A stretch of 64,000 bases of DNA, taken from positions 18,839-82,838 of the forward strand of contig DATFWY010000003.1 of NCBI GenBank assembly GCA_035258805.1, read 5' to 3'. Positions 1-64,000 of this stretch are shown in pieces. The notes under the pieces were generated by a model. The model was not told the origin of the DNA and did not search any database. It saw nothing but the letters and a program-made list of their open reading frames with translations. The position numbers and the translations under genes are program-made. The DNA comes from Blastocatellia bacterium. Its GTDB lineage: Bacteria > Acidobacteriota > Blastocatellia > UBA7656. How positions within the stretch are numbered: position 1 is the stretch's first letter; each line of letters begins with the position of its first letter.

Positions 1-870
1 TCTCCATCCCAAAACATAAAAGTCAGACTCGAGGGTCCGGAAGGGGAAATAATCCGTGACAGCTTCACTGATTCCACCGGTAGTTTCGAAGTGCGCAGTC
101 TCAGCACCGGAAGATACACGATTGTGGTTCCAACTGATGATCGCACGTATGCCACTACTGCCGAGCACATAGAGATTACCCGCTATTCCCCAGACACTGT
201 ATCCATAAGCGTGAACCTCAACGCACTGGAAGAACGCAAGTCTGTTAAGTCGAGTCGGCATACCGTGTCCGTTCGGGAAGCCGACAACTCGATTCCAAAA
301 AAAGCTCGTGAGGCTTACAAGCGTTCCGTCGACCTTTCCAGGCGGGGTAAGACACGAGAAGCGATCGAAGAGTTGAAGCGCGCCATCGCGGTCTACCCCG
401 AATATGTTCACGCGTACAACGACCTGGGGGTCGCGTATATCAAGCTTGACCTGATTGACGATGCAATTAAGGCTCTGGAGAAGTCCATCTCGCTCGATCC
501 GCGAGCTCTCAATCCGCGGCTGAATCTTGGAATCGCTAATGTGCGGATACGAGACTATGCGAGGGCGGAACAACCACTTCGAGAAGCGCTCACAATCGAC
601 GAAACCGCACCGCTTGTGCATCTCTATCTTGGGATCACGTTTTGGAAGACCGACCGTTTTAGTGAGGCAGAAAACGAATTCGCGCGAGCTCTGTCGCTCG
701 GCGGTAGCGAAATAGCAATAGCGCACTACTATCTTGGACAGCTCTATGCAGAGAGAGACAGGATTGAAGAGGCTGTTGCGGAACTTGAGGCTTATATAAA
801 GCAAAAACCTGCCTCCGAAGATGCGCAACAAGCGCGTCAGAAGATAGCGGAACTACGCTCTCGAAAATGA
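1..870 (+). CDS. 5'-truncated CarboxypepD_reg-like domain + TPR repeat protein. The frame is open back to nt 1 and reads ...IKVRLEGPEGEIIRDSFTDSTGSFEVRSLSTGRYTIVV before the annotated GTG at 91.
   Basis: The frame is open from position 1 and the stop is at 868-870. The N-terminal segment looks like a carboxypeptidase-regulatory-like beta-sandwich. TPR-like helical repeats follow (AIAVYPEYVHAYNDLGVAY, LDPRALNPRLNLGIA, AHYYLGQLYAE). Confidence 0.6.
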   Translation, partial: SPSQNIKVRLEGPEGEIIRDSFTDSTGSFEVRSLSTGRYTIVVPTDDRTYATTAEHIEITRYSPDTVSISVNLNALEERKSVKSSRHTVSVREADNSIPKKAREAYKRSVDLSRRGKTREAIEELKRAIAVYPEYVHAYNDLGVAYIKLDLIDDAIKALEKSISLDPRALNPRLNLGIANVRIRDYARAEQPLREALTIDETAPLVHLYLGITFWKTDRFSEAENEFARALSLGGSEIAIAHYYLGQLYAERDRIEEAVAELEAYIKQKPASEDAQQARQKIAELRSRK

Positions 871-883
871 AAGAGCTCAGAAG

Positions 884-1028
884 TACCGTAGACTGTCTGG
901 TCTGCGGAAGACGTATCGTAGACTGTCTAGTCTGCGGAAGACGTACCGCAGACTGTCTAGTCTGCGGCGCTCGTCGTCTAATCCAGTCAAAGGCATTGTC
1001 TTCACCTCCGCAGACTAGACAGTCTACG
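884..1028. repeat. Palindromic repeat family A, copy 1. Three direct ~30-bp units (GTAYCGYAGACTGTCTRGTCTGCGGAAGAC) are followed, after a ~40-bp spacer, by one inverted copy (CCGCAGACTAGACAGTCTACG).
   Basis: Read directly from the sequence. It sits in the gap between the TPR gene stop (870) and the TonB receptor stop (1102), which are convergent. It could act as a bidirectional terminator. Confidence 0.8.
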
Positions 1029-1101
1029 CTACACTAGAACAGAGAGGCAGGCCCAAGCCCGCCTCTCCGCTCTTCACATACTTTCGAGTGGCAGAGATTT
1101 C

Positions 1102-4100
1102 CTACCACCGGAATCTAACAGACAATTGAATCGTCCGAGGCAGATCGGTTCCCGCCGGATCACCAAGTCCCTGAAGCGACGGTCCAAAGATCGGCGTCAA
1201 AACATCGCGGCTCACGCGGCCGCTCTGTAGATCCTGAATCTTCAGAATCCGCCCATCCAACCCGACATACTGGCCTGTATGGGCATTGAGGCAAACGCGG
1301 CAATTGGGATCCGCGGAAGGCGCCATCAGACTCAGAACATCATTGGTGTTGAACAATAAGAACAGCGGGTGGTTGAAGATGTTGAAAATGTCAGCCTTCA
1401 ACTCCAACCGCATACTTTCTCGGATTGGGAATGCCTTGATGAACGACATATCGAAACGAAAATACGGATCACCTTTTCCGGCATTTCGAACCAGGTTGCC
1501 GTTTACAAACTGGAAATCCACCAGATCGCCAGTGAACGTATCAATCGATCCGCGTGGATCAGCGTCCGCAGGCGCGAGGAAAGTGGTCTGCGGACAGGCG
1601 CATACGGCTCGACCGGCTTCACTCACATTCAGATTCGTTCCGAAAGCGGAGGCAATATTCGTAGAAATCAGAGTGCCGTCCGGCAGTACATTCGGGCGCT
1701 GTTGACTTTCGTTGCCGGCTCCGAAGAACGCCGATGTGGCGAACGGTACGTCTCCTGTCGAGACGGGGTAAGGCCTTCCCGATTGGAGCTGTCCTATAAC
1801 ACCGATCGTCCAGTTGTTGACTACATGTTTGATGTACGACGCTTGAGTGAGATTTTCGGTATCCCAGACGAACCCGAAGTTGCCTTGATGCCGAGTGTCA
1901 CTTTGAGCGAGCGCACGCTCCGCGCGAACGTTGGTCACATCGCCGGGCTCGGAAAGGCCGAAGAAATCCTCCGATGATGAGAGCTGCTTCGACAACACGT
2001 AACCACCCTGGAATTGGAAGTGATGTGAGAGTCGCTTCGTAGCGCTTGCCACCAACCCGTGATAGGCAGAGGTACGGGAGTTCTCGTTTGTGCGGACTGC
2101 GTCCAATCGTTCATCTGGTCTCTGACCGAAGTAGAAATACCCTGGGTGACGCGGATCCGCTTTGATGATTGGGAAGTTGGTGTCGCGTTCGCCAAACAAC
2201 CCGTACCCAAGCACCCCGATATAACCGACATCAAACACAAAAGTTCGACCGATCTGCCGGCTTATCGAGAAGTTGAAGTGACGAACTTCCGGATTGTGAA
2301 GGTCATTCGCTATTGGGCGTACTCGCCCGAAGAACCCGGGTCTCCGGAGCGATGCAAGGAAACTATCCGGCGGCCGATTCGGGTAGAACGCGAGCACTGA
2401 GGGTTGAGTAAATGTCGTGGTGAACAGATTCACGCCGTCGAAGTTCAGTGAATCCAACGACACATTAAGATACGCAAGCTGGGTTACTTCGGCAAAAGCA
2501 GCGCGTACGACGGTTTGGTCCGGGTTTCCGAATAGCGTGTGCAGGAAACCGTTCTCATAATGCGGGCTCCAAGCCAACCCTATTCGGGGCTGGAAGTTGT
2601 TATGGTCGGACGAGCAGGCCGGTACTATCCCGTTTCCCTGAAGACATCCGCCCTTCACATCGGACTTCACCGTGCCTCCTTTGAATGCTCCGTCTTCAAG
2701 GTCATAACGCACCCCGTAGTTCAACGTGAGGTTCGACCTTATTTTCCACGTATCCTGAACGTAGAAGCCGTAGATGTTGTCTGTGGCGTCAACCTGCGCC
2801 GGGCCAATTCCGACCTGGAACTGTGTTGGAAGGCCAGGATCGGGAGCAGGACGCGGGAAACCTTTGTAAAGACCGAAATGGAACTGGGTGAACAGAGAGA
2901 AGTACGGGAAGTGACTGATGTTGAACCCGGTCTTCACCGTATGCGCGCCGTGGGTCCAGGAAAGATTATCAATAAACTGGTAGCGATTCTGATCGGCACC
3001 CTGTGGGCAGCAGAACGCAGCTCCAACGTAAAAGTTCGCGCCTTGCTGGCCGGGTAATTCGCTCTTTGTCGGCGTCTGACTCAGAAGCCGATGCCAAAAG
3101 AAGCGTCCTTCATTCACGATATGCTGCGTCGGCGTCGAGGTCAGCGAAACATTGAGCGTGTGATCGTGAACGACCTGCGATACCAGCGATTCAGGCGCGG
3201 CAAAATTCGCGATCTGTACCAGCAAATTGTCGGTGAGATCACGTTGAACATTGAACCGCGCGGATATGCTGTGATTTGTGGAGAGCTTATGATCGACTCT
3301 TGCGGACCACAAGAGCTCCTTAGTCGGCTGGCTGAGATTTATTGAACCGCCGGGCGGAGTCAATTGCAACGGGACTGCCTGGCGGACCTGTTCATAACTA
3401 GCAAACCAGAACGTTCTGTCCTTTATGAAAGGTCCTCCCGCAGTGAACCCGCCTTCGTACTTATGGAACGGCGCTCGACGAAAGTTAGCCGGGTCGCTGG
3501 TGTTGTAAAAAAAGTTGGAAGCAGTCAAGTTCCGACCGCGGGTGTAGTAGTGGCCGTCTCCATGAAAGGCGTTTGTCCCGGACTTGGTAATCACGTTAAG
3601 GACGACGCCGCCAGACTGCCCATACTCAGCGTTGTAGCTGTTGGTCAGCACCTGGAACTCTTTCACTTCTTCAACCGAGGCTCCGAGTCCGTTGCGGGCG
3701 GAGACAACCTGATCAGAGATCGTCCCACCGTCGATGTTGACCTGAATGCCTCGATTGTTCACCGCGCCTGGGCCGATGAGATCACTCGAAACAGTCGTGA
3801 AGTCGTACTTTACGCCAGGGGCGATTCCCGCCAGACTGGCGTAATCATTTGCTACGCCGCCGATGGCATTGAAGCTTGTAGTAGTCGGAAGCGTTGCGAC
3901 TTGTTTGCTGTCGACAACACTCGAGACTTCGGTCTTTGATGTTTCAACCAGCGCCTCGGCGGCGGTTACATCCACCGTCGCTGTCGTGCCGGTGACCACA
4001 AGACCGAAATTTACGTCTCGCTGTTCGCCAACTTGCAATCTCACAGCTTTTGCTTCCGCCTTCGCGAAGCCTTGTGCTTCGACGAAGACATCGTAAACTC

Positions 4101-4329
4101 CGGGCTGCATGTTTCCGAATCTGTACAATCCTTCGGAAGTTGACTTGGTGGTTCTCTCAATGCCAGTTTCAACGTTTCTGGCCGTAACCGTAGCGTTAGA
4201 CACCACTGCGCCCTGAGGATCCAGGACGGAACCAACGATCGTTGCAGTTGCTGTTTGTGCGTAGCTGACAGCTATTGTCGAAGCGCATAGCGCAGCCACC
4301 ATAAGCACACTCATGGTTCTTTTGGCCAT
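1102..4329 (-). CDS. TonB-dependent outer-membrane receptor with an N-terminal carboxypeptidase-regulatory-like domain (Oar-like)
   Basis: Signal peptide MAKRTMSVLMVAALCASTIAVSYA begins at ATG 4329, with AAGGAG 9 nt upstream. The CarboxypepD_reg-like segment is TATIVGSVLDPQGAVVSNATVTARNVETG...GLYRF. The body is a long beta-barrel-like sequence. The C-terminus ends ...IQLSVRFRW, an aromatic terminal residue typical of TonB-dependent receptors. Confidence 0.8.
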   Translation of the reverse strand: MAKRTMSVLMVAALCASTIAVSYAQTATATIVGSVLDPQGAVVSNATVTARNVETGIERTTKSTSEGLYRFGNMQPGVYDVFVEAQGFAKAEAKAVRLQVGEQRDVNFGLVVTGTTATVDVTAAEALVETSKTEVSSVVDSKQVATLPTTTSFNAIGGVANDYASLAGIAPGVKYDFTTVSSDLIGPGAVNNRGIQVNIDGGTISDQVVSARNGLGASVEEVKEFQVLTNSYNAEYGQSGGVVLNVITKSGTNAFHGDGHYYTRGRNLTASNFFYNTSDPANFRRAPFHKYEGGFTAGGPFIKDRTFWFASYEQVRQAVPLQLTPPGGSINLSQPTKELLWSARVDHKLSTNHSISARFNVQRDLTDNLLVQIANFAAPESLVSQVVHDHTLNVSLTSTPTQHIVNEGRFFWHRLLSQTPTKSELPGQQGANFYVGAAFCCPQGADQNRYQFIDNLSWTHGAHTVKTGFNISHFPYFSLFTQFHFGLYKGFPRPAPDPGLPTQFQVGIGPAQVDATDNIYGFYVQDTWKIRSNLTLNYGVRYDLEDGAFKGGTVKSDVKGGCLQGNGIVPACSSDHNNFQPRIGLAWSPHYENGFLHTLFGNPDQTVVRAAFAEVTQLAYLNVSLDSLNFDGVNLFTTTFTQPSVLAFYPNRPPDSFLASLRRPGFFGRVRPIANDLHNPEVRHFNFSISRQIGRTFVFDVGYIGVLGYGLFGERDTNFPIIKADPRHPGYFYFGQRPDERLDAVRTNENSRTSAYHGLVASATKRLSHHFQFQGGYVLSKQLSSSEDFFGLSEPGDVTNVRAERALAQSDTRHQGNFGFVWDTENLTQASYIKHVVNNWTIGVIGQLQSGRPYPVSTGDVPFATSAFFGAGNESQQRPNVLPDGTLISTNIASAFGTNLNVSEAGRAVCACPQTTFLAPADADPRGSIDTFTGDLVDFQFVNGNLVRNAGKGDPYFRFDMSFIKAFPIRESMRLELKADIFNIFNHPLFLLFNTNDVLSLMAPSADPNCRVCLNAHTGQYVGLDGRILKIQDLQSGRVSRDVLTPIFGPSLQGLGDPAGTDLPRTIQLSVRFRW

Positions 4330-4579
4330 AGTTGCTTGCTCCTTTCTTATCAACACGGGTCGGCGTTGGTGCGGTTGACGGACTATTTTATGACGCGAGG
4401 CACACTCCTCAACTGCCTGGTGCGAATCGAAGCAACTTGGATTCCTTCAGACGCAGAATCTCTTCGCCCTCGTGTAACGTATGTTGTTCGATTACTTAAC
4501 CCTAACGACAGACTGATGCCCGCCCGGATCTTCAAAATATTGAAGCCGAATTTCTGGAAATTCGTCCGAAAACTCGTAG

Positions 4580-5005
4580 CTATTGAATGGTGTCGGACGA
4601 GGTATCAGGAACGACGATAGGTATGGGGGAAGCGTGATGATGAACCATCAACCAGCGGCCGTCTCGAAGAACGAACAGGTTGGTAGCAGCGGCAAGGGCT
4701 GAGTCGAAGCTCGACTCGTTGAATACGGTTATGTTCTCTGTGCAGGTGACCCAGGCAAAGTCATCATCGACATGGACCCAAACATCCGACGGAGTTGCTC
4801 TAAGTTTTTGACCGCTTTCAAAAATCATCTCCCAACTGTCCCGTACGCGCGTCCAGCCTGTCAACAAATCCCATCCGGGGTGAACACATCGCACCCAATC
4901 TTCGTGAGCCCAAACTTCATCCATTCGCTCGAGCATGCCGGACTCTAAAGCTCGATAGAATGCGGTGTTTGCTTGTTCGACGGATATTTTGCTGTCGACG
5001 CTCAT
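4580..5005 (-). CDS. SnoaL-like / NTF2-like fold protein (DUF4440-type)
   Basis: 141 aa. The motif pattern VEQANTAFYRALESGMLERMDEVWAHEDWVRCVHPGW...LRDGRWLMVHHHAS is typical of ketosteroid-isomerase-like NTF2 proteins. Confidence 0.5.
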   Translation of the reverse strand: MSVDSKISVEQANTAFYRALESGMLERMDEVWAHEDWVRCVHPGWDLLTGWTRVRDSWEMIFESGQKLRATPSDVWVHVDDDFAWVTCTENITVFNESSFDSALAAATNLFVLRDGRWLMVHHHASPIPIVVPDTSSDTIQ

Positions 5006-5418
5006 TGCGCGCCAAGACTATACGCAGCCCGTCCTGAATTCAAGTCAGCCATCACCCAGCGTCCCGGGTTTCCGTTCTTGTTCTAATGTGGACACATGAA
5101 GGCAAGTTAAATATAATCTGGCCACCCCTTAAAGGTTGGACTGCTTTGAGTGCGACGGAGAGTCAAAGTGGACAGCCTCAAAAAGTTCGGTTCTCGAGAT
5201 GGTGCCGTTGTTTACGGCACATCGACTTGCGAGATCCTTCAATTCACGGCCCCTAGCCAGTTTCTTCATCAAACGCCGCGTACCGAATCAGGGTCAGGCA
5301 AGCAATTGAGGCAAGTTACATCCAGGTTTTACGGCTCTCACCCGATCTGCGAAACGTACTCTGATCCTGCTCCCACGTTTAACCGCAGGCTCAATAACGC
5401 CCCAGGAAGGATCTTACG

Positions 5419-5808
5419 GTGCCGAGAAAAATACTAGTGGTGGACGATAGCGACGACACTCGAGAGATGATGGCCAAATTGCTGGAATTGGAATCGTTCA
5501 CAGTTGTCACAGCCGAGGACGGAAGCGCAGGACTCGATACCGCCGACGCAGAACGGCCAGACTTGATCATAACCGACGTAAATATGCCTAAAATGAATGG
5601 TATCGAGATGATAAAGCGGCTACGGGAACAGGATGGCTTTGCCACTGTACCGATTATGGCTATTACGGCCTACGGAAACGGCGTTGCAAAAGAAGCCCTG
5701 GAAGCCGGAGCAAATCGCGCTGCCACCAAACCGATACAGTTCAACGAGCTGGTCGTAGAAATAAACGAACTCCTCGAAACATCCAGACGCGTTACGAACC
5801 ACCCGTAG
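5419..5808 (+). CDS. Stand-alone response-regulator receiver domain (CheY-like)
   Basis: ILVVDDSDDTREMMAKLLE...DLIITDVNMPKMNGIEMIKRLRE...TKP matches the REC domain with its conserved Asp and Lys. The start is GTG, with GGAAGGA 6 nt upstream. Confidence 0.8.
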   Translation: MPRKILVVDDSDDTREMMAKLLELESFTVVTAEDGSAGLDTADAERPDLIITDVNMPKMNGIEMIKRLREQDGFATVPIMAITAYGNGVAKEALEAGANRAATKPIQFNELVVEINELLETSRRVTNHP

Positions 5809-5813
5809 ACCGC

Positions 5814-6839
5814 CTAGCTTTTCTTTGCTGGGGAAGAGAGCAGCGTGTTCAGCAGATCCATCGGCAGATTTCCGGTGATCTTCACATCTGCTTCAGAGTT
5901 CACAATGCTGACGGTCTTGAGCGCCTCTGCTATCGCTCCCATCTTTGCATCGCCGCCTAAGACGACAAGCCCCTTCACCATTGATAGCAGTCCGTTGAGC
6001 TTGTCAGCGATCGCCTTAGCGTGTTCAGCATTGTCGCTACGGAGAGTAGCGTTGAGATCAATACCAGAAGCGACGTCGATCGTTCCAAATACGAGGGAGA
6101 TAGAAGATATCTCCGGAAGAGGAAAATCGTTTGTCTTGAACCCATCGGTCATCCTGGGTGTCATCATCAGAGCGAAACGGACTGCAGCACTCGGATTCTG
6201 AGAAAGAGGCTCTGCAAGTCTGGAGTTTTGCGCCACGCTTTGAGCATCACCTGCTTTTACGTCTACAGAGGAACGAACTGACTTAGCGCTGCCGACGACC
6301 GCGGTGCTGGAATCATAAAAGACAAAGGATGTTTCATTGTTGATGGAGCGTTTAATGTCGCTCGCGCCTTGCTGTTTGTCGGACGGCTTCGTGGATACGT
6401 TCGCCTCCGGTTTCGAAGTAGCCTTATAGATGTCGAAGCCTTTGTATTTTTCCGATGTAAGGGTAATCCTGGGGTTTGTTCTCAGGCGCGCCAGCAAATC
6501 GCTCTGGTCGAATGCTCCGTTGATCGCAACTGTAGGCTCGTTGAGACCGGCTGGAGGAAAAACCAACGCCACCGTATGCAGGTCGCTCAACTTCAGACCG
6601 AGATCCGTCATTTCGGACTGTGCCTTATCGATGGCGTGCTTCACATCATTCTGAGCATTGAGAACCGTCCAAAGGCTGCTGTTTGCAATCTTCTGAAAAT
6701 CGATCAAAGCCACCGCCGTACCGTCAGGCAGAACGTCGAGCAGGGAGCCGGCAGGTTTTGTTACGCCGGCAGAACCGAGTTTCAGGCTCGCGCACAGGAT
6801 GATAATTGCCAGAGTAGTTATGGATGCTATTTTCTTCAT
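5814..6839 (-). CDS. Secreted hypothetical protein
   Basis: Signal peptide MKKIASITTLAIIILCASLKLGSAG starts at ATG 6839, with GGAAGGA 5 nt upstream. I recognise no domain. Confidence 0.5.
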   Translation of the reverse strand: MKKIASITTLAIIILCASLKLGSAGVTKPAGSLLDVLPDGTAVALIDFQKIANSSLWTVLNAQNDVKHAIDKAQSEMTDLGLKLSDLHTVALVFPPAGLNEPTVAINGAFDQSDLLARLRTNPRITLTSEKYKGFDIYKATSKPEANVSTKPSDKQQGASDIKRSINNETSFVFYDSSTAVVGSAKSVRSSVDVKAGDAQSVAQNSRLAEPLSQNPSAAVRFALMMTPRMTDGFKTNDFPLPEISSISLVFGTIDVASGIDLNATLRSDNAEHAKAIADKLNGLLSMVKGLVVLGGDAKMGAIAEALKTVSIVNSEADVKITGNLPMDLLNTLLSSPAKKS

Positions 6840-7131
6840 AAGATCCTTCCTTGCGAGTTCATACAAACAGCCAGGTTCGAACTCATTCTAAATTATATGC
6901 CGAATCGGAACCGGATTAGAACTCAAGTTTAAGCTTCACCTCATTCTTTACGGCCGGTCTATCGATTCGTGATGAGGCCCAATTACCATCGCGGCAACAG
7001 AATACGCTATCTTGCGCTCGCCACCGCAGCCTGCTTAGAATGAACTTTCGTATGCATAAACTTGTCACCGTTATAAGATACGCACCGCGTCTCCATTCGA
7101 ATGCAGTGCTCGATCAGCCCTTCTAAGGAAA

Positions 7132-9108
7132 ATGCCCAAAAAACCGCAATCGCGAAATTCGCGCGCGTCCACCCAGACAGCCGGCCGCACCGGTGTTGTC
7201 ACAAAGAATGTTTCAGAGGAGTCCACTGCTGAACCCGGAAGCGTCCCGCAATCTGCGCTTAGCTGGCGAAATATGTATGCGCTTGTTCCAGTTCTCCTTG
7301 CGCTACTTACGTCTGTAAACACGCTCTGGAATCACTTCGCTGGCGATGACCTGGAGCAAATTCTGAATAACTCGTTCATCAAGACCTTCAGCAACCTCCC
7401 TGCAGCGTTCACCAAAAGCGTATGGTCGTTCACAGCCGCAGACATAGTGTTTACTGTAGATCCTTATTTCAGACCGATGTTTAGCGGCTTGTTTACGATT
7501 AACTATGCGTTGTTCGGCAACAAGCCCTTTGGCTGGCATTTGATAAGCATTTTGACACATGGGGGAGTGACGTTCCTGGTTTTCATGGTTACCAGGGAGA
7601 TCACAGAACGAAACTGGGTAGCCGGACTAACCGCGTCTTTATTCGCCGTTCACCCTGTGCATGCTGAGTCTGTTGCGTGGATCTCGGGAATTACCGACCC
7701 GTTGATGAGTCTATTCCTTCTGCCTTCATTCCTTTTTTACCTGCGCTTTCGCAAAGGCGGTTCCTGGTATCTGCTCTTGCTTTCCCTGGGGTTCTTTTTT
7801 CTCGCGCTGCTTAGCAAAGAAACCGCGATTGCATTTCCACTGATTGTGGGATACTGCGAACTGTTCCACTTCCGGCGAGAAGATCAGATCACACGCCGGC
7901 TCGGTCGCGCAGCTCAACTCGTTGCTCTTTTCGTCGTTCCAGTGCTCCTTTATCTGGCGATGCGGTATTACGCGTTGGGCAACGTCATACTCAGCGCTCA
8001 GCCGCGTTATCCGTTAGGCCAATCGATACTGACGCTGCCGCTTGTATTATTGAAGTATCTCGGTTTGATGGCTATTCCGTGGGGATACAGCTATCAGCAC
8101 ACCATCACGTTTGTGGAGACTCCTGCAAGCATCGCGTTTCTGGCACCTTTAGCAGCGATCATCGCATTAGTCGTTTGTATTGTTTTCGTCAAATCAAGGT
8201 TGGTGACGTTAGGAGCTGTCTGGTTCCTGGCTATGCTGACACCTGCTCTTCTCGCATTGAGGGAATTCGAGCCTGCTTCTCTCTTGCAGGAAAGGTATCT
8301 CTACGCACCGTCCTTTGGTGTCTGTTTGATCATCGCCCTGGGAATTGAGTGGGTAACAGCGCGATTCGCATCCCCAGGTCGAGCAATCGGAGCAGCCTTG
8401 GCAGTTCTATTGATCCTTGTTTGGAGCGTAGTTCTAATCAGGCAGAACCGGACATGGAATGATACTGTCAGCGTGTACAGAAACTCTGTAGCGGTTGACC
8501 CCGACGCGCCTCTTGCTCATGTGCTGTTGGCGCGATCGTTGTACGATGCAGGTAGACCGCGCGAAGCGGAAGCAGAGGCGCGAACAACACTCAACATGGA
8601 CCCGCATTGCGCAACTGCATATCTGTCTCTAAGTTATTTCACTCGGGTGTCAGGGAAGCTCGATAAGGCTTGCGAGATACTCGAGGACGGCGTCTCAGCG
8701 GTACCTGAGAGTACAATGACTCGTCAGGATCTGGCGACAATGTATCTCAATCTAGGACTGCTGTACCAGCAACGGAAAATGTTCGACTTAGCGGAAGAAA
8801 AGCTTCTTCGATCAGCTCAGGTTTCTCCGCGGGCCGTGGCATGGTATTACACTGGACAGTTTTACTTCGAGCAGGGCCGCTATGATGAAGCCCGTGTCCA
8901 GTTTGAACAAACCTCAGCCGCGATACCGCGATGGTTTGCCCCGATACACCTCAGACTGGGTATGACGTACGAGGGTCTTAAAGATACGGCGCGAGCGCAG
9001 ATGGAATTAGAAAAATATCTGGAACTGGCTCCGGCCGATGCGCCGGATCGAGAAGCAACCCGAAAACATCTCCAGGACATGAGGGGTGTCCCGGCCAAAA
9101 ATAAGTAA
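7132..9108 (+). CDS. Polytopic membrane protein with an N-terminal PMT_2/DUF1736-like (TMTC-like glycosyltransferase-39-type) domain and C-terminal TPR repeats
   Basis: There are about 10 TM helices. The YFRPMFSGLFTINYALFGNKPFGWHLISILTHG and AVHPVHAESVAWISGITDPL motifs are characteristic of DUF1736/PMT-like proteins. The C-terminal ~200 aa are TPR-like (AHVLLARSLYDAGRPREAE...YYTGQFYFEQGRYDEA). Confidence 0.55.
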   Translation: MPKKPQSRNSRASTQTAGRTGVVTKNVSEESTAEPGSVPQSALSWRNMYALVPVLLALLTSVNTLWNHFAGDDLEQILNNSFIKTFSNLPAAFTKSVWSFTAADIVFTVDPYFRPMFSGLFTINYALFGNKPFGWHLISILTHGGVTFLVFMVTREITERNWVAGLTASLFAVHPVHAESVAWISGITDPLMSLFLLPSFLFYLRFRKGGSWYLLLLSLGFFFLALLSKETAIAFPLIVGYCELFHFRREDQITRRLGRAAQLVALFVVPVLLYLAMRYYALGNVILSAQPRYPLGQSILTLPLVLLKYLGLMAIPWGYSYQHTITFVETPASIAFLAPLAAIIALVVCIVFVKSRLVTLGAVWFLAMLTPALLALREFEPASLLQERYLYAPSFGVCLIIALGIEWVTARFASPGRAIGAALAVLLILVWSVVLIRQNRTWNDTVSVYRNSVAVDPDAPLAHVLLARSLYDAGRPREAEAEARTTLNMDPHCATAYLSLSYFTRVSGKLDKACEILEDGVSAVPESTMTRQDLATMYLNLGLLYQQRKMFDLAEEKLLRSAQVSPRAVAWYYTGQFYFEQGRYDEARVQFEQTSAAIPRWFAPIHLRLGMTYEGLKDTARAQMELEKYLELAPADAPDREATRKHLQDMRGVPAKNK

Positions 9109-9200
9109 CGTAACAACTCTTTCCGGGCACGTTTCGATTAGGGACCGCCCCGTTGGAATCGCATTATTATTAAGAATGGATCGAGTGAAGGAAGATTAAA

Positions 9201-10046
9201 GTGATCAAATCAGTTGCAGTAATAGGAGCGGGAACAATGGGGAGCGGTATCGCCCAGGTCGCTTCCAGAGCCGATCTCGAAGTGATCATGCACGATGTAA
9301 CTGACGAGTTCCTCAGTCGAGGTCTGGTAAACATCGATAAGAGCCTGCAACGAGATGTCGACAAGCAGCGGTTAACGTCGGATGAGAAGCAGCAGATCGT
9401 TTCACGAATCAAGCCTACGACCAAGCTCGCAGAAATTGGTTCCGTCGACTTTGTCATCGAAGCTATCACTGAGGACGCGGCTGTTAAGTCGGATATGTTC
9501 CGGCGGGTGGACGCAATCGTTCAACCCGAAGCGATCCTGGCAAGCAACACAAGCTCGATCTCAATAACAAAGCTCGCCGGTTGCACGTCGCGTCCTGATC
9601 GGTTTATCGGGATGCATTTCATGAATCCAGTCCCTGTTATGAAGCTGGTTGAAACAATTCGAGGTATCGCTACGTCCGATGCAACCTATCGGGAAACACG
9701 GAAGCTTGCTGAAGCGATGGGGAAGACCGCGGTTGAAGTAAATGATTCCCCAGGATTCGTTTCCAATCGCGTGTTGATGCCGATGATAAATGAAGCGGTG
9801 TTTGCGCTGTACGAAGGGGTCGGCTCGCCTGAGTCGATCGATAGAGTGATGAAACTTGGAATGAATCATCCGATGGGTCCCCTCGAGCTCGCGGACTTCA
9901 TCGGACTAGATGTTTGCCTCGCGATTATGAATGTGTTATATGATGGCTTTGATGATTCGAAATATCGGCCATGTCCGTTATTAAAAAAGTACGTCGATGC
10001 GGGGTGGCTCGGCCGCAAGACGGGCAAAGGGTTTTATCAATACTGA
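9201..10046 (+). CDS. hbd: 3-hydroxybutyryl-CoA / 3-hydroxyacyl-CoA dehydrogenase
   Basis: The N-terminal Rossmann motif is [16 protein letters not shown]. The family signature ...NTSSISIT...[19 protein letters not shown](V)SNRVL...[16 protein letters not shown] matches 3HCDH_N/3HCDH. Confidence 0.85.
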
Positions 10047-10143
10047 TAGTTTGAGATTCGAAACATGTTGGCTTGGAGTCGGCCTCTGGAGCCGATTTCA
10101 GGGAGGACATCAACATACAAAGCGAGCCTGGTAAGAAGTAAAA

Positions 10144-11391
10144 ATGATACTTTGTCAGCAATGCACTCATGAAAATCCCTACAATAGAGAGTCGTGTGTA
10201 GTTTGTGGTGCCCGGTTAATGATAATAACCAGCACTCCCACCGCAGCAGCTTACGGAGGGATTGACAGTCTCGTCCGACCGACTCTCGAAGAACATCTGC
10301 TTGAGCGTATCAGCTCACTCGAGTCCCAATTGGAGCGCGCGCAGGATCGCCTCGAGCTGGTCCTGGATCTGGTTCACCGGCAGGCGACGAGTGGCTTGTA
10401 TGATCATGCGATGCTGGATGCTCTGGTCGAACACCTTTCGGAACGAGGAGCAGTCGAAGGCGGAAAGCTGGAGACGTTGTGGCGCGATCGAATCGCCGAA
10501 CATTATGAAGAAGCAAGCGAGCAGGAAGAGTTCGACAAGCGCGTAGAAAACATGCTCAGTGGCTTTGGAGGAGAGAACTTTGATCTCTTCGCTCGGTTGC
10601 TTGATACCGGAGCCGATCTCTACGTCGAGGGAAACGCCAAACGAGGAATCAGATACTTCGAAAAGGCGCTTGTTCTTGATCCGGCAAATGTAATTCTGGC
10701 GCTTTTCATCGGAGAGCACTTCTTTCGGTTCAATCGGCCGGTGCTCGCCCGTCCCTATCTCGAACGCGCGATACAGGAGGAAGCAGATAACTTCACCGCT
10801 AGATTGATGCTGGGCGTCATCTGCGGCGATGACGGAGAGCTGGATTCTGCTAAACAGCATCTCAGCCGGGCGTTAAAGATTAGAAGAAACTCATTTGCGG
10901 CTCACTACGGGCTCGGGCGAATCCTGGCGAGCGAAGGACGGGTGCGCGAAGCGCTCACACATCTGAAGCGTGCGCTGAGGCTCAAGCCAACTCCCGAAAT
11001 GTATTATCTGGTCGGTCGCGCATATCTCGAGGAGGGTCGTACCGAAGTGGCGGTGAGGCACCTCAGGCGCTGCGTGGAGCTTGACCCGAAATTCGACGCT
11101 GCGTTGTATCACCTCGGGCTCATTTACCTGAGGCAGGAAAACCTATTAATGGCGCAAGAGCATTTTCGAGCAGCCTACGAGATTAATCCACGAGAATCCC
11201 GCTATCGCACAGCCCTGCGCGCCCGGAAAGCGGGCCAGCTGACGCCTCTTCCCGTCTTCGGACGAGCCGCCGTCTCAAAACGTAAGGTAGTAAGTAGCGG
11301 AGACGTGAGACTTGTAGAGCTACTGCGCAGCGATCTTCTCGAGCTGCAGAAGCCAGCTGAAGAGGTCAGGAAGGGACAAAAAAGAAGTTAG
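10144..11391 (+). CDS. Zinc-ribbon (CxxC..CxxC) + coiled-coil + TPR repeat protein
   Basis: The N-terminus is MILCQQCTHENPYNRESCVVCGARL. The C-terminal half carries at least 6 TPR-like repeats (AHYGLGRILASEGRVREAL, YYLVGRAYLEEGRTEVAV, ALYHLGLIYLRQENLLMA). Confidence 0.6.
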   Translation: MILCQQCTHENPYNRESCVVCGARLMIITSTPTAAAYGGIDSLVRPTLEEHLLERISSLESQLERAQDRLELVLDLVHRQATSGLYDHAMLDALVEHLSERGAVEGGKLETLWRDRIAEHYEEASEQEEFDKRVENMLSGFGGENFDLFARLLDTGADLYVEGNAKRGIRYFEKALVLDPANVILALFIGEHFFRFNRPVLARPYLERAIQEEADNFTARLMLGVICGDDGELDSAKQHLSRALKIRRNSFAAHYGLGRILASEGRVREALTHLKRALRLKPTPEMYYLVGRAYLEEGRTEVAVRHLRRCVELDPKFDAALYHLGLIYLRQENLLMAQEHFRAAYEINPRESRYRTALRARKAGQLTPLPVFGRAAVSKRKVVSSGDVRLVELLRSDLLELQKPAEEVRKGQKRS

Positions 11392-11419
11392 AAAGAAATT
11401 CCAACCGACTAAGAAGCAG

Positions 11420-11457
11420 AAAAGGCAAAAGCGAGAGTTTCTCACTTTTGCCTTTTC
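11420..11457. terminator. Bidirectional rho-independent terminator-like hairpin between convergent genes
   Basis: AAAAGGCAAAAG-(loop)-CTTTTGCCTTTT has a perfect 12-bp stem with A/T runs on both sides. Confidence 0.6.
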
Positions 11458-11479
11458 CATTTCTTACGTTTCGGGTCGA

Positions 11480-11740
11480 TCAATGGGCTGTCAGACTATC
11501 GTGGGATCTACTACCGTTCGGAAGAACCGACACACTGCGTGTCGTGGTTCCAAACGCCTCGCTCGTATCAGTGGTCAAGCTGTAAATATCAAAGCCTAAA
11601 GAATCTAGATAGGTTGCGAGGTCGTCGCTTGACGATATGAACAGAATGGGATCGTGTCCGAAGTAATCCGTTATCTCGAGCAGTCGCTCGATAACCTCAA
11701 TCGGTTCAAATGTTCTTGCCGGATCCCGAAAGCTAGCCAT
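11480..11740 (-). CDS. Hypothetical small protein (86 aa)
   Basis: This is an ORF only, with no recognisable motif and weak translation signals. Confidence 0.25.
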   Translation of the reverse strand: MASFRDPARTFEPIEVIERLLEITDYFGHDPILFISSSDDLATYLDSLGFDIYSLTTDTSEAFGTTTRSVSVLPNGSRSHDSLTAH

Positions 11741-11935
11741 CGTTCGCTCCTTTCAATAGTTAATACGCGCCATCCGTCGATTTGGTTTGTCAATTACTCG
11801 TTTTTTAAGATGCTCTCGCATACTTCAAAAGTTGGTTTTTGTCACACTCTGAGTGACGGCCAGCATTGCCACTCGATTACTAGAACGATGTAATACTTGC
11901 AGCTTGCATTCCATGATTGAGGTTCAAAGACCCTT

Positions 11936-11965
11936 ACAAAAGAAAAACCGGCGGTGAAGCCGGTT
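11936..11965 (-). terminator. Rho-independent terminator of the fmdB-like gene
   Basis: On the minus strand the stem AACCGGC-ttcacc-GCCGGTT is followed by TTTTTCTTTT. It lies 30-60 nt downstream of the stop at 11996. Confidence 0.65.
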
Positions 11966-11995
11966 CTTCTATCCGAAGCTGGTTGACTGTCTCTC

Positions 11996-12289
11996 TTAAT
12001 CACCATCGCTGGCGGTTGCGGTTGAGGCGGCAGGCTCGGCCTTCTTTTCAGGCTTTTTCTCAGTCTTATTCTTTGCCCCTGTAGCCTCGGTAGCGCCAGC
12101 TGGCTCCTTCTTGCGTGAGTAATCGGTAACGTACCATCCAGATCCCTTAAACTGAAAACTCGTGCGAGATATAGTCTTTTCGAGCTTTCCGCGACACTTT
12201 GAGCACCGCTTTAAGGGCGGATCACTTATCTTTTGAATTACCTCAATATGAGATCCACACTTCTCACATTTGTATTCGTAAATAGGCAT
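11996..12289 (-). CDS. FmdB-family zinc-ribbon protein with a Lys/Glu/Ala-rich C-terminal tail
   Basis: MPIYEYKCEKCGSHIEVIQKISDPPLKRCSKCRGKLEKTISRT is the canonical FmdB CxxC..CxxC motif. ATG at 12289 is preceded by GGAGG. The ORF-track start at 12397 is rejected. Confidence 0.8.
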   Translation of the reverse strand: MPIYEYKCEKCGSHIEVIQKISDPPLKRCSKCRGKLEKTISRTSFQFKGSGWYVTDYSRKKEPAGATEATGAKNKTEKKPEKKAEPAASTATASDGD

Positions 12290-12400
12290 AAAAACTCCTC
12301 CGATAGAACGATCAATAGTAACACGCCGGCATATGTGCGGCAAGATAAGGCCTTTTTTGGCTTCATTTCGCGAGTGAAAAAGGTTTTGAATTTGCAATCT

Positions 12401-12505
12401 GACAGTCGAAATCTGAATCTGAATCGGAAACCGAAAGTGAAATTTGAAATTTTGAATTAGTCTGAATCTGAACTTGAAATAATATTGAAATAATTTTGAA
12501 ATTGG
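12401..12505. repeat. A/T-rich array of TGAAAT/TGAATC words in the fmdB upstream region
   Basis: TGAA(A/T)T occurs at 12438, 12445, 12453, 12463, 12475, 12486 and 12497. The last four are 10-12 bp apart, one helical turn. Confidence 0.5.
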
Positions 12506-12572
12506 TTTTTACACCGGCGCTGGCGCAAGGTTTCAAACTTCAACAAGCACGACTCAAATGCTTGCCAATTAC

Positions 12573-13646
12573 TCACAGATGTTTGCGCAGGTAATTAGCC
12601 AACAAGAAGCCGGCGTAGTATTTGTACGGCGCTCGTCCCAAAGTGTAGTGACCGCAGCGCACCAATGCCTTTTCAAACCTCACTCCGTACCGGTCGCATT
12701 CCGCAAACAATAGACGGGATAGCTCGGGCGTAAAAGATAAATCGTACACTGCCGATATCATCAGGCCGCGACGTTCATCTCCCGCCAGTCGATTGACATA
12801 AGAGTTGGGACTGATTGCGAGGAACGCCTTTCTCACGTCCTCCCTACCAACCTCGGTTTCGAGACCCTTCCTGACGTGCGCAGTGGTTAACCCATCCCAG
12901 ACTACGTCTCCAAAGTAGCTCGATACATGATAGTAAACTCCGACGTTAATTTTTGGCTCGTGTATGAAGGTCAGAAATGCGATGCACGAGCCCAGGCTAG
13001 TCCCAACTATTCCGATCCGGTCATAACCCTGATCTGCCAACCAGTGGATTGCCGCTCTGGTATCAAGCACAGCCTGGCGGTTGGCCTGAAGCGTTCGGCC
13101 GATATTTGCGCTCACCATGAAATCTGCGCGTTCAAATCCAAGAAGCATCCGACGATCGTGATAAGGCAGACTCAGCCGAAGCGCTGCAATGCCCGTTCGA
13201 TTGAGGAAACCACATAAGGCGACGTGCTCATGTGCCTTGGCATTCCAGTGAGGCAGCACTACGACTGCCCGGCCCCGTGACCGCTGGATTTCATCCTGGC
13301 GCGAACTCTTTGCGGATCCACCGTTATTTTGCACCGGAAAGTAACGGGCATACGCGGTGTTGTTCTCAACAAAAGGGGTCTTTACTGCGCTCTCGAACGA
13401 AAGCCAGCCCTCCTCGAATCGAAAGCCAGGAACCCGGTCCCATGAAAAAAACTGATGGCTGTTTGATATCGCTTGCTGGTTGAACTTGAAGATTGCGTTG
13501 CGGCTGTCGGCTGTACCTGCACTTTCGTCAGGGATCAGATTTTTAGGATCGAGCGAATCTATTCCCCATTCAAATGGTCTTACTACTCGATTATTGTCTC
13601 TTCGAGAGAGCTTCCGCTCCCAGGTGTGAATGACTTGTTTTAGCAT
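12573..13646 (-). CDS. Alpha/beta-hydrolase fold protein
   Basis: The nucleophile elbow GTSLGS is followed by CIAFLTFIHEP, with an HW..AKAHEH region upstream. Total length is 357 aa. Confidence 0.6.
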   Translation of the reverse strand: MLKQVIHTWERKLSRRDNNRVVRPFEWGIDSLDPKNLIPDESAGTADSRNAIFKFNQQAISNSHQFFSWDRVPGFRFEEGWLSFESAVKTPFVENNTAYARYFPVQNNGGSAKSSRQDEIQRSRGRAVVVLPHWNAKAHEHVALCGFLNRTGIAALRLSLPYHDRRMLLGFERADFMVSANIGRTLQANRQAVLDTRAAIHWLADQGYDRIGIVGTSLGSCIAFLTFIHEPKINVGVYYHVSSYFGDVVWDGLTTAHVRKGLETEVGREDVRKAFLAISPNSYVNRLAGDERRGLMISAVYDLSFTPELSRLLFAECDRYGVRFEKALVRCGHYTLGRAPYKYYAGFLLANYLRKHL

Positions 13647-14340
13647 CTTAAAGTGAGTTCCATTAGGCCAACCGTGAGGTCATTCTAATGGAGAGCTGAG
13701 ATGTTGCTCAAGCGAGGTACTGACACGGCTCCGAGTCTGTATGTAAATCAGGCGTTCCACAGTGTCGAGATTTGAATCGAGAAGGCCTCGCTCGCATAAA
13801 AATGAAACGATTGCTGTTGCTTTCCGTCTATGATTACAGGGGGTCTGATGAGTACACCAGGACGAAAAGAACCAGACGGATGCGATGGCAATCCGCTGGC
13901 GGTGTGTGTAAATGACTGCCAACTCGACTATGGACAGCCGAGCTCTCAATTAGTGCAGGTCTGCTTTCAGGTACACTGCGCTTTTGCAGAGATGCGTTGG
14001 GGGCGGTCAGCGGCAATATCTTTTGAGCTCTCCCAAACCGTATCAGATGAGAACGTGCCTAAGCACCAACAATAGGCGAGGCGGTTCTTCTGGCGGATCA
14101 ATCTTGTACAGATCAACCTAAAAACCACCTACAGATGAGTCTGTGTGTGAGAATCCTGGATCCGCCATTGGCTGCGGCTACGGTGGTATCAGGACCTCTG
14201 AGGGTCGCTGTCTGTCGCATACAACCGTCTTTTTGCCAAAAATACCATTAGCCAGCTACACCGACGATGGACTGATCTGGCAAAATATGAAACTCGTTCC
14301 GATCCGGAATTAGTTTTTCAAGGATAGATGGGAGACCGCT

Positions 14341-14604
14341 ATGAACCTTCCAGACGAATGCGTCCTTGTTCAAAGGGAATCGCCTTATCAATACACTCAG
14401 GACGGGCTCGAGCTTAGAGAGCTGGCCCATCAGTCGCTCATTCCGCTCTTCATCGAGTTCATGAACCGAGGTTATAGCCCTTATCAAATCTGTTCAGTGA
14501 TACATGACGGCGTAGCCGAAATGAGCCGCGAGATTATCGGCGTTCACAGGACGGCAGGTAAGGAAGCCGCGGACAAGATGTTGCAAGATAAGTTAAAACC
14601 GTAA
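14341..14604 (+). CDS. Hypothetical small protein (87 aa)
   Basis: An ORF with GGGAG 8 nt upstream of ATG. No motif recognised. It lies in an otherwise gene-poor ~1 kb stretch. Confidence 0.3.
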   Translation: MNLPDECVLVQRESPYQYTQDGLELRELAHQSLIPLFIEFMNRGYSPYQICSVIHDGVAEMSREIIGVHRTAGKEAADKMLQDKLKP

Positions 14605-14624
14605 GCCGCTGCTCGTTGCAACAA

Positions 14625-15011
14625 TCACCGTTTCTTCGCGGCTGAGTTTTGGCGTTCAACAAGCTCGGCGTATTGTTCCTCCATCTGCTCCAGTCTCGCA
14701 CGAGCGTCTGAATCGGCCCCTCTCATAAGCAGGAAGCCGTACAACAAAAGGCCGATGGCAACGCTGCCTGCAATCGCAGTAATCCAGGTTAAAGCCTCGC
14801 GGCTCACACCCAGCATCTGCCATACAAGCTGTTTCGTGGAAAACAGGTCATAAGCCGCTCCAGCGGACAGGAGAAGAAGAAACACGCCCAAGCCGAGAGC
14901 GGCGGCGATTTTCGCCTTTAAGGAATCAACCTCGTAGCCGAGGTCGCTAATGCTCGAACGCAGGTTCCGTAGTTGAACGTCGATGGACTCGCAGTTGTCG
15001 GAATCAGGCAT
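14625..15011 (-). CDS. Small membrane protein with two TM helices and a coiled-coil C-terminus
   Basis: The hydrophobic segments are AAALGLGVFLLLLSAGAAYDLF and WITAIAGSVAIGLLLYGFLLM. It lies immediately downstream of lepB on the same strand. Confidence 0.45.
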   Translation of the reverse strand: MPDSDNCESIDVQLRNLRSSISDLGYEVDSLKAKIAAALGLGVFLLLLSAGAAYDLFSTKQLVWQMLGVSREALTWITAIAGSVAIGLLLYGFLLMRGADSDARARLEQMEEQYAELVERQNSAAKKR

Positions 15012-15026
15012 GGACCCGGTCTATTC

Positions 15027-16004
15027 TTACTTAATAAACTTGCCGGTCCTGGACCAACGGGATTTGGTAAAGAAGTCCTTGATTTGATTTGAGCCGCCTT
15101 CGCCGTTGTTATTTCGATCGATCGACCAGTACACAAACATCGCTCGCCCTACTATGCTGTTCCTCGGAACGGTTCCCCAGAAGCGGCTATCGAGGCTGTT
15201 GTCGCGGTTGTCTCCCATGCAGAAATACTGATCGCTATCGTAATGTCCATCGTTATCAGCGTCGTAGATCCGCTGGAGCTGTGGATCGCTTCGGATCTCA
15301 TCAGGTACTGGGTCACCTTTGACAGGCACCTTGAATGGCTGCCGGGTTCCGTATGTTGCACTGTCATCATTAAAGCTCGAGGCGACGCTCTCGTGATCGT
15401 TCTGATAATAATAGACCGTCCAATTCGTTCCTTGCCCTTCCTGATCGCTTCGAACAGTCTCGAGTGGAGATGCATCGTCGTTGTTGTACTGCGGTTCCAC
15501 AAAAACCCGGCGTTCAGGCAACGGTTGGCCGTTTACGTAGACGGTATTAGTCCTGGCGTCGTATTCCACTGTCTCGCCAGGAAGGCCGATCACTCGTTTG
15601 ACGAAGTTTGTTTCCGGTGTCCTTGGAAACTTGAAAACGACTATGTCCCCTCTTCTGATCTGCCGCTCTGGAAGTAGTGGTATGTTGAAGCGATCGGGAC
15701 CAAAAATAAATTTGTTAACCAGCAAGTGATCTTGAATCCAGATCGTGTTTTTCATTGATCCGGTCGGGACCTTAACAGCCTGGACTATGAAGGTCATCCC
15801 GAACAGGGCCATTATCAGAGTGACAACAGCTGATTCAAAGTATTCGCGCGGTAAGCTCTTCTTAAAATTGACTTGATGTGGGTCTCGTTTCTTTACGTCA
15901 ACCGTTCGGACCTCAGGGAGCGGCAGTCTTTCGGCGGATCCCTGTGCCTCTTTTACTTCAGTAGCTGCCTCTTCATGTGTTGTTAATTCTAACTGGTCAC
16001 TCAT
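15027..16004 (-). CDS. lepB: Signal peptidase I
   Basis: S26 family boxes are present: an N-terminal TM, GSMKNTI (Ser box), GDIVVFKFP, and GDNRDNSLDSRFWG near the C-terminus. Confidence 0.9.
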   Translation of the reverse strand: MSDQLELTTHEEAATEVKEAQGSAERLPLPEVRTVDVKKRDPHQVNFKKSLPREYFESAVVTLIMALFGMTFIVQAVKVPTGSMKNTIWIQDHLLVNKFIFGPDRFNIPLLPERQIRRGDIVVFKFPRTPETNFVKRVIGLPGETVEYDARTNTVYVNGQPLPERRVFVEPQYNNDDASPLETVRSDQEGQGTNWTVYYYQNDHESVASSFNDDSATYGTRQPFKVPVKGDPVPDEIRSDPQLQRIYDADNDGHYDSDQYFCMGDNRDNSLDSRFWGTVPRNSIVGRAMFVYWSIDRNNNGEGGSNQIKDFFTKSRWSRTGKFIK

Positions 16005-16041
16005 AATCGATAATTATCCCAAAGCTCCTGACTGTCCACAA

Positions 16042-17043
16042 TCAGACATCATTGGATACGCTAAGTACCTCGAGTTCGTTCTCCTCGTCTCGTGAAAGCC
16101 CCTCATTTGATTTCGCGCTTACAGACGATTCATTTTCTGCGGACTCAATGCTGCGCCCGTTCTCGCTTGTCGAACCTGCCTGTACTTCCAGCTGGGACAA
16201 CCCATCATCAGAAGCTCCATAAACTGACGTAACTTCCTCGTGGTGTACGATATCCTGAGCCGGCTGCATAGGACTGTCGAGTTCGCGTGCGTTCGCTGCT
16301 GCGTGTCGCCTTGCCTCAATGCGGGATGTGATTAAGTCTTCAGGCGACTCCAGGACAAAACGCGCAGCTTCTTGCTGTGCGAGTTTAATTGTATGGCCTT
16401 CGCCGGTGGCCAGTGCGCGGCCTCCGATCCTGAGCTCGACCCGGAAGGTCCTACGATGATCAGGTCCCAGGACCTCGACGACGGCATAATCGGGTCCGGG
16501 TCCGCCAGCCGCCTGCAGTCTTTCTTGCAATGCTGATTTGTAGTCGGCTCCAATCATCGATGCCGGATCGATGCTCAAGAGCTTCTCTCGCAATTCGCGC
16601 CGCAAGAACTTCTCCGCGACTTCTATTCCGCCATCGACATACAAAACTCCGATCAGTGCTTCATAAGCATCTGCGAGCAGCGCACGTTTTCGACGGCCGC
16701 CGGTCTTCTCTTCGCCGCGGTTTAGCAAAATGTAGTTGCCGAGATCCAATGCTTCAGCGATCTCTACGAGCCTCGATTCGCTCACAAGGTACGCTTTCAT
16801 CTTCGAGAGCTTTCCTTCCGACAAATCAGGGAAGCGCTCCAATAGCCACGCACTGACTACAAAACCCAGCACCGAATCTCCGAGGAATTCCAACGCTTCA
16901 TTGTGCTGGCAATTCTCACCAACACGCTCATTTGCAAAAGAACGGTGCGTGAGAGCTCGATCCAAAAGCGCGCGTGATCGGAAGGAATAACCGATCTTCT
17001 GTTCGAGCTCGGAGAGTAGTTTTTCTCGTTCGAGAAGAATCAT
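16042..17043 (-). CDS. rnc: Ribonuclease III with an extended acidic C-terminal tail
   Basis: The RNase III signature is HRSFANE...NERLEFLGDSVLG. A dsRBD follows (GPDHRRTFRVELRIGGRALATGEGHTIKLAQQEAA). Confidence 0.9.
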   Translation of the reverse strand: MILLEREKLLSELEQKIGYSFRSRALLDRALTHRSFANERVGENCQHNEALEFLGDSVLGFVVSAWLLERFPDLSEGKLSKMKAYLVSESRLVEIAEALDLGNYILLNRGEEKTGGRRKRALLADAYEALIGVLYVDGGIEVAEKFLRRELREKLLSIDPASMIGADYKSALQERLQAAGGPGPDYAVVEVLGPDHRRTFRVELRIGGRALATGEGHTIKLAQQEAARFVLESPEDLITSRIEARRHAAANARELDSPMQPAQDIVHHEEVTSVYGASDDGLSQLEVQAGSTSENGRSIESAENESSVSAKSNEGLSRDEENELEVLSVSNDV

Positions 17044-17272
17044 TGGTACGGCCGCAACACTATACGTTGCTCAACAGTCACAATACCATAATCGATACGA
17101 TGAGTCATTAGTGACTGTAGGCAGTGGTCGCATCCTTTGACGGCAATAGGGGGAGGGATTATTCAGTTTCAGCTTCAACGAGCGAAGGCTGTTCGATCAA
17201 ACCAGAAATGATTAACCCGCAACATTCAGTCGCTCATGCTGCGGGTCCTTGAACACTTTGTTGAATCTTGTT

Positions 17273-18376
17273 TCAGCGAGGCTTCTTACCTGTCACCGGC
17301 TTCGCTGCTGCGTTTCCAGCGTCGGCTGCCGGTTTAGTCGGAGTAGTCGATTGCGGCGGCGGAACCGTCATCTTGACCGGTGTTGGGCCGGTCTTATTCG
17401 CTTCGATAAGTTTGGTCAGTCCTTCTTCCGAGTTGTTATTGAGAAACTTATAAAGCCCCGAAACTACGCTCATGACGGTGGTTCTTGCCTCGCTCGGTTT
17501 ATCCATCGTGAGACCCAAGTACCTCGCCCAGCAATTAACCACCGGTTCAGCTTTACTCCTAACGTCGGCAAGTGCCGTCTTTGCTTCTTCAAGTGCAGCC
17601 TTTACATCTGGCTTAGGATCGGCTGCGTTCCGATCTGCCTCAGGTATGGCATCCGCCTTTTTCTGAGCGGCGTCATACTTTTGGGCTGCAACGTTGTAAC
17701 GATCGTTGTTGATGCGCCCGCAGTGAAAGAAGTAAGCCGCGTTTGTGGGATCCAGCTCAGCAGCCTTAGTGTATTCTGCAAGTGATTTTTCGGCGTCCTT
17801 ACTGTTATCCGCGACCAGAGCCAGGGTTTGATGCAGGTAACCGAGTGTGACGTTCTTGTTGAATTTTGCCGCGTCGACGCCGGTTAATGTCTTGCCGGAT
17901 TCGAAAAGCCGAATTGCGCGCTGCGAGAGATCGGTCGTGTCTGCAGCATGAGCAAAATTGTTCTTAGCGATTTCATTAGTGCGGATTTCAACAACTACAG
18001 CCCAAATGTAGTCGAGGTTATCAGGGTCCTCTGCAAGAACTTCCTTTGCTATTCGAATCTCCCCGGCAACATCGCCCTTGTCATGGGCTTCTTTATACAT
18101 CATCCCGCGAACTCCGGGGATCCATTTGGTTTTCAAATATTGAATGTTCGTTGCATTTCCATTTGGAAACTTCTGCAAATAAGCCTTAGCCAACTCCATA
18201 GCCTTTGGATAATCTTTGGCCTGGTTAGCATCAAACCATGCTTTGTACGCCGCAGCTTCTTCAGCCGACGGATCCTGAACACTCGGTCCAGTGACATTTG
18301 TTCTTGCCGACGCGAGGGGCACATACATCGACATCAACAGCATTAACGCTGTTATCGTTATTATTGATCTTTTCAT
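17273..18376 (-). CDS. Secreted hypothetical protein, alpha-helical/TPR-like, with an Ala/Pro-rich C-terminus
   Basis: Signal peptide MKRSIITITALMLLMSMYVPLASA. AGGAGG lies 11 nt upstream of ATG 18376. No catalytic motif recognised. Confidence 0.5.
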   Translation of the reverse strand: MKRSIITITALMLLMSMYVPLASARTNVTGPSVQDPSAEEAAAYKAWFDANQAKDYPKAMELAKAYLQKFPNGNATNIQYLKTKWIPGVRGMMYKEAHDKGDVAGEIRIAKEVLAEDPDNLDYIWAVVVEIRTNEIAKNNFAHAADTTDLSQRAIRLFESGKTLTGVDAAKFNKNVTLGYLHQTLALVADNSKDAEKSLAEYTKAAELDPTNAAYFFHCGRINNDRYNVAAQKYDAAQKKADAIPEADRNAADPKPDVKAALEEAKTALADVRSKAEPVVNCWARYLGLTMDKPSEARTTVMSVVSGLYKFLNNNSEEGLTKLIEANKTGPTPVKMTVPPPQSTTPTKPAADAGNAAAKPVTGKKPR

Positions 18377-18667
18377 CGGGCGATACTCCTCCTGAAATCT
18401 TTTGCCACAAGCATTCTTAAAAGAATCTTTCCGCCTATAACCGTTGTGTTATGCTGAAATTTTGCAACTCTGGGATGCGTGCGAAGCAGTCGGAGTTGCT
18501 GACTACCACTCACGGGAAAAGCGCAGAATGCATAGTCGCACGCACGATTATTTCTTGTCAAGCAAACACCATTGTCAGCAAACGACGTCGGCTGCGCTTG
18601 CATACTGGACGCGTTCACGGAACGATTGAAGCGCACACATAGCCCCTAAAACACATGGCCCGAAACC

Positions 18668-20461
18668 TCATCGTGAAACCTCGAGTGTTCGCCTTAGAGG
18701 TCGAGCGTCGCCTTCCCGCTTCGAGAACCTTGAGACCGAACTTCTTGAACCGTGCTCATTCGTCAGCTTCTCGAGAAACATATAAAGGGCAGGATCAGTC
18801 GCCCGGAGCTCACTCCTTGTGTGCCTCCCTGTAACTCCTGCCAACGGTCTCTTCCCTTCCGAAATAAACGCTTCATAACCCTGCGCAAAGTACTCGTGCT
18901 CATTAGCCGCGGCGTAATAGTCCAAAAAGCGCCCGTCGCGCCGCGCTCGTTCGTAGAGAACCTGGATCTCCCGGCTCTCGCCTTTTCCAAACGCGACCAG
19001 GTGAACCTGATGCGCGAACTCGTGCGCGATTGTGTTGAAGCCACCGTTAGAAACCTGGTCAAGATACTCAATGCCCGACACGGTAACACGTCCCCCGACT
19101 CCTCGGAGGCTGGCATAATACCGCCCATCGAACGTCCTTTCTGACGCGAGTCCCGCCAGCGCTTGCAAATCACCAGGGCGTTGATCAAATGCAAGCAGAT
19201 AATGCCGCGCTTTAGCCTGCGCGAGTTTCGGCAGATAGACTGACAAACCTGCGACGGACGCATCGATGATCGTTCTTTGTCGAGGGGTCAAAAGATCGTA
19301 CTCGGGAAAAATCTCGCGAGTGATCGCGTAGGCGGCCGGCACGGGACGGCTGCTAAATAAAGTTGCAAAATCTGCCGCACCGATCTCGATACGCGATCGC
19401 TCGTTCATGCCACGATGCGCGCAACTCAACTCGAGGTGAGCAACAGCGCCATCCGGATCAACTGCGATCGCCTGGGTAGCTATAGAGGCGGCTCGCTCAA
19501 AATTCGCTTGCCTTAACGCGATATCGGCAAGCCCGATCAACGCACGGTAATATCGCGGCTCCAATTTGAGCGCCGACAACAACTCTTGTGATGACTGATC
19601 AAGCTTTCCTTCCTGCTTCAGCGCCTTGCCCTTAACAAAATGTATGCGCGCTTCCTCAGTTACCTTTTGCTCATACCCGTACTGACCATCAAGGTACTGC
19701 GACAGGATGCGACGCGCCGCAAAGTTGAAGGGATCGAGCGTGACTACACGACGGGCTAACGATCTGGATTCGTCGGCTTTTCCTCCAATGGACTTTGCGT
19801 AAGCGAGTACGAGGAGAGCTTCTACATTGTAGGGATCCAAATCAATCGCGCAAGCGGCGGCTTCAGCTGCTTCAGTCTCTTTGTGGCTGTCAAGGAGGAC
19901 GCGAGCAAGCAGGGCGTTGGCCGAACCATCGTCCTGGTTACGACTCAGCCAGTCGCGAAGCAAACGCACAGCGCGGGCGTACTCGTGTTGGAGCAGATCA
20001 ACCGCTGCGAGTCCGACAATTGACGCCCTCGTCTCGGAGATTGCGCGGGCACGCTCGAAGTATCCTCTTGCGCGCTGCGGCTCTTCAACGGCCAGGTAAA
20101 GCGAACCATATTCACAAAAGAGAGAGGCCGAATTGGGATGATCGGTCGCGGCATTCTCGAGTAACTTCAACGACTGCGAATACTGAAGCCGAACGCGTGC
20201 GATGTGAGCCAGACCTAACTTGGCATCGAGGTTTGCCGGCTCCAGTCGAGCGGCTTCAAGAAAGGCATCGCCGGCAGCCTCGAGTTCCCACTTGCGACGT
20301 AGTTCCTCTCCTCGCCGGAGAGCGTCGCTGACCATCTTCGATCGCAATTCGACCGGGCTTGCTTCAGAGTAAGCTAAGCCGATTGTAGTGGCTCTCTGCA
20401 TCACGATGATGCAGAGAGCCGCGGAGCAGAGCAAACGTAAAGTTTTATTGTTTTTTTTCAT
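18668..20461 (-). CDS. Secreted TPR-repeat protein with a C-terminal zincin-like (HExxH) metallopeptidase-like domain
   Basis: There is a signal peptide and multiple TPR-like repeats. The C-terminus has NGGFNTIAHEFAHQVHL (HExxH) followed by ANEHEYFAQGYEAF, a possible third-ligand Glu. Confidence 0.5.
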   Translation of the reverse strand: MKKNNKTLRLLCSAALCIIVMQRATTIGLAYSEASPVELRSKMVSDALRRGEELRRKWELEAAGDAFLEAARLEPANLDAKLGLAHIARVRLQYSQSLKLLENAATDHPNSASLFCEYGSLYLAVEEPQRARGYFERARAISETRASIVGLAAVDLLQHEYARAVRLLRDWLSRNQDDGSANALLARVLLDSHKETEAAEAAACAIDLDPYNVEALLVLAYAKSIGGKADESRSLARRVVTLDPFNFAARRILSQYLDGQYGYEQKVTEEARIHFVKGKALKQEGKLDQSSQELLSALKLEPRYYRALIGLADIALRQANFERAASIATQAIAVDPDGAVAHLELSCAHRGMNERSRIEIGAADFATLFSSRPVPAAYAITREIFPEYDLLTPRQRTIIDASVAGLSVYLPKLAQAKARHYLLAFDQRPGDLQALAGLASERTFDGRYYASLRGVGGRVTVSGIEYLDQVSNGGFNTIAHEFAHQVHLVAFGKGESREIQVLYERARRDGRFLDYYAAANEHEYFAQGYEAFISEGKRPLAGVTGRHTRSELRATDPALYMFLEKLTNEHGSRSSVSRFSKREGDARPLRRTLEVSR

Positions 20462-20549
20462 CAGACTGCCATCGCAGACCTTCGCTAGCTTTGCGGATCT
20501 TTGCGTCCCTTAGAAACACGCCGAGGCCGCACGCGGCACGGTTCGTCGC

Positions 20550-21113
20550 TTACGCAGGCGGCTTAAGTCCGACCTCCGGAGCTACCTCGCGTAGCGATGC
20601 GATGATGAAGTCGATATGCTCGCCAAGGTCAACGGCCAACTCCTCAGCGCCTTCATAGACTTCATCGCGATTGACCGTTCGCGCGAACGCCTTGTCCTTG
20701 AGCTTCTTCTTAACCGACTTTGATTCGAGATCCCAGATGCCGTTTGGACGAACCAGCGCACACGCTACGACGAATCCCGTCAGCTCGTCGCAGGCGTAGA
20801 GAGCGCGCGCGAGCAGCGTATCGCGCGGTACGCCTGTGTAATTTGCGTGACCCAGGATGGCCCTTCGTATCTCTTCGCTGTATCCCTGCTCGCTCAGAAT
20901 CTCGGAACCCTTAACCGGATGATCAGGAGGATTTGGATACATTTCATAGTCAAAATCGTGAAGCATGCCGACGATGCCCCAGATATCCTCCTGTTCGCCG
21001 AGCCGTCGGGCATATGCTCTCATAACAGCCTCAACCGCCAGCGCGTGCTTTCGCAGGGATTCGCTTTTTGTGTACAGGCAAAGCAGGTTCCACGCATCAT
21101 CTCTTGTGTGCAT
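20550..21113 (-). CDS. HD/HDIG-domain phosphohydrolase
   Basis: LRKHALAVEAVMRAYARRLGE...WGIVGMLHDFDYEMYP...HPVKGSEIL...ILGHANYTG has the His..HD..H..D pattern of the HD superfamily. Confidence 0.75.
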   Translation of the reverse strand: MHTRDDAWNLLCLYTKSESLRKHALAVEAVMRAYARRLGEQEDIWGIVGMLHDFDYEMYPNPPDHPVKGSEILSEQGYSEEIRRAILGHANYTGVPRDTLLARALYACDELTGFVVACALVRPNGIWDLESKSVKKKLKDKAFARTVNRDEVYEGAEELAVDLGEHIDFIIASLREVAPEVGLKPPA

Positions 21114-21152
21114 AAGGAATGAAGATACAGGTTCTCGCGAAAGTCGCCAAGA

Positions 21153-21278
21153 TGGGGGTTGGGGTTGGGGGGTTGGGGCTAGCAGGACAAATGAAACGAA
21201 TAGGACGAATTGGCCTTATTGGTCCTATTGGTCCTATTGGTCCTTTGGTCCTATAACCCAGCCCCAATCCCCAACCCC
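21153..21278. repeat. Inverted G-rich/C-rich arms enclosing an (A)TTGGTCCT x4 tandem repeat, in the HD-marR divergent region
   Basis: The plus strand reads GGGGGTTGGGGTTGGGGGGTTGGGG at 21153-21177. The minus strand reads the mirror CCCC tract at 21258-21278. Between them ATTGGTCCT repeats four times. Confidence 0.8.
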
Positions 21279-21291
21279 TACTAGAAAACAG

Positions 21292-21323
21292 TTGACATCA
21301 TAATAGTTCATATGTAAACTATT
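21292..21323 (+). promoter_or_regulatory. Putative sigma70-type promoter (TTGACA-N17-TAAACT) overlapping a perfect 7-bp inverted repeat AATAGTT-N8-AACTATT, a candidate MarR operator
   Basis: TTGACA is at 21292-21297. The inverted repeat spans 21302-21323, 22 bp upstream of the marR ATG at 21345. Confidence 0.45.
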
Positions 21324-21344
21324 ATCTCGTGGGGGGAAGTGTTG

Positions 21345-21821
21345 ATGAAATTGCACCATGAATTGAAGCTCAAGCAGCCGCTGGCGAGCGTCAACCACGA
21401 GGCCTTGCTGAGCCTCGTGCGAACCTCTTCACTTATGCAGAAACTTTCGGATCGTTTCTTTTCACGGTTCGGCTTGACTGACGTTCAGTTCAATATCCTA
21501 ATGATTCTTAAGGAACATGGCGCCGCCGGTCTCAGCCAGCAGGAACTCAGCGAACATCTCATCGTCACCAAGTCGAACGTCGTCGGACTGATAGATCGAC
21601 TCGAACGCAGCGGCTACGTCAAACGAATGTCTCACCCGTCTGACAGACGCTTCAATCAAATCGTGCTCACCGCAGCCGGCGAAAAACTTGAGCTAAAAAT
21701 AGAAGAACTTTATTTCACCGAAGTTGACAAGATGATGAACGCCCTCAGCGGTCCGCAAAAGAAGGCGGTAATCCAGGCGATGGAGAGGATTCGGCAGTAC
21801 ATCATCAACAGCGAACTGTGA
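21345..21821 (+). CDS. MarR-family transcriptional regulator
   Basis: The winged-helix signature is LSQQELSEHLIVTKSNVVGLIDRLERSGYVKRMSHPSDRRFNQIVLTAAGEKL. ATG at 21345 has GGGGGGAAG upstream. Confidence 0.8.
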   Translation: MKLHHELKLKQPLASVNHEALLSLVRTSSLMQKLSDRFFSRFGLTDVQFNILMILKEHGAAGLSQQELSEHLIVTKSNVVGLIDRLERSGYVKRMSHPSDRRFNQIVLTAAGEKLELKIEELYFTEVDKMMNALSGPQKKAVIQAMERIRQYIINSEL

Positions 21822-21929
21822 GCCCTTGCAACCGCAACCGCCTTCCCCTCATCTATAGCCGCACGCGCGCTGTTGACCGGGCGAAGGTTCAAGGGTAGCG
21901 AATGTGCTCGACCCTAAACGGAGGCCTTT

Positions 21930-24900
21930 ATGGCTGAAGACAGTACCTCACCCGATAAACTCAAGCAGCTCGACGACCGACTGAATTATCTCGAGTCAGT
22001 AGCGCGCGAGACCGTAGCTCGCCTTTACGCAGTCGAAAAGCATCTGGGACTGGTGTTTAAGGCGGTACCAAAACATCTCGACCAGCCAGCTCCAGTAGAT
22101 CAGCAAACACGAGATTCAAGGCTTCGCGCCGTGGAAGATGCTCTCAAGGGTGTTCCTCCCATCGCAACGCAACCGAGGCCACCCGCTGAAGAAATCAACC
22201 AAAAGCAGCCGCCTCTGGACAAGCCAACTTCCATGGAGCCTTCATCTCCGGAGCCACCTCCAGCCAAGCCGGTTGTCGATGAATCAGTAAGCAAGATCCC
22301 CGCTGTCGCGCCGCCGACTGCTGATCAACCGGCCGACAAAGGACCGGCTACAGTTGCACCGTCGCCAACCGCACCGCCATTCATTGCACCGCAGACTCCT
22401 CCCGAGAAAAAGGTGCCTGGAGCGCCGGTGCCGCAGGGCTCTCCATCTCACATGCCGACGGCTCGCCCGGCCGCGCCGTCGATCGCACCCAGTGCTTTCG
22501 CACGCCGGGGGGATCTCGAAGCTCGCATCGGAGGCAACTGGTTCAATCGCATCGGCATCATCGCGATTTTTCTCGGCGTAACTTTTTTCCTGAAATATGC
22601 GGTCGACCGTGAGTGGATCGGTCCAGCAGGTCGAGTTCTTATCGGCGTTGCGGTTGGACTTGCGTTCCTCGCCCTCGGCGAGCGTCTACGAAAACGCTAT
22701 GCGAGCTATGCCTATGGACTAACGGGAGGCGGCATAGCCATTTTGTATGCCGCAATATGGTTCGCATCTGGAAAGAGATACGACCTGCTTTCTCAACCGG
22801 TGGCCTTCGGGTTGATGGCGCTGGTAACAGCTACGGCATCGTTGCTGTCCGCTCGTTACAACGCGTTAGCTATTGCCGTCCTTGGACTCATCGGAGGATT
22901 TCTGACGCCGATTCTTCTGTCGACCGGCGTCGATAATGAAGCCGCGCTGTTCACCTACATCGCTCTCCTGGATCTTGGCGTCCTCGCATTAGCCTATTCG
23001 AAGCAATGGCGCAGCCTGAACTACATGGCGTTCATCTCTACAGTGTTGATGTTCGCTGCGTGGATGTTGGAGTGGTATACGTCCGAAAAATTGTGGACCA
23101 CAATGCTGTTCCTCACAATTCTGTTCGCGATCTTCGCGCTGCTCGCGGTGCTTTACAACGTCGTCAATCGGCGCCCAACGGGGTGGCTCGATCTGGCGAT
23201 GGTTTTCTCAAACGCGCTTCTGTACTTCGGCACCAGTTATGAACTGCTGGATGATCAGCATCACGGCATGCTCGGGCTCTTTGCATTGCTTATTTCGGCG
23301 TTCTATATGGGTCTGGGCTATTTCACCTACAGTCGTGATCGTGATGACAACCTGCTTATCCTGACTTTTCTCGGTCTCTCGTTCCTGTTTGCGGTTCTGG
23401 CGGTACCAATCCAGTTCGATCAGCACTGGGTAACTATGGGATGGGCGATCGAAGGCGCGGTAATGAGCTGGATAGGCTTGCGCGCGAACGATCGGACGTC
23501 GAGGAATGCGGCGCTGGTTGTGTTTGGTATCGCGATCGCGCACTGGTTCTACGTCGATATGCGTGAGTTCGCTTACCATGCAAATGAAACCTTCATTCCG
23601 CTCTGGAACCGCCGCGCGCTATCCACGGGCGTGCTGGTTACGGCGTTGGCAACGGCTGCCTGGTTTTACAAGAAAACCAAATCCAATATTGCGGATGATG
23701 AGCGCTCGATGTTCAGCGGGCTATACCTGTTGGCTGCAAACACCATGGCAGTGATCCTGTTGAGCCTCGACGCAAATGACTACTTCAATCAGAAGAAGGC
23801 TGGACTACCGCGGGCAGGCAATGAGAGAGATCAACTCAACAATCAGCACTACTTTACGATTTCTGCGCTTTGGTCGATCTACGGTGCAGCAGCGCTGATC
23901 GTAGGCATCAAACGCAGGTTAAAGCTGATTCGAGTAGCGGCTATGCTCCTGCTAGCGGCAGCGATCATTCTGGTACTGGCTCTGAACCTGTCGTACTACA
24001 GCGCGCCGTGGCACACGATCGCGTTTAATCAAACCTTTGGATCATTCGCTCTGCTTGTAGGAGCATTGTCCAGCGGAGCCTGGTTCTATGCAAAAGACAA
24101 GAATATCGATCCTCAGGAGCGGACGGCTGCTCTCGGTGGATTGATTATCGCAGCGAATTTGCTCGCGATTGTGGCTCTCAGTGCTGAAGCGCTGGGCCAC
24201 TTCGATCGCGCGCAAGCGATCGCAAAGGGCGAGCTAGTAGCGCAGCTTGAGAATTCCAAGCAACTTGCGTTGACAGCCGTATGGACGATTTTTGCGACAA
24301 CCGGATTGATAATTGGAATCCGCCGCCGCTCACAGGCTGTTCGCACAGGATCCTTGCTTCTCCTTGCGCTTGCCATTGCCAAGGTAAGCGCGATCGATTC
24401 GCAGTACTACGCCGCAAGCTGGCACAGCTTACTGATTAATCCCACGTTTGGAGCTTTTGCTCTGCTGATTATTTCGTTGGCAATTGGTGCATGGCTCTAT
24501 GCGCGGGCTGATCAAATCGGCACTAAAGAACGATCGTCAGTCATCCCGTTGTTAGCAGGTGTATCAGTTTTGCTCTCGGTTATTGCGCTGAGCGCCGAGG
24601 CCCTGGGCTATTATGATCGTGCCCAAACGCTTGCCAGCGGAGAGTTTTTCCGACAGCTCGAAAACACAAAACAACTGGCACTGTCCGCAGTTTGGATCGT
24701 ATTTGGCGTAACGGTCCTGATCTTAGGAATCCGTCGCGGGCTAAAGTCTCTGCGGATAGGCGCGTTGATTCTACTTGCTCTTGCGACCGCAAAAGCAGTT
24801 TTCGTCGACCTCGGTTACTACAATGCCGGCTGGCACAATGTGCTCCTGAACCCGACCTTCGCCGTTTTTGCGCTGCTCATTATCGCTCTCGCAGCTGGCG

Positions 24901-25790
24901 TGAGGTTCTATGCTCGATCGGCACAGATTTCGGAGAGCGAGCGTACGAAGATGGTTCCGCTTCTTCTTGGCGCTGCCAACCTGCTGGCAGTTGTTTCTCT
25001 GAGCGCTGAAGCGATGGGTTATTTCTTCCGGGCAAGAGCACAGCTCAACGTCTCGCAGCTTGACGAATTCTATCGAGCAAACAACAACGAGCAATTTGCC
25101 CTTTCTGCAATTTGGGCAATCTACGGCGCGGCGGCGTTGGCAATTGCGACGTTCCGAGGGCGAAAGTCTGTTCGTTGGGGCGCGCTGATACTTTTAGTTA
25201 TCGCAACTGCAAAGGTGCTCGCAATCGATACCCACTTCTACGATTCGGCATTCCATACGCTTGTGTTCAATCAGACATTTGGTGCATTTGCGCTTCTGAT
25301 TGCGGCACTGTCTTGTGGGATCTGGGCCTATTCGAAATCCGAAACATTGGATGATCGCGAACGCTCAAGGCTGCTGCCGATTCTGGTAACTGCCGCGAAC
25401 CTGCTCGCTATCATTGCTTTGAGTCTGGAAGCTCTCGGCCACTATACAGTACTGATGCGCGTACCTGGGCTTGAGCCGAATCGCCTCGCCGATCTAAAGC
25501 TCGCTCAACAACTTTCGATTTCGGTGGTATGGACTGTCTATGGCGGCGGTATGCTCACATTCGGTATAGCGCGCCGAAGCCGATTGCTCAGGCTGATGGG
25601 ATTGTTGCTGCTTTGTCTGACGATCTTCAAGGTGTTCCTGTTTGATCTGTCATCGCTGGAGAGACTCTATCGGATCATTTCGTTTATCGTGTTGGGCTTG
25701 ATTCTGCTCGCAGTATCTTTCCTCTACCAAAGATATCGTCAAAGGGTTGCGGAACTGATCGGCGACGATATGGAAGCTCCTGCTGGCTGA
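21930..25790 (+). CDS. Giant polytopic membrane protein (1286 aa), DUF2339-like, with five internal tandem ~135-aa repeats
   Basis: The N-terminus has a coiled coil and then a ~200-aa Pro/Ala-rich low-complexity region. About 30 predicted TM helices follow. Five repeats each begin ER(S/T)...LLA.NLLAIVALSAEALGHFDRAQ...WHxxLxNPTFGAFALL. GGAGG lies 6 nt upstream of the ATG. Confidence 0.5.
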   Translation: MAEDSTSPDKLKQLDDRLNYLESVARETVARLYAVEKHLGLVFKAVPKHLDQPAPVDQQTRDSRLRAVEDALKGVPPIATQPRPPAEEINQKQPPLDKPTSMEPSSPEPPPAKPVVDESVSKIPAVAPPTADQPADKGPATVAPSPTAPPFIAPQTPPEKKVPGAPVPQGSPSHMPTARPAAPSIAPSAFARRGDLEARIGGNWFNRIGIIAIFLGVTFFLKYAVDREWIGPAGRVLIGVAVGLAFLALGERLRKRYASYAYGLTGGGIAILYAAIWFASGKRYDLLSQPVAFGLMALVTATASLLSARYNALAIAVLGLIGGFLTPILLSTGVDNEAALFTYIALLDLGVLALAYSKQWRSLNYMAFISTVLMFAAWMLEWYTSEKLWTTMLFLTILFAIFALLAVLYNVVNRRPTGWLDLAMVFSNALLYFGTSYELLDDQHHGMLGLFALLISAFYMGLGYFTYSRDRDDNLLILTFLGLSFLFAVLAVPIQFDQHWVTMGWAIEGAVMSWIGLRANDRTSRNAALVVFGIAIAHWFYVDMREFAYHANETFIPLWNRRALSTGVLVTALATAAWFYKKTKSNIADDERSMFSGLYLLAANTMAVILLSLDANDYFNQKKAGLPRAGNERDQLNNQHYFTISALWSIYGAAALIVGIKRRLKLIRVAAMLLLAAAIILVLALNLSYYSAPWHTIAFNQTFGSFALLVGALSSGAWFYAKDKNIDPQERTAALGGLIIAANLLAIVALSAEALGHFDRAQAIAKGELVAQLENSKQLALTAVWTIFATTGLIIGIRRRSQAVRTGSLLLLALAIAKVSAIDSQYYAASWHSLLINPTFGAFALLIISLAIGAWLYARADQIGTKERSSVIPLLAGVSVLLSVIALSAEALGYYDRAQTLASGEFFRQLENTKQLALSAVWIVFGVTVLILGIRRGLKSLRIGALILLALATAKAVFVDLGYYNAGWHNVLLNPTFAVFALLIIALAAGVRFYARSAQISESERTKMVPLLLGAANLLAVVSLSAEAMGYFFRARAQLNVSQLDEFYRANNNEQFALSAIWAIYGAAALAIATFRGRKSVRWGALILLVIATAKVLAIDTHFYDSAFHTLVFNQTFGAFALLIAALSCGIWAYSKSETLDDRERSRLLPILVTAANLLAIIALSLEALGHYTVLMRVPGLEPNRLADLKLAQQLSISVVWTVYGGGMLTFGIARRSRLLRLMGLLLLCLTIFKVFLFDLSSLERLYRIISFIVLGLILLAVSFLYQRYRQRVAELIGDDMEAPAG

Positions 25791-25799
25791 GTGGGAGAA

Positions 25800-25910
25800 G
25801 CAGAAGACAGAAGGCAGAAAGCAGTAGGCAGTCGCCAGAAGGCAGAAACGGCATCACGAAGCGTACCGCTTTCAGCTTTCTGCCTACTGCCTTCTGCTTA
25901 CTGCCCGCTA
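25800..25910. terminator. Imperfect palindromic region between the convergent DUF2339-like gene and acnA
   Basis: The words GGCAGAAAGC/GCTTTCTGCC and AGTAGGCAG/CTGCCTACT occur in inverted orientation. It is a likely bidirectional terminator. Confidence 0.45.
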
Positions 25911-28771
25911 ATCAACTGCCTCAAGACGTAAGGCAGAATGCCACCATGCAAGTAATAATCAACTTCAATAGGAGTGTCGATGCGTAGTATCACCGGAACG
26001 GTTTCGCTCTTTCCATCCTCGCGATGAATTGTCAACGTAAGCTCCTGGCGAGGCGTAATTCCGCCTTGAAACCCGGTCAGATCAAACGTCTCTGTTCCGT
26101 TCAGTTTCAGCGACTGAGCGCTTGCGCCGTCTTTAAATTGACACGGCAGCACGCCCATACCCACCAGATTCGATCGATGAATGCGCTCAAAGCTCTGAGC
26201 AATAACCGCACCTACGCCCAGCAAACGAGTTCCCTTTGCCGCCCAATCACGCGAGCTTCCAGTTCCATATTCTTGCCCCGCAAACACCATCAATGGTATG
26301 CGCTCCGCTTGATACTTCATCGACGCGTCGTAGATGCTCATTCTCTCGCCGTCAGGCTGATGAACAGTGACACCGCCTTCGACGCCGGGAACCATCAGAT
26401 TCTTGATCCGTACGTTTGCGAAGGTTCCACGAGTCATAACCCGATCATTTCCTCGACGCGCGCCGTAGCTGTTGAAATCCGCCACACTGACGCCTCTAGA
26501 CTGAAGATAGACGCCCGCTGGTGAAGTCGCTTTGATCGCCCCGGCTGGTGAAATGTGGTCAGTGGTAACCGAATCACCGAATATCGCCAGGGCTCGGGCG
26601 CCTTTGATCTCGCTCACTTCACCAGGCTCCATTGAGAAGCCCTCAAAATAAGGCGGCTCCTGAATGTAGGTCGACTCGGGATCCCATTTGTACACGTCGC
26701 CGGCGATTGATGGTATTTCGTTCCACAGCGGGTTACCTTCGATGAAGTTACTGTAGCGGCTTCTATAGGTATCCGCATCAAAAGCTGTTTGAAGATGCTG
26801 CTGAACTTCTGCCGCGCTCGGCCAGATGTCGTGAAGATAAACATCACCGCCATCTGTTCCTTTGCCGATCGGCTCTTCGCTGAGGTTTATGTCGACGCGT
26901 CCCGCAAGCGCAAACGCGACTACCAGAGGTGGGCTCATGAGGAAGTTGGCTTTTACGCTCTGATGGACTCGAGCTTCGAAGTTGCGATTCCCGCTGAGAA
27001 CGCTCGCCCCTACGAGATCATTCTTGCTGATAACTTCTTCGAGTCCCGGGTCGAGGGGACCGGAATTACCTATACACGTCGTGCAGCCGTAACCGACGAG
27101 ACTGAAGCCCAGCTCGTTCAAATAGCGCTGCAGTCCCGTCTTTTCGAGATAATCTGTTACCACTCGCGAACCGGGCGCAAGCGACGCTTTCACCACCGAA
27201 CGAATCTTCAGTCCCTTTTCTACAGCTTTCTTAGCCAGAAGTCCTGCCGCGAGCATTACGCTGGGGTTGGAGGTGTTAGTACATGACGTGATGGCCGCAA
27301 TCAAAACGTCACCGTGACCAACGTCTACTTTCGTACCCGGTGATACGGGTGCACGGAGCTCGGCGACGCGATCGGGAGTGGGACGATTGTTGATCATCTC
27401 GTATTCGGTGATCACGTTAGTATCTTTATCGGTGGTCGTGTCGAAGATTGCCATTGGCGCTGTCTCAGACTGCTGCTCTCCGCCGCCTGAATGCGCACCG
27501 TTGCCCCGAGATTTGATGGTCGCCTGGAATCGCTTCCCGATCTCGTCCCTAGTCTTGTTGTAGCCGTTCTCACCGATCGGTTTTTGGAGGAGCTCCGCAA
27601 ATTTGTTCTTCAGCTCGGGAAGCGAGATGCGATCCTGTGGCCGCTTTGGTCCTGAGACACTTGGTTCAACCGTCGACAGATCCAATTCGAGCAGCGTGCT
27701 GTAATCGCATTCGTTTTCGCGCGGGATCCCAAACATTCCCTGCGCGGTGAAGTAGCTTCTAATCAGATCGACCTGATCATCCGACCGGCCGGTCGCCTTG
27801 TAGTATTCACAGGTGGTCTCGTCGACTGGGAAGAAACCCATGGTTGCGCCGTACTCCGGAGACATATTGGCGATCGTTGCGCGATCGACGACCGACAAAC
27901 TCGCGGCTCCCTCACCGTGGTATTCGACAAACTTCCCTACCACCTTTGCCTTTCGCAGCATCTCGGTGATGGTTAAGACCAGGTCGGTCGCGGTCATGCC
28001 CTCACGCAAGCTGCCCGTCAAGTGAACGCCGACAACATCCGGGGTAAGAAAATAGACCGGTTGACCCAGCATTCCTGCTTCGGCTTCGATGCCGCCGACT
28101 CCCCACCCAACGACTCCCAATCCGTTAATCATCGTTGTGTGAGAATCGGTGCCCACAAGAGTATCCGGATAGTAGACCCCGTCCTTCTCCTGAACACCTT
28201 TCGCAAGGTACTCGAGATTGACCTGATGACATATGCCGATACCCGGCGGAACGACTTTGAAACTATCAAAAGCCTGCATGCCCCACTTAAGGAACTGGTA
28301 ACGAGCGCGGTTTCGCTTGAACTCCATCTCCATATTCAAGCGCAACGCATCCGGGACACTTGCAAAATCAACCTGCACCGAATGATCGACTACCAGATCG
28401 ACCGGCACCAGCGGTTCGACAATTTGTGGGCTCTTGTTCATGCGCGCGGCAGCCGAGCGCATCGACGCAAGGTCGACCAGCAGAGGGACGCCGGTGAAGT
28501 CCTGCAGCAGAATGCGCGCAACGGTAAACGGGATTTCTTCGGTGCGCGTTTCTCTAGGACGCCAATTCGCGAGCCTGCGTACGTTGTCTTCGGTTACGCG
28601 CTTGCCGTCAAAGTTGCGCAGGACAGATTCGAGGACAATGCGAATGCTTACCGGCAGTCTCGAGAGTGGGCCGACGCCCTGCCGCTCGAGTTCAGGTAGG
28701 GAATAGAAGCTTCCTGTTCGATTGCCGCTTATTGTGAAAGTCCGAAGAGAGTTTAGAAGACTATGGGCCAT
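25898..28771 (-). CDS. acnA: Aconitate hydratase A
   Basis: 957 aa. The N-terminus is [12 protein letters not shown]...[15 protein letters not shown]. The aconitase-family body is present, and the swivel domain has ...[15 protein letters not shown]. Confidence 0.9.
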
Positions 28772-28890
28772 ACTTTATTCAGCTCCCAACGTGACGCGTG
28801 GTGCAGTTGCGTGAGGTCTCGGGCTGCGGCTTGTGACCGCGAAAACTTAATGTTCAGTTTAAGGAGAGGTATGTAGGATCGTCAAGGAAA

Positions 28891-29080
28891 CAGTGGTCAG
28901 TAGGCAGTACGCAGTAGGGCGGTCAGTAGTCAGCAATCTTTTATCTGTGTAATCTGCGTAATCTGCGGATAAATTCACTTGAAAGCCCACTGACTACGGA
29001 CTACGGATAACGGACTACGGATAACGGACTACGGACCAATGACTACTGACTACGAACCACTGCCTACTTCCTTCTGCTTA
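28891..29080. repeat. Complex imperfect palindrome in the acnA upstream region
   Basis: The arms are CAGTGGTCAGTAGGCAGTA and TACTGACTACGAACCACTG. The core has GTAATCTGCGTAATCTGCGGAT plus tandem ACGGACTACGGATA x3. Confidence 0.7.
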
Positions 29081-30000
29081 CCGCTTTCTGTTTTCTTTAG
29101 TTCATCGATTCCAATTGAGCTAGATCGAATGTGAAGATCGCGCTGCGGAAATGGTATTTCGATTCCGTGCTTCCGAAATGATCGCTCGATAGCAAAATTG
29201 ACGCGACTGCGAATAATTGCCTGATCGCGCGGTTCGTCTATCCATACGCGTATCTGCAGTTTCAACGCGGAGTCACCGAAACCATCGAAATGCACCTGGG
29301 GCGCCGGCTCGCTCAATATCTCTTCAACGGACTCGGCCGCCTCGATCAGCGCCTCTGCAGCCTTTTTGAGGTCGCTCGTGTACGCGACCCCAACCGGAAT
29401 GTTTAATCGCACATTCCGATCTCCAAAAGAGAAGTTCACGAATTTATTTTGTACCAGCTTGGAGTTCGGCAGGATCACAGCCATATTCTCATTTGTAACA
29501 ATCATTGTTGAGCGCAAATTGATATTCTTGACGCGTCCTTCTACACCGCCGTCAAGCTCGATCCAGTCGCCGATACGGACCGGTCTCTCAAACAACAGAA
29601 TGAAACCCGAGGCGATATCTGATGCCACGTACTGTAGCCCGAAACCGATGCCAACAGACAAGAACCCGACAATAACAGCAACGCTGGTGAGATCAACGTT
29701 GAACCCAATCTTTACCGCGTACAAGATCCCTAACGAGATGATCAAGTAATGAACAAGTCTAAGAAGCGTGTATTGAAGGCCGAGCTCGATTCGAAATTTG
29801 GGAAGGACGCGCTTCTGCAAAATACGTCGGGTGAATCGCGAGATGAGAGCTGCGATGCAGAAAACCAAAATCAGTAAGAACAGGCTTATGATCGAAACTC
29901 GAAACGAACCTCCCTGCTCGATCAATGGATAGTTCAAGTAACGTAAGACCCGCTCGAACAAGCTTTCCTGCAGGATTAAGGTCGACGGATATTGCACCAA
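29050..30000 (-). CDS. Small-conductance mechanosensitive channel (MscS family)
   Basis: The TM3 pore helix plus beta-domain signature is SVAVIVGFLSVGIGFGLQYVASDIASGFILLFERPVRIGDWIE...GRVKNINLRSTMIVTNEN...LPNSKL. The start is TTG or GTG near 30000, with AGGAGA upstream. Confidence 0.85.
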   Translation of the reverse strand: MVQYPSTLILQESLFERVLRYLNYPLIEQGGSFRVSIISLFLLILVFCIAALISRFTRRILQKRVLPKFRIELGLQYTLLRLVHYLIISLGILYAVKIGFNVDLTSVAVIVGFLSVGIGFGLQYVASDIASGFILLFERPVRIGDWIELDGGVEGRVKNINLRSTMIVTNENMAVILPNSKLVQNKFVNFSFGDRNVRLNIPVGVAYTSDLKKAAEALIEAAESVEEILSEPAPQVHFDGFGDSALKLQIRVWIDEPRDQAIIRSRVNFAIERSFRKHGIEIPFPQRDLHIRSSSIGIDELKKTESGKQKEVGSGS

Positions 30001-30138
30001 ATTCGCATTCTCCTGGTTCGAAAAGAATTGTATGCCCTCGATTGATTATCGAGGCCCAAAGCCACCGCAAGCGCCCATAACTTCAATATAACATTTAGGC
30101 TCGATCAGCCCAACGACGCGAGTATCGGGATTTCTAAT

Positions 30139-30268
30139 CTTCCGGCGTAATCTGCGTCATCTGCGCCACCTGCGGATGGTCGCAGTTGTTGAAGGCTTAG
30201 ACCCAACCATCCACAGATTACGCAGATGATAAGAACCCGAACGCCGTTCTGGTGATAACTTTCCGGCG
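30139..30268. repeat. MITE-like hairpin element with ~25-bp inverted arms, flanked by an imperfect 8/9-bp direct repeat
   Basis: The arms are GTAATCTGCGTCATCTGCGCCACCTGCGGATGGT (30148-30180) and ACCATCCACAGATTACGCAGATGA (30207-30230). The flanking repeats are CTTCCGGCG (30139-30147) and TTTCCGGCG (30260-30268). Confidence 0.6.
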
Positions 30269-30342
30269 ATTGTTATAATGATTGACCGTTTCCCCGAATC
30301 GGGTTGATCGATCCGGCAAAGAAACTGCGGAGGCAATTCTGA

Positions 30343-30885
30343 ATGGAAACCAAATCAGACACGAGGGCGAAAAAAAAGGCCGAATTCTCGGAACAACCCC
30401 AGCGCAAGAGTAAGACTCCTCTCATATTGCTCACAGTTCTGGTTGTGCTGGTCGGCATCGGTGCCTACCTGGTACTGAGCGCCACAAAAGAGAACCCGTC
30501 CGCAACCTCGGTGGCGACGACGCCTGCTTCCCCGTCCTCGGATTCACGTGACATTCGAATCGCATTGTCGGAGCTAAGCGGCACAGCAAAGTTTTTTGAT
30601 TACAAGTTGTCAGACAACAAACCGATCCGGTTTTTTGTAATCAAAAGCTCAGACGGTGTCTATCGAGCGGCTCTCGATGCTTGCGACACCTGCTACCACG
30701 CAAAGAAAGGCTATCATCAGGAAGGCGACGACATGATTTGCAACAACTGCGGCCTGCACTTTCATTCTTCGCAAATAAATGAAGTGCATGGTGGTTGCAA
30801 CCCTGTCGGGCTTCCGCGAACAATCGAGGGCAGTCAACTGGTGATCAAGGCTAGCGAACTGGAGAGTCGCGGGAGTTACTTTTAG
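30343..30885 (+). CDS. DUF2318-like membrane-anchored Cys-rich protein
   Basis: It has an N-terminal TM helix. The Cys cluster is ALDACDTCYHAKKGYHQEGDDMICNNCGLHFH...HGGCNP. GGAGG lies 9 nt upstream of the ATG. The gene immediately precedes an FtsX-ABC pair. Confidence 0.5.
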   Translation: METKSDTRAKKKAEFSEQPQRKSKTPLILLTVLVVLVGIGAYLVLSATKENPSATSVATTPASPSSDSRDIRIALSELSGTAKFFDYKLSDNKPIRFFVIKSSDGVYRAALDACDTCYHAKKGYHQEGDDMICNNCGLHFHSSQINEVHGGCNPVGLPRTIEGSQLVIKASELESRGSYF

Positions 30886-30891
30886 AAGGCC

Positions 30892-32133
30892 ATGCGAATC
30901 AGCACACTCGCTTTTGCAAACTTACGGCGCCGGAAAGGCAAAGCCGTTTTCCTGATCATCGGAATTGCCATCGGTATAGGCACTGGCGTTGCCCTGCTAA
31001 GCCTCAGCACGTCAATCAAAGAAGAGATAGGCTCGCAGCTCGACCGGTTCGGCGCGAACATAGTTGTCGTTCCGCAATCAAACAGCCTGTCCCTGGACTA
31101 CGGCGGGCTTTCGGTATCCAGCGTCTCGTTCGATGTGAAACAGCTCAGAACCGAAGACGCGGCGAGCGTCCTGCAAATACCCTATGCAAATCGTATCAGT
31201 AACATTTCGCCGAAGCTGCTTGGAGCAGTTCGCGTCGAAGGACGCGAGGTGCTTTTGGCCGGCGTTGATTTTGACAGCGAGCTCGTCCTGAAACGCTGGT
31301 GGCAAGTCGCCGGGAAAAAACCTGAAAATGACCAGCAGGTGCTCGTCGGCTACGAAGCAGCACGCGCGCTGTCCCTGATCGAACCAACATCTTCAACACA
31401 GCCGCCTCACGTTTCTCACGGAGGTTCGCACCAGCCCGATGAAAACCAGTTTCAATTCAAAATCGTACGTAATCATTTGACTATTGCAGATCAGGATCAC
31501 GAGATAGCCGGAGTTATTTCGCAGACCGGCGGGCCCGAAGATCAGATGATTTTTGGATCGCTGGGTCACGTCCAGCGCCTGCTCAATAAGCCGGGGCAAT
31601 TGAGCCTGATCGAGGTCAGCGCTCTATGCAAGGACTGTCCGATCGGCGACATAGTCTCGCAGATCAGCGAACAGATTCCTCATGCAAAAGTATCAGCAAT
31701 TCAGCAGTCAGTGCGCGCAAGATCAGAAACGGTGGGGCGGCTGACTCGATTCTCGGCGGCGGTTTCCGCCGTGGTACTCGTGATCGGCGCATTGATGATC
31801 TTTACTACAATGACCGGATCAGTGATTGAACGAACCAAAGAAATCGGCGTTCTGCGAGCAATCGGCTTTCGCCGCGCTCACATTATCAAAGGCTTGTTGA
31901 TTGAAGTTTCGGTTATTGGTCTGCTCGGCGGGTTGCTGGGATGGGGCGTCGGACTGCTTGCGAGCTGGATGGCGCTACCTTACTTTTCGGAAACCAGAAT
32001 CCCGTTTGAACTAAAGCCGGTGCTTGGCATTGTGGCAATGGCCGCCGGCTTGATCATCGGATCGATCAGCAGCTTTTACCCGATAGTTCGCGCATCGCGG
32101 CTCGATCCGTCAGAAGCCGTGCGTTACGTTTGA
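30892..32133 (+). CDS. ABC transporter permease, FtsX/MacB-like
   Basis: The N-terminus is FANLRRRKGKAVFLIIGIAIGIGTGVAL. A large periplasmic domain follows. The C-terminal FtsX 4-TM bundle is present (ERTKEIGVLRAIGFRRAHIIKGLLIE). Confidence 0.8.
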   Translation: MRISTLAFANLRRRKGKAVFLIIGIAIGIGTGVALLSLSTSIKEEIGSQLDRFGANIVVVPQSNSLSLDYGGLSVSSVSFDVKQLRTEDAASVLQIPYANRISNISPKLLGAVRVEGREVLLAGVDFDSELVLKRWWQVAGKKPENDQQVLVGYEAARALSLIEPTSSTQPPHVSHGGSHQPDENQFQFKIVRNHLTIADQDHEIAGVISQTGGPEDQMIFGSLGHVQRLLNKPGQLSLIEVSALCKDCPIGDIVSQISEQIPHAKVSAIQQSVRARSETVGRLTRFSAAVSAVVLVIGALMIFTTMTGSVIERTKEIGVLRAIGFRRAHIIKGLLIEVSVIGLLGGLLGWGVGLLASWMALPYFSETRIPFELKPVLGIVAMAAGLIIGSISSFYPIVRASRLDPSEAVRYV

Positions 32134-32218
32134 TCTTTGCGCCCTCGCGTCTTTGCGACTCTGCGTTACGTGAAGGTATTTCATAGCCGCCTAATCGGTC
32201 TAACGATTTCAACCCCTC

Positions 32219-32890
32219 ATGCCCTTCCTGAAGATCGAAAAAGTTACAAAGGTCTACGAAGCCAACGGCGCTTCGCCGGTTGTCAGAGTCCTGTCCGACG
32301 TCGACGTTGAAATTGAGGAAGCCGAATTCGTTTGTTTAATGGGTCCGTCCGGCTCGGGCAAGAGCACTCTGCTTACGATCGTTGGGGCGATGAATCATCC
32401 TACTGAAGGGCGCGTGCTTGTCGACGATATCGATATTTACAGTCTCTCCGACGAGCGTCGTGCGGATTTTCGGCGTGAGTACCTTGGTTTTGTATTCCAG
32501 CAGCATCACTTAATGCCATATCTGAACGCACTCGAGAACGCGATGCTGCCACTCGCCACGGCCGAGATGAACACAAGAGAAAAACGCGACCGGGCGGCCA
32601 ACGCTCTGGCAAGAGTCGGTCTCAATGGCAAGGCGTTGAGGCTACCGAATCAACTCTCAGGGGGCGAACAAGGGCGGCTCGCAATTGCGCGGGCAATTAT
32701 CAACGAACCTCCGTTAATTCTGGCGGATGAACCAACCGGATCACTGGACACAAAGACCGGCGCCGAAATAATGGAGGTCTTTTTGAATTTAAATGCACAG
32801 GGCCAGACGGTATTTATGGTCACCCACAATGCAGAGAACTCAGCGCTGGCTCATCGGATAATAAATATTGTTGATGGGAGGATAGGATAA
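32219..32890 (+). CDS. ABC transporter ATP-binding protein (LolD/MacB-type)
   Basis: Walker A is GPSGSGKSTLL, the ABC signature is LSGGEQGRLAIARA, and Walker B is LILADEPTGSLD. Confidence 0.9.
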   Translation: MPFLKIEKVTKVYEANGASPVVRVLSDVDVEIEEAEFVCLMGPSGSGKSTLLTIVGAMNHPTEGRVLVDDIDIYSLSDERRADFRREYLGFVFQQHHLMPYLNALENAMLPLATAEMNTREKRDRAANALARVGLNGKALRLPNQLSGGEQGRLAIARAIINEPPLILADEPTGSLDTKTGAEIMEVFLNLNAQGQTVFMVTHNAENSALAHRIINIVDGRIG

Positions 32891-32926
32891 GAAGAACGTT
32901 CAGCGTTCAGAGTTTCCGGTTTGTGG

Positions 32927-33709
32927 TTACAGCGGCGGATTGAATCTTCCGTCTACAGCCGTCCAGCCACCATCCACAAACACTACTGTCCCCGTCACGT
33001 AGCTCGACGCGTCGGATGCCAGGAATACAACCGGTCCGATCATTTCATCAGCGCTCGCCCATCGTCCTAATGCGCTCTTCGCTTCATAAGCTGCATACCA
33101 CTGAGCGTGATCTTTGATAGGCCGCGTCAACGGAGTTTCCACCACCCCCGGCGCAATCGCGTTCACCCTCACGCCTCGTGGACCCAATTCAGCTGAAAGC
33201 GCCCGAACCATTTGTACAATCCCCGCTTTTGTTGCGGCGTACACGCCCTGCCCCGGCTCAACAACAACAGAGCGGATGGAAGAAAAAGCGATGATGCTGC
33301 CGTAACCCTGCGCAGACATGATCTTTCCGGCTTCACGAAGAACTCGAAACGTACCTTTCAGGTTTAGCTCGACGACCCGGTCGAATTCGGAATCTTCGTA
33401 ATTCGAAATTGCTTTGCGAACATTAGCGCCCGGCGTAGTCACCACGACGTCCACGCGCTTCTCGTTTTCAATAATTGAGCTGAACAGGTTGGAGACGTTT
33501 TCACTCTGACGGATGTCAACGGTCATTGCTCTTGCTCTTCCGTCGATCTGTCGCACTGTTTCGCTGGCTGCCTCTGAGTTCGAATCAGCACAAATAACAA
33601 ACGCACCGTGCGCAGCGAGTCCCTTCGCCGCAGATTGACCTATTCCCGACCCAGCGCCTATGACAACAGCAACACGGCCGCTCAGATCGAAAAGTTTCGT
33701 GTAATCCAT
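32927..33709 (-). CDS. SDR-family oxidoreductase
   Basis: VAVVIGAGSGIGQSAAKGLAAHGA is the TGxxxGxG Rossmann motif. The YxxxK catalytic dyad is present (YAATKAG). Confidence 0.85.
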   Translation of the reverse strand: MDYTKLFDLSGRVAVVIGAGSGIGQSAAKGLAAHGAFVICADSNSEAASETVRQIDGRARAMTVDIRQSENVSNLFSSIIENEKRVDVVVTTPGANVRKAISNYEDSEFDRVVELNLKGTFRVLREAGKIMSAQGYGSIIAFSSIRSVVVEPGQGVYAATKAGIVQMVRALSAELGPRGVRVNAIAPGVVETPLTRPIKDHAQWYAAYEAKSALGRWASADEMIGPVVFLASDASSYVTGTVVFVDGGWTAVDGRFNPPL

Positions 33710-33772
33710 TTTTATTCCTTAAATCGTTCGGCGTTCAGCGTTTCACGTTCAGAGTTTATCTGACAGCCAGAC

Positions 33773-35206
33773 TTATTCAGTTGTAGTGAGACTCTGCTGA
33801 GGCTCCTGTGTCACGCTTTTTCCCGCGGCTGATGTGATCCACATTGTAAGAGCGCCAGAGACAATTCCGATAATCAATGAGGGAACTCCGCTGACTCCAC
33901 GGCCTTTTGAGATCAGGTCAATGGCGAATGTTATGACTACTGAAATAATCATCGAGACTGTTGCAGAATGCGCAGTCACCTTCCGAGTGTACAAACCGGC
34001 TATCAAGGGCAGAGTCAATGCAGCTGCCAACAAAGTATAGAAAATGCTCAAGGCGGTAATTACTGTCGGGAGAAAGCTCGCCAGAATCGCCCCGGCCATA
34101 CCGCAGACGATCGCCGCAGCTTTTGCAACGCGCATCAATCGTTCATCTGTCGCCTCGGGATTGACGAACGATTTGTAGAGGTCCTTGCCCAAGGACGTGC
34201 TCAACATAAACAACGCAGCATCGGCCGCGCTCAGCTCTGCCGAAAAAATCGCCCCCAACAGCAGAGCCCCAAGCCACAAAGGCAGCGCTTGAGTCAACAA
34301 AGTCGGAAGCGCAAGCTCGTGATTTGTAAGCCCGGGAAACCGCGCACGCGCAATGACCCCGATCAACACTGGCACGATCGCGTAAGCCAGCAAGGATACG
34401 GCGTTCAACCCTACGCCGACTCGCACTGCCTTCTTGTCACGAGCCCCGAAAACTTTTTGCAACAAACCGGGAGAGATAACAAACGACGGCGCAAGGATCG
34501 CAAGATATCCCAGGGCCACCGGCCAGTTTTGGCCTAGAAGACCGAAGTACTTATCGATCGGCTCAACCCCCGACCGGGCAAGCTGTTCTTTTGTTAAGCC
34601 ATCGCCGGTGTTCAGAAGGTAAACCAACGCCAACAGGAAGCCGGCCATCTTGACTGTCAACTGCAGCACATTGACTCGCGCGGTTGCGTGCAGCCCTCCG
34701 AGGCTGAAATAGGTCGTGATCACTATGGCAGCGATTGCGCAACCAACCGGCTTACTCACACCGGCGACCACATTGAGGATCCATGCCACTGCAATAAGCT
34801 GCCCCGCTAGAATTGACAGAGAACCAAACCAGAGCAGTAGTGCGGTCAACCCCCGAACTCTTTTGTCATATCGGAACTCCAGATAGTCGCCAACAGTGTA
34901 GAGGTCATGTTCCTTCGCGACTTGCCAAATCTTTGGCCCAACCGCAAACGCCAGGATCAGTGAGCCGATTCCGGCAGATCCCACCCACCACCAGGCCGAT
35001 AAGCCATTGCGATAACCAAGCCCTGCCGCTCCGACCGTTGAACCTGCGCCGATGTTGGCAGCAAGTAGAGTTGAAAAAATCAGCCCCGCTCCCAACCCTC
35101 GACCCGCGACGAAGAAATCGCTCGAGGCTCTAACTCGACGCGAAACTATCGCCCCAAACAACATCATTAAAGCAGCATAGATGATGAGAATGATAAGGAG
35201 GGTCAT
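33773..35206 (-). CDS. Sodium:solute symporter (SSS family)
   Basis: 477 aa with ~13 TM helices. The N-terminus is DFFVAGRGLGAGLIFSTLLAANIGAGSTVGAAGLGYRNGLSAWWW. Confidence 0.8.
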   Translation of the reverse strand: MTLLIILIIYAALMMLFGAIVSRRVRASSDFFVAGRGLGAGLIFSTLLAANIGAGSTVGAAGLGYRNGLSAWWWVGSAGIGSLILAFAVGPKIWQVAKEHDLYTVGDYLEFRYDKRVRGLTALLLWFGSLSILAGQLIAVAWILNVVAGVSKPVGCAIAAIVITTYFSLGGLHATARVNVLQLTVKMAGFLLALVYLLNTGDGLTKEQLARSGVEPIDKYFGLLGQNWPVALGYLAILAPSFVISPGLLQKVFGARDKKAVRVGVGLNAVSLLAYAIVPVLIGVIARARFPGLTNHELALPTLLTQALPLWLGALLLGAIFSAELSAADAALFMLSTSLGKDLYKSFVNPEATDERLMRVAKAAAIVCGMAGAILASFLPTVITALSIFYTLLAAALTLPLIAGLYTRKVTAHSATVSMIISVVITFAIDLISKGRGVSGVPSLIIGIVSGALTMWITSAAGKSVTQEPQQSLTTTE

Positions 35207-35318
35207 CAGGGTCTGGTGAGAACTGAATCTGTGCCTTTGCGTCTTTGCGACTTAACGGCTTTGCGTTTATAGCGTCATTGTTGCCGAATACATTGACCAG
35301 CCTCCCAGCGATCACTCA

Positions 35319-36419
35319 TCACAAATCTGCCGCACTCGGCAAACCCGCGATCGAGCGCGCGGCGCGGACAGCACGAAGAACGGCTTGCGCGACCGCCTCA
35401 GCTGCAAGCGCTCCTATTAATGTTAGATTCGCCGTCTTCGAAGACTTGCCGGTTGCCAGCGCAAACATAGTGTCGCCATCAAAAGCCGTGTGAACCGGAT
35501 TAATTGTCCGAGCCAATCCGTCGTGCGACATCTGAGCAACCTTTGAAGCCTGTGTCTTCGTTAACACGACATCAGTGGCAACAACTCCAATCGTAGTAGC
35601 CGTGCCCTCGAGCGCGGGCGGCAATGCCTCACCTCTGAGAATCGCGGCCATCGAATTGACTAACGCCTTGCCATCTTTTGTGCGAGCTCCTGCTACCGGT
35701 TTTCCGTTTGCGGGATCGTAGACATCACCGATTGCGTTTACAGCCACGATCGCGCCAACCTTGATTCCGTTGAGCTTGATACACGACGTACCTATGCCGC
35801 TCTTCATCGCACGGGCCATTCCAAAAAGCTTACCCACCGTTGCTCCCGCTCCTGCTCCCACATTGCCCTCGGCGGGAGGTGTCGGGGCGGCCGCCTTGCA
35901 TGCTTTGTAGCCGGCTTCTGCGTCGGGACGGATCTTCGCGTCGCCAACGCTGAGGTCAAAGAGAATCGCCGCCGGAACTATCGGCACTCTAGCTACCCGC
36001 ATGTCGAAGCCAATTCCATGCTCTTCAAGCCAACGCATCGCACCGCTGGCTGCTTCGAGTCCGAAAGCGCTTCCTCCGGCAAGCATGATGGCGTGGACAG
36101 TCTGAACTGTATTGATTGGATTGAGCAGATCAGTATCACGCGTTCCCGGCGCTGCACCGCGAACATCGACACCTGCTACGGCGCCTTCCTCGGTCAGGAT
36201 TACGGTGCAACCCGTTGGCCTCCGCGAATCAGTGAAATGTCCAACCTTAACTCCGGCGACATCGGTAATAGAACCCTGGTCTTCGAGCAGGAAGCCAGTT
36301 CCAAACGTTGCGGCGTCGCCCACAATGCCTGCGCCGGTGGCGGCAAGAGCGCCGCCGATAACTTCGCGCCTCGTGGGTTTTGATTTCACGTGTTTCAACC
36401 TCCAGATCCGTACAACCAC
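35319..36419 (-). CDS. Peptidase S58 (DmpA/L-aminopeptidase D-Ala-esterase family), probable Tat signal
   Basis: KVGHFTDSRRPTGCTVIL...GVDVRGAAPGTRDTDLLNP...LAGGSAFGLEAA matches DmpA/P1-type aminopeptidases. The N-terminal ...KPTRREVIGGALAATGAG is twin-arginine-like. Confidence 0.75.
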   Translation of the reverse strand: MVVRIWRLKHVKSKPTRREVIGGALAATGAGIVGDAATFGTGFLLEDQGSITDVAGVKVGHFTDSRRPTGCTVILTEEGAVAGVDVRGAAPGTRDTDLLNPINTVQTVHAIMLAGGSAFGLEAASGAMRWLEEHGIGFDMRVARVPIVPAAILFDLSVGDAKIRPDAEAGYKACKAAAPTPPAEGNVGAGAGATVGKLFGMARAMKSGIGTSCIKLNGIKVGAIVAVNAIGDVYDPANGKPVAGARTKDGKALVNSMAAILRGEALPPALEGTATTIGVVATDVVLTKTQASKVAQMSHDGLARTINPVHTAFDGDTMFALATGKSSKTANLTLIGALAAEAVAQAVLRAVRAARSIAGLPSAADL

Positions 36420-36507
36420 GTAGTAACGATTTCAGTCGCTCTCTCTTCCAGGTAGTAGCGACTTCAGTCGTTCTGAGCAAGTAATGAGGTACTCGCTACG
36501 ACTGATG

Positions 36508-36578
36508 TACCGTAGACTGTCTAGTCTGCGAAATTTTACGAATTCACAGACATCCGCAGACTGGACAGTCTACGGTAC
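36508..36578. repeat. Palindromic repeat family A, copy 2
   Basis: GTACCGTAGACTGTCTAGTCTGCG-N24-CGCAGACTGGACAGTCTACGGTAC. The right arm overlaps the M20 stop at 36570 and is terminator-like. Confidence 0.8.
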
Positions 36579-37850
36579 GTCACTCCCAATCAACCGCATC
36601 GCACCAATCGCCATCGCTTTGCACGCATCAGTCAGGTGTTCTATCTCACAATATTCATCAGGTTGATGCGCCAGTTTTAGTATACCGGGACCATACGCTA
36701 TGCACTGCTCGATGCCGGCAATTCGAGCGAAGTGTTTCTGGTCATAAGTGCCGGGACTCGCAATCAGCGGAGTCTCACGACCCACTGTCTCTGTCACGAC
36801 CTGTTTCATCGTCCTCACAAGTTGAGAATCCGGCTCGGTCATGGTTGGATGCACAATCAGCTTGTCCCGAAGCTCATAATCGAGCTCCGGATCTTCTGTT
36901 CGCAGCTCCTCCATTATTTGGATGATTTCCAAACGGACATCGTCTAACGCTTCTTCGATCAAAAACCGGCGGTCGAACACGGCTCGACAGAGATCCGCGA
37001 CGCAGGGAGTCTGTGGTGAATCTGGATCCTGGCCGCCGACCAGCGAATTTACATTGATAGTGGCGCTTCGGGCACCTTCAGGTTCGACAGGCATTCGAGT
37101 CCGACGTTTGGCTAGTCTCGGCTTCAGCTGGCGTTCGATACGTTCGATAAGCCGGGCCATTCGATCGATGGCGCTGACACCCAGAAAAGGCATGCTGCCG
37201 TGCGCGATTCGCCCGCGCATAAGAACTTCAAACCAGTACACACCTCGATGACCAAGGCAAATCCTGTCATAGTCAAGAGGCTCGGTGATAATCACGTAAT
37301 CGACCTGGTCCGGTCTGATATAACCGTGCTCCGCGAGATAAGCTACGCCGGCAAAGCCTCCGCTCTCCTCGTCTACGGTAGCGCTCTGTTCGATCGAACC
37401 CGCCAGCTTAACGCCGGCGCGCCGCAGCGCTTCGATTGCAAACAACGATGCAGCGATACCGGATTTTTGATCCGTGACGCCTCGGCCGTATATCCGGCCG
37501 TCCTTTACCTCGCCCGCAAAGGGATCGAGGGTCCAGCCTGTCCCCGGCGGGACAACGTCAATGTGCCCGTTGAAGTGAAGCGTCGGGTGAAAATGCGAGC
37601 CAGGAAGACGTCCGATGACGTTGATGCGTGGATGTTTGAGGGAGCATTCGGGCCGATCCGAGACCTCGACAAAACTCACATCGTACCCGAATTCTGTAAG
37701 CTTATCTGAAACGAAATGGGCGCAATCCTTGTAGTTCTCCCCTGGTGGATTGATCGTAGGAATTCGCACAAACGCACGCAGCCAATCAACCATCTCACCC
37801 GCAAGCTCATTCACGCGAGCCACGATGTGTTCTTCAATGGTGTTTCGCAT
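36570..37850 (-). CDS. M20-family metallopeptidase (ArgE/DapE/CPG2-like)
   Basis: NGHIDVVPPGTGW...DPF...GRIYGRGVTDQKSGIAASLFAIEAL is the M20 signature, including the metal-binding His/Asp and the catalytic GxxD...K. Confidence 0.8.
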   Translation of the reverse strand: MRNTIEEHIVARVNELAGEMVDWLRAFVRIPTINPPGENYKDCAHFVSDKLTEFGYDVSFVEVSDRPECSLKHPRINVIGRLPGSHFHPTLHFNGHIDVVPPGTGWTLDPFAGEVKDGRIYGRGVTDQKSGIAASLFAIEALRRAGVKLAGSIEQSATVDEESGGFAGVAYLAEHGYIRPDQVDYVIITEPLDYDRICLGHRGVYWFEVLMRGRIAHGSMPFLGVSAIDRMARLIERIERQLKPRLAKRRTRMPVEPEGARSATINVNSLVGGQDPDSPQTPCVADLCRAVFDRRFLIEEALDDVRLEIIQIMEELRTEDPELDYELRDKLIVHPTMTEPDSQLVRTMKQVVTETVGRETPLIASPGTYDQKHFARIAGIEQCIAYGPGILKLAHQPDEYCEIEHLTDACKAMAIGAMRLIGSDVP

Positions 37851-38043
37851 AATGATCGACTACACGCTGTTAGTGCCGGACAGAAGACTAGCAGGCTCCC
37901 TCTGTGCGAGTCTCATCGTGCTCCGCGGCTCTGCGATGAAGTTCCAGCCCATCGAATACATCATCGCAGAGACACAGAGTTCGCGGACGTGCGCAGAGAA
38001 ATCTTCCGGCAGGCTTCGATCAGGCGGAACTACAAACCGGACA

Positions 38044-39342
38044 TCACGCCGCGATCCCGGAACGGATGGACTTCTCGACCGCCTCGCAGAATGTATCGAT
38101 GTCGGAGAGAGTCGTGTATACGTTTGGCGTGATTCTTATTCCCTTAAACTCTTCGTGGGTGATCGGAGTGCATATGATCCGATATTTTTCCCACAGATGC
38201 GCGCCGAGCTTGATGTGATCGAGTCCGTCGACGCTAAAGTTCGCGAGACCGCAGGATTGCTGCGGATCGTAAGGAGTCAGTACTCGGACGCCTTTGATAG
38301 TCTCGAGCCGTCGCGCCCAGCGGTCTTTCAGGTAGCGCAGTCGCGCGGCTTTGCGCTCGGCGCCGATACCTTCATGAAATGTAAGTGCTTCAGAGATTGC
38401 GTTGTGATTGGCCGCCGGATGAGTTCCAATCTCTTCGAACTTGCGGATATCTTCGTCTTGCTTTTGGTCCGCTGCCATCAACGGCCAGAGCTTCCCGATC
38501 TTGGATTTTCGCACATACAAAAATCCGGTCCCGTGCGGTGCCAGCAACCACTTGTGCAAGCTTGTGCCGTAGTAGTCGCAATCCAGGTCCGAATGCTTGA
38601 ACGGAAAGTGTGCAAAGGCGTGAGCGCCGTCGACAATTACCTCAATTCCGCGCTCGCGTCCCAACTGGCATATTCGCTTGATAGGAAAAATCTGACCGGT
38701 GAGATTCGTGATATGGCATACCAAAATCACCTTGGTTTTCGGCGTGATCGCCCGCTCGAACCTTTGATATAAGTCGTCCATCGAAGGAGGCGGTACCGGG
38801 AATGAGATGGTTTTGATTTTGATTCCCTCGCGCCGTTCTCGCTGACGCCAGGACGTCAGCATTCGAGGATAATCCTGATTGGTGGTAAGCACTTCGTCGC
38901 CGGGTTTAAGGTTGAGTCCAAAGATGCAAATCTCGAGTGACTCGCTCGCATTGCGGGTAATCGCCATTTCTTCGGGGTCGCAGCCGAACGCGGCGGCCAA
39001 TCTTCTGCGGACCCCCTCGATCTCGGGTTCCAACACCTGCCACATTGTCACGGTCGGCGCTGAGTTGGAAAACTCGAGGTAACGTCGCATCGCATCCTGG
39101 ACTACTCTCGGGGAAGGGCTAACGCCGCCGTTGTTCAGGTTGATCAGTGAGCGGTCGACGGTGAACGCCTGCTGGATTTCGCGCCAGTAGTCTTCGTCAG
39201 CGGCCATCGTCTCCGGACCAATACCCGCGGCTGATCGAGACGCGGCGAGTATGCGTTCTATGCCGCCATCACGGAGAGAGGCGAGCCCCGCTACTGTCGC
39301 CGCGCTCCCGACCGATCTCAAAAAGCTTCGTCGTGTGAACAT
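38044..39342 (-). CDS. Class-V aminotransferase fold PLP enzyme (cysteine-desulfurase / isopenicillin-N-epimerase-like) with a Tat signal peptide
   Basis: The N-terminal MFTRRSFLRSVGSAATVAGLASL is a canonical twin-arginine motif. The body has a class V aminotransferase pattern (HITNLTGQIFP...DGAHAFAHFP...SLHKWLLAPHGTGFLYV), including the PLP lysine context SLHKW. Confidence 0.7.
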   Translation of the reverse strand: MFTRRSFLRSVGSAATVAGLASLRDGGIERILAASRSAAGIGPETMAADEDYWREIQQAFTVDRSLINLNNGGVSPSPRVVQDAMRRYLEFSNSAPTVTMWQVLEPEIEGVRRRLAAAFGCDPEEMAITRNASESLEICIFGLNLKPGDEVLTTNQDYPRMLTSWRQRERREGIKIKTISFPVPPPSMDDLYQRFERAITPKTKVILVCHITNLTGQIFPIKRICQLGRERGIEVIVDGAHAFAHFPFKHSDLDCDYYGTSLHKWLLAPHGTGFLYVRKSKIGKLWPLMAADQKQDEDIRKFEEIGTHPAANHNAISEALTFHEGIGAERKAARLRYLKDRWARRLETIKGVRVLTPYDPQQSCGLANFSVDGLDHIKLGAHLWEKYRIICTPITHEEFKGIRITPNVYTTLSDIDTFCEAVEKSIRSGIAA

Positions 39343-39402
39343 AAGCCCTTCCTTTCACCGGTTTCGGATGCTTAATGATTCGAAGAGTGGCTACTCCACT
39401 TA

Positions 39403-39510
39403 ATTACGAATTTATTCGTTATGATTCAAAATTCAACGGACCTTAATCAAAACGAATAAATTCGTTACTACGTGGAATAAATCAAAACGAATAAATTCGT
39501 TACTACGTGG
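39403..39510. repeat. Direct repeats (2.5x) of ATCAAAACGAATAAATTCGTTACTACGTGG, which contain the palindromic word ACGAATAAATTCGT
   Basis: Read directly from the sequence. It lies between the aminotransferase start and the cofE stop. The same word recurs at 49085-49320 and 55042-55110. Confidence 0.8.
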
Positions 39511-39540
39511 AAGAGCCAATAGTATCACAGGACTGCGGGC

Positions 39541-40293
39541 TCATCGAAACAGATCAAGCTCGGGAAGACGAATCAGCTCGCGGCCTGAGCCCTCACTCGA
39601 CTGATATTCGTATCCCCGAATAATGACGACAGGAACTTCCGCACTCTTCTTCATCACCAACTCTGCAGCCGACGCAAGCTCGTCAGCAACCGCGATTACC
39701 GTTACCCTCAAAGGATTCCCGTGCGAATCCATCTGTCCGCGATAATCGATCAGGGATGCCATTCCAGAAACTCCAAGCGCTACGTTCGCGAGACCCTCGC
39801 GCCAGGGGCGGCCGAACGTGTCTGAGATGATCACGGCGATGCTAACACCAAAGGCAGCTTCCAGGGCCGATCGAATCAAACGTGCCGATGAATCGGGGTC
39901 TTTGGGCAGGAGCGTAACGATACCATCACCAACGTTCGATGTATCGACACCAGCGTTCGCACAAATGAATCCATGTTCCGTTTCTGAAATCAGGATCCCG
40001 CGTTCCATACGCACAATGCGCTTCGATTCGCTCAGCACGACTTCGACCACTCGGGGATCCTTATCGTAGGCTTTGGCCCACTCGAGAGCGCGATCGCCCG
40101 GTTCAATTGATTCGAGCCTGACCAGGCGACCTTCGGCCTTCGATACGATCTTCTGAGCAACGACCAGAACATCATTATTCGGGAGTTCGATTACAGAGTT
40201 GCGTAAGGCGCTGATGATCAGAGCTCCGACATCGTCCCCACTTTTGACCTCAGGAATCCCAGAGACTCCGATTATTTCAATTTTGTTGGTCAC
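39541..40293 (-). CDS. cofE: Coenzyme F420-0:L-glutamate ligase
   Basis: 250 aa. SGDDVGALI...NDVLVVAQKIVSKAEGRLV matches the CofE motif DGDVLVVTQKIVSKAEGR. The start is GTG at 40293. Confidence 0.75.
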   Translation of the reverse strand: MTNKIEIIGVSGIPEVKSGDDVGALIISALRNSVIELPNNDVLVVAQKIVSKAEGRLVRLESIEPGDRALEWAKAYDKDPRVVEVVLSESKRIVRMERGILISETEHGFICANAGVDTSNVGDGIVTLLPKDPDSSARLIRSALEAAFGVSIAVIISDTFGRPWREGLANVALGVSGMASLIDYRGQMDSHGNPLRVTVIAVADELASAAELVMKKSAEVPVVIIRGYEYQSSEGSGRELIRLPELDLFR

Positions 40294-40416
40294 TCTCCGC
40301 GCCTCTGCGTCTTTGCGTCTTTGCGTCTTTGCGTTTAAAAAAGGCCTTACAACACGCCAAAATTATCTAACGACCACAAAATTATCTACCGACAAAATTC
40401 TCTAGCGACGACAAAA
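40294..40416. promoter_or_regulatory. cofC-cofE intergenic repeat array: (TCTTTGCG)x4, then four direct ~19-bp repeats ACAAAATTATCTAMCG
   Basis: Read directly from the sequence. It lies immediately upstream of cofE on its coding strand. TCTTTGCG words also occur at 32140, 35230 and 62950. Confidence 0.6.
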
Positions 40417-41076
40417 TTATCTAACGCCAACCTTCGTTTCCCAATATCGACTCTCCCTCAACACTTCAAACGCTCGAGTACTTCGCCCATGTTCAACCAG
40501 CAGCTCGACGTCGGCCGGTTCGTCGATGTCCAGTGCGATACGAACCTTATCTACGATCAGACACTCCACACCAACGCGCGCCGCCTCCTGTCTGTGAAGA
40601 GCAAGCGAGTTGGGCCCAAAACGAGATGGGAATAGAGCCGGTGGCGTGCGGATAATTGCATTGGTTCCGGTTCCTTCACGTGAGGGAACGAGAAGAGCAC
40701 CCGGGCACTCCAGCTCGAGAGACATGAGCGCGTCGATGTCCTCGGCCCTGACGAGCGGCAGGTCGGCTGGAAGTCGCATGACAGATTGGAAGCCTCGTTC
40801 GCTCAGCGCCCGTGAAGCCCAATCGATCGAAGCACTCTCAGATACCTGTGACTCTTCGAGCAAAATGTCCCACCCGAGCTTGCGACCATGTTCAACAGCT
40901 GGACCAAAGCTGGTTACAAGCACTACGCGGTCGGGCTTACGAGCGCCCGCAGCGGCGCGACTGACGTCCTCGAACATAGACCACGCAAGCCTTTGTCGCT
41001 CATCTTCGGACAGCAAGCCGGCAAGACGTGTCTTCGCGTGTGTGAGATCTTTGACCGGGATCAGAAGCGCTTTCAT
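40417..41076 (-). CDS. cofC: 2-phospho-L-lactate guanylyltransferase
   Basis: MKALLIPVKDLTHAKTRLAGLLSEDERQRLAWSMFEDV matches the CofC/FbiD N-terminus. It overlaps cofD by 4 nt (ATGA). Confidence 0.75.
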   Translation of the reverse strand: MKALLIPVKDLTHAKTRLAGLLSEDERQRLAWSMFEDVSRAAAGARKPDRVVLVTSFGPAVEHGRKLGWDILLEESQVSESASIDWASRALSERGFQSVMRLPADLPLVRAEDIDALMSLELECPGALLVPSREGTGTNAIIRTPPALFPSRFGPNSLALHRQEAARVGVECLIVDKVRIALDIDEPADVELLVEHGRSTRAFEVLRESRYWETKVGVR

Positions 41077-42002
41077 GAGAAGGCCGCCTCGATCACTGCT
41101 CGGGCGAGCATCGCTTTCTGTTCCGTGGTGCCCATTATCGTATTGGTCGTTATCACTCGAGTTCCGTTCGCTTCGATCTCGCCCTTCAATTCAGCATCCA
41201 TTGTATCGAGTACGAAGATATCCAGGAAATCATTATAGATTCTGGCAACCGCGCTCGCGGAAACCTCGTGACCCTGATCACGAAGCATATCAGCCGCAGG
41301 ACCTTTCAGCGCTTTCCCCCCAACGATAGGTGTGATCCCGATTATCGTGGCGTTTGTTTCACGAAGCGCATCTCGTAAGCCAGGCACAGACAGGATTGGC
41401 CCGATGCTTATGAAAGGATTGCTGGGACATACTATTACCAGATCGGCATCGACGATCGCGGTTACGACTCCAGGGGCCGGCGTCGCGAGCTCGATGTTTT
41501 CATAACAAAGACTTAGCACTCGCGGCTCGCATCTTCGACGCACGAAGTACTCCTGCAAATGCATCTCGCCTTCGACAGTGGTGATCCGCGTAGGCGTATA
41601 CGAGTTGGTCATCGGAAGAATGGATGACTCAACACCGAGAAATCGGCGAATAGAGTCGGTGACTTCGCTCAAAGAAATTCCCTGGCGCAATTGATTTGTT
41701 CGGAAAATGTGGGTAGCGAGATCCCGATCGCCGAGGTTGAACCACGCGTCGCCGTAATAGCTCTTGAGTCTCTGGAGGCATTCAAACGTGTCGCCGCTCA
41801 GTCCCCAACCAGTCGCGGGATTTATAACTCCACCAAGTGTATAGGTTACTGTGTCGATATCAGGGCAAATACGAAGGCCGAATAATTCGATGTCATCGCC
41901 GGTATTGGCAATGACAGTGATATCTTTGGGCGGTAACACGGACACGAGCCCAAGCAGAAACTTCGAAGCTCCGATTCCGCCCGCGAGTGCTGTGATCCTC
42001 AT
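41073..42002 (-). CDS. cofD: 2-phospho-L-lactate transferase (LPPG:FO transferase)
   Basis: ALAGGIGASKFLLGL...ITVIANTGDDIELFGLRICPDIDTVTYTLGG is the canonical CofD/FbiA N-terminus. Confidence 0.8.
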   Translation of the reverse strand: MRITALAGGIGASKFLLGLVSVLPPKDITVIANTGDDIELFGLRICPDIDTVTYTLGGVINPATGWGLSGDTFECLQRLKSYYGDAWFNLGDRDLATHIFRTNQLRQGISLSEVTDSIRRFLGVESSILPMTNSYTPTRITTVEGEMHLQEYFVRRRCEPRVLSLCYENIELATPAPGVVTAIVDADLVIVCPSNPFISIGPILSVPGLRDALRETNATIIGITPIVGGKALKGPAADMLRDQGHEVSASAVARIYNDFLDIFVLDTMDAELKGEIEANGTRVITTNTIMGTTEQKAMLARAVIEAAFS

Positions 42003-42094
42003 AACGTTTGGCGAGACATTCTTACGTCCCTCGCTCGCAAGAATTAATGGTTGGAGACTTGTGATTGCAACAAGAGCTTGCGTGAGGCATGTGG

Positions 42095-42784
42095 TTATAA
42101 TCCTATTACTCGATAGCGTGCGGTTTTGATTTTGTATCGGCGATTGATGCCGATTGCGAAAACAGTCATTCGTTCGAGGGTGCGTGCGCTGTAGAGAGTT
42201 CCGGCATCGACTGGTCTCAATCCTTCGATGAATCCTAATGATTCCATCACACGAACCTTAGCATCTTTGGAATCGCTGGCTACAAATGAATCGCAATCCA
42301 GCGGTTCATTAATTTCGGCAAGGAGGTGAGCCGGCTCGGTCTTGAAAGCGGCAACTAATGGAATAGTTTCGGGAAGTCTCGCTTTAAGATGCTCGCTCGC
42401 GGAACCTTCAGACAATTCCACGTAACGCACCCGGCCCTGCTCAAACGATACCGGCACGGTTATATCGATCAAAATAGAACCCTCGCGAAAGTCAGAACTG
42501 TGGGCATCGACGGTTGAAGCCGCGTGAGCAAAAGGGACTGTCAAAAGTACAAAGTCGGATGCAGCGATGACCTCTCGGTTTTCGCCGGATCCAATGACAA
42601 AAGCTATGCGCTTTTCGTTGGTTTCAAGGATTTGGTTGAGCTCGTCAGCGGCAGTCTTCGCCTTCTCCTGTGTCCGCGAGCCGATTGATACCTGCGCGCC
42701 GGCGATAGCCCATCTGAGCGCCAGGCCGCGCCCTTCTTCACCAGTGCCGCCGACAAGCCCGACTTTTAGTTGGTTTATATTCAT
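42095..42784 (-). CDS. npdG: NADPH-dependent F420 reductase
   Basis: MNINQLKVGLVGGTGEEGRGLALRWAIAGAQVSIGSRTQEKAK matches the Fno/NpdG N-terminus. Length is 229 aa. Confidence 0.7.
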   Translation of the reverse strand: MNINQLKVGLVGGTGEEGRGLALRWAIAGAQVSIGSRTQEKAKTAADELNQILETNEKRIAFVIGSGENREVIAASDFVLLTVPFAHAASTVDAHSSDFREGSILIDITVPVSFEQGRVRYVELSEGSASEHLKARLPETIPLVAAFKTEPAHLLAEINEPLDCDSFVASDSKDAKVRVMESLGFIEGLRPVDAGTLYSARTLERMTVFAIGINRRYKIKTARYRVIGL

Positions 42785-42918
42785 TGCTTAGAAATTCTCG
42801 GACTGGACTTCGGGTCAAGGTTGCCATTGGGGCGAATTCAGTGTCAACAGTGCGGCTGGGTGGAGACTGGTTCTAGCGCACAGGATCGACTCAACACCTC
42901 TATCCTGTTGAAAATTCT

Positions 42919-42948
42919 TGACTCTATGAATTGCGCGCGAGTATCATC
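42919..42948 (+). promoter_or_regulatory. Putative sigma70 promoter TTGACT-N18-TATCAT for the 43047 gene
   Basis: The hexamers were read directly. The match would end ~98 nt upstream of the ATG at 43047. Confidence 0.35.
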
Positions 42949-43046
42949 AATTTGAGGTTCCCAGTTTGACCCGTGCGTTGCTTGCGGAGCAACGTAAACT
43001 TTACCTTTTCGAACTTTGGGCGAGCCCCGTCTAACAGGAACAGTCT

Positions 43047-44894
43047 ATGAAGCATGTGCTCACCGCGCTCTACACGATAGCCGTACTTGCTGTTGTGTCT
43101 CTGGCCTCCGAATCTGCCTCAAACTCGAATCTGATGCCGCTGGATCAAGTTCGACCCGGTATGAAGGGCTATGGAATGTCGGTCTTTCAGGGCTCCAAGC
43201 CCGAGCGGTTTGAGGTCGAGGTCCTCGGGACTTTGGAAGGCGTCCCAAATCCTAAACAAAGCATCGTGATCGCGCGTTTGAGTGGAGCGCTGGTCGATCG
43301 GACAGGAGTTTTCGCTGGCATGAGCGGCAGCCCGGTCTACATCGATGGTAAGCTCGTTGGCGCAGTAGCTTATGCTTTCCCGTTCGCTAAGGAAGCGATC
43401 GCAGGAATCACTCCAATCAAGTACATGATCGATATCTTCGAGCAGGGTCAACAGGAGGAGCAACCTCGCTCAAGCCAGCGGGTAAGCTTTAAGACTCTAA
43501 TTGGCCAAAGCACAGGAGCTTCGCTCGAATTGCCGGAATTGCCTTCCGCCCAGGTAGGTGCGCGAGCAGCAACCAACGGCGCGCTGGCGCCGTACGTCGG
43601 TCAGACAATAGTCCCTATCGCGACGCCGGTCACCTTTACCGGGATTTCTCAGAACGTTCTCGATACCTTTGCCGGCGACCTGCGAAAGATTGGCATACAG
43701 CCGATTGCGGGCGTGGGTGGCGGATCGAGTCTTAGTCCGATGGTTCCGGCAACTGAAAACACTCTTGCGCCCGGGACCTCGGTCAGCGTGCAACTCGTTC
43801 GTGGCGACTTCACGATCGACGCTGCCGGTACCGTAACTTACAGAGATGCTGGAAAAATATACGCGTTCGGTCATCCTTTCCTGAGTTCGGGTGCCACCAG
43901 CTGGCCAATGGCTGAGTCATCGATCGTAACCGTTGTTCCAAATCTGAATAATTCATTCAAGCTTTCCGCTGCGGGAAGTCTTGTCGGCTCGATCAGTCAG
44001 GACCGTGCGACCGGTGTATACGGCCAGCTCGGCGAGAAGCCTCGGATGGTCCCAGTACAAGTGACCGTTCACACCAGCCGTAATAAGACTGAATCCTATA
44101 AATTCGAGATCGTTTCAGATCCGTTCCTGACGCCCTTGCTGACAAGGATAACGATGGTTTCGGCAATAGCAGCAACTGAGCGCCAGGTTGGCAGTCAAAC
44201 GCTCAAGCTCTCAGGCACTATCGGAATCGACGGTCAATCGGATATCCGACTCGACAACAGTTTTACTTCTCCCAACGGCGCGGCGGTGATTGCGTCAAAT
44301 GCGGTCGCTCAACCGCTGGCTGTTCTCTTCAACAGCGGATTCAACGCGTTGGATTTGAGAGGAATTAACGTCGACGTGACCTCCATCGACAGCCGGTCGA
44401 GCGGTGCTTTGAACCGACTCTGGATTGACAAAACCGAAGTCCGACGAGGCGAGACCATCGAAATGCAAGCATTTGCTCGCAACGATAACGGCAGCGAATT
44501 CGTTGAGCGAATCCCGCTGGAGATCCCCGCTGACGCGCCGCTCGGGCCTCTGGTTATTATCGTCGGCGACGGAGCCTCGTTGAATCTTGTCGACCGGGCA
44601 CAACCAACGGCTGAGTTCGCACCGAGGGATCTGAGTCAGCTCGTCCGCGCGATCAACAAACTCAAGAGGAACAATCGCCTCTACGTTAGAGTGATGCGAG
44701 CGGGCACCGGAGCTATCGTCAACAATGAGGAGATGCCCGTGCTGCCACCCTCAATGTTGGCGACGCTTGGATCGAGTAGGACGTCGGGAGGGTATACCCC
44801 GATGTCGGTCGCCACGCTCGAAGAACACGAGTTGCCGCCTTCACAGTTCATTATCAATGGTCAACAGACTATAACGATAAATGTAGTGAAGTAG
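43047..44894 (+). CDS. Secreted protein with a SpoIVB/S55-like serine-peptidase motif
   Basis: There is a signal peptide. GMSGSPVYIDGKLVGAVAYAF closely matches the SpoIVB catalytic-Ser region GMSGSPIIQNGKLIGAVTHV. The remaining ~450 aa are uncharacterised. Confidence 0.4.
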   Translation: MKHVLTALYTIAVLAVVSLASESASNSNLMPLDQVRPGMKGYGMSVFQGSKPERFEVEVLGTLEGVPNPKQSIVIARLSGALVDRTGVFAGMSGSPVYIDGKLVGAVAYAFPFAKEAIAGITPIKYMIDIFEQGQQEEQPRSSQRVSFKTLIGQSTGASLELPELPSAQVGARAATNGALAPYVGQTIVPIATPVTFTGISQNVLDTFAGDLRKIGIQPIAGVGGGSSLSPMVPATENTLAPGTSVSVQLVRGDFTIDAAGTVTYRDAGKIYAFGHPFLSSGATSWPMAESSIVTVVPNLNNSFKLSAAGSLVGSISQDRATGVYGQLGEKPRMVPVQVTVHTSRNKTESYKFEIVSDPFLTPLLTRITMVSAIAATERQVGSQTLKLSGTIGIDGQSDIRLDNSFTSPNGAAVIASNAVAQPLAVLFNSGFNALDLRGINVDVTSIDSRSSGALNRLWIDKTEVRRGETIEMQAFARNDNGSEFVERIPLEIPADAPLGPLVIIVGDGASLNLVDRAQPTAEFAPRDLSQLVRAINKLKRNNRLYVRVMRAGTGAIVNNEEMPVLPPSMLATLGSSRTSGGYTPMSVATLEEHELPPSQFIINGQQTITINVVK

Positions 44895-44982
44895 AGCGAG
44901 CCGTTATGGTTTGCAAGGCAGGTTTTCAAGCAATAGTTTGAGTAGTTTTTCTCACTTTAAACGTTGTCGGAAGTGATTTTGA

Positions 44983-45012
44983 AAGCCCGCGAAGCTTGCG
45001 GGCTTTTCGTTT
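44983..45012 (+). terminator. Rho-independent terminator
   Basis: AAGCCCGC-gaagctt-GCGGGCTT is followed by TTCGTTT. Confidence 0.65.
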
Positions 45013-45060
45013 GCCTGATCCAGGTATTTGATTGATCATTTTAGATTGAAAGGCATCACC

Positions 45061-47313
45061 ATGCGTAAATCTACTGGCCTGATAAAGACTGTCCTGGTAA
45101 CGACAGTCCTGATAACGACAGTCTTCACTTTACTAAGCGGCTCCGCATTAGCAGTTGGACCAGTGTTCTGGGAGATCTCGAAGCAGGACGACGTAATCAA
45201 AGGTGACGCTCGCGGCGTCTCCATCGCAGAAAACGGATCCATAACGCTCGCTCCTGCATTCAACCTCGTGTACGACACCAAAGAGGCCTACATCTGGTCC
45301 AGTACCGCCGACGCCGCGGGGAATATCTATCTCGGAACAGGTCACGAAGGCAGAATCTTCAAGATCACGCCTTCCGGCGAGGGACGTTTGCTATACGATG
45401 CGCCCGAGCTTGATGTCACCGCGCTGGCGACTGATACCCAAGGCAACCTTTACGCAGGCACATCGCCCGACGGCAAGATTTACAAGATTACTCCTGATGG
45501 CAAAGAGTCGATCTTCTACGATCCTCCCGACAAGTACATCTGGTCCCTGGCTTTTGATGCCTCGGGTACGACTCTGTTCGTGGGTACCGGTGACAAAGGT
45601 GTGATCTACAAGATTGATGCGTCGGGAAAAGCGTCAGTGTTTGCTGATACCAACGAGACAAACATTGTGTCACTGGCGTTGGATAAGGAAAACAATCTGC
45701 TGGCAGGAACGGATCCGTCGGGGCTTTTATTACGCATCTCACCAAATCGAAAGCTATTTGCCCTGTTCGATTCACCGATGCAGGAGATACACAGCGTTGC
45801 GGTTAACGCCGACGGGTCGATCTATGTTTTGGGCATCAGCGCCCAGACAGGCGCGGGATCGAAAACCAACTCTATAGGAGTTTCGAGCACCTCGACACTC
45901 TCCAGTGAAGGCGTGGTTACAATCTCGACGGGCGACGATCAAGACGAACCTACCCACCCGGATGTTCAAGCACCCTCTTCACAAGGTCAAAGCCGCGGCA
46001 AGCTGGAGGGAGCCAGAAGCGTATTGTTCCGAGTTATGCCTAATGGAGGCAGTGAGGTTTACTGGCGCTCAAACGACTCTGTCGCTTTCGCTTTGAAGCC
46101 CAGTAATGACGGGAAAGTTTTGGTGGGAACAAACAATAAGGGGCGAATCTACCAGGTAGTTGGCGCGCGTTCTCAAACGCTACTGATTCAATCCCCTGAA
46201 GATCAAACCTCGACAATATTCGGCGTAGGAAACAACCTTTATGCCACCTCGAGCAATTTGGGCCGACTATATCGAATTGGCCAGGCACCGGTAAACGAAG
46301 GTACCTATATTTCGCCGGTGCGCGATACAAAATTTGCCGGCCAGTGGGGCGTCATATCGTGGCGCGGTTCAGGTGGTACCGAGCTCCAAACGCGAAGTGG
46401 CAACACCGAAACACCTGACGCAACCTGGAGCGACTGGTCTGCTGCCTATCGGAGCGCATCGGGCGATCAGATAACCAGCCCTCGAGCGCGCTTTATTCAG
46501 TGGCGCGCGGTGTTGCGAAACCGAGGTTCTTCAACGGTTCAGGGTGGAAATTCTCACAGGTCTAGTGAAGGCGCCCAACTACAGTCAGTTGTGGTCGCGT
46601 ACTTGCCGCGTAATCAGGCACCGGACATAACGACGGTGACCATGATGGCGCCCGGCGTGGCGTTTCAGGAGATGCCTGTAGCGATCGATCCATCTATAGC
46701 TTCATCCGGCCTCGATCCTCAATTGTTTGGTGTTGTAATGAACGTTCCCCCACGGCGCTTTTTCCAAAAAGGCGCACGAACGTTGACCTGGCAGGCAAGC
46801 GATCCGAACGACGACACTTTGAATTACAAGGTGTTCTATCGCACTATCGGAGAAAGTGAATGGCATACTCTTGCCGAGAGCCTTACTCAGAACTATTACA
46901 CGATTGATGGCAATCGTCTGCCGGATGGAACCTATTTGTTCAAGGTCGTAGCCACTGATGAGCCCAGCAATACCAAAGAACTTGCATTAAGCGACGAACA
47001 GATTACTGAACCTATCGAGATCGATAACACGCCGCCCGCAATCAAAGTCACCGGGCCTTCGATTTCAGGCCAGAGTGCCGTTGTGGACTTTGACGCTACT
47101 GACGTCACCAGCCGAATTGTGCGCGGAGAATACAGCGTCGACGGGGGAACCTGGCAATTAATCTATCCTGTTGACGGAATCGCCGACTCCGCGCACGAGA
47201 GCTTCAAAGTGAAGGTGACCTTCGATAAGCCCGGCGAGCATCTGATCGCATTCCGTTGTGCTGACTCGAGCTCCAACGTGGGAACCGCAAAGGTTACCGC
47301 TACGGTTCGCTGA
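45061..47313 (+). CDS. Secreted beta-propeller repeat protein with C-terminal Ig-like/beta-sandwich domains
   Basis: There is a signal peptide. At least 6 blades of ~42 aa carry D..GN(L/I)Y.GT...G.IYKI. The C-terminal region is beta-rich (DNTPPAIKVTGPS...). Confidence 0.5.
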   Translation: MRKSTGLIKTVLVTTVLITTVFTLLSGSALAVGPVFWEISKQDDVIKGDARGVSIAENGSITLAPAFNLVYDTKEAYIWSSTADAAGNIYLGTGHEGRIFKITPSGEGRLLYDAPELDVTALATDTQGNLYAGTSPDGKIYKITPDGKESIFYDPPDKYIWSLAFDASGTTLFVGTGDKGVIYKIDASGKASVFADTNETNIVSLALDKENNLLAGTDPSGLLLRISPNRKLFALFDSPMQEIHSVAVNADGSIYVLGISAQTGAGSKTNSIGVSSTSTLSSEGVVTISTGDDQDEPTHPDVQAPSSQGQSRGKLEGARSVLFRVMPNGGSEVYWRSNDSVAFALKPSNDGKVLVGTNNKGRIYQVVGARSQTLLIQSPEDQTSTIFGVGNNLYATSSNLGRLYRIGQAPVNEGTYISPVRDTKFAGQWGVISWRGSGGTELQTRSGNTETPDATWSDWSAAYRSASGDQITSPRARFIQWRAVLRNRGSSTVQGGNSHRSSEGAQLQSVVVAYLPRNQAPDITTVTMMAPGVAFQEMPVAIDPSIASSGLDPQLFGVVMNVPPRRFFQKGARTLTWQASDPNDDTLNYKVFYRTIGESEWHTLAESLTQNYYTIDGNRLPDGTYLFKVVATDEPSNTKELALSDEQITEPIEIDNTPPAIKVTGPSISGQSAVVDFDATDVTSRIVRGEYSVDGGTWQLIYPVDGIADSAHESFKVKVTFDKPGEHLIAFRCADSSSNVGTAKVTATVR

Positions 47314-47323
47314 GGTATAGATC

Positions 47324-48487
47324 TCAGCCCACTCGTAAGATCATGCACTTCAGGTAGTGCGTTTCAGGCATCGAAATCAACACCGGGTGATCTCGTGCCT
47401 GCATCCTCTTCTCAATGAGTTGAACGCTGCGGCCCGCATCGGAGGCCGCAGCGGCAATCACGTTCAAAAATGATTCCTCACTCATATGATACGAGCACGT
47501 CGACGTTATTAAAGTACCTCCCGAAACCAGCAGCTTCATTGCGCGCAGATTCAACTCTTTGTAGCCACGCGTGGCAGCCTCGATTGATGCACGGTTCTTG
47601 GCAAACGCCGGAGGGTCAAGGTTGATCACGTCGAAGCGTTCACCGGCCTGCTCCTGCTCCCGCAACCAGTCGAATGCGTTGGCTTCAATAAAATCGATAT
47701 TTGTAGCGCCGTTCAGCTCTGCGTTCTTAGTCGCACGGGCGAGCGCAGGAGCGGAAACGTCGACCGCGATAACTCGCTCCGCGGCCCTCGACATATGAAG
47801 CGCAAATGCACCTTGATAAGTAAAACAGTCTAACGCGCGGCCCCTGGCGTAGCGTCCGGCGGCAACTCGATTCTCGCGCTGATCGAGAAACGAACCTGTC
47901 TTTTGCCCATCTACCAAATCAATTCCGAGCTGCACTCCATCTTCAAAAACGACGAATTCATCCGGTTTTGAGCCATAAACCACTCCCGCCAGGCGGGGTA
48001 ATCCCTCGAGATCACGAACACGAGCTTCGTTGCGTTCAACAATGGCGCGCGGGCTGAATCGTTCTACTAACAATTCAATCCACATTTGCTTCAGTGCATC
48101 CATTCCCTGGGATAGAGTTTGAATCACGAAGCAGTCACCATACCGATCTATGATCAGCGATGGTAAGAGATCGCTCTCGCCGTAGATCATTCGAAAAGCA
48201 GTAGTGTCTCTGACGACTTCATTCCGTAACTTTTCGGCTGTGATGAGGCGCGATAGCCAAAAATCTCGGTTGACTTCAACGTCGTCGAACGAAACCATTC
48301 GGAGAGTGATCTGGGAAGTTGAACTGTAAAGCGCGTGTCCTAACACGCGACTCCGGGAATCGGTCACGCAGACAACCTCGCCTGGCTGAGCACCGCCGCG
48401 ATCCGCGACGTCGCTGGAATAAATCCAGCAGTGCCGAGCTCGAACTCGCTCAATACCCCGTTTTGTTATTGTGACCGTTGTAGCCAT
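47324..48487 (-). CDS. rlmI: 23S rRNA (cytosine-C5) methyltransferase, RlmI-like (PUA + class I SAM MTase)
   Basis: The N-terminus is a PUA-like domain (ITKRGIERVRARHCWIYSSDV). The SAM motif is ALDCFTYQGAFALH, and it has ...INLDPPAFAK. Confidence 0.75.
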   Translation of the reverse strand: MATTVTITKRGIERVRARHCWIYSSDVADRGGAQPGEVVCVTDSRSRVLGHALYSSTSQITLRMVSFDDVEVNRDFWLSRLITAEKLRNEVVRDTTAFRMIYGESDLLPSLIIDRYGDCFVIQTLSQGMDALKQMWIELLVERFSPRAIVERNEARVRDLEGLPRLAGVVYGSKPDEFVVFEDGVQLGIDLVDGQKTGSFLDQRENRVAAGRYARGRALDCFTYQGAFALHMSRAAERVIAVDVSAPALARATKNAELNGATNIDFIEANAFDWLREQEQAGERFDVINLDPPAFAKNRASIEAATRGYKELNLRAMKLLVSGGTLITSTCSYHMSEESFLNVIAAAASDAGRSVQLIEKRMQARDHPVLISMPETHYLKCMILRVG

Positions 48488-48518
48488 TGCAACGTGACTC
48501 TATGATAAGCCCTGAAGA

Positions 48519-49103
48519 ATGAAAAACGGCAGGCTTTCAAACGAAACTACAGTCTACTTAGCGCTCGGCTCGAATCTGGGTGACCGCGAGTCCAATCTCC
48601 GCGAGGCGGTCGCACAAATTGCAATGCTCGTTCTGGAAATCAATCGCAAATCATCAATTTATGAAACGGAACCAGTTGGATTCGCCGATCAAGGATGGTT
48701 TTTGAATCAGGTTATCTCCGTAGCTGTACCGGCTATTCAGTCCCAAAATCATGAAGACCGAGTAAGCGAGTGGGCCACATCATTTCTTTCCAACCTGCAA
48801 AAGATTGAGTGTGAGATGGGTCGCGAGCGGCACATTGCAAACGGACCACGCACGATTGACATTGATCTGTTGTTGTTGGGCGATGCGATTATTGGTTACT
48901 CCCAAGAGGCTACAAGGAAGGCGTTACCGGAAGCCAAAATTGTGGTTCCACATCCGCGGATGCATGAGCGACGATTCGTGCTCGAGCCGCTGTGCGAGAT
49001 CGCTCCTGGAGTTGTTCATCCCGTTTTGAATAAGACCTGCGAGCAATTGCTGGCTTCACTGCGTGATAATTCGGTAGTGCGGCTGTATGGAAGGAACGAA
49101 TAA
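48519..49103 (+). CDS. folK: 2-amino-4-hydroxy-6-hydroxymethyldihydropteridine diphosphokinase (HPPK)
   Basis: VYLALGSNLGDRESNLREA...YETEPVGF...RTIDIDLLL...PHPRMHERRFVL is the HPPK signature. Confidence 0.8.
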   Translation: MKNGRLSNETTVYLALGSNLGDRESNLREAVAQIAMLVLEINRKSSIYETEPVGFADQGWFLNQVISVAVPAIQSQNHEDRVSEWATSFLSNLQKIECEMGRERHIANGPRTIDIDLLLLGDAIIGYSQEATRKALPEAKIVVPHPRMHERRFVLEPLCEIAPGVVHPVLNKTCEQLLASLRDNSVVRLYGRNE

Positions 49104-49320
49104 AATTCGTTCAGCGTTTGGCGTTCAACGTTCAGGGTTTAGCGTTCCTGGTTTCTAGTTTCTGGTCTCATCTGCGGATAGTCAACGAACTCAGCGCGCG
49201 CTATGCCAGACCTATCCGCGGATTACGCAGATGAGATCAGGACAGAGAATTAAGCTAAACCGCGAAAGTTGAACCCTGAACGCTTAGCGGTGAACGCTGT
49301 CAAACCCTGAACGAAATTTT
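49085..49320. repeat. Composite nested palindrome between the convergent folK and sensor kinase genes
   Basis: The outer arms are GAACGAATAAAATTCGTTCAGCGTT...GGTTTAGCG and CGCTTAGCGG...GAACGAAATTTTATTCGTTC. The inner arms are TCTCATCTGCGGATAG and CTATCCGCGGATTACGCAGATGAGA. Confidence 0.75.
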
Positions 49321-51004
49321 ATTCGTTCTTCCCCGTCAGCGTGATAATCAACGACAGTAACCGGCCCATGTTTGCAGGCTTGGAGATATGCGCGTTGTAC
49401 CCCGCCGCGAGCGCAAGTTCCCGATCCTCATCGCGCGCATACCCCGTCAGGGCGATCGCCGGAACATCCTCAAGTCCGGCCGTTTCGCGCAAGGTCCGCA
49501 TCAGCTGGTAACCGTCAACATCCGGCATCCCGATATCCGAGATTATCAGGTTTGGATGTTGCTCGGTCGCTAATCTCACGCCTTCCGACGCATCGCTCGC
49601 TATGAATACGTCGCAACCAAACGTGCCGAGCCACAGCTTGAGCATATTTGAGGTGTCGAGTGAATCTTCGATGACCAGCACCCGCAATCCCAGGTCACGC
49701 TCCTCGACCTCATCAGCAACAGTTTCAGGACCAACTCGCTCAACAACAGGGGCCCGCCCATCCCTTAGCGGCAATAGAACAATGAATTTGCTTCCGCGAC
49801 CTCGACCGGTGCTCTGAGCGGCGATCCGTCCACCGTGAAGTTCGACTATCGTTCGAGTGATCGCCAGCCCCAATCCCAGACCTCCGAAGCGCCGATCCGC
49901 ACCGTCGTTCGCCTGTGTGAATCTCTCAAATATGTATGGAAGGAACTCCGGATCGATACCGATGCCAGTGTCAACGACTTCGATGATGGCGGTCTTCTGC
50001 ATATCTCGGCCGGAGTCGTCCTGTGTTAAAACAACCGTGACGCGACCACCCTCCAGTGTGAACTTTATGGCATTCCCGAGAAGGTTAGAAATTACCTGTT
50101 GGATGCGTGTCGGGTCTACAGCGCATATCATTGGGTGAGCCGGCAGCAATCTATCGATGACAACGTTGCGCGCCTCCGCCTGCGGAAGCATTTGTGACAC
50201 GGCAGTTTTTACCAGGGAGACGAGATCGGTCAACTGAGGGTCGATTTCGATCTTGTTGCTTATGATGCGCGTCAAGTCAAGAAGGTCTTTAATCAATTCG
50301 GAGAGTTGCCGCGCATTGCGCTCAATTGTGTCGATGCCCTGAGCCACAAGTGGATCTACCCCGGCGAATGGCTTTAGCAAATGCGTCCAGCCAAGTATTG
50401 GCGTAAGCGGCGTTCGTAATTCGTGCGATAGGGTCGAAAAGAATTCGTCTTTGGCCTTGTTTGCTTCGCGCAATTGATCAAGGAGCCTGGCATTTATTAT
50501 TGCAGCACTCGCCTGGGTCGCAAGAATCGCCATTGCGTCCACTTCCGTCCTGCTGTAGCGACGCACGGTGAGCGAGCCGGCGCCAATCATCCCAAACACT
50601 TTTCCCTCGCTCACCAGCGGCAACGTGACAACCGACTTGATTCCTTCCTTTTTCAATACCGGGTAGTTCGGCGATACCGAGGCAAGTACATCGATATCCT
50701 CAATAATCGAGGGAAGTTGTTTATAAATGATGTCGGAAAGCGCGGGGTCGAGCCGAGAAAGTTGGCGACCCTTGACATATTCTTCCGATAAACCGCGATG
50801 TCGGAGCAATCGCAGCTCGCCCGAATCCGTTATGTGACTAATTGCCGCCAGATCGGCACGGCAAATGACCATTGCAGCATCCACGATGGCATCGAGCGTC
50901 TCATCGATGGTGAGAGCTGAGCTTAATTTTAGAGAGAGGTTTTGCAGGCTCGTTAGCGCGCGTAGCTGCTCGCTAACGGTGCTATTGGCAGTCATATGAA
51001 TCAT
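49319..51004 (-). CDS. Hybrid sensor histidine kinase / response regulator with an N-terminal GAF-like domain
   Basis: HisKA is FFSTLSHELRTPLTPILGW. HATPase_c is NLLGNAIKFT...VVDTGIGI...GGLGLGLAI. The C-terminal REC is VLVIEDSLD...DLIISDIGMPDVDGY...TGY. Confidence 0.85.
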   Translation of the reverse strand: MIHMTANSTVSEQLRALTSLQNLSLKLSSALTIDETLDAIVDAAMVICRADLAAISHITDSGELRLLRHRGLSEEYVKGRQLSRLDPALSDIIYKQLPSIIEDIDVLASVSPNYPVLKKEGIKSVVTLPLVSEGKVFGMIGAGSLTVRRYSRTEVDAMAILATQASAAIINARLLDQLREANKAKDEFFSTLSHELRTPLTPILGWTHLLKPFAGVDPLVAQGIDTIERNARQLSELIKDLLDLTRIISNKIEIDPQLTDLVSLVKTAVSQMLPQAEARNVVIDRLLPAHPMICAVDPTRIQQVISNLLGNAIKFTLEGGRVTVVLTQDDSGRDMQKTAIIEVVDTGIGIDPEFLPYIFERFTQANDGADRRFGGLGLGLAITRTIVELHGGRIAAQSTGRGRGSKFIVLLPLRDGRAPVVERVGPETVADEVEERDLGLRVLVIEDSLDTSNMLKLWLGTFGCDVFIASDASEGVRLATEQHPNLIISDIGMPDVDGYQLMRTLRETAGLEDVPAIALTGYARDEDRELALAAGYNAHISKPANMGRLLSLIITLTGKNE

Positions 51005-51115
51005 TCCTCAAAGACGCATTTTCTTTTGAGTGCACGAATCTTACACGAATCATTACTGCACTCGCAAAGATCGTTGGTGCTATAATCTGGCCTTTCTGCA
51101 GGTTTGAAATTACAA

Positions 51116-52492
51116 ATGGACAGCGCGCTGACACTGGATCGAATCCACTTCGCTTTTACCGTCACCTACCATTACCTCTTTCCTCAGTTAACGATGGGCC
51201 TCGCGTTGCTGATCCTGGTACTGAAGACGATCGCGATCCGCAAAAACGATGATCGATACAATCGAGCGGCGCGTTTCTGGGCTCGAATCTTCGCAGTGAA
51301 TTTCGTGTTTGGAGTAATAACCGGAGTGCCGATGGAGTTCCAATTCGGTACAAATTGGGCAAGATTCTCAAAGTTCGCCGGGGGAGTGATCGGGCAAACG
51401 TTGGCGATGGAAGGTGTCTTTGCATTCTTCCTGGAGTCATCATTTTTGGGACTCTTTCTGTTCGGCGAAAAGCGACTAGGCCGAATCGGACACTGGTTTG
51501 CCTCGTTTATGGTTTTCCTTGGTTCGTGGCTTTCAGGCTACTTCATTGTTGCTACCGATGCGTGGATGCAACGGCCAGTAGGTTACGCTGTTGCAAGCGA
51601 CGGTTCGGTACATCTAAGCAGTTTTTGGGCGCTGCTTCTGAACGAGTGGGCGTTTTGGCAGTACCTCCACACGATGAGCGGAGCAGTCATCACTGGCGCT
51701 TTCGTGATGGCCGCTCTCGGAGCGTTCTATGTCCTGAGCAACAAGCAGATTGAGTATGGGAGAATGTTCGTCAGCGTAGGCGTGATAGTCGGAGCTATTG
51801 CTTCTATCTTTCAAATGTTTCCGAGCGGCGATAAGCAGGGCAAGTTGGTCGCTTTCAATCAACCGGTCACCCTTGCGGCGATGGAAGGATTATTTAAGAC
51901 CGAAGCGGGAGCGCCGGTGGTGATAATCGGTCAACCGAACACCGCCGAGCAGAAACTGGATAATCCCATCAGCGTCCCGTACGTGCTGAGCTTCCTGACT
52001 TATAGACGCTGGGAGACCGAGGTCAAGGGACTCGATGCTTTTCCGAGGGATCAGTGGCCCGACAACATTCCTCTCCTTTATTACAGTTATCACATTATGG
52101 TCGGGCTCGGCACAATCTTTATTGCCATTGCGGTCCTGTCGGTTTTGCTTCTGTGGCAACGGAGGCTATTTCAGTCGCCCTGGTTGTTATGGATCCTGAT
52201 GTTAAGCGCTCCTTTCCCATACATCGCCAATACCGCTGGATGGATAACCGCGGAGATCGGACGTCAGCCCTGGTTGATCTATGGACTAATGCGGACACAC
52301 GAAGGATTCTCGCCAACAGTGTCTTCCGGAAACGTAATGTTCACATTACTCGGATTCATGGGCATGTACTTCGTGCTCGGGATCCTGTTCCTGTATTTGA
52401 TCTGGCGCGAGGTCGAGCATGGACCTACGACCCTTGTCTCTGAACCTGAAACAAATGCGGAGGCGGCAATAGCGGGAAAGGCACTGGAGTAG
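51116..52492 (+). CDS. cydA: Cytochrome bd ubiquinol oxidase subunit I
   Basis: LDRIHFAFTVTYHYLFPQLTMGLALL...WAR..FAVNFVFGVITG is the CydA N-terminus. I chose the ATG at 51116 over the TTG at 51104. Confidence 0.85.
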   Translation: MDSALTLDRIHFAFTVTYHYLFPQLTMGLALLILVLKTIAIRKNDDRYNRAARFWARIFAVNFVFGVITGVPMEFQFGTNWARFSKFAGGVIGQTLAMEGVFAFFLESSFLGLFLFGEKRLGRIGHWFASFMVFLGSWLSGYFIVATDAWMQRPVGYAVASDGSVHLSSFWALLLNEWAFWQYLHTMSGAVITGAFVMAALGAFYVLSNKQIEYGRMFVSVGVIVGAIASIFQMFPSGDKQGKLVAFNQPVTLAAMEGLFKTEAGAPVVIIGQPNTAEQKLDNPISVPYVLSFLTYRRWETEVKGLDAFPRDQWPDNIPLLYYSYHIMVGLGTIFIAIAVLSVLLLWQRRLFQSPWLLWILMLSAPFPYIANTAGWITAEIGRQPWLIYGLMRTHEGFSPTVSSGNVMFTLLGFMGMYFVLGILFLYLIWREVEHGPTTLVSEPETNAEAAIAGKALE

Positions 52493-52496
52493 CAGA

Positions 52497-53540
52497 ATGG
52501 AAGCGCTTTGGTTTGTACTTGTGGGCTTTATGATTGTTGGGTACGTGGTGCTCGACGGTTTTGATCTGGGCGCCGGAACGATTCATTTCATTGCTGCAAA
52601 GACGGACGCTGAACGGCGCACGGTCCTCGCTGCGATCGGACCATATTGGGATGGCAACGAAGTTTGGCTCTTAGCCGCAGGCGGCACGCTCTATTTCGCT
52701 TTTCCGACGCTGTATGCATCCAGCTTTAGCGGCTTTTATCTGCCGCTGATGATGGTGCTCTGGCTCTTAATCCTGCGAGGCATTGGGATCGAGCTTCGGT
52801 CGCATGGTAAAACACCGTTGTGGCGGGCGTTTTTCGATTTCGTCTTTTCGGTCTCCAGTGCTCTTCTTGCGATCTTCTTCGGAGCGGCGTTAGGGAATGT
52901 AATCCGGGGCGTACCACTCAATGCCGAGCGGTACTTTTTTGAACCTCTCTGGACGGACTTCACAGTAAGCGCCAACCCTGGGATTCTGGATTGGTACACG
53001 GTACTGACCGGACTGATGGGGCTTGCAACCCTGGCCTCGCACGGCGCGCTCTACATAGCTACGAAGACGGAAGGTGAAGTACTCACTCGTGCACGTCGAA
53101 TCGCCTCAATTTCGTGGTGGGCGGTAGGCGCTCTAACTATCATCGCCCTGTTAGCTACCTTAAGGGTTCGACCTCAAATCCTCGACAATTATCGGACCAG
53201 CTTTGCGGGCATTGTTTTTCCTTTAATAGTCATCCTTGCGCTTTTCGGAATGCTTTCATTCCGAGCGAAACAAAATGATAAGGCAGCGTTCGTTTCTTCG
53301 TGCGCTTACATAGTGGGAATGCTAGGCGGCGTGGCGTATGCAATGTATCCGGTTCTACTGCCGGCGACCACCGATCCCGCATACGCGATAACCGTGCACA
53401 ACGCCGCTGCCGCGAGCTATGGCCTAAAGGTTGGAGCGGTATGGTGGACCCTTGGAATGGCGATCGCGTCGGGCTATTTCATCTATCTTTATCGATCTTT
53501 CAAAGGAAAGGTGAGGCTTGAAGGTGAGGGCCACGGATGA
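52497..53540 (+). CDS. cydB: Cytochrome bd ubiquinol oxidase subunit II
   Basis: WFVLVGFMIVGYVVLDGFDLGAG...YWDGNEVWLL is the CydB signature. The start is 5 nt after the cydA stop. Confidence 0.85.
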   Translation: MEALWFVLVGFMIVGYVVLDGFDLGAGTIHFIAAKTDAERRTVLAAIGPYWDGNEVWLLAAGGTLYFAFPTLYASSFSGFYLPLMMVLWLLILRGIGIELRSHGKTPLWRAFFDFVFSVSSALLAIFFGAALGNVIRGVPLNAERYFFEPLWTDFTVSANPGILDWYTVLTGLMGLATLASHGALYIATKTEGEVLTRARRIASISWWAVGALTIIALLATLRVRPQILDNYRTSFAGIVFPLIVILALFGMLSFRAKQNDKAAFVSSCAYIVGMLGGVAYAMYPVLLPATTDPAYAITVHNAAAASYGLKVGAVWWTLGMAIASGYFIYLYRSFKGKVRLEGEGHG

Positions 53541-53653
53541 AAACACGCATCGTCTTAGCGTCTTAGCGAGAACCCTGGCGATCAGTGATGCACTTTGACT
53601 AATCAATTGCTGACGTCATAAATTCAACAGCATCTATTTAGTGGGAGAATCCA

Positions 53654-55042
53654 ATGTACTTCAAACAATTTTATCTCGGGTGCCTCGCGCACGCGTCGTA
53701 CCTGATCGGTTCAGAAGGCGAAGCAGCGGTTGTAGATCCGCAGCGCGATGTTGATCAATACATCATTGAAGCCGAAGCCCAGGGCTTTAAGATAAAGCAC
53801 ATCATCGAAACGCATCTGCACGCCGATTTCGTCAGCGGGCATCAGGAGCTCGCGGCGCGCACCCGCGCGGACATCGTGTTCGGCCCAGAGTCCGGCGCGA
53901 CGTTCCCACATCGCTCAGTAAGCGATGGCGATGAGATCGCGATGGGACGAGTAACGCTGCGGTTTCTAGCAACTCCTGGCCATACGCCGGAAAGCATTTC
54001 AATCCTGGTGATCGACGGCGACCTATCATCCGAACCTCAAAAAGTGCTGACCGGCGACGCTTTGTTTATCGGCGACGTTGGGCGTCCGGATCTGGCTGGA
54101 GGACGCGGGTACACCGCCGAGCAAATGGCCGCGATGCTGTACGACAGCCTGCACGACAAACTAATGAAGCTTGATGATTCTGTTGAGGTATTTCCGGCAC
54201 ACGGCGCCGGCTCGATGTGTGGCCGCAATATTTCGAAAGAGACTTCATCAACTATCGGCCAACAGCGACGCTTCAATTATGCTCTCAGGCCGATGTCCAA
54301 GGCGGACTTTGTTAGTATGATGACCGTCGATCTGCCCGAAGCACCATCCTACTTTCCCCGCGATGCGGAGATTAACAGAACGGGCGCCGCAACTCTCGAA
54401 GCATTGCCGCGGCTTAAAGAGCTTTCCCCAAAGGAAGTGGACGAGCTTTCAAAAAAAGGACACGTCCTTCTCGACGTGCGCCCATCGGCGGCATTCGGCA
54501 ATGCACACATTCCGGGCGCAATCAATATCGGCCTCAGCGGGCAGTTCGCTTCCTGGTGCGGAATCCTCCTAGCTATGGAAACACCGATAGTCTTGATTGC
54601 CGATCGTCAGGATGCGATTGATGAAGGGGTAATGAGGCTCGCGCGCGTCGGCATCGAAAGCGTAGTCGGATACCTGGCAGGCGGGATGCGCGAATGGGAC
54701 CGGGCTGGATTCGAAACCAAACAAATCTCCCAAATGCCGGTGGATGAGCTGTATCATCGCCGCGAGAGCGACGCGCCGCTTGGAATCATAGATGTTCGTC
54801 GCCCTGGCGAGTATGCCGATGGCCACGTACCAGGTGCGATTAATCTGACGCTTTCGAATCTCGAAAAAGAATTCTCTGGATTGGAGCCGAAGGATCCCAT
54901 CGCGGTTATTTGCGCCAGCGGATATCGTTCGAGCGCGGCCACCAGCATTCTCGAACGGCATGGTTTCACCGAGGTTTACAACATAGTTGGTGGAACCAAC
55001 GGGTGGGTGAGCGCCGGCTTTCCAATCGAAAAGCCCATGTAG
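53654..55042 (+). CDS. Persulfide dioxygenase (ETHE1-like MBL fold) fused to two rhodanese domains
   Basis: ETHLHADFVSGH is the MBL HxHxDH motif. The two rhodanese modules have active-site loops CGRN... and CASGYRSSAA (CxxGxR). Confidence 0.8.
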   Translation: MYFKQFYLGCLAHASYLIGSEGEAAVVDPQRDVDQYIIEAEAQGFKIKHIIETHLHADFVSGHQELAARTRADIVFGPESGATFPHRSVSDGDEIAMGRVTLRFLATPGHTPESISILVIDGDLSSEPQKVLTGDALFIGDVGRPDLAGGRGYTAEQMAAMLYDSLHDKLMKLDDSVEVFPAHGAGSMCGRNISKETSSTIGQQRRFNYALRPMSKADFVSMMTVDLPEAPSYFPRDAEINRTGAATLEALPRLKELSPKEVDELSKKGHVLLDVRPSAAFGNAHIPGAINIGLSGQFASWCGILLAMETPIVLIADRQDAIDEGVMRLARVGIESVVGYLAGGMREWDRAGFETKQISQMPVDELYHRRESDAPLGIIDVRRPGEYADGHVPGAINLTLSNLEKEFSGLEPKDPIAVICASGYRSSAATSILERHGFTEVYNIVGGTNGWVSAGFPIEKPM

Positions 55043-55110
55043 TAACGGATTTATTCGTTTGCGTGAGACCAACCTAATTACGAATCAGAACCAATAAATT
55101 CGTTACTACG
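55042..55110. repeat. Palindrome GTAACGGATTTATTCGTT...AATAAATTCGTTAC between convergent genes
   Basis: Read directly. It shares the ACGAATAAATTCGT word with the 39403 and 49085 elements. It is a likely bidirectional terminator. Confidence 0.7.
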
Positions 55111-55142
55111 TCGAAAACATGGTCTTTCTTCAGGCTGAGCAG

Positions 55143-56432
55143 TTATTTCCCTGGCTCTTTGGTAGCCTGCGTCGGCGTGGCCTTAAGTTTCTCCAGAGCG
55201 CTCAATGTCTTGCGCCAATCATCTCTGTCCCGCTTGGCGAAAACGGGCGCATTCAAATCGCCGAAGAAAGACAGGATGTTCTGCCGCAAATCAGCAGTCA
55301 CATACTCAAATTGCTTATCGGCGAGCTTGGTCACCAACTTTGCATAAGTTTCGTCCGCAAGTTTGTACTCGCCGGCCCGTGTCGCTTCTCCGGTATCGAA
55401 GTCTTTGTTTTGTAGATCAAGCCTTCCGGCATCCGCTCTACCAAGCAACGTGCGATAAAGCTCGAGCGTAGCGTTTACGCTTTCAAGATACATTCGCTCG
55501 GCCTCGGGAGTCGGAGGTTTGAACGACAGCGTCTTCAATGGTCCCACCTTCGGGACAATGCGCACGAGAAACGCGAGAGTCTTTGCTAATGCTCCTGGTT
55601 TTTCGTACTGATTGCCGTACTCTTTTTCGTACTCGGCCCTCGAAACTCGGTAGAGAAACTTCTCTCGAGTAATCCCTGGATTATTCTTTTCGATTTCGTC
55701 CTTTTTGGTCTGCCAAGCCACCCTGGTCATCTCAGGAATTACCGTGCTTACCGCGCGACGATAGGTACCGAGCGCTAAATCAATATTGGTGAAAACGTCC
55801 TTGATCTCGAGGCCATAGGTTTTCTTGAATGCGCGCTCGAGCACCGGCTTGGATACTTTGAACCCTATGAAATCGCGATAGGCATCGGATGCGTAGCGGC
55901 CGCGGGCCATCTGGACAACGTCGAACCCGAACTCCGTCCTTAAGTGAGCGGTCGGATCTTCGACGTACGTCACCTTGTCACCATAACGGACTCGTAGTTT
56001 TGGATACAGAATTGGAACAGCTCGATTAACCGCGATCGAATGCCCATTGTTGTCGGCTGCGTAGTGAGCCAGCGCTCCTATTGCGAATGCGTACTCATTC
56101 AGCTCCTGAGCCTCACTAATCAATACTTCAAGGAAATCGCCGCTTCGGACGTAGTGTGCGAGATCAGTGAAGAACTTGCTGCCGAAGGGATAGTAGCCCA
56201 TATCCTGAATGATCGCTCCGCCGTAAGCATACGCGTGGGCGTCCCGCAGCTGTTCAGCGGTCGCCTGCGGATATCGCTTTAAGAGAAGGGGCTTAATCGA
56301 GTTATCCCACGACGAATCAATGATCGATTGGTGAGTTAATACAGAATAACCAGGAGCTATCTGGCTTAAACAGAGCACTATCAATGATGTTACAACGATG
56401 TGCAGAAATTTCGTGAATGGTCTTCTGTTCAT
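55143..56432 (-). CDS. Secreted zinc-dependent phospholipase C / S1-P1 nuclease superfamily-like protein
   Basis: There is a signal peptide. The N-terminal YSVLTHQSI resembles W/Y...H. FAIGALAHYAADNNGHS resembles the PLC motif LGxxxHYxxDxxxPxH. Confidence 0.45.
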   Translation of the reverse strand: MNRRPFTKFLHIVVTSLIVLCLSQIAPGYSVLTHQSIIDSSWDNSIKPLLLKRYPQATAEQLRDAHAYAYGGAIIQDMGYYPFGSKFFTDLAHYVRSGDFLEVLISEAQELNEYAFAIGALAHYAADNNGHSIAVNRAVPILYPKLRVRYGDKVTYVEDPTAHLRTEFGFDVVQMARGRYASDAYRDFIGFKVSKPVLERAFKKTYGLEIKDVFTNIDLALGTYRRAVSTVIPEMTRVAWQTKKDEIEKNNPGITREKFLYRVSRAEYEKEYGNQYEKPGALAKTLAFLVRIVPKVGPLKTLSFKPPTPEAERMYLESVNATLELYRTLLGRADAGRLDLQNKDFDTGEATRAGEYKLADETYAKLVTKLADKQFEYVTADLRQNILSFFGDLNAPVFAKRDRDDWRKTLSALEKLKATPTQATKEPGK

Positions 56433-56947
56433 GATGAGCTCCTGTTAAACGTATTCACAACGTGCAGCCTGGGGCTTCGATTCGTCTCGATTAAAGACAT
56501 ATCGCTTTGTCCGACATACTTCCGTTTGTCTGTTTTTCTCGCAATATCGTCACGCCTCGTCACATCCAGCGCACGAAACCAATCTTAGGCAACCTCAGTG
56601 CCGATGTATTCGATCGAGTAACTCGGTACGGCAATCGTTAGGCGAGCTTGCCCGGGTAGCTAATTGGAGCTATCGTGTGGACGAATTGGAAGGAGTAAAG
56701 TTCCTCTTGGACCTGAGTCGGAGACTTGGCTCCTCAGCAGTACAGGTGCTTGTATGTTTGAAATGGCCAAACGTTTTCTGACGCAATTTTTCGCACGCTC
56801 ACCACGCAACGAAGGTAAGCAAGATGACCCGCCGGATGATCGTGATGCGGGAATACCAGTCCGCGTCAGACGGGGTCCTCCGGATCGCGGTTCGGTGGTC
56901 GCAGTAGCGGAACCGGATGATGACTAAGTATCAGCTCACGTATTAAC

Positions 56948-57058
56948 GACTTCGATGTAACGTAGACTGTCCGGTCTGCGGATTGTGGCAACAAAATCTA
57001 GCTTTTAAAGGTATGGGGTTCCTCAGCAGACCGGACAGTCTACGGTACATCTGAAGTC
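56948..57058. repeat. Palindromic repeat family A, copy 3 (~32-bp inverted arms, 46-bp loop)
   Basis: GACTTCGATGTAACGTAGACTGTCCGGTCTGC ... GCAGACCGGACAGTCTACGGTACATCTGAAGTC. Confidence 0.8.
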
Positions 57059-57094
57059 GTTTCTACGTGAAGGAATAAAATGAAGATGCTCGGC

Positions 57095-57598
57095 CTACTT
57101 GAAACGATAGAGATCACTGGTCGAGACAGGGACATCCAACAGCTTCAAATAAAAAAAGAGCTGGTACTTGTGATTGATTAAGTGCTCAAGATTCCCAAAG
57201 AGCAGTGTAGCTACCGACTCTCCTTCGCTAACGAAAACAGTTTTAACACGGCGCTTGAGGTCGCTGTCATCGAGCAGATCAAACCCCTGTTTTATGTGAA
57301 ATGAGTAGTGACGAATCCGCGTAAGGGCCTCTTCCGTTCCGCAACAATGATTCACCGGAAGCTCCCGAAGCTCATCAAAGTGAACCAGTAACTCGGGCTT
57401 TGCCGCATACAGGGTCGCGCAAAACCCTGCCAGGCACTCGAGCAGATGTCCCAACAGATCGCACACCCGCGACGAGTCTGGATGCGGCCGCCATTCAGTT
57501 TTGCCGGATGGAATTAATTCAATAAGGTGCAGGGTGCGGTCGATCTGTTCTTCGATCTTCGCGAGGACATTAACAGCGAGCGTGTCTGATGCGCTCAT
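57095..57598 (-). CDS. DinB/YfiT-like (DinB_2) metal-dependent four-helix-bundle protein
   Basis: ...LIELIPSGKTEWRPHPDSSRVCDLLGHLLEC...HYSFHIKQGFDLL... matches the W..P......H pattern of DinB_2. The start ATG at 57598 overlaps the upstream gene's stop (ATGA). Confidence 0.45.
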   Translation of the reverse strand: MSASDTLAVNVLAKIEEQIDRTLHLIELIPSGKTEWRPHPDSSRVCDLLGHLLECLAGFCATLYAAKPELLVHFDELRELPVNHCCGTEEALTRIRHYSFHIKQGFDLLDDSDLKRRVKTVFVSEGESVATLLFGNLEHLINHKYQLFFYLKLLDVPVSTSDLYRFK

Positions 57599-58122
57599 CA
57601 GTTCCCCGAAATGCGCTCTTTGATCCTGGCGCTCCAACCCGAGACGGTTTCGGTTAGAGACATGTCGCCGTTGATAGAGGTCTTTATTCTGGGACTGAGC
57701 GACGGAAATATCGGGACTGTAAACTCGGTATCGAATTGGTAATGCACATCGAAACCGCCTGCGATTACCGACCAGGCAACTCCCGGTACTGCCGACAGAT
57801 CAATAGCGCACGGCAATTCAACCGTTTTGCTTGCGCGAGCGGGCAACTCTATTTCTTTGTTGTACTTTCCTTCCGCGGCTTGTTTGTCATTGAGCTTTAA
57901 TCGATAGCTGAAGTCCCTTAGCTTCAGTACAGGACCGGGATTGTCTACGACGACCGAGAGTTCAGTTTGAGCAATCTGATTCGCCCAATCTATTGATTTG
58001 AACGAAAGACCTTTCAAGCGAATCTTTGGCTTTTCGCTGTCCGAAGCAAGTGCAGGAGCTATTGAACCCCACATCATAAAGACAGCCGCAATCGCCACAA
58101 TCAAGCGGACCCTGACCGGCAT
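57598..58122 (-). CDS. Secreted LEA_2-like (LEA14/WHy-type) protein
   Basis: Signal peptide MPVRVRLIVAIAAVFMMWGSIAPALA starts at ATG 58122. KGLSFKSIDWANQIAQTELSVVVDNPGPVLKLRDFSYRLKLND resembles LEA_2/WHy domains. Confidence 0.4.
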   Translation of the reverse strand: MPVRVRLIVAIAAVFMMWGSIAPALASDSEKPKIRLKGLSFKSIDWANQIAQTELSVVVDNPGPVLKLRDFSYRLKLNDKQAAEGKYNKEIELPARASKTVELPCAIDLSAVPGVAWSVIAGGFDVHYQFDTEFTVPIFPSLSPRIKTSINGDMSLTETVSGWSARIKERISGN

Positions 58123-58123
58123 G

Positions 58124-58157
58124 CAAAAAAACGCAGACGAACCCGTCTGCGTTTTTC
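58124..58157 (-). terminator. Rho-independent terminator of glnA
   Basis: On the minus strand AAAAACGCAGACGGGTTCGTCTGCGTTTTTTT forms a 10-bp stem flanked by T-runs. It lies between the glnA stop (58181) and the next start (58122). Confidence 0.7.
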
Positions 58158-58180
58158 TGCGGTAATGTAGCGTCGACATC

Positions 58181-59590
58181 TTAAACATCAAAGTACATCT
58201 GGAACTCGAGCGGGTGCGGCCGCATGCGAATCGGATCGACCTCCTTGACCCGCTTGTAGCTGATCCAACGATCGATCAAACTTTCGGTGAATACATCACC
58301 TTTCAGCAAGAATTCGTGATCGGCTTCAAGTGCATCGAGTGCTTTATCGAGTGAACCGGGCAACGTTGGGACGTCCTTCAATTCTTCCGGCGACATGTCG
58401 TAGATGTCTTTGTCGAGAGGCTCGCCGGGATCGATGCGATTCTGAACACCATCCAGGCCGGCCATCATCATAGCGGCGAACGCCAGGTATGGATTGCAAG
58501 ACGGATCCGGGAAGCGGACTTCCAAACGCTTTGCGCCTGACGATTGAGAATACATCGGTATGCGTATCGCTGCCGATCGATTACGGCGCGAATAAGCCAG
58601 GTTCACGGGAGCTTCATAGCCGGGCACCAGCCGCTTGTAGCTGTTCGTTGTTGGAGCCGCAAGCGCCGCAATCGCAGCCGCGTGCTTGAGGACCCCTCCG
58701 GCGTAATGTAACCCCATTTCTGAGATGCCTGCATATTTGTCGCCCGCAAACAGCGCCTTTTCACCTTTCCAAAAGCTCTGGTGACAATGCATGCCGCTGC
58801 CGTTGTCGCCGAACATAGGCTTCGGCATAAAAGTCGCCGCTTTGCCGTAGTAGAACGCGGTGTTCTTGACCACATATTTAAAGAGCATCACATTGTCAGC
58901 AGTTCCCAGCAGCGTGGAAAAGCGGAAGTCGATCTCGCACTGTCCGCCGCTGGCGACTTCGTGGTGATGCATCTCAGGTTCGATACCTACCGACTGAAGA
59001 TTTTGCACAATGTCGGATCTTAGATCGTGCAAAGAATCGACCGGCGGCACCGGTACATAACCTTCTTTTGTTCGGACCCTGTAGCCGAGATTGTCTTCAG
59101 CGCGACCGGAGTTCCAGAGACCTTCAGACGAGTCGAAACGATAACCGGCGCTATTGACTTCGTTATGATAGCTGACTTGATCGAAGATAAAGAATTCGGC
59201 TTCCGGGCCGAAATAACACGTGTCCGCAATTCCGGTGAACTTGAGATAGCTCTCTGCGCGTTGAGCGACGGCGCGCGGGTCCATCTCATAGCCTTCCTTT
59301 GTCATGGGATCAACGGCATTCGCAAACATACACAAAGTAGGTTCTTCAAAAAAAGGATCAATCCAGAAACGGCTGGCGTCCGCCATGAGCAGCATGTCCG
59401 ATTCGTTGATCGAGGCCCAGCCACGAAGACTGGAGGCATCAAAGCCGATGCCTGACTCAAATGAATCTTCATTGAACTGGTTGATGGGCACGGTGACGTG
59501 ATGCCAACCGCCGGGAAGGTCTGTGAATCTGACATCGACGAACTTTACCTGTTCGTCCACTGCGAACTGCAACACTCTCTTCGGGTCCAT
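58181..59590 (-). CDS. glnA: Glutamine synthetase, type I
   Basis: 469 aa. The N-terminus is [21 protein letters not shown]. It has [10 protein letters not shown], ...[16 protein letters not shown] and ...[14 protein letters not shown] perfect AGGAGG lies 9 nt upstream. Confidence 0.9.
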
Positions 59591-59662
59591 TAAACCGAAT
59601 CCTCCTGCGTATACGGCTGTCCAAGTATGTTAGGGTGAGCCTGATTTTAAAAGAAGTTTGAG

Positions 59663-59690
59663 CATATAGGCGCGGTTCTTTGGGTGTCAA
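59663..59690 (-). promoter_or_regulatory. Putative sigma70 promoter for glnA (TTGACA-N16-TATATG on the minus strand)
   Basis: The hexamers were read directly from the minus strand. No sigma54 GG-N10-GC element was evident. Confidence 0.3.
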
Positions 59691-59807
59691 GGAAACGGCT
59701 CAATTTGCCGTGCGTTCTGAGGGAATGTGGCGAATGGTTTCTCTGCGAATCGAGCGGTTGAATTGAACTTAATCTGAGAAACAAGATTAACGCGGAGGGG
59801 TTAAGGC

Positions 59808-61067
59808 TCAAGGCTGCACAAACTTTATCTTGACCGGCAACTCGACCTTGTTCCCGTCGTCGGTCTCAACGATCACCATTCCTTCAAACGCACCAGCTTT
59901 GATTGGCTTTGTCGCATCAACCGTGATTCGAATAAGGTAATTGCTTCCCTCGACCATTGTCGATTGCTGGAATTTCAGAAACGACAGGGTCGAAGACAAG
60001 TTTTTGATGTGAAACGAGCCAACTTGCTTTCTGATTCCGAATCGTTGGATCGCACTCCCAAGACTCGTCAGGTTTTGCTCGCCAAAATCGAGCTCCTTCG
60101 GCGTAACCGTAAGATTCTCAGCAGGCACCGCAACCATTAGTTGAATTCTTATCTGCTGCGGGGATGGGCTTCCCTCCACGATTAGTTGAGCGGCGCGCGA
60201 TGCAGAAGCGGCACCTTCGAGACCAATATCCAGCCAGTAATCACCGTTTGCCTCTCGCCTGAGCTTCCAGGAGCCTGGCGCATCGGGACTAAGTTTCAGG
60301 GTGCCTGCGTCAGGCGTGAGTGCTCTAATTCTCAGAGCGATTGATGCCTTTTCTCCCGGCTCAACTGTTATGGCGGGACGCGCAGTCGGCCAGACATGAA
60401 ATGCTCCAACCGGTTCGCCGTGCGCCACGTCTGCGGTTCTTATTCGTTTAACGTAAGCTGGGAGCGGTTTCACATTGGCGATGATCGACACCTTAATGAT
60501 GGGGTGCTTCGGGTCGTTTGTTTGAAGCTCATAGCTTGCTTCAAGCGGACCTGTGTGATCAGCGGTATGAAGTCTGACGAGGATTGTACCAACCTGACCA
60601 GGCTGGACGACTTTCTCGAAGTACAAGTCGCCTGGCGGGCATCAGCTTGGAGCTGCGGGCCTCGCGGCTACGGTGCGAGTGATTGACAGGTTTCCTGGAT
60701 GCCAATCGGCCGTCGCAACCCGAAAGCTGGACCCGTTTTGCCGGTTGCCCAGGAGAGAACGTTGTGAGAGTTCGAGCGGTTTTGTTCCATTGTTTCGGAC
60801 TGGAAAGTTTTGCTCGAGTTCTTCGCCGGAAAACACGTCGCCGAAGTCGCGTTTGGTGGAGCCGATCACGACGACGGGTCCGTCTGGTGACGTACGAGCA
60901 CTCACCTCCAGACCCGAGTAACAGAGCCAGCCAATCATAGCCAGGAAGCACGCGTGCAGCAGTAATCGCAGGTTCTTGCGATAAGGCTGGAATGTTTTAG
61001 TTTGATCGACTTGAGTGTGCGTCACGATGAGATGGGTATAGTAAATGCGGACGGGGTAACAAGACAA
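59808..61067 (-). CDS. DUF1573-like (Ig-like fold) membrane-anchored protein interrupted by a single in-frame TGA at 60642-60644
   Basis: ORFs 60642..61067 and 59808..60626 are in the same frame and are separated only by TGA. The upstream part has a TM helix plus DFGDVFSGEELEQNFPVRNNGTKPLEL. The downstream part reads PGQVGTILVRL...LQTNDPKHPIIKVSIIANV. The downstream ORF can only start at a TTG. Confidence 0.45.
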
Positions 61068-61254
61068 GGGCCGAATCGGTGGTGTCCTAAAGGCGGGTTA
61101 CGATGGTTAACAAGTTAAGTGCCTCGCAAATCTTAACCTTGCTTTCTGGAGCTTGGCGAGTGATACAAGGCTGATTGGTAGCAACACCCAGATAGGACAC
61201 TTCCGTCGAATCAGCCTTCCTCAATTTACTTCGCTACGCTTCGATGTTTCATGT

Positions 61255-62091
61255 TTATCTACTCAAAACATAATCCAAAAGCCTCGCCGGCAACATTCTC
61301 TTTGCCGCTATCGCAAAACGGGCATGTCCCGGGGCTGCATAACGCGGCTTTGGATTATCGGTAGACAGCGCTCTGAAAATCACTTCCGCAATGTCTTGTG
61401 GTTTGCCTGACATTCTTCGCATTCGCTGAATCGCTTCAAAGCTTCTCTCAAACGATTCTTTGTATGGGCCTGAGTTATCAATCATCTCGCGCACATTTGC
61501 ATCGGCCACAGACCCAAACTCAGTAACGATCATTCCAGGTTCGATTATGACCACTTTAATTCCAAACTGCGCAAGTTCGCCGCGCAATCCATCAGAGATC
61601 GCCTCCAATGCGTGCTTGGTTGCATCATAAATCGAGCTCATCGGCCGAGCGATGCGTCCGGCAACCGAGCTGATGTTTATTATTCGGCCGCTACCCTGCC
61701 GTCGCATGATCGGAATGACAAGCTGCGTCAATGCTATAAGCGAAAACAGGTTTGTTTCGAAGTTCTGCCTGATAGCTTCAATTGGCACAAGCTCAATCGG
61801 ACCGCGTTGACCGTACCCGGCATTGTTGACTAACCCGTCTATGCGCCCGAATTCGCGCATGGTCTCCTGTACCAATCGCTCGCGATCCTCGGCGGACGTG
61901 ATATCTCCGACGACCGCAAGCGCTCGCCCGCCAACGGATTCAATCTGCTGTCGCACGGCTTCGAGCCGATCGGGACGACGAGCAGAAATCACCAGCGTTG
62001 CGCCTTCATCTGTCAGACGGCGCGCTGCAGCTTCGCCGATTCCGGCCGAAGCTCCAGTCACAATCACAATATGTCCGTCGAGCTTGCCCAT
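61255..62091 (-). CDS. SDR-family oxidoreductase
   Basis: HIVIVTGASAGIGEAAARRL... is followed by the YDATKHA catalytic dyad. Confidence 0.85.
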   Translation of the reverse strand: MGKLDGHIVIVTGASAGIGEAAARRLTDEGATLVISARRPDRLEAVRQQIESVGGRALAVVGDITSAEDRERLVQETMREFGRIDGLVNNAGYGQRGPIELVPIEAIRQNFETNLFSLIALTQLVIPIMRRQGSGRIINISSVAGRIARPMSSIYDATKHALEAISDGLRGELAQFGIKVVIIEPGMIVTEFGSVADANVREMIDNSGPYKESFERSFEAIQRMRRMSGKPQDIAEVIFRALSTDNPKPRYAAPGHARFAIAAKRMLPARLLDYVLSR

Positions 62092-62121
62092 TAGATGCTG
62101 ACCCTTCCAATCACCACGTCA

Positions 62122-62853
62122 TCAGAGCTTCGCCTGGAGGTAATAACGCATCATTTCACGCCAGGTCGGCCAGTCGTGCGGCATATCATATCCCCACAAA
62201 TCCAGCTCGTGAGGAATGCTCTTATGCGAAAGAATGCGAGACAACCATCGCGAGGCGTCGGGATTCTCGTAGCTACCCTGACCAGTGACAATATGAATGT
62301 GTTGCTTATGGCGTAGCGCTTCGAGCGCCCAGCCGTCAATATTCGGAAGATAATCAACCGGATTGTTGAAATAGACGTTGTCGTCGTAGTAATCGCCGCG
62401 ATAGTAACCGCGAATATCGTAAGCGCCGCTCATCGCCACGCAGCCGGCAAACAGATCGGGTCGCCGGAAGAGCTGATTCGCGCAGTGAAATGCCCCCAGG
62501 CTTGCGCCGGCGGTTATAACCCCGAAACGACCGCGACAACTGTTCCAGATATACGGAATGACTTCGTCGCAGATGTAATTGTTATACTGAACCTGGCGGA
62601 GCGCTTTATATCTGGGATGCAACTCATCGTTGAGCCAGCTCTCGCGGTTGATGCTATTGATAGAGAAGATCTTCACTTTTCCTGAATTAATCGAATCCTC
62701 GATGGCATCGATCACATAAAATCTCTCGTATTCCATGAAGTCCGATCCTGCCGTCGGAAACATCAGCAGCGGGAATCCGTAATGGCCGTAGGTGACAATC
62801 TCCATCCATTTGTGCAAGCTGGGACTGTGCCAGCCATCAATAAAGCGTTGCAT
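62122..62853 (-). CDS. Esterase-D / putative-esterase family alpha/beta hydrolase
   Basis: GVITAGASLGAFHCANQLFRRPDLF is GxSxG-like (GASLG). The overall pattern is that of PF00756-type esterases. Confidence 0.55.
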   Translation of the reverse strand: MQRFIDGWHSPSLHKWMEIVTYGHYGFPLLMFPTAGSDFMEYERFYVIDAIEDSINSGKVKIFSINSINRESWLNDELHPRYKALRQVQYNNYICDEVIPYIWNSCRGRFGVITAGASLGAFHCANQLFRRPDLFAGCVAMSGAYDIRGYYRGDYYDDNVYFNNPVDYLPNIDGWALEALRHKQHIHIVTGQGSYENPDASRWLSRILSHKSIPHELDLWGYDMPHDWPTWREMMRYYLQAKL

Positions 62854-63090
62854 AGAATTTCGTCCTTTTCTTCAGCAAATAAATCAACCCTTATTATTGG
62901 CAACCGTGTACGCTAGCCGCACGAGCAAGGAATTTCAAGGTGAGAACTGCTTAGCGACTTTGCGATTTTGCGTCTTTGCGTGAGATTGACGAACTGGTTT
63001 GCAACTTATTCCACATCAACATTGCTTGAGCCGAGCTACGCCCGGTGATAACATCGCGCGCGCTCAACACAACGCTTCGGAGCAAATAAA

Positions 63091-64000
63091 ATGAAAAGAA
63101 TCCTGTCACTGTTTTTGTTCCTGTTGCTCATGTGCGCCGGGGTATTCGCGCCTGTTAACTCTCAATCTCAGCCGACTCCTTCTCTGGCGATCATTCACGC
63201 GAACTTAATCGACGGAGTCTCTTCCGCGCCGATTCGAGACGTTACGTTGCTGATTCGGGATGGGCGCATCGAAAGTGTTTCGACGAGCAAGACGGAAATC
63301 CCATCCGGCATCTCCGTCTTCGATCTGAAAGGACGCTGGCTGCTTCCGGGTTTTGTCGATGCACACGCACACTTGGCCGACCTCGGGGCCGCGCGCAGGG
63401 CACTTGCATCCGGGGCTACGACGGTGCGCTGTCTGGGTGTCAACCACTTTGTCGATATCGGCTTCAGAGAGCTAAACCACGCCGGAGTCGTAGATATTCC
63501 GGATGTCGTTGCCGCCGGCTATCACGTTCGTCCCCGGCCTGCGGAAGAATTCTTCCTGGATAATCCTAAAATGAAAGACCTCATGGGCGGCGTGAAGGGG
63601 CCCGAAAGCGTGCGCCGTCTCGTTCGCGCGATGATTGATCGCGGCGCCGACGTCATCAAAATAATGGCAACTGAGCGCGCCGGTCTGCCGGATACGGATC
63701 CTCGTAAACGCGTTTTCAGCGATGAAGAACTTATCGCGGCAGTTGACGAAGCTCGCAAATCCAACGTCTACGTAGCGGCACACGCACACGGAGATGAGGG
63801 AGCGGCTGCGGCGGTGCGTGCTGGGGTTCGTTCAATAGAGCACGGAACTTACCTGAGCGATCAAACCCTCACAATGATGAAAGAAAAAGGCACCTATCTG
63901 GTGCCGACCATTGCAACAGTTATGGACTTGATCGACCCGGGTGGAGATTATGATGATCCGGTTCTGTCGGTGCGGGGTCGCGCGATGCTGCCTCGGATCC
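63091..64000 (+). CDS. 3'-truncated secreted amidohydrolase-family protein
   Basis: There is a signal peptide. IIHANLIDG...GRWLLPGFVDAHAHL is the amidohydrolase metal-binding HxH motif. Later it has AAHAHGDEG. The frame is open to the end of the window. Confidence 0.75.
   Translation, partial: MKRILSLFLFLLLMCAGVFAPVNSQSQPTPSLAIIHANLIDGVSSAPIRDVTLLIRDGRIESVSTSKTEIPSGISVFDLKGRWLLPGFVDAHAHLADLGAARRALASGATTVRCLGVNHFVDIGFRELNHAGVVDIPDVVAAGYHVRPRPAEEFFLDNPKMKDLMGGVKGPESVRRLVRAMIDRGADVIKIMATERAGLPDTDPRKRVFSDEELIAAVDEARKSNVYVAAHAHGDEGAAAAVRAGVRSIEHGTYLSDQTLTMMKEKGTYLVPTIATVMDLIDPGGDYDDPVLSVRGRAMLPRI

Follow-up and report, generated by a model that had tools for sequence, protein, structure and literature searches.

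A probable REP-type palindromic repeat family in Blastocatellia

Introduction

A short palindromic repeat, designated here family A, occurs as eight units in the 64-kb stretch of Blastocatellia DNA that we analyzed (hereafter the window, which designates the whole of that stretch), and most likely represents a REP family of the GTAG-tagged type, copied in Blastocatellia as single-stranded DNA hairpins by a RAYT, a reading to which we assign a probability of roughly 0.7. Identification of these repeats as REPs is supported by their dispersal, their one-sided tag, a covarying hairpin, head-to-head doublets and a presence that varies between lineages. RAYT copying of single-stranded hairpins is established for the REPs and REPINs of Escherichia coli and Pseudomonas. 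By analogy, a REP-associated tyrosine (HUH/Y1) transposase (RAYT) would read the tag and the imperfect stem of family A on single-stranded DNA, and copy either units or doublets. An inserted copy would then be transcribed within a 3' or intercistronic untranslated region (UTR), as the biology of E. coli REPs suggests. REPs located in UTRs of E. coli stabilize the upstream mRNA, and a transcribed family A hairpin of high stability could likewise slow 3'-5' mRNA decay, for instance between the M20 and S58 peptidase genes of the window.

Family A units in the window

A search allowing three mismatches recovered eight units of the 20-nt core CGYAGACTGTCYRGTCTGCG at three intergenic sites of the window (Table 1), compared with 0.02 expected from shuffled sequences. 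A looser 16-nt search of the window returned the same eight units and no further degenerate copy. An earlier note on this DNA had located a word of ~24 bp and its reverse complement at these three sites, where all eight units are indeed found; the repeated word consists of GTA, a base S, the 20-nt core and a base S', the two S bases pairing with each other. As the same note described, site 1 contains three direct units, with a period of 30 nt, followed by one inverted unit after ~42 nt (between cores). Sites 2 and 3 are inverted doublets whose cores are separated by 24 and 44 nt, respectively. The 24-nt loop given for site 2 was correct, but its inverted repeat is not perfect, as the arms are complementary at 23 of 24 positions (CTAG versus CCAG). 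Similarly, the long inverted arms of site 3 do form around an inverted doublet, but they are not built from a single word: they are composite, each joining a family A unit to the outer arm of a different repeat family. As single-stranded DNA, the three sites fold into long hairpins (-28 to -50 kcal/mol; z-scores relative to shuffles, -8.7 to -13, and -8.8 to -13 for the doublets).

Table 1. Family A units and associated features in the 64-kb window (positions are those of the window; a dot means that no strand applies).
Feature	Positions	Strand	20-nt core	Remarks
Unit 1, site 1	883..907	+	887-906	Tag GTA, closing C, core CGTAGACTGTCTGGTCTGCG, closing G
Unit 2, site 1	913..937	+	917-936	Tag GTAT; direct repeat of unit 1, 30-nt period
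Unit 3, site 1	943..967	+	947-966	GTAC-CGCAGAC variant, stem fully paired
Site 1 spacer, direct units to inverted unit	968..1007	.		Non-repeated
Unit 4, site 1	1008..1032	-	1009-1028	Inverted; tag GTAG (- strand) outward; long hairpin with unit 2 or 3
Family C, two GTAG units beside site 2	36416..36475	.		GTAG-TA[AG]CGA.-loop-GTCG.T; S58-nearest unit common to L155 and L101
Unit 5, site 2 left arm	36507..36531	+	36511-36530
Site 2 doublet spacer, 24 nt	36531..36554	.		Similar, with small indels, in the 95%-identical relative L155
Unit 6, site 2 right arm	36554..36578	-	36555-36574	GTA CCG TAG, last two M20 codons and stop
Site 3 outer arm CACGTATTAACGACTTCGAT	56937..56956	+		Resembles the family C GTAG-TAACGAC repeat; lengthens the site 3 hairpin
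Unit 7, site 3 left arm	56957..56981	+	56961-56980	Tag GTAA
Site 3 doublet spacer, 44 nt	56981..57024	.
Unit 8, site 3 right arm	57024..57048	-	57025-57044	Core ends ...GCT
Site 3 outer arm, inverted partner of 56937-56956	57049..57069	-		CACGTAGAAACGACTTCAGAT on the - strand

The window has a G+C content of 52.6%. All three sites are intergenic, as had been claimed. Site 1 lies between the convergent 3' ends of a gene coding for a TPR protein (91-870, +) and an outer-membrane beta-barrel gene (1102-4356, -). Site 2 separates two co-directional genes coding for an M20 peptidase (36570-37850, -) and an S58 peptidase (35319-36419, -). Site 3, also between co-directional genes, is found 525 nt upstream of a phospholipase C-like gene, on the downstream side of a 180-aa ORF (57095-57637, -). 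The overlap of the second site with the M20 stop codon, likewise noticed earlier, extends to the coding sequence: the gene ends GAC GTA CCG TAG (D V P stop), in which unit 6 supplies GTA CCG TAG (36570-36578).

The same GTA CCG TAG is read in frame as V-P-stop of the M20 gene in L155 (about 741-749), and as V-P-stop of a small conserved ORF located after a HAD-like gene in L051 (about 7562-7576) and L070 (about 1690-1704). In L101, the M20 stop codon is provided by the GTAG of another repeat, family C. Because in-frame stops are contributed by the GTA CCG TAG of family A or by the GTAG of family C, REP insertions have altered the final codons of genes.

Of the genome loci retrieved, L052 is the closest nucleotide match of the window (83% identity), and two Blastocatellia MAGs encode proteins with 95% identity to the window protein of 58181-59590. 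A metagenome contig 99.75% identical to the window (L098) has the same site 2. Two other short-read contigs stop in or at the repeat, one at window position 36555 (L099) and one 5 nt after the M20 stop codon (L100), and these REPs therefore break metagenome assemblies.

Unit anatomy and covariation

The anatomy of family A was established from 212 units. Loci were recruited with an exact 19-nt pattern, so conservation of the core is partly a matter of ascertainment; the flanks lie outside the search pattern, and their conservation is therefore informative. The unit of ~25 nt reads GTA, S-CGTAGAC, TGTCYA, GTCTGCG-S', that is, a stem of 8 bp closing a loop of 6 nt and preceded, on its 5' side alone, by an unpaired tag. 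Across the 212 units, the tag is G in 92%, T in 92% and A in 86% at its three positions, and is confined to the 5' side. The next base, C in 53% and G in 39%, pairs with the single base located 3' of the core (G in 60%, C in 34%). Hence the tag reads GTAC in 53% of the units and GTAG in 39%, its fourth base belonging to the stem.

This closing pair covaries strongly, with 111 C-G and 71 G-C combinations against 0 C-C and 8 G-G (Fisher p = 1e-43). In a formal count over 140 distinct units, 97.3% of the cells are paired, and the observed covariation score was reached by none of 500 shuffles. A second compensatory change, from A-U to G-C, was found in two units. At stem position 3, a T.G wobble prevails (72%) over C-G (25%), T-A being almost never seen; with T opposite G at this position, the tagged strand folds better than its complement. 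The folding energy of one unit as DNA is -5.5 to -6.6 kcal/mol. In 7 of 53 scored doublets, the closing pair is G-C in one unit and C-G in the other, which leaves both small hairpins intact and the long hairpin mismatched. The small single-unit hairpin is therefore the structure under conservation.

Doublets, groups and arrays

Considering 106 sites, 55 doublets are arranged head to head with their tags outside (head-head in the terms of Di Nocera et al.), and none tail to tail. The spacers have a median of 52 nt (range 3-89 nt). Singletons account for 39 of the 106 sites, 13 of which are at contig ends, and a dozen groups complete the picture, with arrays reaching 14 units. The groups are tandem duplications of a unit together with a fixed neighboring stretch, with periods of 47 nt (L039), 32 nt (L081) and 34 nt (L075); the group of L070 duplicated a unit along with the 3' end of an ORF. 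The three direct units of site 1 are a tandem-duplication group of this kind.

Other arrangements of short repeats were considered and discarded. CRISPR arrays do not fit, as the sequence between units is itself repeated (30-nt period in the window; 32, 34 and 47 nt in L081, L075 and L039) and inverted units occur among the direct ones. On architecture, integron attC and operator sites were ruled out as well.

Distribution across genomes

An exact-pattern scan of 185,579 GTDB species genomes revealed at least 97 stretches of the family A core in at least 20 species-level genomes, so the repeat is enriched well beyond the loci of the window. Among the matches listed, nearly all come from Blastocatellia or other Acidobacteriota, many genomes gave several unrelated loci, and the flanking genes are unrelated housekeeping genes. 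ORF clustering of the 97 loci among the matches listed found no recurrent mobile-element or transposase gene near the units. As 2.9 million viral contigs yielded only three stretches, one of which is a true doublet, family A is essentially chromosomal.

Elsewhere, a Verrucomicrobia MAG (L010, 2959-5156) carries GTAG-tagged units with a slightly different core (CGCAGACT[GT]TC[CT]AGTCTGCC) next to a GCAGACA-AGAAT-GTCTGC hairpin; crude gene calls place them inside long ORFs. These units may belong to a related repeat family outside the Acidobacteriota.

Gain, loss and copying

Presence or absence of family A at an orthologous site was assessed in 80 metagenome loci encoding relatives of the M20 peptidase, many of which keep the M20-S58 order. 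Within this set, the content of the spacer varies between lineages. Family A is confined there to the window and L155, whose protein identity is 95%. In L101 (87%), the spot holds a different GTAG repeat doublet, CACGTAG-TAACGAC-TTTA-GTCGTT..., whose TAG ends the M20 gene, and in L103 yet another palindrome. The spacer is 80-95 nt long and free of REPs in L105, L111 and L120-L122, and is reduced to essentially nothing in L118, L129, L132 and L136. By comparison, L051, L070 and L074 all have family A units in the spacer after the HAD-like gene, with unit number and arrangement differing among them; all that L008 has in common with this locus is the carA-like flanking gene.

Whole doublets are also found in multiple copies. 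The genome SOY_29_metabat_494 contains a doublet in at least nine copies, all with one 55-nt spacer and ~40 nt of common outer sequence but inserted in different genomic flanks, and a doublet type with an 88-nt spacer is common to several genomes. Replication of the doublet as a unit is not seen for the three copies of the window, whose spacers differ.

Could the hairpin instead be an immobile regulatory structure of the host, such as a terminator or an mRNA 3'-end stabilizer that selection holds in fixed positions? Each of the three window sites follows at least one gene, their RNA hairpins are very stable (-49 to -81 kcal/mol), the G.U-compatible wobble favors folding of the tagged strand, and units have been kept in the same spacer of L051, L070 and L074. 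A second function as terminator had in fact been proposed in the earlier note. At the three window sites, the hairpins lack a trailing T-run, their tails consisting of GTAC and mixed sequence, and a terminator scan returned nothing at 880-1033, 36500-36585 and 56936-57076. Rfam gave no match at gathering score over the whole window, and a relaxed scan produced sub-threshold matches to generic hairpins (miRNA precursors) alone. According to crude longest-ORF calls, unidirectional, divergent and convergent spacers hold 33, 13 and 11 sites, compared with 308, 89 and 86 among all spacers of the same loci. With 13 of 57 sites against a background of 18%, divergent spacers show no clear depletion, although such crude calls make this a weak comparison; the 15 cases that they place within genes are probably mostly artefacts. 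Classical REPs are depleted from divergent spacers, which counts against family A as a classical REP. Given orientations much like the background, hairpins without a T-run and a scan without a match, a general terminator role is unsupported, as is the identification of the family A hairpin as a canonical intrinsic terminator. Fixed positions are further contradicted by the orthologous M20-S58 spacer, which is empty or occupied by other repeats in close relatives, and by identical whole elements in unrelated flanks within one genome. We therefore consider an immobile host hairpin unlikely. A role at the RNA level after insertion is compatible with a REP family copied by a RAYT, the two explanations being set apart by the claim of immobility alone.

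The earlier note had also described the repeat as a REP/MITE-type mobile palindrome. Its REP half is borne out by the one-sided tag, the covarying hairpin and the 55:0 ratio of head-to-head to tail-to-tail pairs. Its MITE half would make family A a deletion derivative of an insertion sequence with a DDE transposase, moved by cut-and-paste through terminal inverted repeats and leaving target-site duplications. Two genomes, SOY_29_metabat_494 and GFS_6523, contain a repeated element of ~170 bp built around the doublet, with inverted ends (TATAG.../...CCTATA) that can be read as flanked by TA. Nevertheless, none of 58 doublets is bordered by a target-site duplication, when direct repeats of 2-9 nt are sought at any boundary offset and the palindromic tag is set aside, and the inverted repeat of the doublets falls to near-background complementarity beyond the 4-nt tag. 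Singletons tagged on one side only, the lack of tail-to-tail pairs, spacers that vary freely in length and sequence between copies (3-89 nt), the lack of a recurrent transposase gene near the units and window copies devoid of outer TATAG termini also speak against a classical MITE. Correia elements (NEMIS) of Neisseria and other DDE-type MITEs resemble family A in that they are multi-copy hairpins of short length located between genes. TA target duplications, a fixed length and terminal inverted repeats derived from insertion sequences characterize the Correia elements, whereas family A doublets have none of these. A MITE origin is thus very unlikely.

Lastly, family A is hardly a recognition word for a DNA-binding or DNA-uptake protein, spread by recombination rather than by transposition in the manner of the Neisseria DUS and Haemophilus USS, uptake words often found as inverted pairs after genes: a 20-nt core that is nearly invariant, loop included, across many species of a class, the frequent inverted pairs and the dyad-symmetric AGAC-N-GTCT sub-motifs of the core would suit such a word, but the flip of the closing pair and the G-C/A-U swap point to selection or copying on a folded single strand rather than on a duplex, units are sparse (8 in 64 kb), a tag on one side and a strictly head-to-head arrangement are characteristic of REPs, and conservation of the loop is partly an effect of the search pattern.

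Taken together, the copies of whole doublets, the variable orthologous spacers, the spacers in which units are kept and the lack of target-site duplications indicate that family A is gained and lost over evolutionary time, is long-lived once inserted, and is copied without target duplication.

Search for a transposase

RAYT genes were sought in the window and 179 related loci (1.04 Mb) using a regular expression for the HUH motif and tblastn, with the Y1 protein of L013 and sequences for E. coli RayT and IS200 TnpA as queries. No RAYT or Y1 transposase gene was detected in the window or beside any family A unit across this 1.04 Mb. RAYTs typically occur once per genome. With about one RAYT per genome and a small sample, at most about one flanking match would be expected, and the absence therefore weighs little.

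The sole Y1 gene found (L013, 133-1116, -) codes for a 327-aa protein with the Pfam Y1_Tnp domain and a C-terminal HTH (IS200-like). It is flanked (110-135, 1119-1210) by inverted GGGGTCAGGCTTCACTTTGTTGAC repeats of the GGGGTCAG type, duplicated on one side and unrelated to family A. Given these terminal inverted repeats, the gene represents a 'TIRYT' of the kind known for Acidobacteria. Its flanking repeats match the GGGGWSAS motif of the 'TIRYT' elements reported for that phylum, and it lies 1.4 kb from a family A unit without being associated with it. Other candidates were rejected: a weak tblastn match in L023 is actually a penicillin-binding protein, and the genes that pairs of units enclose in L026 and L094 have ordinary metabolic functions.

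Comparison with known repeat systems

GTAG REPs have a one-sided tag and a stem-loop with frequent G.T pairs, 5-13 bp in the stem and 2-20 nt in the loop; head-head dimers predominate, 20-100 bp apart, clusters reflect tandem duplication that includes flanking DNA, and several families are found per genome (Di Nocera, De Gregorio and Rocco 2013, PMC3733652). Family A resembles these REPs, including SMAG of Stenotrophomonas maltophilia, in its one-sided 5' tag outside a short stem-loop and the G.T pairs of its stem, in its singletons, predominant head-head dimers, tandem groups and coexisting families per genome, and in its mainly intergenic location with occasional overlap of gene ends. It differs in its tag, which is GTA followed by a paired C or G (GTAG in 39%) where the superfamily has an unpaired GT[AG]G tetranucleotide, at one end only and 0-2 nt 5' of the hairpin, in its 6-nt loop and in its host, the Acidobacteriota. 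In the 2013 survey, Acidobacteria had tyrosine transposases flanked by terminal inverted repeats (TIRYTs) only, and zero REP families (PMC3733652); the family A core is absent from the text of that survey and from the supplementary files searched.

The RNAMotif rule of Quentin et al. (2018, PMC6006769) calls for GT[AG]G, for a basal stem of 7-20 nt in which every base is paired, and for a loop of 2-5 nt. From this strict rule, most family A units depart in their GTAC tag with a paired fourth base, the T.G pair of the stem and the 6-nt loop; a minority of GTAG-CGCAGAC units come close.

As in the REPIN-RAYT systems of Pseudomonas fluorescens and Enterobacteria (Bertels and Rainey 2011, PMC3116915; Bertels et al. 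2017, PMC5581495), two inverted units of family A form one long hairpin, the doublet is replicated whole in at least one genome, and the repeats last across species and are nearly absent from viral contigs. REPINs are, however, defined by a single-copy RAYT (PF01797) flanked by repeats, which was not seen here in 1.04 Mb, and the spacers of textbook Pseudomonas REPINs are far less variable than those of family A. In E. coli, the folded single strand is bound by TnpA-REP (Ton-Hoang 2012 and Messing 2012, cited in PMC6006769), which recognizes its 5' GTAG (summarized in PMC6006769 and PMC3733652). The REPs and BIMEs of E. coli share with family A an imperfect hairpin, a GTAG-like 5' foot and a location in 3' UTRs and intercistronic regions, but have longer, bulged stems and, in BIMEs, IHF or gyrase motifs, none of which were seen around family A.

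Finally, GTAG-15 dimers of Anabaena variabilis are embedded in TATAGGAnT...AnTCCTATA palindromes (PMC3733652). These termini are nearly the same as those of the Blastocatellia doublets bracketed by TATAGGAATCC.../...GGATTCCTATA in two MAGs. The two systems differ in REP core and phylum, and the window copies have no outer arms; the resemblance may be coincidental. The bracketed elements of ~170 bp with a doublet core, ending in TATAG(C/G)...TCC / GGATTCCTATA, were found in L011, L017, L020, L035, L042 and L073 (SOY_29_metabat_494), and in L030 and L053 (GFS_6523).

Neighboring repeats

Family A is accompanied by other repeats in the window. A second GTAG REP family (B), with the sequence CCACGTAG-TAACGAAT-TT-ATTCGTTA, is present at 39388-39518 and 55035-55115, also in head-to-head doublets, the right unit being duplicated at 39445 and 39480. 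The third (C), GTAG-TA[AG]CGAC-TTCA-GTCG[CT]T, occurs beside site 2 and in L155 and L101; in the latter, its doublet (1616-1730) takes the place held by family A in the window. The outer arms of site 3 are related to family C, as if family A sat inside a family C hairpin. A related palindrome family, GTAC-AGGCTTTAGCCTG(C), forms long inverted doublets in L103 (1860-1990), at the same site downstream of the M20 gene, and in L074 (about 4110-4230).

Intergenic tandem arrays of 7-9-mers are also found in the window at 25798-25904, 28940-29098, 30147-30174, 32120-32169, 35228-35269, 40288-40443, 49108-49299 and 62943-62984, several of them as inverted blocks able to form long hairpins. Their motifs include CAGAAGG/CTGCCTT, TAATCTGCG, ACGGACT, TTTGCGTC and CGACAAAATTATCTA, and in L105 and L120-L122 the M20-S58 spacer is filled by arrays of a similar ATCCGT type. 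At 20385-20420, the window also contains one copy of a lone GTAG placed ahead of a hairpin whose 12-bp stem is perfect (GGCTCTCTGCAT / ATGCAGAGAGCC), which may be another REP-like element.

Significance

To our knowledge, almost all work on REP and REPIN repeats has concerned Proteobacteria, and a literature search on Blastocatellia with 'extragenic palindromic' gave no result. The repeat type is ordinary and shows no new mechanism, while family A itself apparently has no earlier description. It explains why short-read assemblies of Blastocatellia soil bacteria break at such sites, warns annotators of spurious small ORFs and altered gene ends, and offers a test case in a distant phylum for studies of REPIN populations.

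More tentatively, families A, B and C could represent the visible part of an ancient REPIN-RAYT partnership that the Acidobacteriota inherited vertically. In it, a conserved trans-acting protein would have kept the 20-nt core, including the loop, almost unchanged throughout a class, and REP families would compete for the same intergenic sites, sometimes rewriting the 3' ends of genes, as in the V-P-stop endings. We regard this as a possible but doubtful extension. If true, it would represent a REPIN-RAYT system outside the Proteobacteria, the group in which such systems were characterized.

Follow-up and report, generated by a model that had tools for sequence, protein, structure and literature searches.

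Between two divergently oriented genes of a Blastocatellia (Acidobacteriota) soil bacterium lies a short stretch of DNA in which mirror-image G-quadruplex (G4) motifs, tandem repeats, a promoter, and an inverted repeat are crowded together, and which a first-pass annotation described as a dense, structured control region. The question that this locus raises is whether the G4 motifs and the repeats belong to the control of the two genes. In the current study, the region was dissected by folding, repeat searches, and comparison with orthologous loci; the repeat element is real and striking in appearance, yet it belongs to an already described kind of repeat. Throughout, "the window" denotes the whole 64-kb stretch of DNA that was analysed, whose host was placed through a search of MAGs with the DUF2339 protein encoded next to marR.

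Divergent promoters and the MarR operator

The intergenic region (21114-21344, 231 nt) separates the HD gene, on the minus strand, from marR, on the plus strand. The genes and control signals of the locus are the following.

20550-21113 (minus; start codon 21113-21111): gene for an HD/HDIG-domain phosphohydrolase of 187 aa (Pfam HD, 5e-08; NCBIfam HDIG; orthologues align from residue 1)
21122-21150 (minus): candidate HD promoter, -35 TTGGCG at 21150-21145, 17-nt spacer, -10 TATCTT at 21127-21122 (geometry shared with orthologues)
21292-21320 (plus): marR promoter, -35 TTGACA at 21292-21297, 17-nt spacer, -10 TAAACT at 21315-21320 (scan score 10/12; almost invariant in orthologues)
21300-21325 (no strand): probable MarR operator, ATAATAGTT-N8-AACTATTAT, a perfect 9-bp inverted repeat over the promoter spacer and the -10 box
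21345-21821 (plus): gene for a MarR-family regulator of 158 aa from the ATG at 21345, in a reading frame that opens with GTG at 21339 (Pfam MarR, 1e-15; 158-aa gene call in contig L003)
21930-25790 (plus): gene for a DUF2339 membrane protein of 1286 aa, probably co-transcribed with marR (Pfam DUF2339, 9e-148; marR-DUF2339 pair conserved)

The promoter scan found a single sigma-70-like match within 20900-21500, namely TTGACA-N17-TAAACT, and the claim that this promoter overlaps a perfect inverted repeat was borne out, the repeat measuring 9 bp. MarR-family promoters are autoregulated and carry a palindromic operator, and 21292-21325 resembles them in having an inverted repeat of 6-9 bp with an 8-bp spacer over the -10 box, a likeness that does not extend to the G4/repeat element. 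The protein search with DUF2339, which retrieved Blastocatellia and other Acidobacteriota MAGs (best identity 74%), yielded six loci with an orthologous marR gene (82-100% identical), three of them also with a divergent HD gene. These loci were found independently of the promoter sequence, and across all six the stretch GTTGACAT....ATAGTTCATATATAAACTAT is almost invariant; the operator core ATAGTT-N8-AACTAT is conserved in five of the six, with one substitution in L007. A marR gene lies downstream in each case, which fits an autoregulated MarR promoter; the palindrome at 21300-21325, and only this part of the region, both overlies its own gene's promoter and is conserved with that gene, as a MarR autoregulatory operator would be. 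From what is known of the family, MarR would be expected to bind there.

On the other side, the orthologues carry TTGAAA-N17-TATCTT upstream of the HD gene (reported by the scan in L005, at 2280-2318, and read from the sequences of the other orthologues). The corresponding TTGGCG-N17-TATCTT of the window went unreported because it is a weaker match (8/12) that falls under the scan threshold; by its shared geometry it would be the HD promoter. Its -10 box ends 8 nt before the ATG (9 nt in the orthologues) and the HD gene has no Shine-Dalgarno-like sequence, which together suggest that the HD mRNA is probably leaderless or nearly so. The functional, conserved cis-elements of the region are probably these two promoters and the MarR-type palindrome.

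Anatomy of the repeat palindrome

The space between the two -35 boxes is occupied by an element that begins 3 nt past that of HD and stops 13 nt short of that of marR. Its parts are as follows.

21154-21278 (no strand): whole element, a nested imperfect palindrome of 125 nt made of two inverted pairs of short tandem repeats (folding and orthologue comparison)
21154-21178 (plus): outer left arm, a (GGGGTT)-type array, G5TTG4TTG6TTG4, with a canonical G4 motif (sequence; G4Hunter +3.04)
21184-21210 (no strand): inner left arm, AGGACAAATGAAACGAATAGGACGAAT (AGGAC...TAGGAC), complementary to the GTCCT repeats (inverted-repeat search)
21209-21254 (no strand): inner right arm, a tandem 9-mer array of ATTGGCCTT (degenerate), three exact ATTGGTCCT, and one TTGGTCCT (TRF)
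21257-21278 (minus): outer right arm, CCCAGCCCCAATCCCCAACCCC, which reads C3AGC4AATC4AAC4 on the plus strand (G4Hunter -2.28)

Both G4 motifs of the first-pass annotation are present with slightly shifted bounds: the plus-strand tract occupies 21154-21178 (not 21153-21177), and its minus-strand counterpart, GGGGTTGGGGATTGGGGCTGGG (i.e., GGGG TT GGGG ATT GGGG CT GGG), occupies 21257-21278 (not 21258-21278). The repeat array reported between them also exists, although it was counted as four copies and proved to consist of three exact ATTGGTCCT units, one TTGGTCCT unit, and one degenerate ATTGGCCTT unit; TRF describes it as (A)TTGGTCCT with a period of 9 and 5.2 copies (about five units), for which 0.02 are expected by chance. 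A single long hairpin had also been suggested as possible; an AGGAC-containing inner arm had been missed. According to the inverted-repeat search, the outer arms pair between 21155-21176 and 21257-21278 at 82%, and the inner arms, 27 nt long, are 78% complementary and separated by a 7-nt centre. Because the inner left arm pairs with the GTCCT repeats and the G-rich arm with the C-rich arm, 21154-21278 is one nested palindrome and not three separate features.

These features exceed what chance would give. The pattern of three G4 tracts with loops of 1-7 nt has four overlapping matches in the window, all of them here (0.05 expected), and the G4Hunter scores of +3.04 and -2.28 are by far the highest in the window, where |score| elsewhere does not exceed 1.72. 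As single-stranded DNA the element folds at -36.3 kcal/mol (z = -5.6), as RNA at -74.9 kcal/mol (plus strand) and -68.9 kcal/mol (minus strand), and the region as a whole reaches z = -5.5 to -5.7 against dinucleotide shuffles. The lowest-energy 140-nt stretch of the 64 kb is the element itself (-74.1 kcal/mol, against a mean of -37.8 and a standard deviation of 7.3).

Several conventional identities were considered for so stable a structure and set aside. A scan of 20500-22000 against Rfam 15 at a permissive E-value gave C4 antisense RNA as its best hit (24.6 bits against a gathering score of 45), so that known structured RNA families are represented only by sub-threshold, generic hairpin matches. 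The promoter and terminator scan of the window, which considers consensus matches, reported no intrinsic terminator here and no minus-strand promoter upstream of the element; for this reason a terminator role and a location in a 5' UTR were rejected. Neither of the two divergent promoters, as placed above, would be expected to transcribe the element. Both arrays lie upstream of the two -35 boxes (21150 and 21292) and outside the -35/-10 spacers, which argues against a promoter repeat that mediates phase variation. A coding reading was set aside as well: the two reading frames that traverse the element (20965-21303, plus; 21097-21267, minus) lie antisense to the HD gene and the repeats or overlap them, and between orthologues the spacer length varies by tens to hundreds of bases.

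Support from independent assemblies

Sequences of this kind invite the suspicion of misassembly, and the element is not an assembly artefact: in two metagenome assemblies made independently, contigs enter it from one or both sides and agree with the window in sequence. HD and DUF2339 proteins of identical sequence occur in two public metagenome assemblies. Contigs L001 (ENA) and L002 (JGI) both break off at window position 21218, where the 9-mer array starts, and L003 begins at 21189, inside the palindrome; their overlaps with the window are identical except for one T/G difference in the G-tract of L001. Two independent short-read assemblies thus break at the same base within the palindrome, and repeat hairpins of this type probably fragment Blastocatellia MAGs.

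A hypervariable spacer between conserved promoters

Comparison with related loci separates what is conserved in this region from what is not. The palindrome is missing in all five orthologous species that were aligned, the sixth locus (L003) being the window's own sequence in another assembly, and HD and marR lie only 133 nt apart in L005 and 126 nt in L006, as compared with 231 nt in the window. A metagenome scan with the conserved promoter/operator pattern added 34 loci. Both promoters are conserved in about 20 orthologous divergent HD/marR loci, among which the distance from the HD ATG to the marR -35 box ranges from 71 to 300 nt: 71, 77 (the commonest value, in seven loci, or eight with a neighbouring 78), 95, 103, 113, 139, 158, 170, 177 (the window), 191, 205, 260, and 300 nt. 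In the 19 lineages analysed, the spacer between the -35 boxes measures 33-262 nt; at least six of them have a spacer of 39-40 nt without structure (z about 0), and the long spacers of L055, L007, and L026 are likewise unstructured. Significant hairpin z-scores are confined to some of these lineages, with spacer hairpins unrelated to that of the window in L032 (z = -9.3), L038 (z = -4.0), and L033 (z = -3.0). A REP-like hairpin, CCACCCAC..GTGGGTGG, occupies the spacer in L033, L052, and L027, and the distant L042/L045 lineage has a GGTCCTAT-type 9-mer array, (ATAGGTCCT)x3.4, at the corresponding site. Most orthologues that retain both promoters lack the element, and the conserved regulation can dispense with it, given that a spacer of about 39 bp suffices in orthologues.

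The closest relatives were compared unit by unit and by eye, MAFFT alignment being unreliable inside the repeats. The nearest of them, L034 (MarR 97.5% and HD 95.7% identical), carries a homologous element between the same flanks, with six left G-units against four in the window, and with one AGGAC and three GTCCT-type units against two and five. Its left arm reads GGGGGTT GGGGGTT GGGCGTT GTGGATT GGCGACT GGGGTT, a single TAGGAC faces the three GTCCT-type units, and the right arm is CCCCCAAT CCCCAA CCCCCCAA. In L050 (HD 96% identical), degenerate G-rich and C-rich outer arms surround a long (CGTTCAG)n heptamer hairpin (z = -8.3 to -8.7), and L055 (HD 95% identical) has an unrelated, unstructured spacer of 153 nt with no trace of the element. 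L002 and L055 both come from the JGI metagenome Ga0126384, where related populations share one soil sample; their HD proteins are 100% (L002, with the palindrome) and 95% (L055, without it) identical to that of the window. Canonical G4 motifs occur on both strands in the window only, on one strand in L034, and on neither in L050, and the other orthologues score |G4Hunter| <1.2. As the two-stranded motif is found in the window alone and decays in L034 and L050, G4 potential is not the property that has been preserved.

This comparison, made at the level of sequence, indicates that the element is limited to the closest relatives, changes fast, and is not a conserved control element. The description of a dense control region therefore stands for the promoter and operator, which are almost invariant in the six loci, and is not supported for the mirror G4 motifs and the TTGGTCCT repeats, which lie outside the core promoters and are missing in most orthologues, and whose G-tracts decay in L034 and L050.

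Origin of the element and alternative explanations

We consider it fairly probable (about 70%) that the element is a repeat palindrome peculiar to this lineage, driven by slippage, and situated in a permissive spacer that is not transcribed. On this reading, inverted (GGGGTT)n/(AACCCC)n arrays enclosing inverted AGGAC-type/(TTGGTCCTA)n arrays would fill the space that separates the -35 boxes of a conserved divergent pair of sigma-70-type promoters, of which one serves a near-leaderless HD gene and the other an autoregulated marR-DUF2339 unit with a palindromic operator. Growth would have taken place in situ: inverted duplication and slippage during replication would have enlarged a short near-palindrome of the ancestor, TCCTAAATAGGGATTGG, and the unit number would still be changing. 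The evidence for an ancestral seed is suggestive only: the loop core of L034, ATAAATAGGACGAATTAG, and the basal 39-nt spacers (TCCTAAATAGGGATTGG) have TAAATAGG..ATT.G in common, and this basal sequence is itself a near-palindrome. As a passive effect, the distance between the promoters would have been lengthened from about 40 to about 140 bp. The element may also leave the B-form under the negative supercoiling between divergent polymerases, either as a cruciform or as a G4 plus i-motif on either strand; any topological effect is one that we infer, and although the element may play a part in DNA topology or form a G4, the data give no support for this. A point against the slippage-driven reading is that the element might compensate or contribute in the window's clade, where the HD -35 box is weaker (TTGGCG).

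A more ambitious interpretation would make the element a member of an undescribed, genome-wide Blastocatellia class of modular, nested palindromes built from repeats (6-9 nt tandem arrays in inverted pairs, which grow from palindrome centres and repeatedly colonise the same spacers), in which the HD/marR copy would respond to supercoiling as a cruciform/G4 element and uncouple the two promoters. We regard this as unlikely. The recurrent spacer hairpins of L032, L038, L033, and L050, together with the L042/L045 array, speak against the slippage-driven reading in that they could point to a structure or binding site under selection and not to neutral change.

Such selection might act on the hairpin itself, the palindrome being extruded as a cruciform under supercoiling and serving as a topological insulator that buffers or decouples the divergent promoters. 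This would explain why hairpins of unrelated sequence recur in the spacer: strong hairpins with differing sequences are found there in 6 of 19 lineages, and a second divergent region of the window (30001-30342) also has a repeat hairpin. Negative supercoiling favours cruciforms, and divergent promoters about 200 bp apart experience steep supercoiling changes (PMC10642903). However, at least six lineages manage with a spacer of 39-40 nt and no hairpin (z about 0), the long spacers of L055, L007, and L026 are unstructured, and imperfect arms that are 78-82% complementary extrude poorly. Similar hairpins of the window also occupy convergent and co-directional spacers and so are not specific to divergent promoters. 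A selected cruciform is accordingly given rather poor odds.

A regulatory G4 switch, in which the motifs fold when the spacer is unwound and activate or repress HD and/or marR directly or through a G4-binding protein, deserves still less credence. Its appeal lies in the four G-tracts per strand and the very high G4Hunter scores, in the very stable four-tetrad G4 that (TTGGGG)n forms in vitro (PMC8934647), in the capacity of bacterial G4s close to promoters to alter expression (PMC4692102), and in a position where the negative supercoiling of divergent transcription peaks (PMC10642903). The capacity to form a G4 is not conserved, however, being reduced to one strand in L034, lost in L050, and below |score| 1.2 in the other orthologues; the promoters are conserved without the element; the complementary arm on the same strand competes as a 22-bp hairpin stem; and Rehm et al. 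saw no regulatory role for such repeats, which are scarcer between divergent genes (PMC4692102). An in-vitro G4 signal would not show function in any case, because (TTGGGG)n is already known to form very stable quadruplexes (PMC8934647).

We think it very improbable that a mobile hairpin element of the MITE, REP, or REPIN kind was inserted between the promoters. True dispersed REP-like palindromes do exist in this genome (CGTAGACTGTCTAGTCTGCGG, eight copies at three loci; ACGAATTTATTCGTTA, two loci), REP-like hairpins (CCACCCAC..GTGGGTGG) sit in the same spacer of other lineages (L033, L052, L027), and the (CGTTCAG)n module of the L050 element recurs at window positions 33725 and 49104. Against this, the only hits of blastn over the window and related loci (384 kb) are the element and its orthologous counterpart in L034, positions 21151-21153 and 21279-21283 show no visible target-site duplication, the loop core seems to be homologous with the spacer of the ancestor, and L034 differs by whole repeat units, as is typical of slippage. 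Pattern searches of the window and loci, and blastn-short against the 384 kb of Blastocatellia DNA, likewise returned no further copies of the element or its modules except at the L034 site, and the (GGGGTT)n-type unit occurs at one locus of the window and, beyond the orthologous site, nowhere in the 384 kb of related DNA. A dispersed REP/REPIN or MITE family is not supported on this basis, the many near-identical copies of such a family not being found within the 64 kb plus 384 kb searched.

Least credible of all is a TTGGTCCTA array that serves as a multi-site binding platform for a regulator, in the manner of iterons or direct-repeat operators: the array has five phased 9-bp units, a related (ATAGGTCCT)x3.4 array lies at the same site in the distant L042/L045 lineage, and the basal spacers retain a related near-palindrome, ATCCTAAATAGGGAT, but unit number and sequence are free to vary, most orthologues lack the array, the 9-bp period is out of helical phase, the adjacent MarR-type palindrome is unrelated in sequence, and no candidate protein is known.

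Relation to known repeats and to other repeats of the genome

The closest described class for this slippage-driven palindrome is that of the quadruplex-forming simple sequence repeats of 6-9 nt found between genes in Xanthomonas (GGGAATC) and Nostoc (GGGGA(C/T)T) (PMC4692102). In those genomes four units are preferred, unit number differs between species, and no function was found; the repeats are under-represented between divergent genes, and in Xanthomonas there are 70-75 inverted pairs in convergent arrangement that could fold as stem-loops or as G4s (PMC4692102). The element resembles this class (PMC4692102) in being a non-coding, G-rich array of short units with four G-tracts, a convergent inverted pair, and a variable unit number. 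Where the class of Rehm et al. (2015) has at least four G-tracts of a head-to-tail G-rich unit of 6-9 nt, the element has four GGGGTT-type tracts per strand; its location is non-coding, and its unit number varies (four and four in the window, six and four in L034). It differs in its hexameric unit (GGGGTT), its Blastocatellia host, its position between divergent genes, and its nested layout, in which the pair encloses a second, unrelated repeat pair; the 64 kb contain one locus with this unit.

Other known systems offer partial parallels. The long simple sequence repeats of prokaryotes, as far as they are summarized in PMC4679880, have units of 5-11 nt with heptamers dominant, and are attributed to polymerase slippage (Mrazek 2007, in PMC4679880). 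The arrays of the window and related DNA agree with that summary in being intergenic, short in period, and variable in unit number, with periods peaking at 7 nt; they depart from it in that about half of the 24 arrays of 6-9 nt form inverted pairs and hence long hairpins, some of them nested, and the arrays of the element itself, with periods of 6 and 9, depart from its heptamer dominance. Cyanobacterial STRR heptamers belong to the same category of long simple sequence repeats. REPs, in turn, form dispersed families whose near-identical copies are associated with RAYT transposases (PMC3733652; PMC3116915). Like REPs, REPINs, and BIMEs, the element is an intergenic, hairpin-forming inverted pair, and true REP-like repeats coexist with it in the window; unlike REPs, it is single-copy in the available data, is made of tandem units, and changes by whole units. 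Finally, the Tetrahymena telomeric repeat, (TTGGGG)n, folds in vitro into four-tetrad quadruplexes of great stability (PMC8934647), and as the plus-strand arm has the same repeat sequence, a four-tetrad G4 would be expected of it in vitro. In contrast to the telomeric repeat, this tract lies inside a bacterial chromosome as duplex DNA, its complementary arm is 80 nt away, and there is no telomere relation. A literature search for such repeats in Acidobacteria found nothing specific.

Several other hairpins of the window have arms of short tandem repeats. In 384 kb (the window plus related loci), 7 nt is the most frequent tandem-repeat period, and an inverted partner lies near about half of the arrays of 6-9 nt. 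The main examples are as follows.

25796-25905, intergenic: mirrored hairpin of (GCAGAAG)n and (CTTCTGC)n
28888-29090, intergenic: mirrored arrays of CAGTAGG, GACTACG, and ATCTGCGTA types
30145-30229, intergenic: (GCGTCATCT)n hairpin
49104-49300, intergenic: (CGTTCAG)n around a TCATCTGCG core
7325-7540 of the related MAG locus L008: (CAGAGGT)n (ATTTTCC)n, loop, (GGAAAAT)n (ACCTCTG)n

The other nested hairpins of the window have arms built from tandem repeats of 7-9 nt and lie mostly between convergent or co-directional genes, and their units differ by locus and between orthologous sites. The heptamer hairpin 3' of DUF2339, for instance, is present in the window and absent from three comparable orthologues. 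Nested repeat hairpins look like a genome-wide habit of this Blastocatellia clade.

Three further repeat families were observed. The REP/REPIN-like CGTAGACTGTCTAGTCTGCGG has eight copies at three intergenic loci (879-1032, 36500-36585, and 56954-57051; 0 expected by chance), arranged as head-to-head pairs plus a 30-nt tandem triplet at 879-967. Another dispersed family of palindromes, with the core ACGAATTTATTCGTTA, gives seven matches at 39388-39518 and 55039-55109, including a 35-nt tandem duplication at 39445-39512. Arrays of the related 8-nt units CTTTGCGT, TGCGTCTT, and CTTTGCGA occupy several intergenic sites (35235-35266, 40306-40334, and 62950-62980; also L050, 1064-1088), and an inverted partner is not obvious there.

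Implications

Regulation cannot be concluded from a G4 or hairpin signal in a promoter region, however strong the signal is. At this locus, it is the comparison of orthologues that tells the conserved cis-elements (two promoters and a MarR operator) apart from a repeat that evolves fast. The elements break short-read assemblies here, with consequences for MAG contiguity in soil metagenomes. Should the palindrome respond to supercoiling between the divergent promoters, it would provide a natural test case, for a single soil sample contains near-isogenic variants that have it and others that lack it. Blastocatellia join Xanthomonas and cyanobacteria as lineages that are rich in short-period intergenic repeat hairpins.

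Follow-up and report, generated by a model that had tools for sequence, protein, structure and literature searches.

An fno-cofD-cofC-cofE operon for the late F420 pathway in an uncultured soil Blastocatellia, with FO-synthase genes most likely encoded outside the analysed region

The locus described here raises the question of how a soil bacterium would obtain the deazaflavin FO when the genes for its conversion to F420 lie together in one operon and no FO-synthase gene is found around them. The operon comprises four co-directional genes, fno-cofD-cofC-cofE, at 39541-42784 of the stretch of DNA that was analysed (64 kb, hereafter the window):

42095..42784, minus strand, 229 aa: fno (npdG), NADPH-dependent F420 reductase, first gene of the operon (TIGR01915, PF03807)
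41073..42002, minus strand, 309 aa: cofD, transferase joining the activated C3 acid (2-phospho-L-lactate or enolpyruvyl) to FO (TIGR01819)
40417..41076, minus strand, 219 aa: cofC, guanylyltransferase activating the C3 acid (TIGR03552, PF01983)
39541..40293, minus strand, 250 aa: cofE, stand-alone F420-0:gamma-glutamyl ligase with a GTG start (TIGR01916)

The ORFs were found where a preliminary description of this DNA had placed four co-directional genes, and the start of cofC overlaps the stop of cofD by 4 nt. The F420 operon is intact and ordinary, and its host is an uncultured soil member of the Blastocatellia (Acidobacteriota). We consider it very probable that the late F420 pathway and the NADPH-linked recharging enzyme are combined here in one Blastocatellia operon, while FO is supplied by CofG and CofH encoded outside the window.

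The host was assigned to the Blastocatellia because the window CofD shares 63-72% identity with 22 Blastocatellia MAG loci and because a gene order of ~20 kb is common to the window and the Blastocatellia loci L008-L011 and L025, with 70-91% amino-acid identity. This common gene order bears out the acidobacterial context proposed in the preliminary description, and the contig belongs to neither an actinobacterial nor a Chloroflexi bin, the two cases that had been named there as a check. In addition, seven soil-metagenome contigs carry a protein identical to the window CofD.

A Pfam scan of all 49 window ORFs of at least 100 aa detected no radical-SAM/CofG/CofH/FbiC protein, nitroreductase, luciferase-like monooxygenase or PNPOx-like FDOR (0/49), and tblastn of Blastocatellia CofG, CofH, LLM and FDOR proteins gave no match in the window. 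Walking past the right end via a 243-aa gene and then pntA, we gained ~8 kb on contigs of the same population, which encode an amidohydrolase, a 309-aa protein, an MFS transporter, pntAA, pntAB and a partial pntB, and no cofG or cofH. The claim that the 20 kb on either side of the cluster lack an FO synthase can thus be extended to all 64 kb and ~8 kb past the right end. At the left end, no record matched the exact 1084-aa product. The L009 genome shows the same GlnA-to-pntB synteny and likewise has no cofG/cofH within 10 kb. In other Blastocatellia, cofH has homologues of the 309-aa protein and of the MFS transporter at a distance of 2-4 kb, which we note as a hint only.

The relatives provide the framework for interpreting this gap. 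The order cofD-cofC-cofE is kept in all 22 Blastocatellia loci where the contig extends far enough, and cofD is immediately preceded by fno in nearly all of them. In 7-8 of the 22 loci, cofG and cofH are found within the 10-kb flanks, in an operon that lies immediately upstream of fno and is transcribed divergently from it. In these adjacent-layout loci (L014, L018, L022, L024, L026, L027, L034), the divergent operon comprises an FDOR (TIGR03668), an LLM (TIGR03560), CofG (TIGR03550, 420-460 bits), a second FDOR, CofH (TIGR03551, ~497 bits) and a second LLM. F420-dependent enzymes of the LLM and FDOR families, which the preliminary description had suggested searching for, are therefore carried by relatives beside cofG and cofH (TIGR03560, TIGR03619, TIGR03668) and are absent from the 64-kb window. 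The sole relative that combines window-like flanks with a long contig is L011 (JBBPIH010000001.1), where cofG (111,049-112,233) and cofH (115,651-116,811) are separated from fno, which starts at ~165,052, by a cofH to fno gap of 48 kb; by synteny, their position maps to the right of the window, ~30 kb from its end. A gene pair, x181-VWA, flanks the cofG side in the separated layout and lies ~6 kb downstream of cofE in the adjacent layout, a placement that fits translocation of the block from fno to the downstream aminotransferase gene as a unit. Judged from these gene orders, the block fno-cofD-cofC-cofE-aminotransferase has been relocated in this lineage and no longer sits beside the cofG/cofH operon, its neighbour in other Blastocatellia. 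By analogy with the closest well-assembled relative, the cofG and cofH genes missing from the window most likely lie outside the 64 kb.

The preliminary description had offered two sources of FO, synthesis elsewhere or import, and this proved to be the correct pair of options, of which the cofG/cofH genes of relatives favour the first. If FO were salvaged, the lineage would have lost cofG and cofH and become an FO auxotroph in which fno-cofDCE converts FO from neighbouring soil microbes; this loss would have begun when translocation separated the operon from the FO-synthase cluster. Such a lifestyle is compatible with the diffusion of FO across membranes and its leakage from cells (PMC8498797), with the lack of an FO synthase in the 64 kb and ~8 kb beyond, and with the outcome of a search for CofH contigs from the same samples. 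For this search, CofH of L027 was compared with a set of 5.8 billion proteins and the contigs of six proteins were looked up (P0033, P0111, P0099, P0095, P0062, P0059), of which the last five were picked for a range of sources like that of the window genes; none of the six came from samples holding the population of the window, and when P0033 was compared with JGI metagenome contigs, none among the matches listed (80 loci) originated from samples 3300010046 or 3300010047. However, these failed searches carry little weight, since six proteins and 80 loci stand against thousands of candidates. Moreover, L011 keeps both cofG and cofH on its contig in spite of the same local synteny, cofG/cofH flank the operon in 7-8 of the 22 Blastocatellia loci, CofH homologues named Blastocatellia are plentiful in public data, with NCBI naming CofH in Blastocatellia MAGs, and FO-synthesis genes co-occur with F420-conversion genes as a rule, in the majority of organisms (PMC8498797). 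On balance, we regard salvage as unlikely and infer that this particular genome encodes its own cofG and cofH.

The assignment of the four genes relies on the curated NCBIfam equivalog cut-offs, with Pfam and PDB matches as additional support. Fno reaches 184.9 bits with TIGR01915 (cut-off 149.8, profile positions 1-216/220), and its best PDB matches are the Fno enzymes of A. fulgidus (1JAX, 2.4e-27) and T. fusca (5N2I, 8e-26). CofD scores 335.4 with TIGR01819 (cut-off 257.45, positions 1-300/301) and matches CofD (3C3D, 1.8e-64) and FbiA (6UVX, 2.8e-64) nearly equally, whereas it is clearly separated from the YvcK-type family TIGR01826 (44.7 against a cut-off of 196). For CofC, TIGR03552 gives 146.2 (cut-off 105, positions 2-195/196) and PF01983 94.6 bits; among PDB entries, 7P97, a 3-PG guanylyltransferase, comes first (5e-20), with FbiD 6BWG and CofC 2I5E ranking behind it. 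CofE covers TIGR01916 completely (289.6, cut-off 180.65, positions 1-244/244) and matches 2PHN, 7ULD and 2G9I at ~1e-47 each. The identification as CofC, CofD, CofE and F420:NADPH oxidoreductase made in the preliminary description is therefore supported by scores above all equivalog cut-offs and near full-length profile coverage. The same applies to its short, unfused CofE: the 250-aa protein aligns with positions 11-243/449 of the FbiB model NF009810 only, the N-terminal half, with 255.6 under the cut-off of 304, and it contains no nitroreductase domain (no PF00881 match in Pfam). Stand-alone CofE is the sole form among the loci examined, including those of Solirubrobacterales, among which there is no FbiB fusion.

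That these proteins are instead paralogues from other pathways, such as a CofD-like YvcK, a CofC-like member of the arsenosugar glycosyltransferase family and a CofE-like folate glutamate ligase, is very improbable: the secondary matches to TIGR01826 (44.7 bits), TIGR04282 (19.6 bits) and TIGR04132 (74.7 bits), which could be read in this way, are weak and remain 150-275 bits under the cut-offs, while all F420 equivalog models are exceeded and the genes co-occur with Fno and, in relatives, with CofG, CofH and F420-dependent LLM/FDOR genes.

The top PDB match of CofC also raises the possibility that the operon uses 3-phospho-D-glycerate to make 3PG-F420, as Mycetohabitans rhizoxinica does, and the window without a nitroreductase would agree with this. 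To address the substrate, we aligned the window CofC with 6BWG and 7P97. The equivalents of the Mg-binding Asp residues (D116, D188 and D190 of Mtb-FbiD) are D105 in PADLP and D183 and D185 in LDIDEP, and S157 in RFGPNS aligns with the carboxylate-binding S166 of Mtb-FbiD; the roles of these residues are taken from PMC8764529. In contrast, the H145/S162/S165 positions of M. rhizoxinica CofC correspond to T136/G154/S157, so that both the diagnostic Ser162 and His145 are replaced in the window CofC, and the Gly at the G154 position is invariant across more than 120 homologues examined, including those of Blastocatellia. In M. rhizoxinica, the mutants S162G/A/E/Y favoured 2-PL and PEP (Hasan et al., 2022, PMC8764529), and the M. 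smegmatis enzyme accepted 3-PG only when G169S and T152H were introduced together (PMC8764529). With Gly154 instead of Ser at the residue diagnostic for 3-PG use, we rejected a 3PG-F420 producer, which we hold to be a highly unlikely outcome. Since this residue is a Gly, the predicted product is standard F420 and not 3PG-F420, with either 2-phospho-L-lactate or PEP as C3 substrate.

We know of no kinase making 2-PL in any organism. With regard to PEP, an FbiE-type dehydro-F420-0 reductase or other nitroreductase-family gene is absent from the 64-kb window (Pfam, 49 ORFs); genes of the nitroreductase family are likewise lacking from the clusters around cofG/cofH in relatives and from the Blastocatellia loci centred on CofD that we screened for window homologues. 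The ~220-aa ORFs downstream of the aminotransferase gene in relatives were considered as FbiE and rejected, as they encode a UptA-like membrane protein, a dCTP deaminase and TrpF. Enzymes using 2-PL and those using PEP are inseparable by in vitro assay (PMC8764529). It may be added that a 3PG-F420 product would account for the missing dehydro-F420 reductase.

It is barely conceivable that the cluster stems from Actinobacteria, Chloroflexi or archaea through an assembly or binning error, or that it was transferred very recently: horizontal transfer of F420 genes is part of their known history and the nearest CofD outside the Acidobacteriota is found in Bathyarchaeia (51-56%) over Actinobacteria (37-41%), but GC is flat, at 0.53-0.54 both in the cluster and in the flanking DNA, and numerous independent MAGs and metagenome contigs of Blastocatellia show the same operon among the same neighbours, so any transfer would predate the diversification of the class.

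Returning to a complete pathway with FO made in the cell, CofC would activate a three-carbon phospho-acid in a GTP-dependent manner and CofD would transfer the activated group to the deazaflavin FO, giving F420-0 or dehydro-F420-0, with both genes probably translationally coupled via the 4-nt overlap. With 2-phospho-L-lactate as CofC substrate no further step would be needed at this point, whereas PEP would require an FbiE-type dehydro-F420-0 reductase. CofE would then add the gamma-glutamyl tail. Fno is expected to exchange hydride between NADPH and F420, presumably in the direction of F420H2 in vivo, which would feed F420-dependent reductases encoded elsewhere. FO most likely derives from separate CofG and CofH proteins with genes outside the window.

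The four genes would presumably be co-transcribed, and two non-coding regions may be relevant for their expression:

42785..43046, no strand assigned: divergent intergenic region between fno and an S55-like peptidase gene, putative site of the operon promoter
40294..40430, no strand assigned: cofC-cofE spacer, 123 nt, with short direct repeats, candidate internal promoter or regulatory region

Within 42785..43046, the lone sigma-70-like match lies on the plus strand (42918-42947) and points towards the peptidase gene. Because no minus-strand sigma-70 consensus was found in this region and neither the promoter nor the terminator scan yielded more matches than shuffled sequences did, the operon promoter is placed by position only. 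The cofC-cofE spacer contains four TAGATAATTTTG copies at 40358-40423 with 16-19 nt spacing, the first of which overlaps the cofC stop codon; this motif has no other occurrence in the window, and four matches were reached in 0/100 shuffles. Next to the cofE start, at 40299-40338, the 8-nt unit AAAGACGC forms a tandem array. These repeats possibly constitute an internal promoter or regulatory region. An Rfam scan of the window revealed no RNA family.

The operon is followed by a further gene that travels with it:

38044..39342, minus strand: Tat-signal class-V PLP enzyme, PvdN-like (PF00266; N-terminus MFTRRSFLRS)

This gene directly follows cofE in 16 of the 20 informative Blastocatellia loci, with 78-91% identity and even with differing outer flanks. 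Its product, predicted to be periplasmic because of the Tat signal, scores 172 bits with NF051467 (PvdN), far under the cut-off of 650, and in the window a spacer of 198 nt with three palindromes separates it from cofE. In view of the Tat signal, the sub-cut-off PvdN score and this spacer, we did not accept a functional tie of the enzyme to the F420 pathway, and the gene is linked to the operon by position only.

The presence of F420 genes in this phylum is not new, and the novelty implied in the preliminary description was overstated: Acidobacteria are already listed among the phyla whose genomes encode the F420 pathway in a 2021 review (Grinter and Greening, PMC8498797), and gene sets were predicted earlier (Ney et al., 2017, as reported in PMC8498797). 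We found no literature on the layout of the Blastocatellia F420 operon, on its two arrangements or on a biochemical confirmation; 'Blastocatellia' and 'F420' yielded incidental mentions only. One more uncultured soil acidobacterium joins the predicted F420 producers, and two layouts of the operon occur in Blastocatellia, one with the FO-synthase genes adjacent and one with them moved away. Missing cofG/cofH near cofCDE should consequently not be read as missing from the genome, which is useful background for soil F420 surveys and annotation and leaves the understanding of the pathway unchanged.

Among the known systems, the PEP route of mycobacteria and Thermomicrobium, in which FbiD/FbiA are followed by FbiB with a C-terminal nitroreductase or by a stand-alone FbiE, serves as a reference: the window CofC has Gly at the Mtb-FbiD G163 position and Thr at the M. 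smegmatis T152 position, and the window CofD matches FbiA 6UVX as well as CofD 3C3D. Unlike in this route, neither an FbiB fusion nor a member of the nitroreductase family is encoded in the window or in the loci of relatives described above; if PEP is used in Blastocatellia, the reductase would have to be unlinked or of another family. With the 3PG-F420 pathway of Mycetohabitans (Paraburkholderia) rhizoxinica, the locus shares a Gram-negative host, a stand-alone CofE, Fno as sole local F420 reductase, a nitroreductase that is not needed, and CofC (7P97) as best PDB match, whereas the defining feature is lacking, the specificity residue Ser162 being a Gly in the window CofC. The earlier predictions for Acidobacteria (Ney et al., 2017), as far as they are described in PMC8498797, resemble our case in the phylum and in being derived from genomes only. 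The split pathway of archaea such as Methanocaldococcus, Methanosarcina and Archaeoglobus has the same set of unfused enzymes with a CofE of ~250 aa without nitroreductase, a stand-alone form also described for some bacteria (PMC8498797). Furthermore, CofG and CofH of the Blastocatellia relatives are separate proteins without FbiC fusion, and the nearest CofD outside the phylum is the archaeal one of Bathyarchaeia (51-56%). In contrast to the archaeal systems, the host is bacterial, 2-phospho-L-lactate is a candidate substrate only, fno heads the biosynthetic operon of the window, and the clusters of the Blastocatellia relatives carry LLM/FDOR genes of mycobacterially named families (TIGR03560, TIGR03619, TIGR03668).

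By ORF calling, the interval 39541-42784 holds exactly four ORFs, all on the minus strand:

42784..42095, minus strand: fno/npdG, 229 aa (TIGR01915, 184.9 bits against a cut-off of 149.8)
42002..41073, minus strand: cofD, 309 aa (TIGR01819, 335.4 bits against a cut-off of 257.45)
41076..40417, minus strand: cofC, 219 aa (TIGR03552, 146.2 bits against a cut-off of 105)
40293..39541, minus strand: cofE, 250 aa, GTG start (TIGR01916, 289.6 bits against a cut-off of 180.65)

All four exceed the curated NCBIfam equivalog cut-offs with near full-length profile coverage, and Pfam is concordant. The closest solved structures are Fno 1JAX and 5N2I for the fno product, 3C3D and FbiA 6UVX for CofD, 7P97 (the best PDB match), 6BWG and 2I5E for CofC, and 2PHN, 7ULD and 2G9I for CofE. 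These matches bear out the preliminary description, which had read the genes as Fno, CofD, CofC and CofE, and its short stand-alone CofE also holds: the protein is unfused, matching the FbiB model (449 positions) only in its first half and scoring below the cut-off for that model.

In the F420 pathway, CofC condenses GTP with a C3 phospho-acid, CofD moves the activated group onto FO, the deazaflavin precursor, CofE appends gamma-glutamates and Fno links F420 to NADP(H) (PMC8498797, PMC8764529). The cofC gene overlaps the cofD stop codon by 4 nt, which fits the reported tight cooperation of CofC and CofD. The use of 3-phosphoglycerate is enabled by Ser162 of the M. rhizoxinica enzyme, with the help of His145 (Hasan et al. 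2022, PMC8764529). In our alignment, CofC of the window carries Gly154 and Thr136 in place of these residues, and all of the more than 120 homologues compared have Gly at the Ser162 position. We rejected 3PG-F420 as the product on account of the two replacements, from which standard F420 is predicted despite 7P97 being the best PDB match. In mass, 3PG-F420 lies 16 Da above F420-n and dehydro-F420 2 Da below it. Whether 2-PL or PEP serves as substrate in vivo is inseparable by in vitro assays (Hasan et al. 2022, PMC8764529). [quoted passage not shown] In many Blastocatellia clusters, all of them without an FbiE-type nitroreductase, the immediate neighbour of cofG or fno is an FDOR assigned to TIGR03668 (Rv0121-like, a "hypothetical equivalog"; L027 8587-9075, L087 4847-5311 and homologues); speculatively, this F420-dependent oxidoreductase is a candidate for a biosynthetic role, e.g. 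dehydro-F420-0 reduction.

The locus is native to Blastocatellia (Acidobacteriota). Exact copies of its CofD are confined to soil-metagenome contigs (ENA, JGI, Logan), and in a scan that represented each GTDB species by one genome the best CofD matches are 22 loci of Blastocatellia MAGs with 63-72% identity (L007-L027, L034), including L034, which is labelled "Clostridia" yet has the Blastocatellia layout. A second tier at 51-56% comprises Terriglobia, a "Nitrospiraceae" MAG, SAR324 and Bathyarchaeia, and a third at 37-42% Methanofastidiosa, Thermococci and Solirubrobacterales. Moreover, over about 20 kb the window and five of these loci (L008-L011, L025) have a common gene order of S55-like peptidase, fno, cofD, cofC, cofE, aminotransferase, M20 peptidase, S58 peptidase, SSF symporter and SDR, with 70-91% amino-acid identity, and the GC content is flat across the cluster. 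The five MAGs that share these flanks with the window are DATLWF01, CAVTUR01, DASRIZ01, JBBPIH01 and DATIFP01. The acidobacterial context seen in the first reading is thereby corroborated by CofD identity and gene order, and the bin is neither actinobacterial nor Chloroflexi.

Some observations were made on more distant CofD loci. Blastocatellia CofD is closer to that of Bathyarchaeia (51-56%) than to any actinobacterial CofD. Around cofD, the ORFs of the "Nitrospiraceae" locus L028 are arranged as in the Bathyarchaeia loci L030-L033 and L038, and its CofD resembles theirs, which suggests mis-binning or a recent inter-domain transfer. On the SAR324 contig L036, one 544-aa ORF (840-2474) matches both CofD and CofC and may be a fusion or a frameshift artefact.

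Regarding the FO synthase (CofG plus CofH, or FbiC), all 49 ORFs of at least 100 aa called across the 64 kb were scanned with Pfam, and none is a radical-SAM, CofG, CofH or FbiC protein, nor a nitroreductase, luciferase-like monooxygenase (LLM) or PNPOx-like FDOR. Likewise, tblastn with CofG, CofH, LLM and FDOR proteins from related loci gave zero matches in the window. Therefore, the absence of an FO synthase, initially claimed for 20 kb on either side of the operon, extends to the entire window.

Related genomes arrange these genes in two layouts. Within the reach of their contigs, all 22 Blastocatellia loci have the order cofD-cofC-cofE, with fno upstream in nearly all. In the adjacent layout, found in seven loci (L014, L018, L022, L024, L026, L027, L034) and probably also in L020, a divergent operon begins directly upstream of fno and encodes, in order, an FDOR (TIGR03668), an LLM (TIGR03560), CofG (TIGR03550, 420-460 bits), a second FDOR, CofH (TIGR03551, about 497 bits) and a second LLM. 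In the separated layout (the window, L008-L011, L025), a peptidase gene occupies the position upstream of fno. Searching a large protein set with the L027 CofH retrieved P0033, the CofH on the 395,134-bp contig of L011 (JBBPIH010000001.1), where cofG lies at 111,049-112,233, cofH at 115,651-116,811 and the start of fno near 165,052, and thus 48 kb separate cofH from fno. NCBIfam assigns to this cluster an LLM (TIGR03619), an FDOR (TIGR03668), CofG (468 bits) and CofH (490 bits); projected on the window by synteny, it would lie roughly 30 kb past coordinate 64000. The same free-standing cofG/cofH cluster is found on many soil contigs, divergent from an x181-VWA gene pair that in the adjacent layout occurs some 6 kb downstream of cofE. 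The simplest reading would be that the fno-to-aminotransferase block was translocated as one unit. The two layouts within Blastocatellia are a small descriptive addition.

In many of the free-standing soil Blastocatellia clusters, methionine-salvage genes, namely mtnB (TIGR03328), an ARD-type dioxygenase and mtnC (TIGR01691), stand between the two radical-SAM FO-synthase genes (L087 6600-9493, also L090, L098, L116, L193, L196). This might be linked to the handling of SAM by-products; we know of no published description of such an arrangement. Another variant is seen in L013 (661-9858, on a 7.9-Mb contig of a Blastocatellia MAG), where about 9 kb lie between fno and cofD; of the four ORFs in this insert, three are about 900 aa long and the fourth, of 174 aa, had no match in the NCBIfam scan.

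For the population of the window itself, cofG and cofH were found neither in the window nor in about 8 kb of same-population contigs past its right end, which carry an amidohydrolase, a 309-aa protein, an MFS transporter and pntAA/AB/B. Homologues of the MFS transporter and the 309-aa protein are located 2-4 kb from cofH in other Blastocatellia, which is no more than a hint. The population is represented in JGI 3300010046 and 3300010047, in ENA ERZ27257190, ERZ27257194 and ERZ27257195, and in SRR5215510, SRR5215813, SRR5262246 and SRR5262249. Six CofH proteins looked up and the JGI loci listed included no CofH contig from the samples of this population, a weak negative because they cover a tiny fraction of thousands of candidates. 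In view of its relatives, and of the co-occurrence of FO and F420 genes that is published as a rule (PMC8498797), an FO synthase is very probably present in this genome, and FO auxotrophy with salvage of environmental FO is quite improbable.

Several intergenic features accompany the operon. The cofC-cofE spacer is filled with TAGATAATTTTG, repeated directly four times at intervals of 16-19 nt (40358-40423), the first copy overlapping the cofC stop codon; the motif is absent elsewhere in the window, includes a -10-like GATAAT, and its four matches were reached by 0 of 100 shuffles. For cofE, these copies may act as an internal promoter or as an array of binding sites. Short tandem arrays built from an 8-nt unit similar to AAAGACGC occur in at least five intergenic spacers (32139-32162, 35231-35266, 40299-40338, 53550-53568, 62950-62980), in one strand orientation throughout (12 matches against 0.84 expected), and one array abuts the cofE start codon. 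The 14-bp palindrome ACGAATWWATTCGT has three copies in the cofE-aminotransferase spacer (39406-39502), two of them within an exact 33-nt direct repeat whose spacing is 35 nt; two one-mismatch copies at 55045-55103 and two exact copies in an unrelated Blastocatellia contig (L090/L091, 555-619) lie in convergent intergenic regions. These palindromes may function as operator sites or, alternatively, represent a small REP-like dispersed element. Across the window, Tandem Repeats Finder gave 39 rows of short repeats, many of which fall in intergenic spacers. Elsewhere, several sizeable ORFs of 141-367 aa (5814-6866, 12573-13646, 17273-18376, 59808-61067) had no Pfam match at 1e-4, and the 1 kb at 13647-14624 has neither an ORF of at least 100 aa nor an Rfam match.

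The aminotransferase gene downstream of cofE (38044-39342, minus strand) encodes a Tat-signal PLP enzyme of class V that resembles PvdN, scoring far below that model's cut-off. Among 20 informative Blastocatellia loci, 16 have this gene directly after cofE, including loci with different outer flanks, and the gap is 13-23 nt in some relatives versus 198 nt in the window. The enzyme is better conserved (78-91% identity) than the Cof proteins (60-80%). To our knowledge, no link of this enzyme to F420 has been described.

We found no paper on the Blastocatellia F420 operon itself, and we know of no experiment demonstrating F420 in this class. CofH is already named by NCBI in Blastocatellia MAGs, and Acidobacteria are among the phyla with F420 biosynthesis in their genomes according to a 2021 review, which refers to Ney et al. 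2017 and related genome studies (PMC8498797). As a whole, the preliminary interpretation is supported in gene identities, unfused CofE, taxon and absent FO synthase, and the observation is confirmed as an ordinary locus of a kind already known: stand-alone CofE, the only form in the loci examined, and separate CofG and CofH have been described for archaea and some bacteria (PMC8498797).
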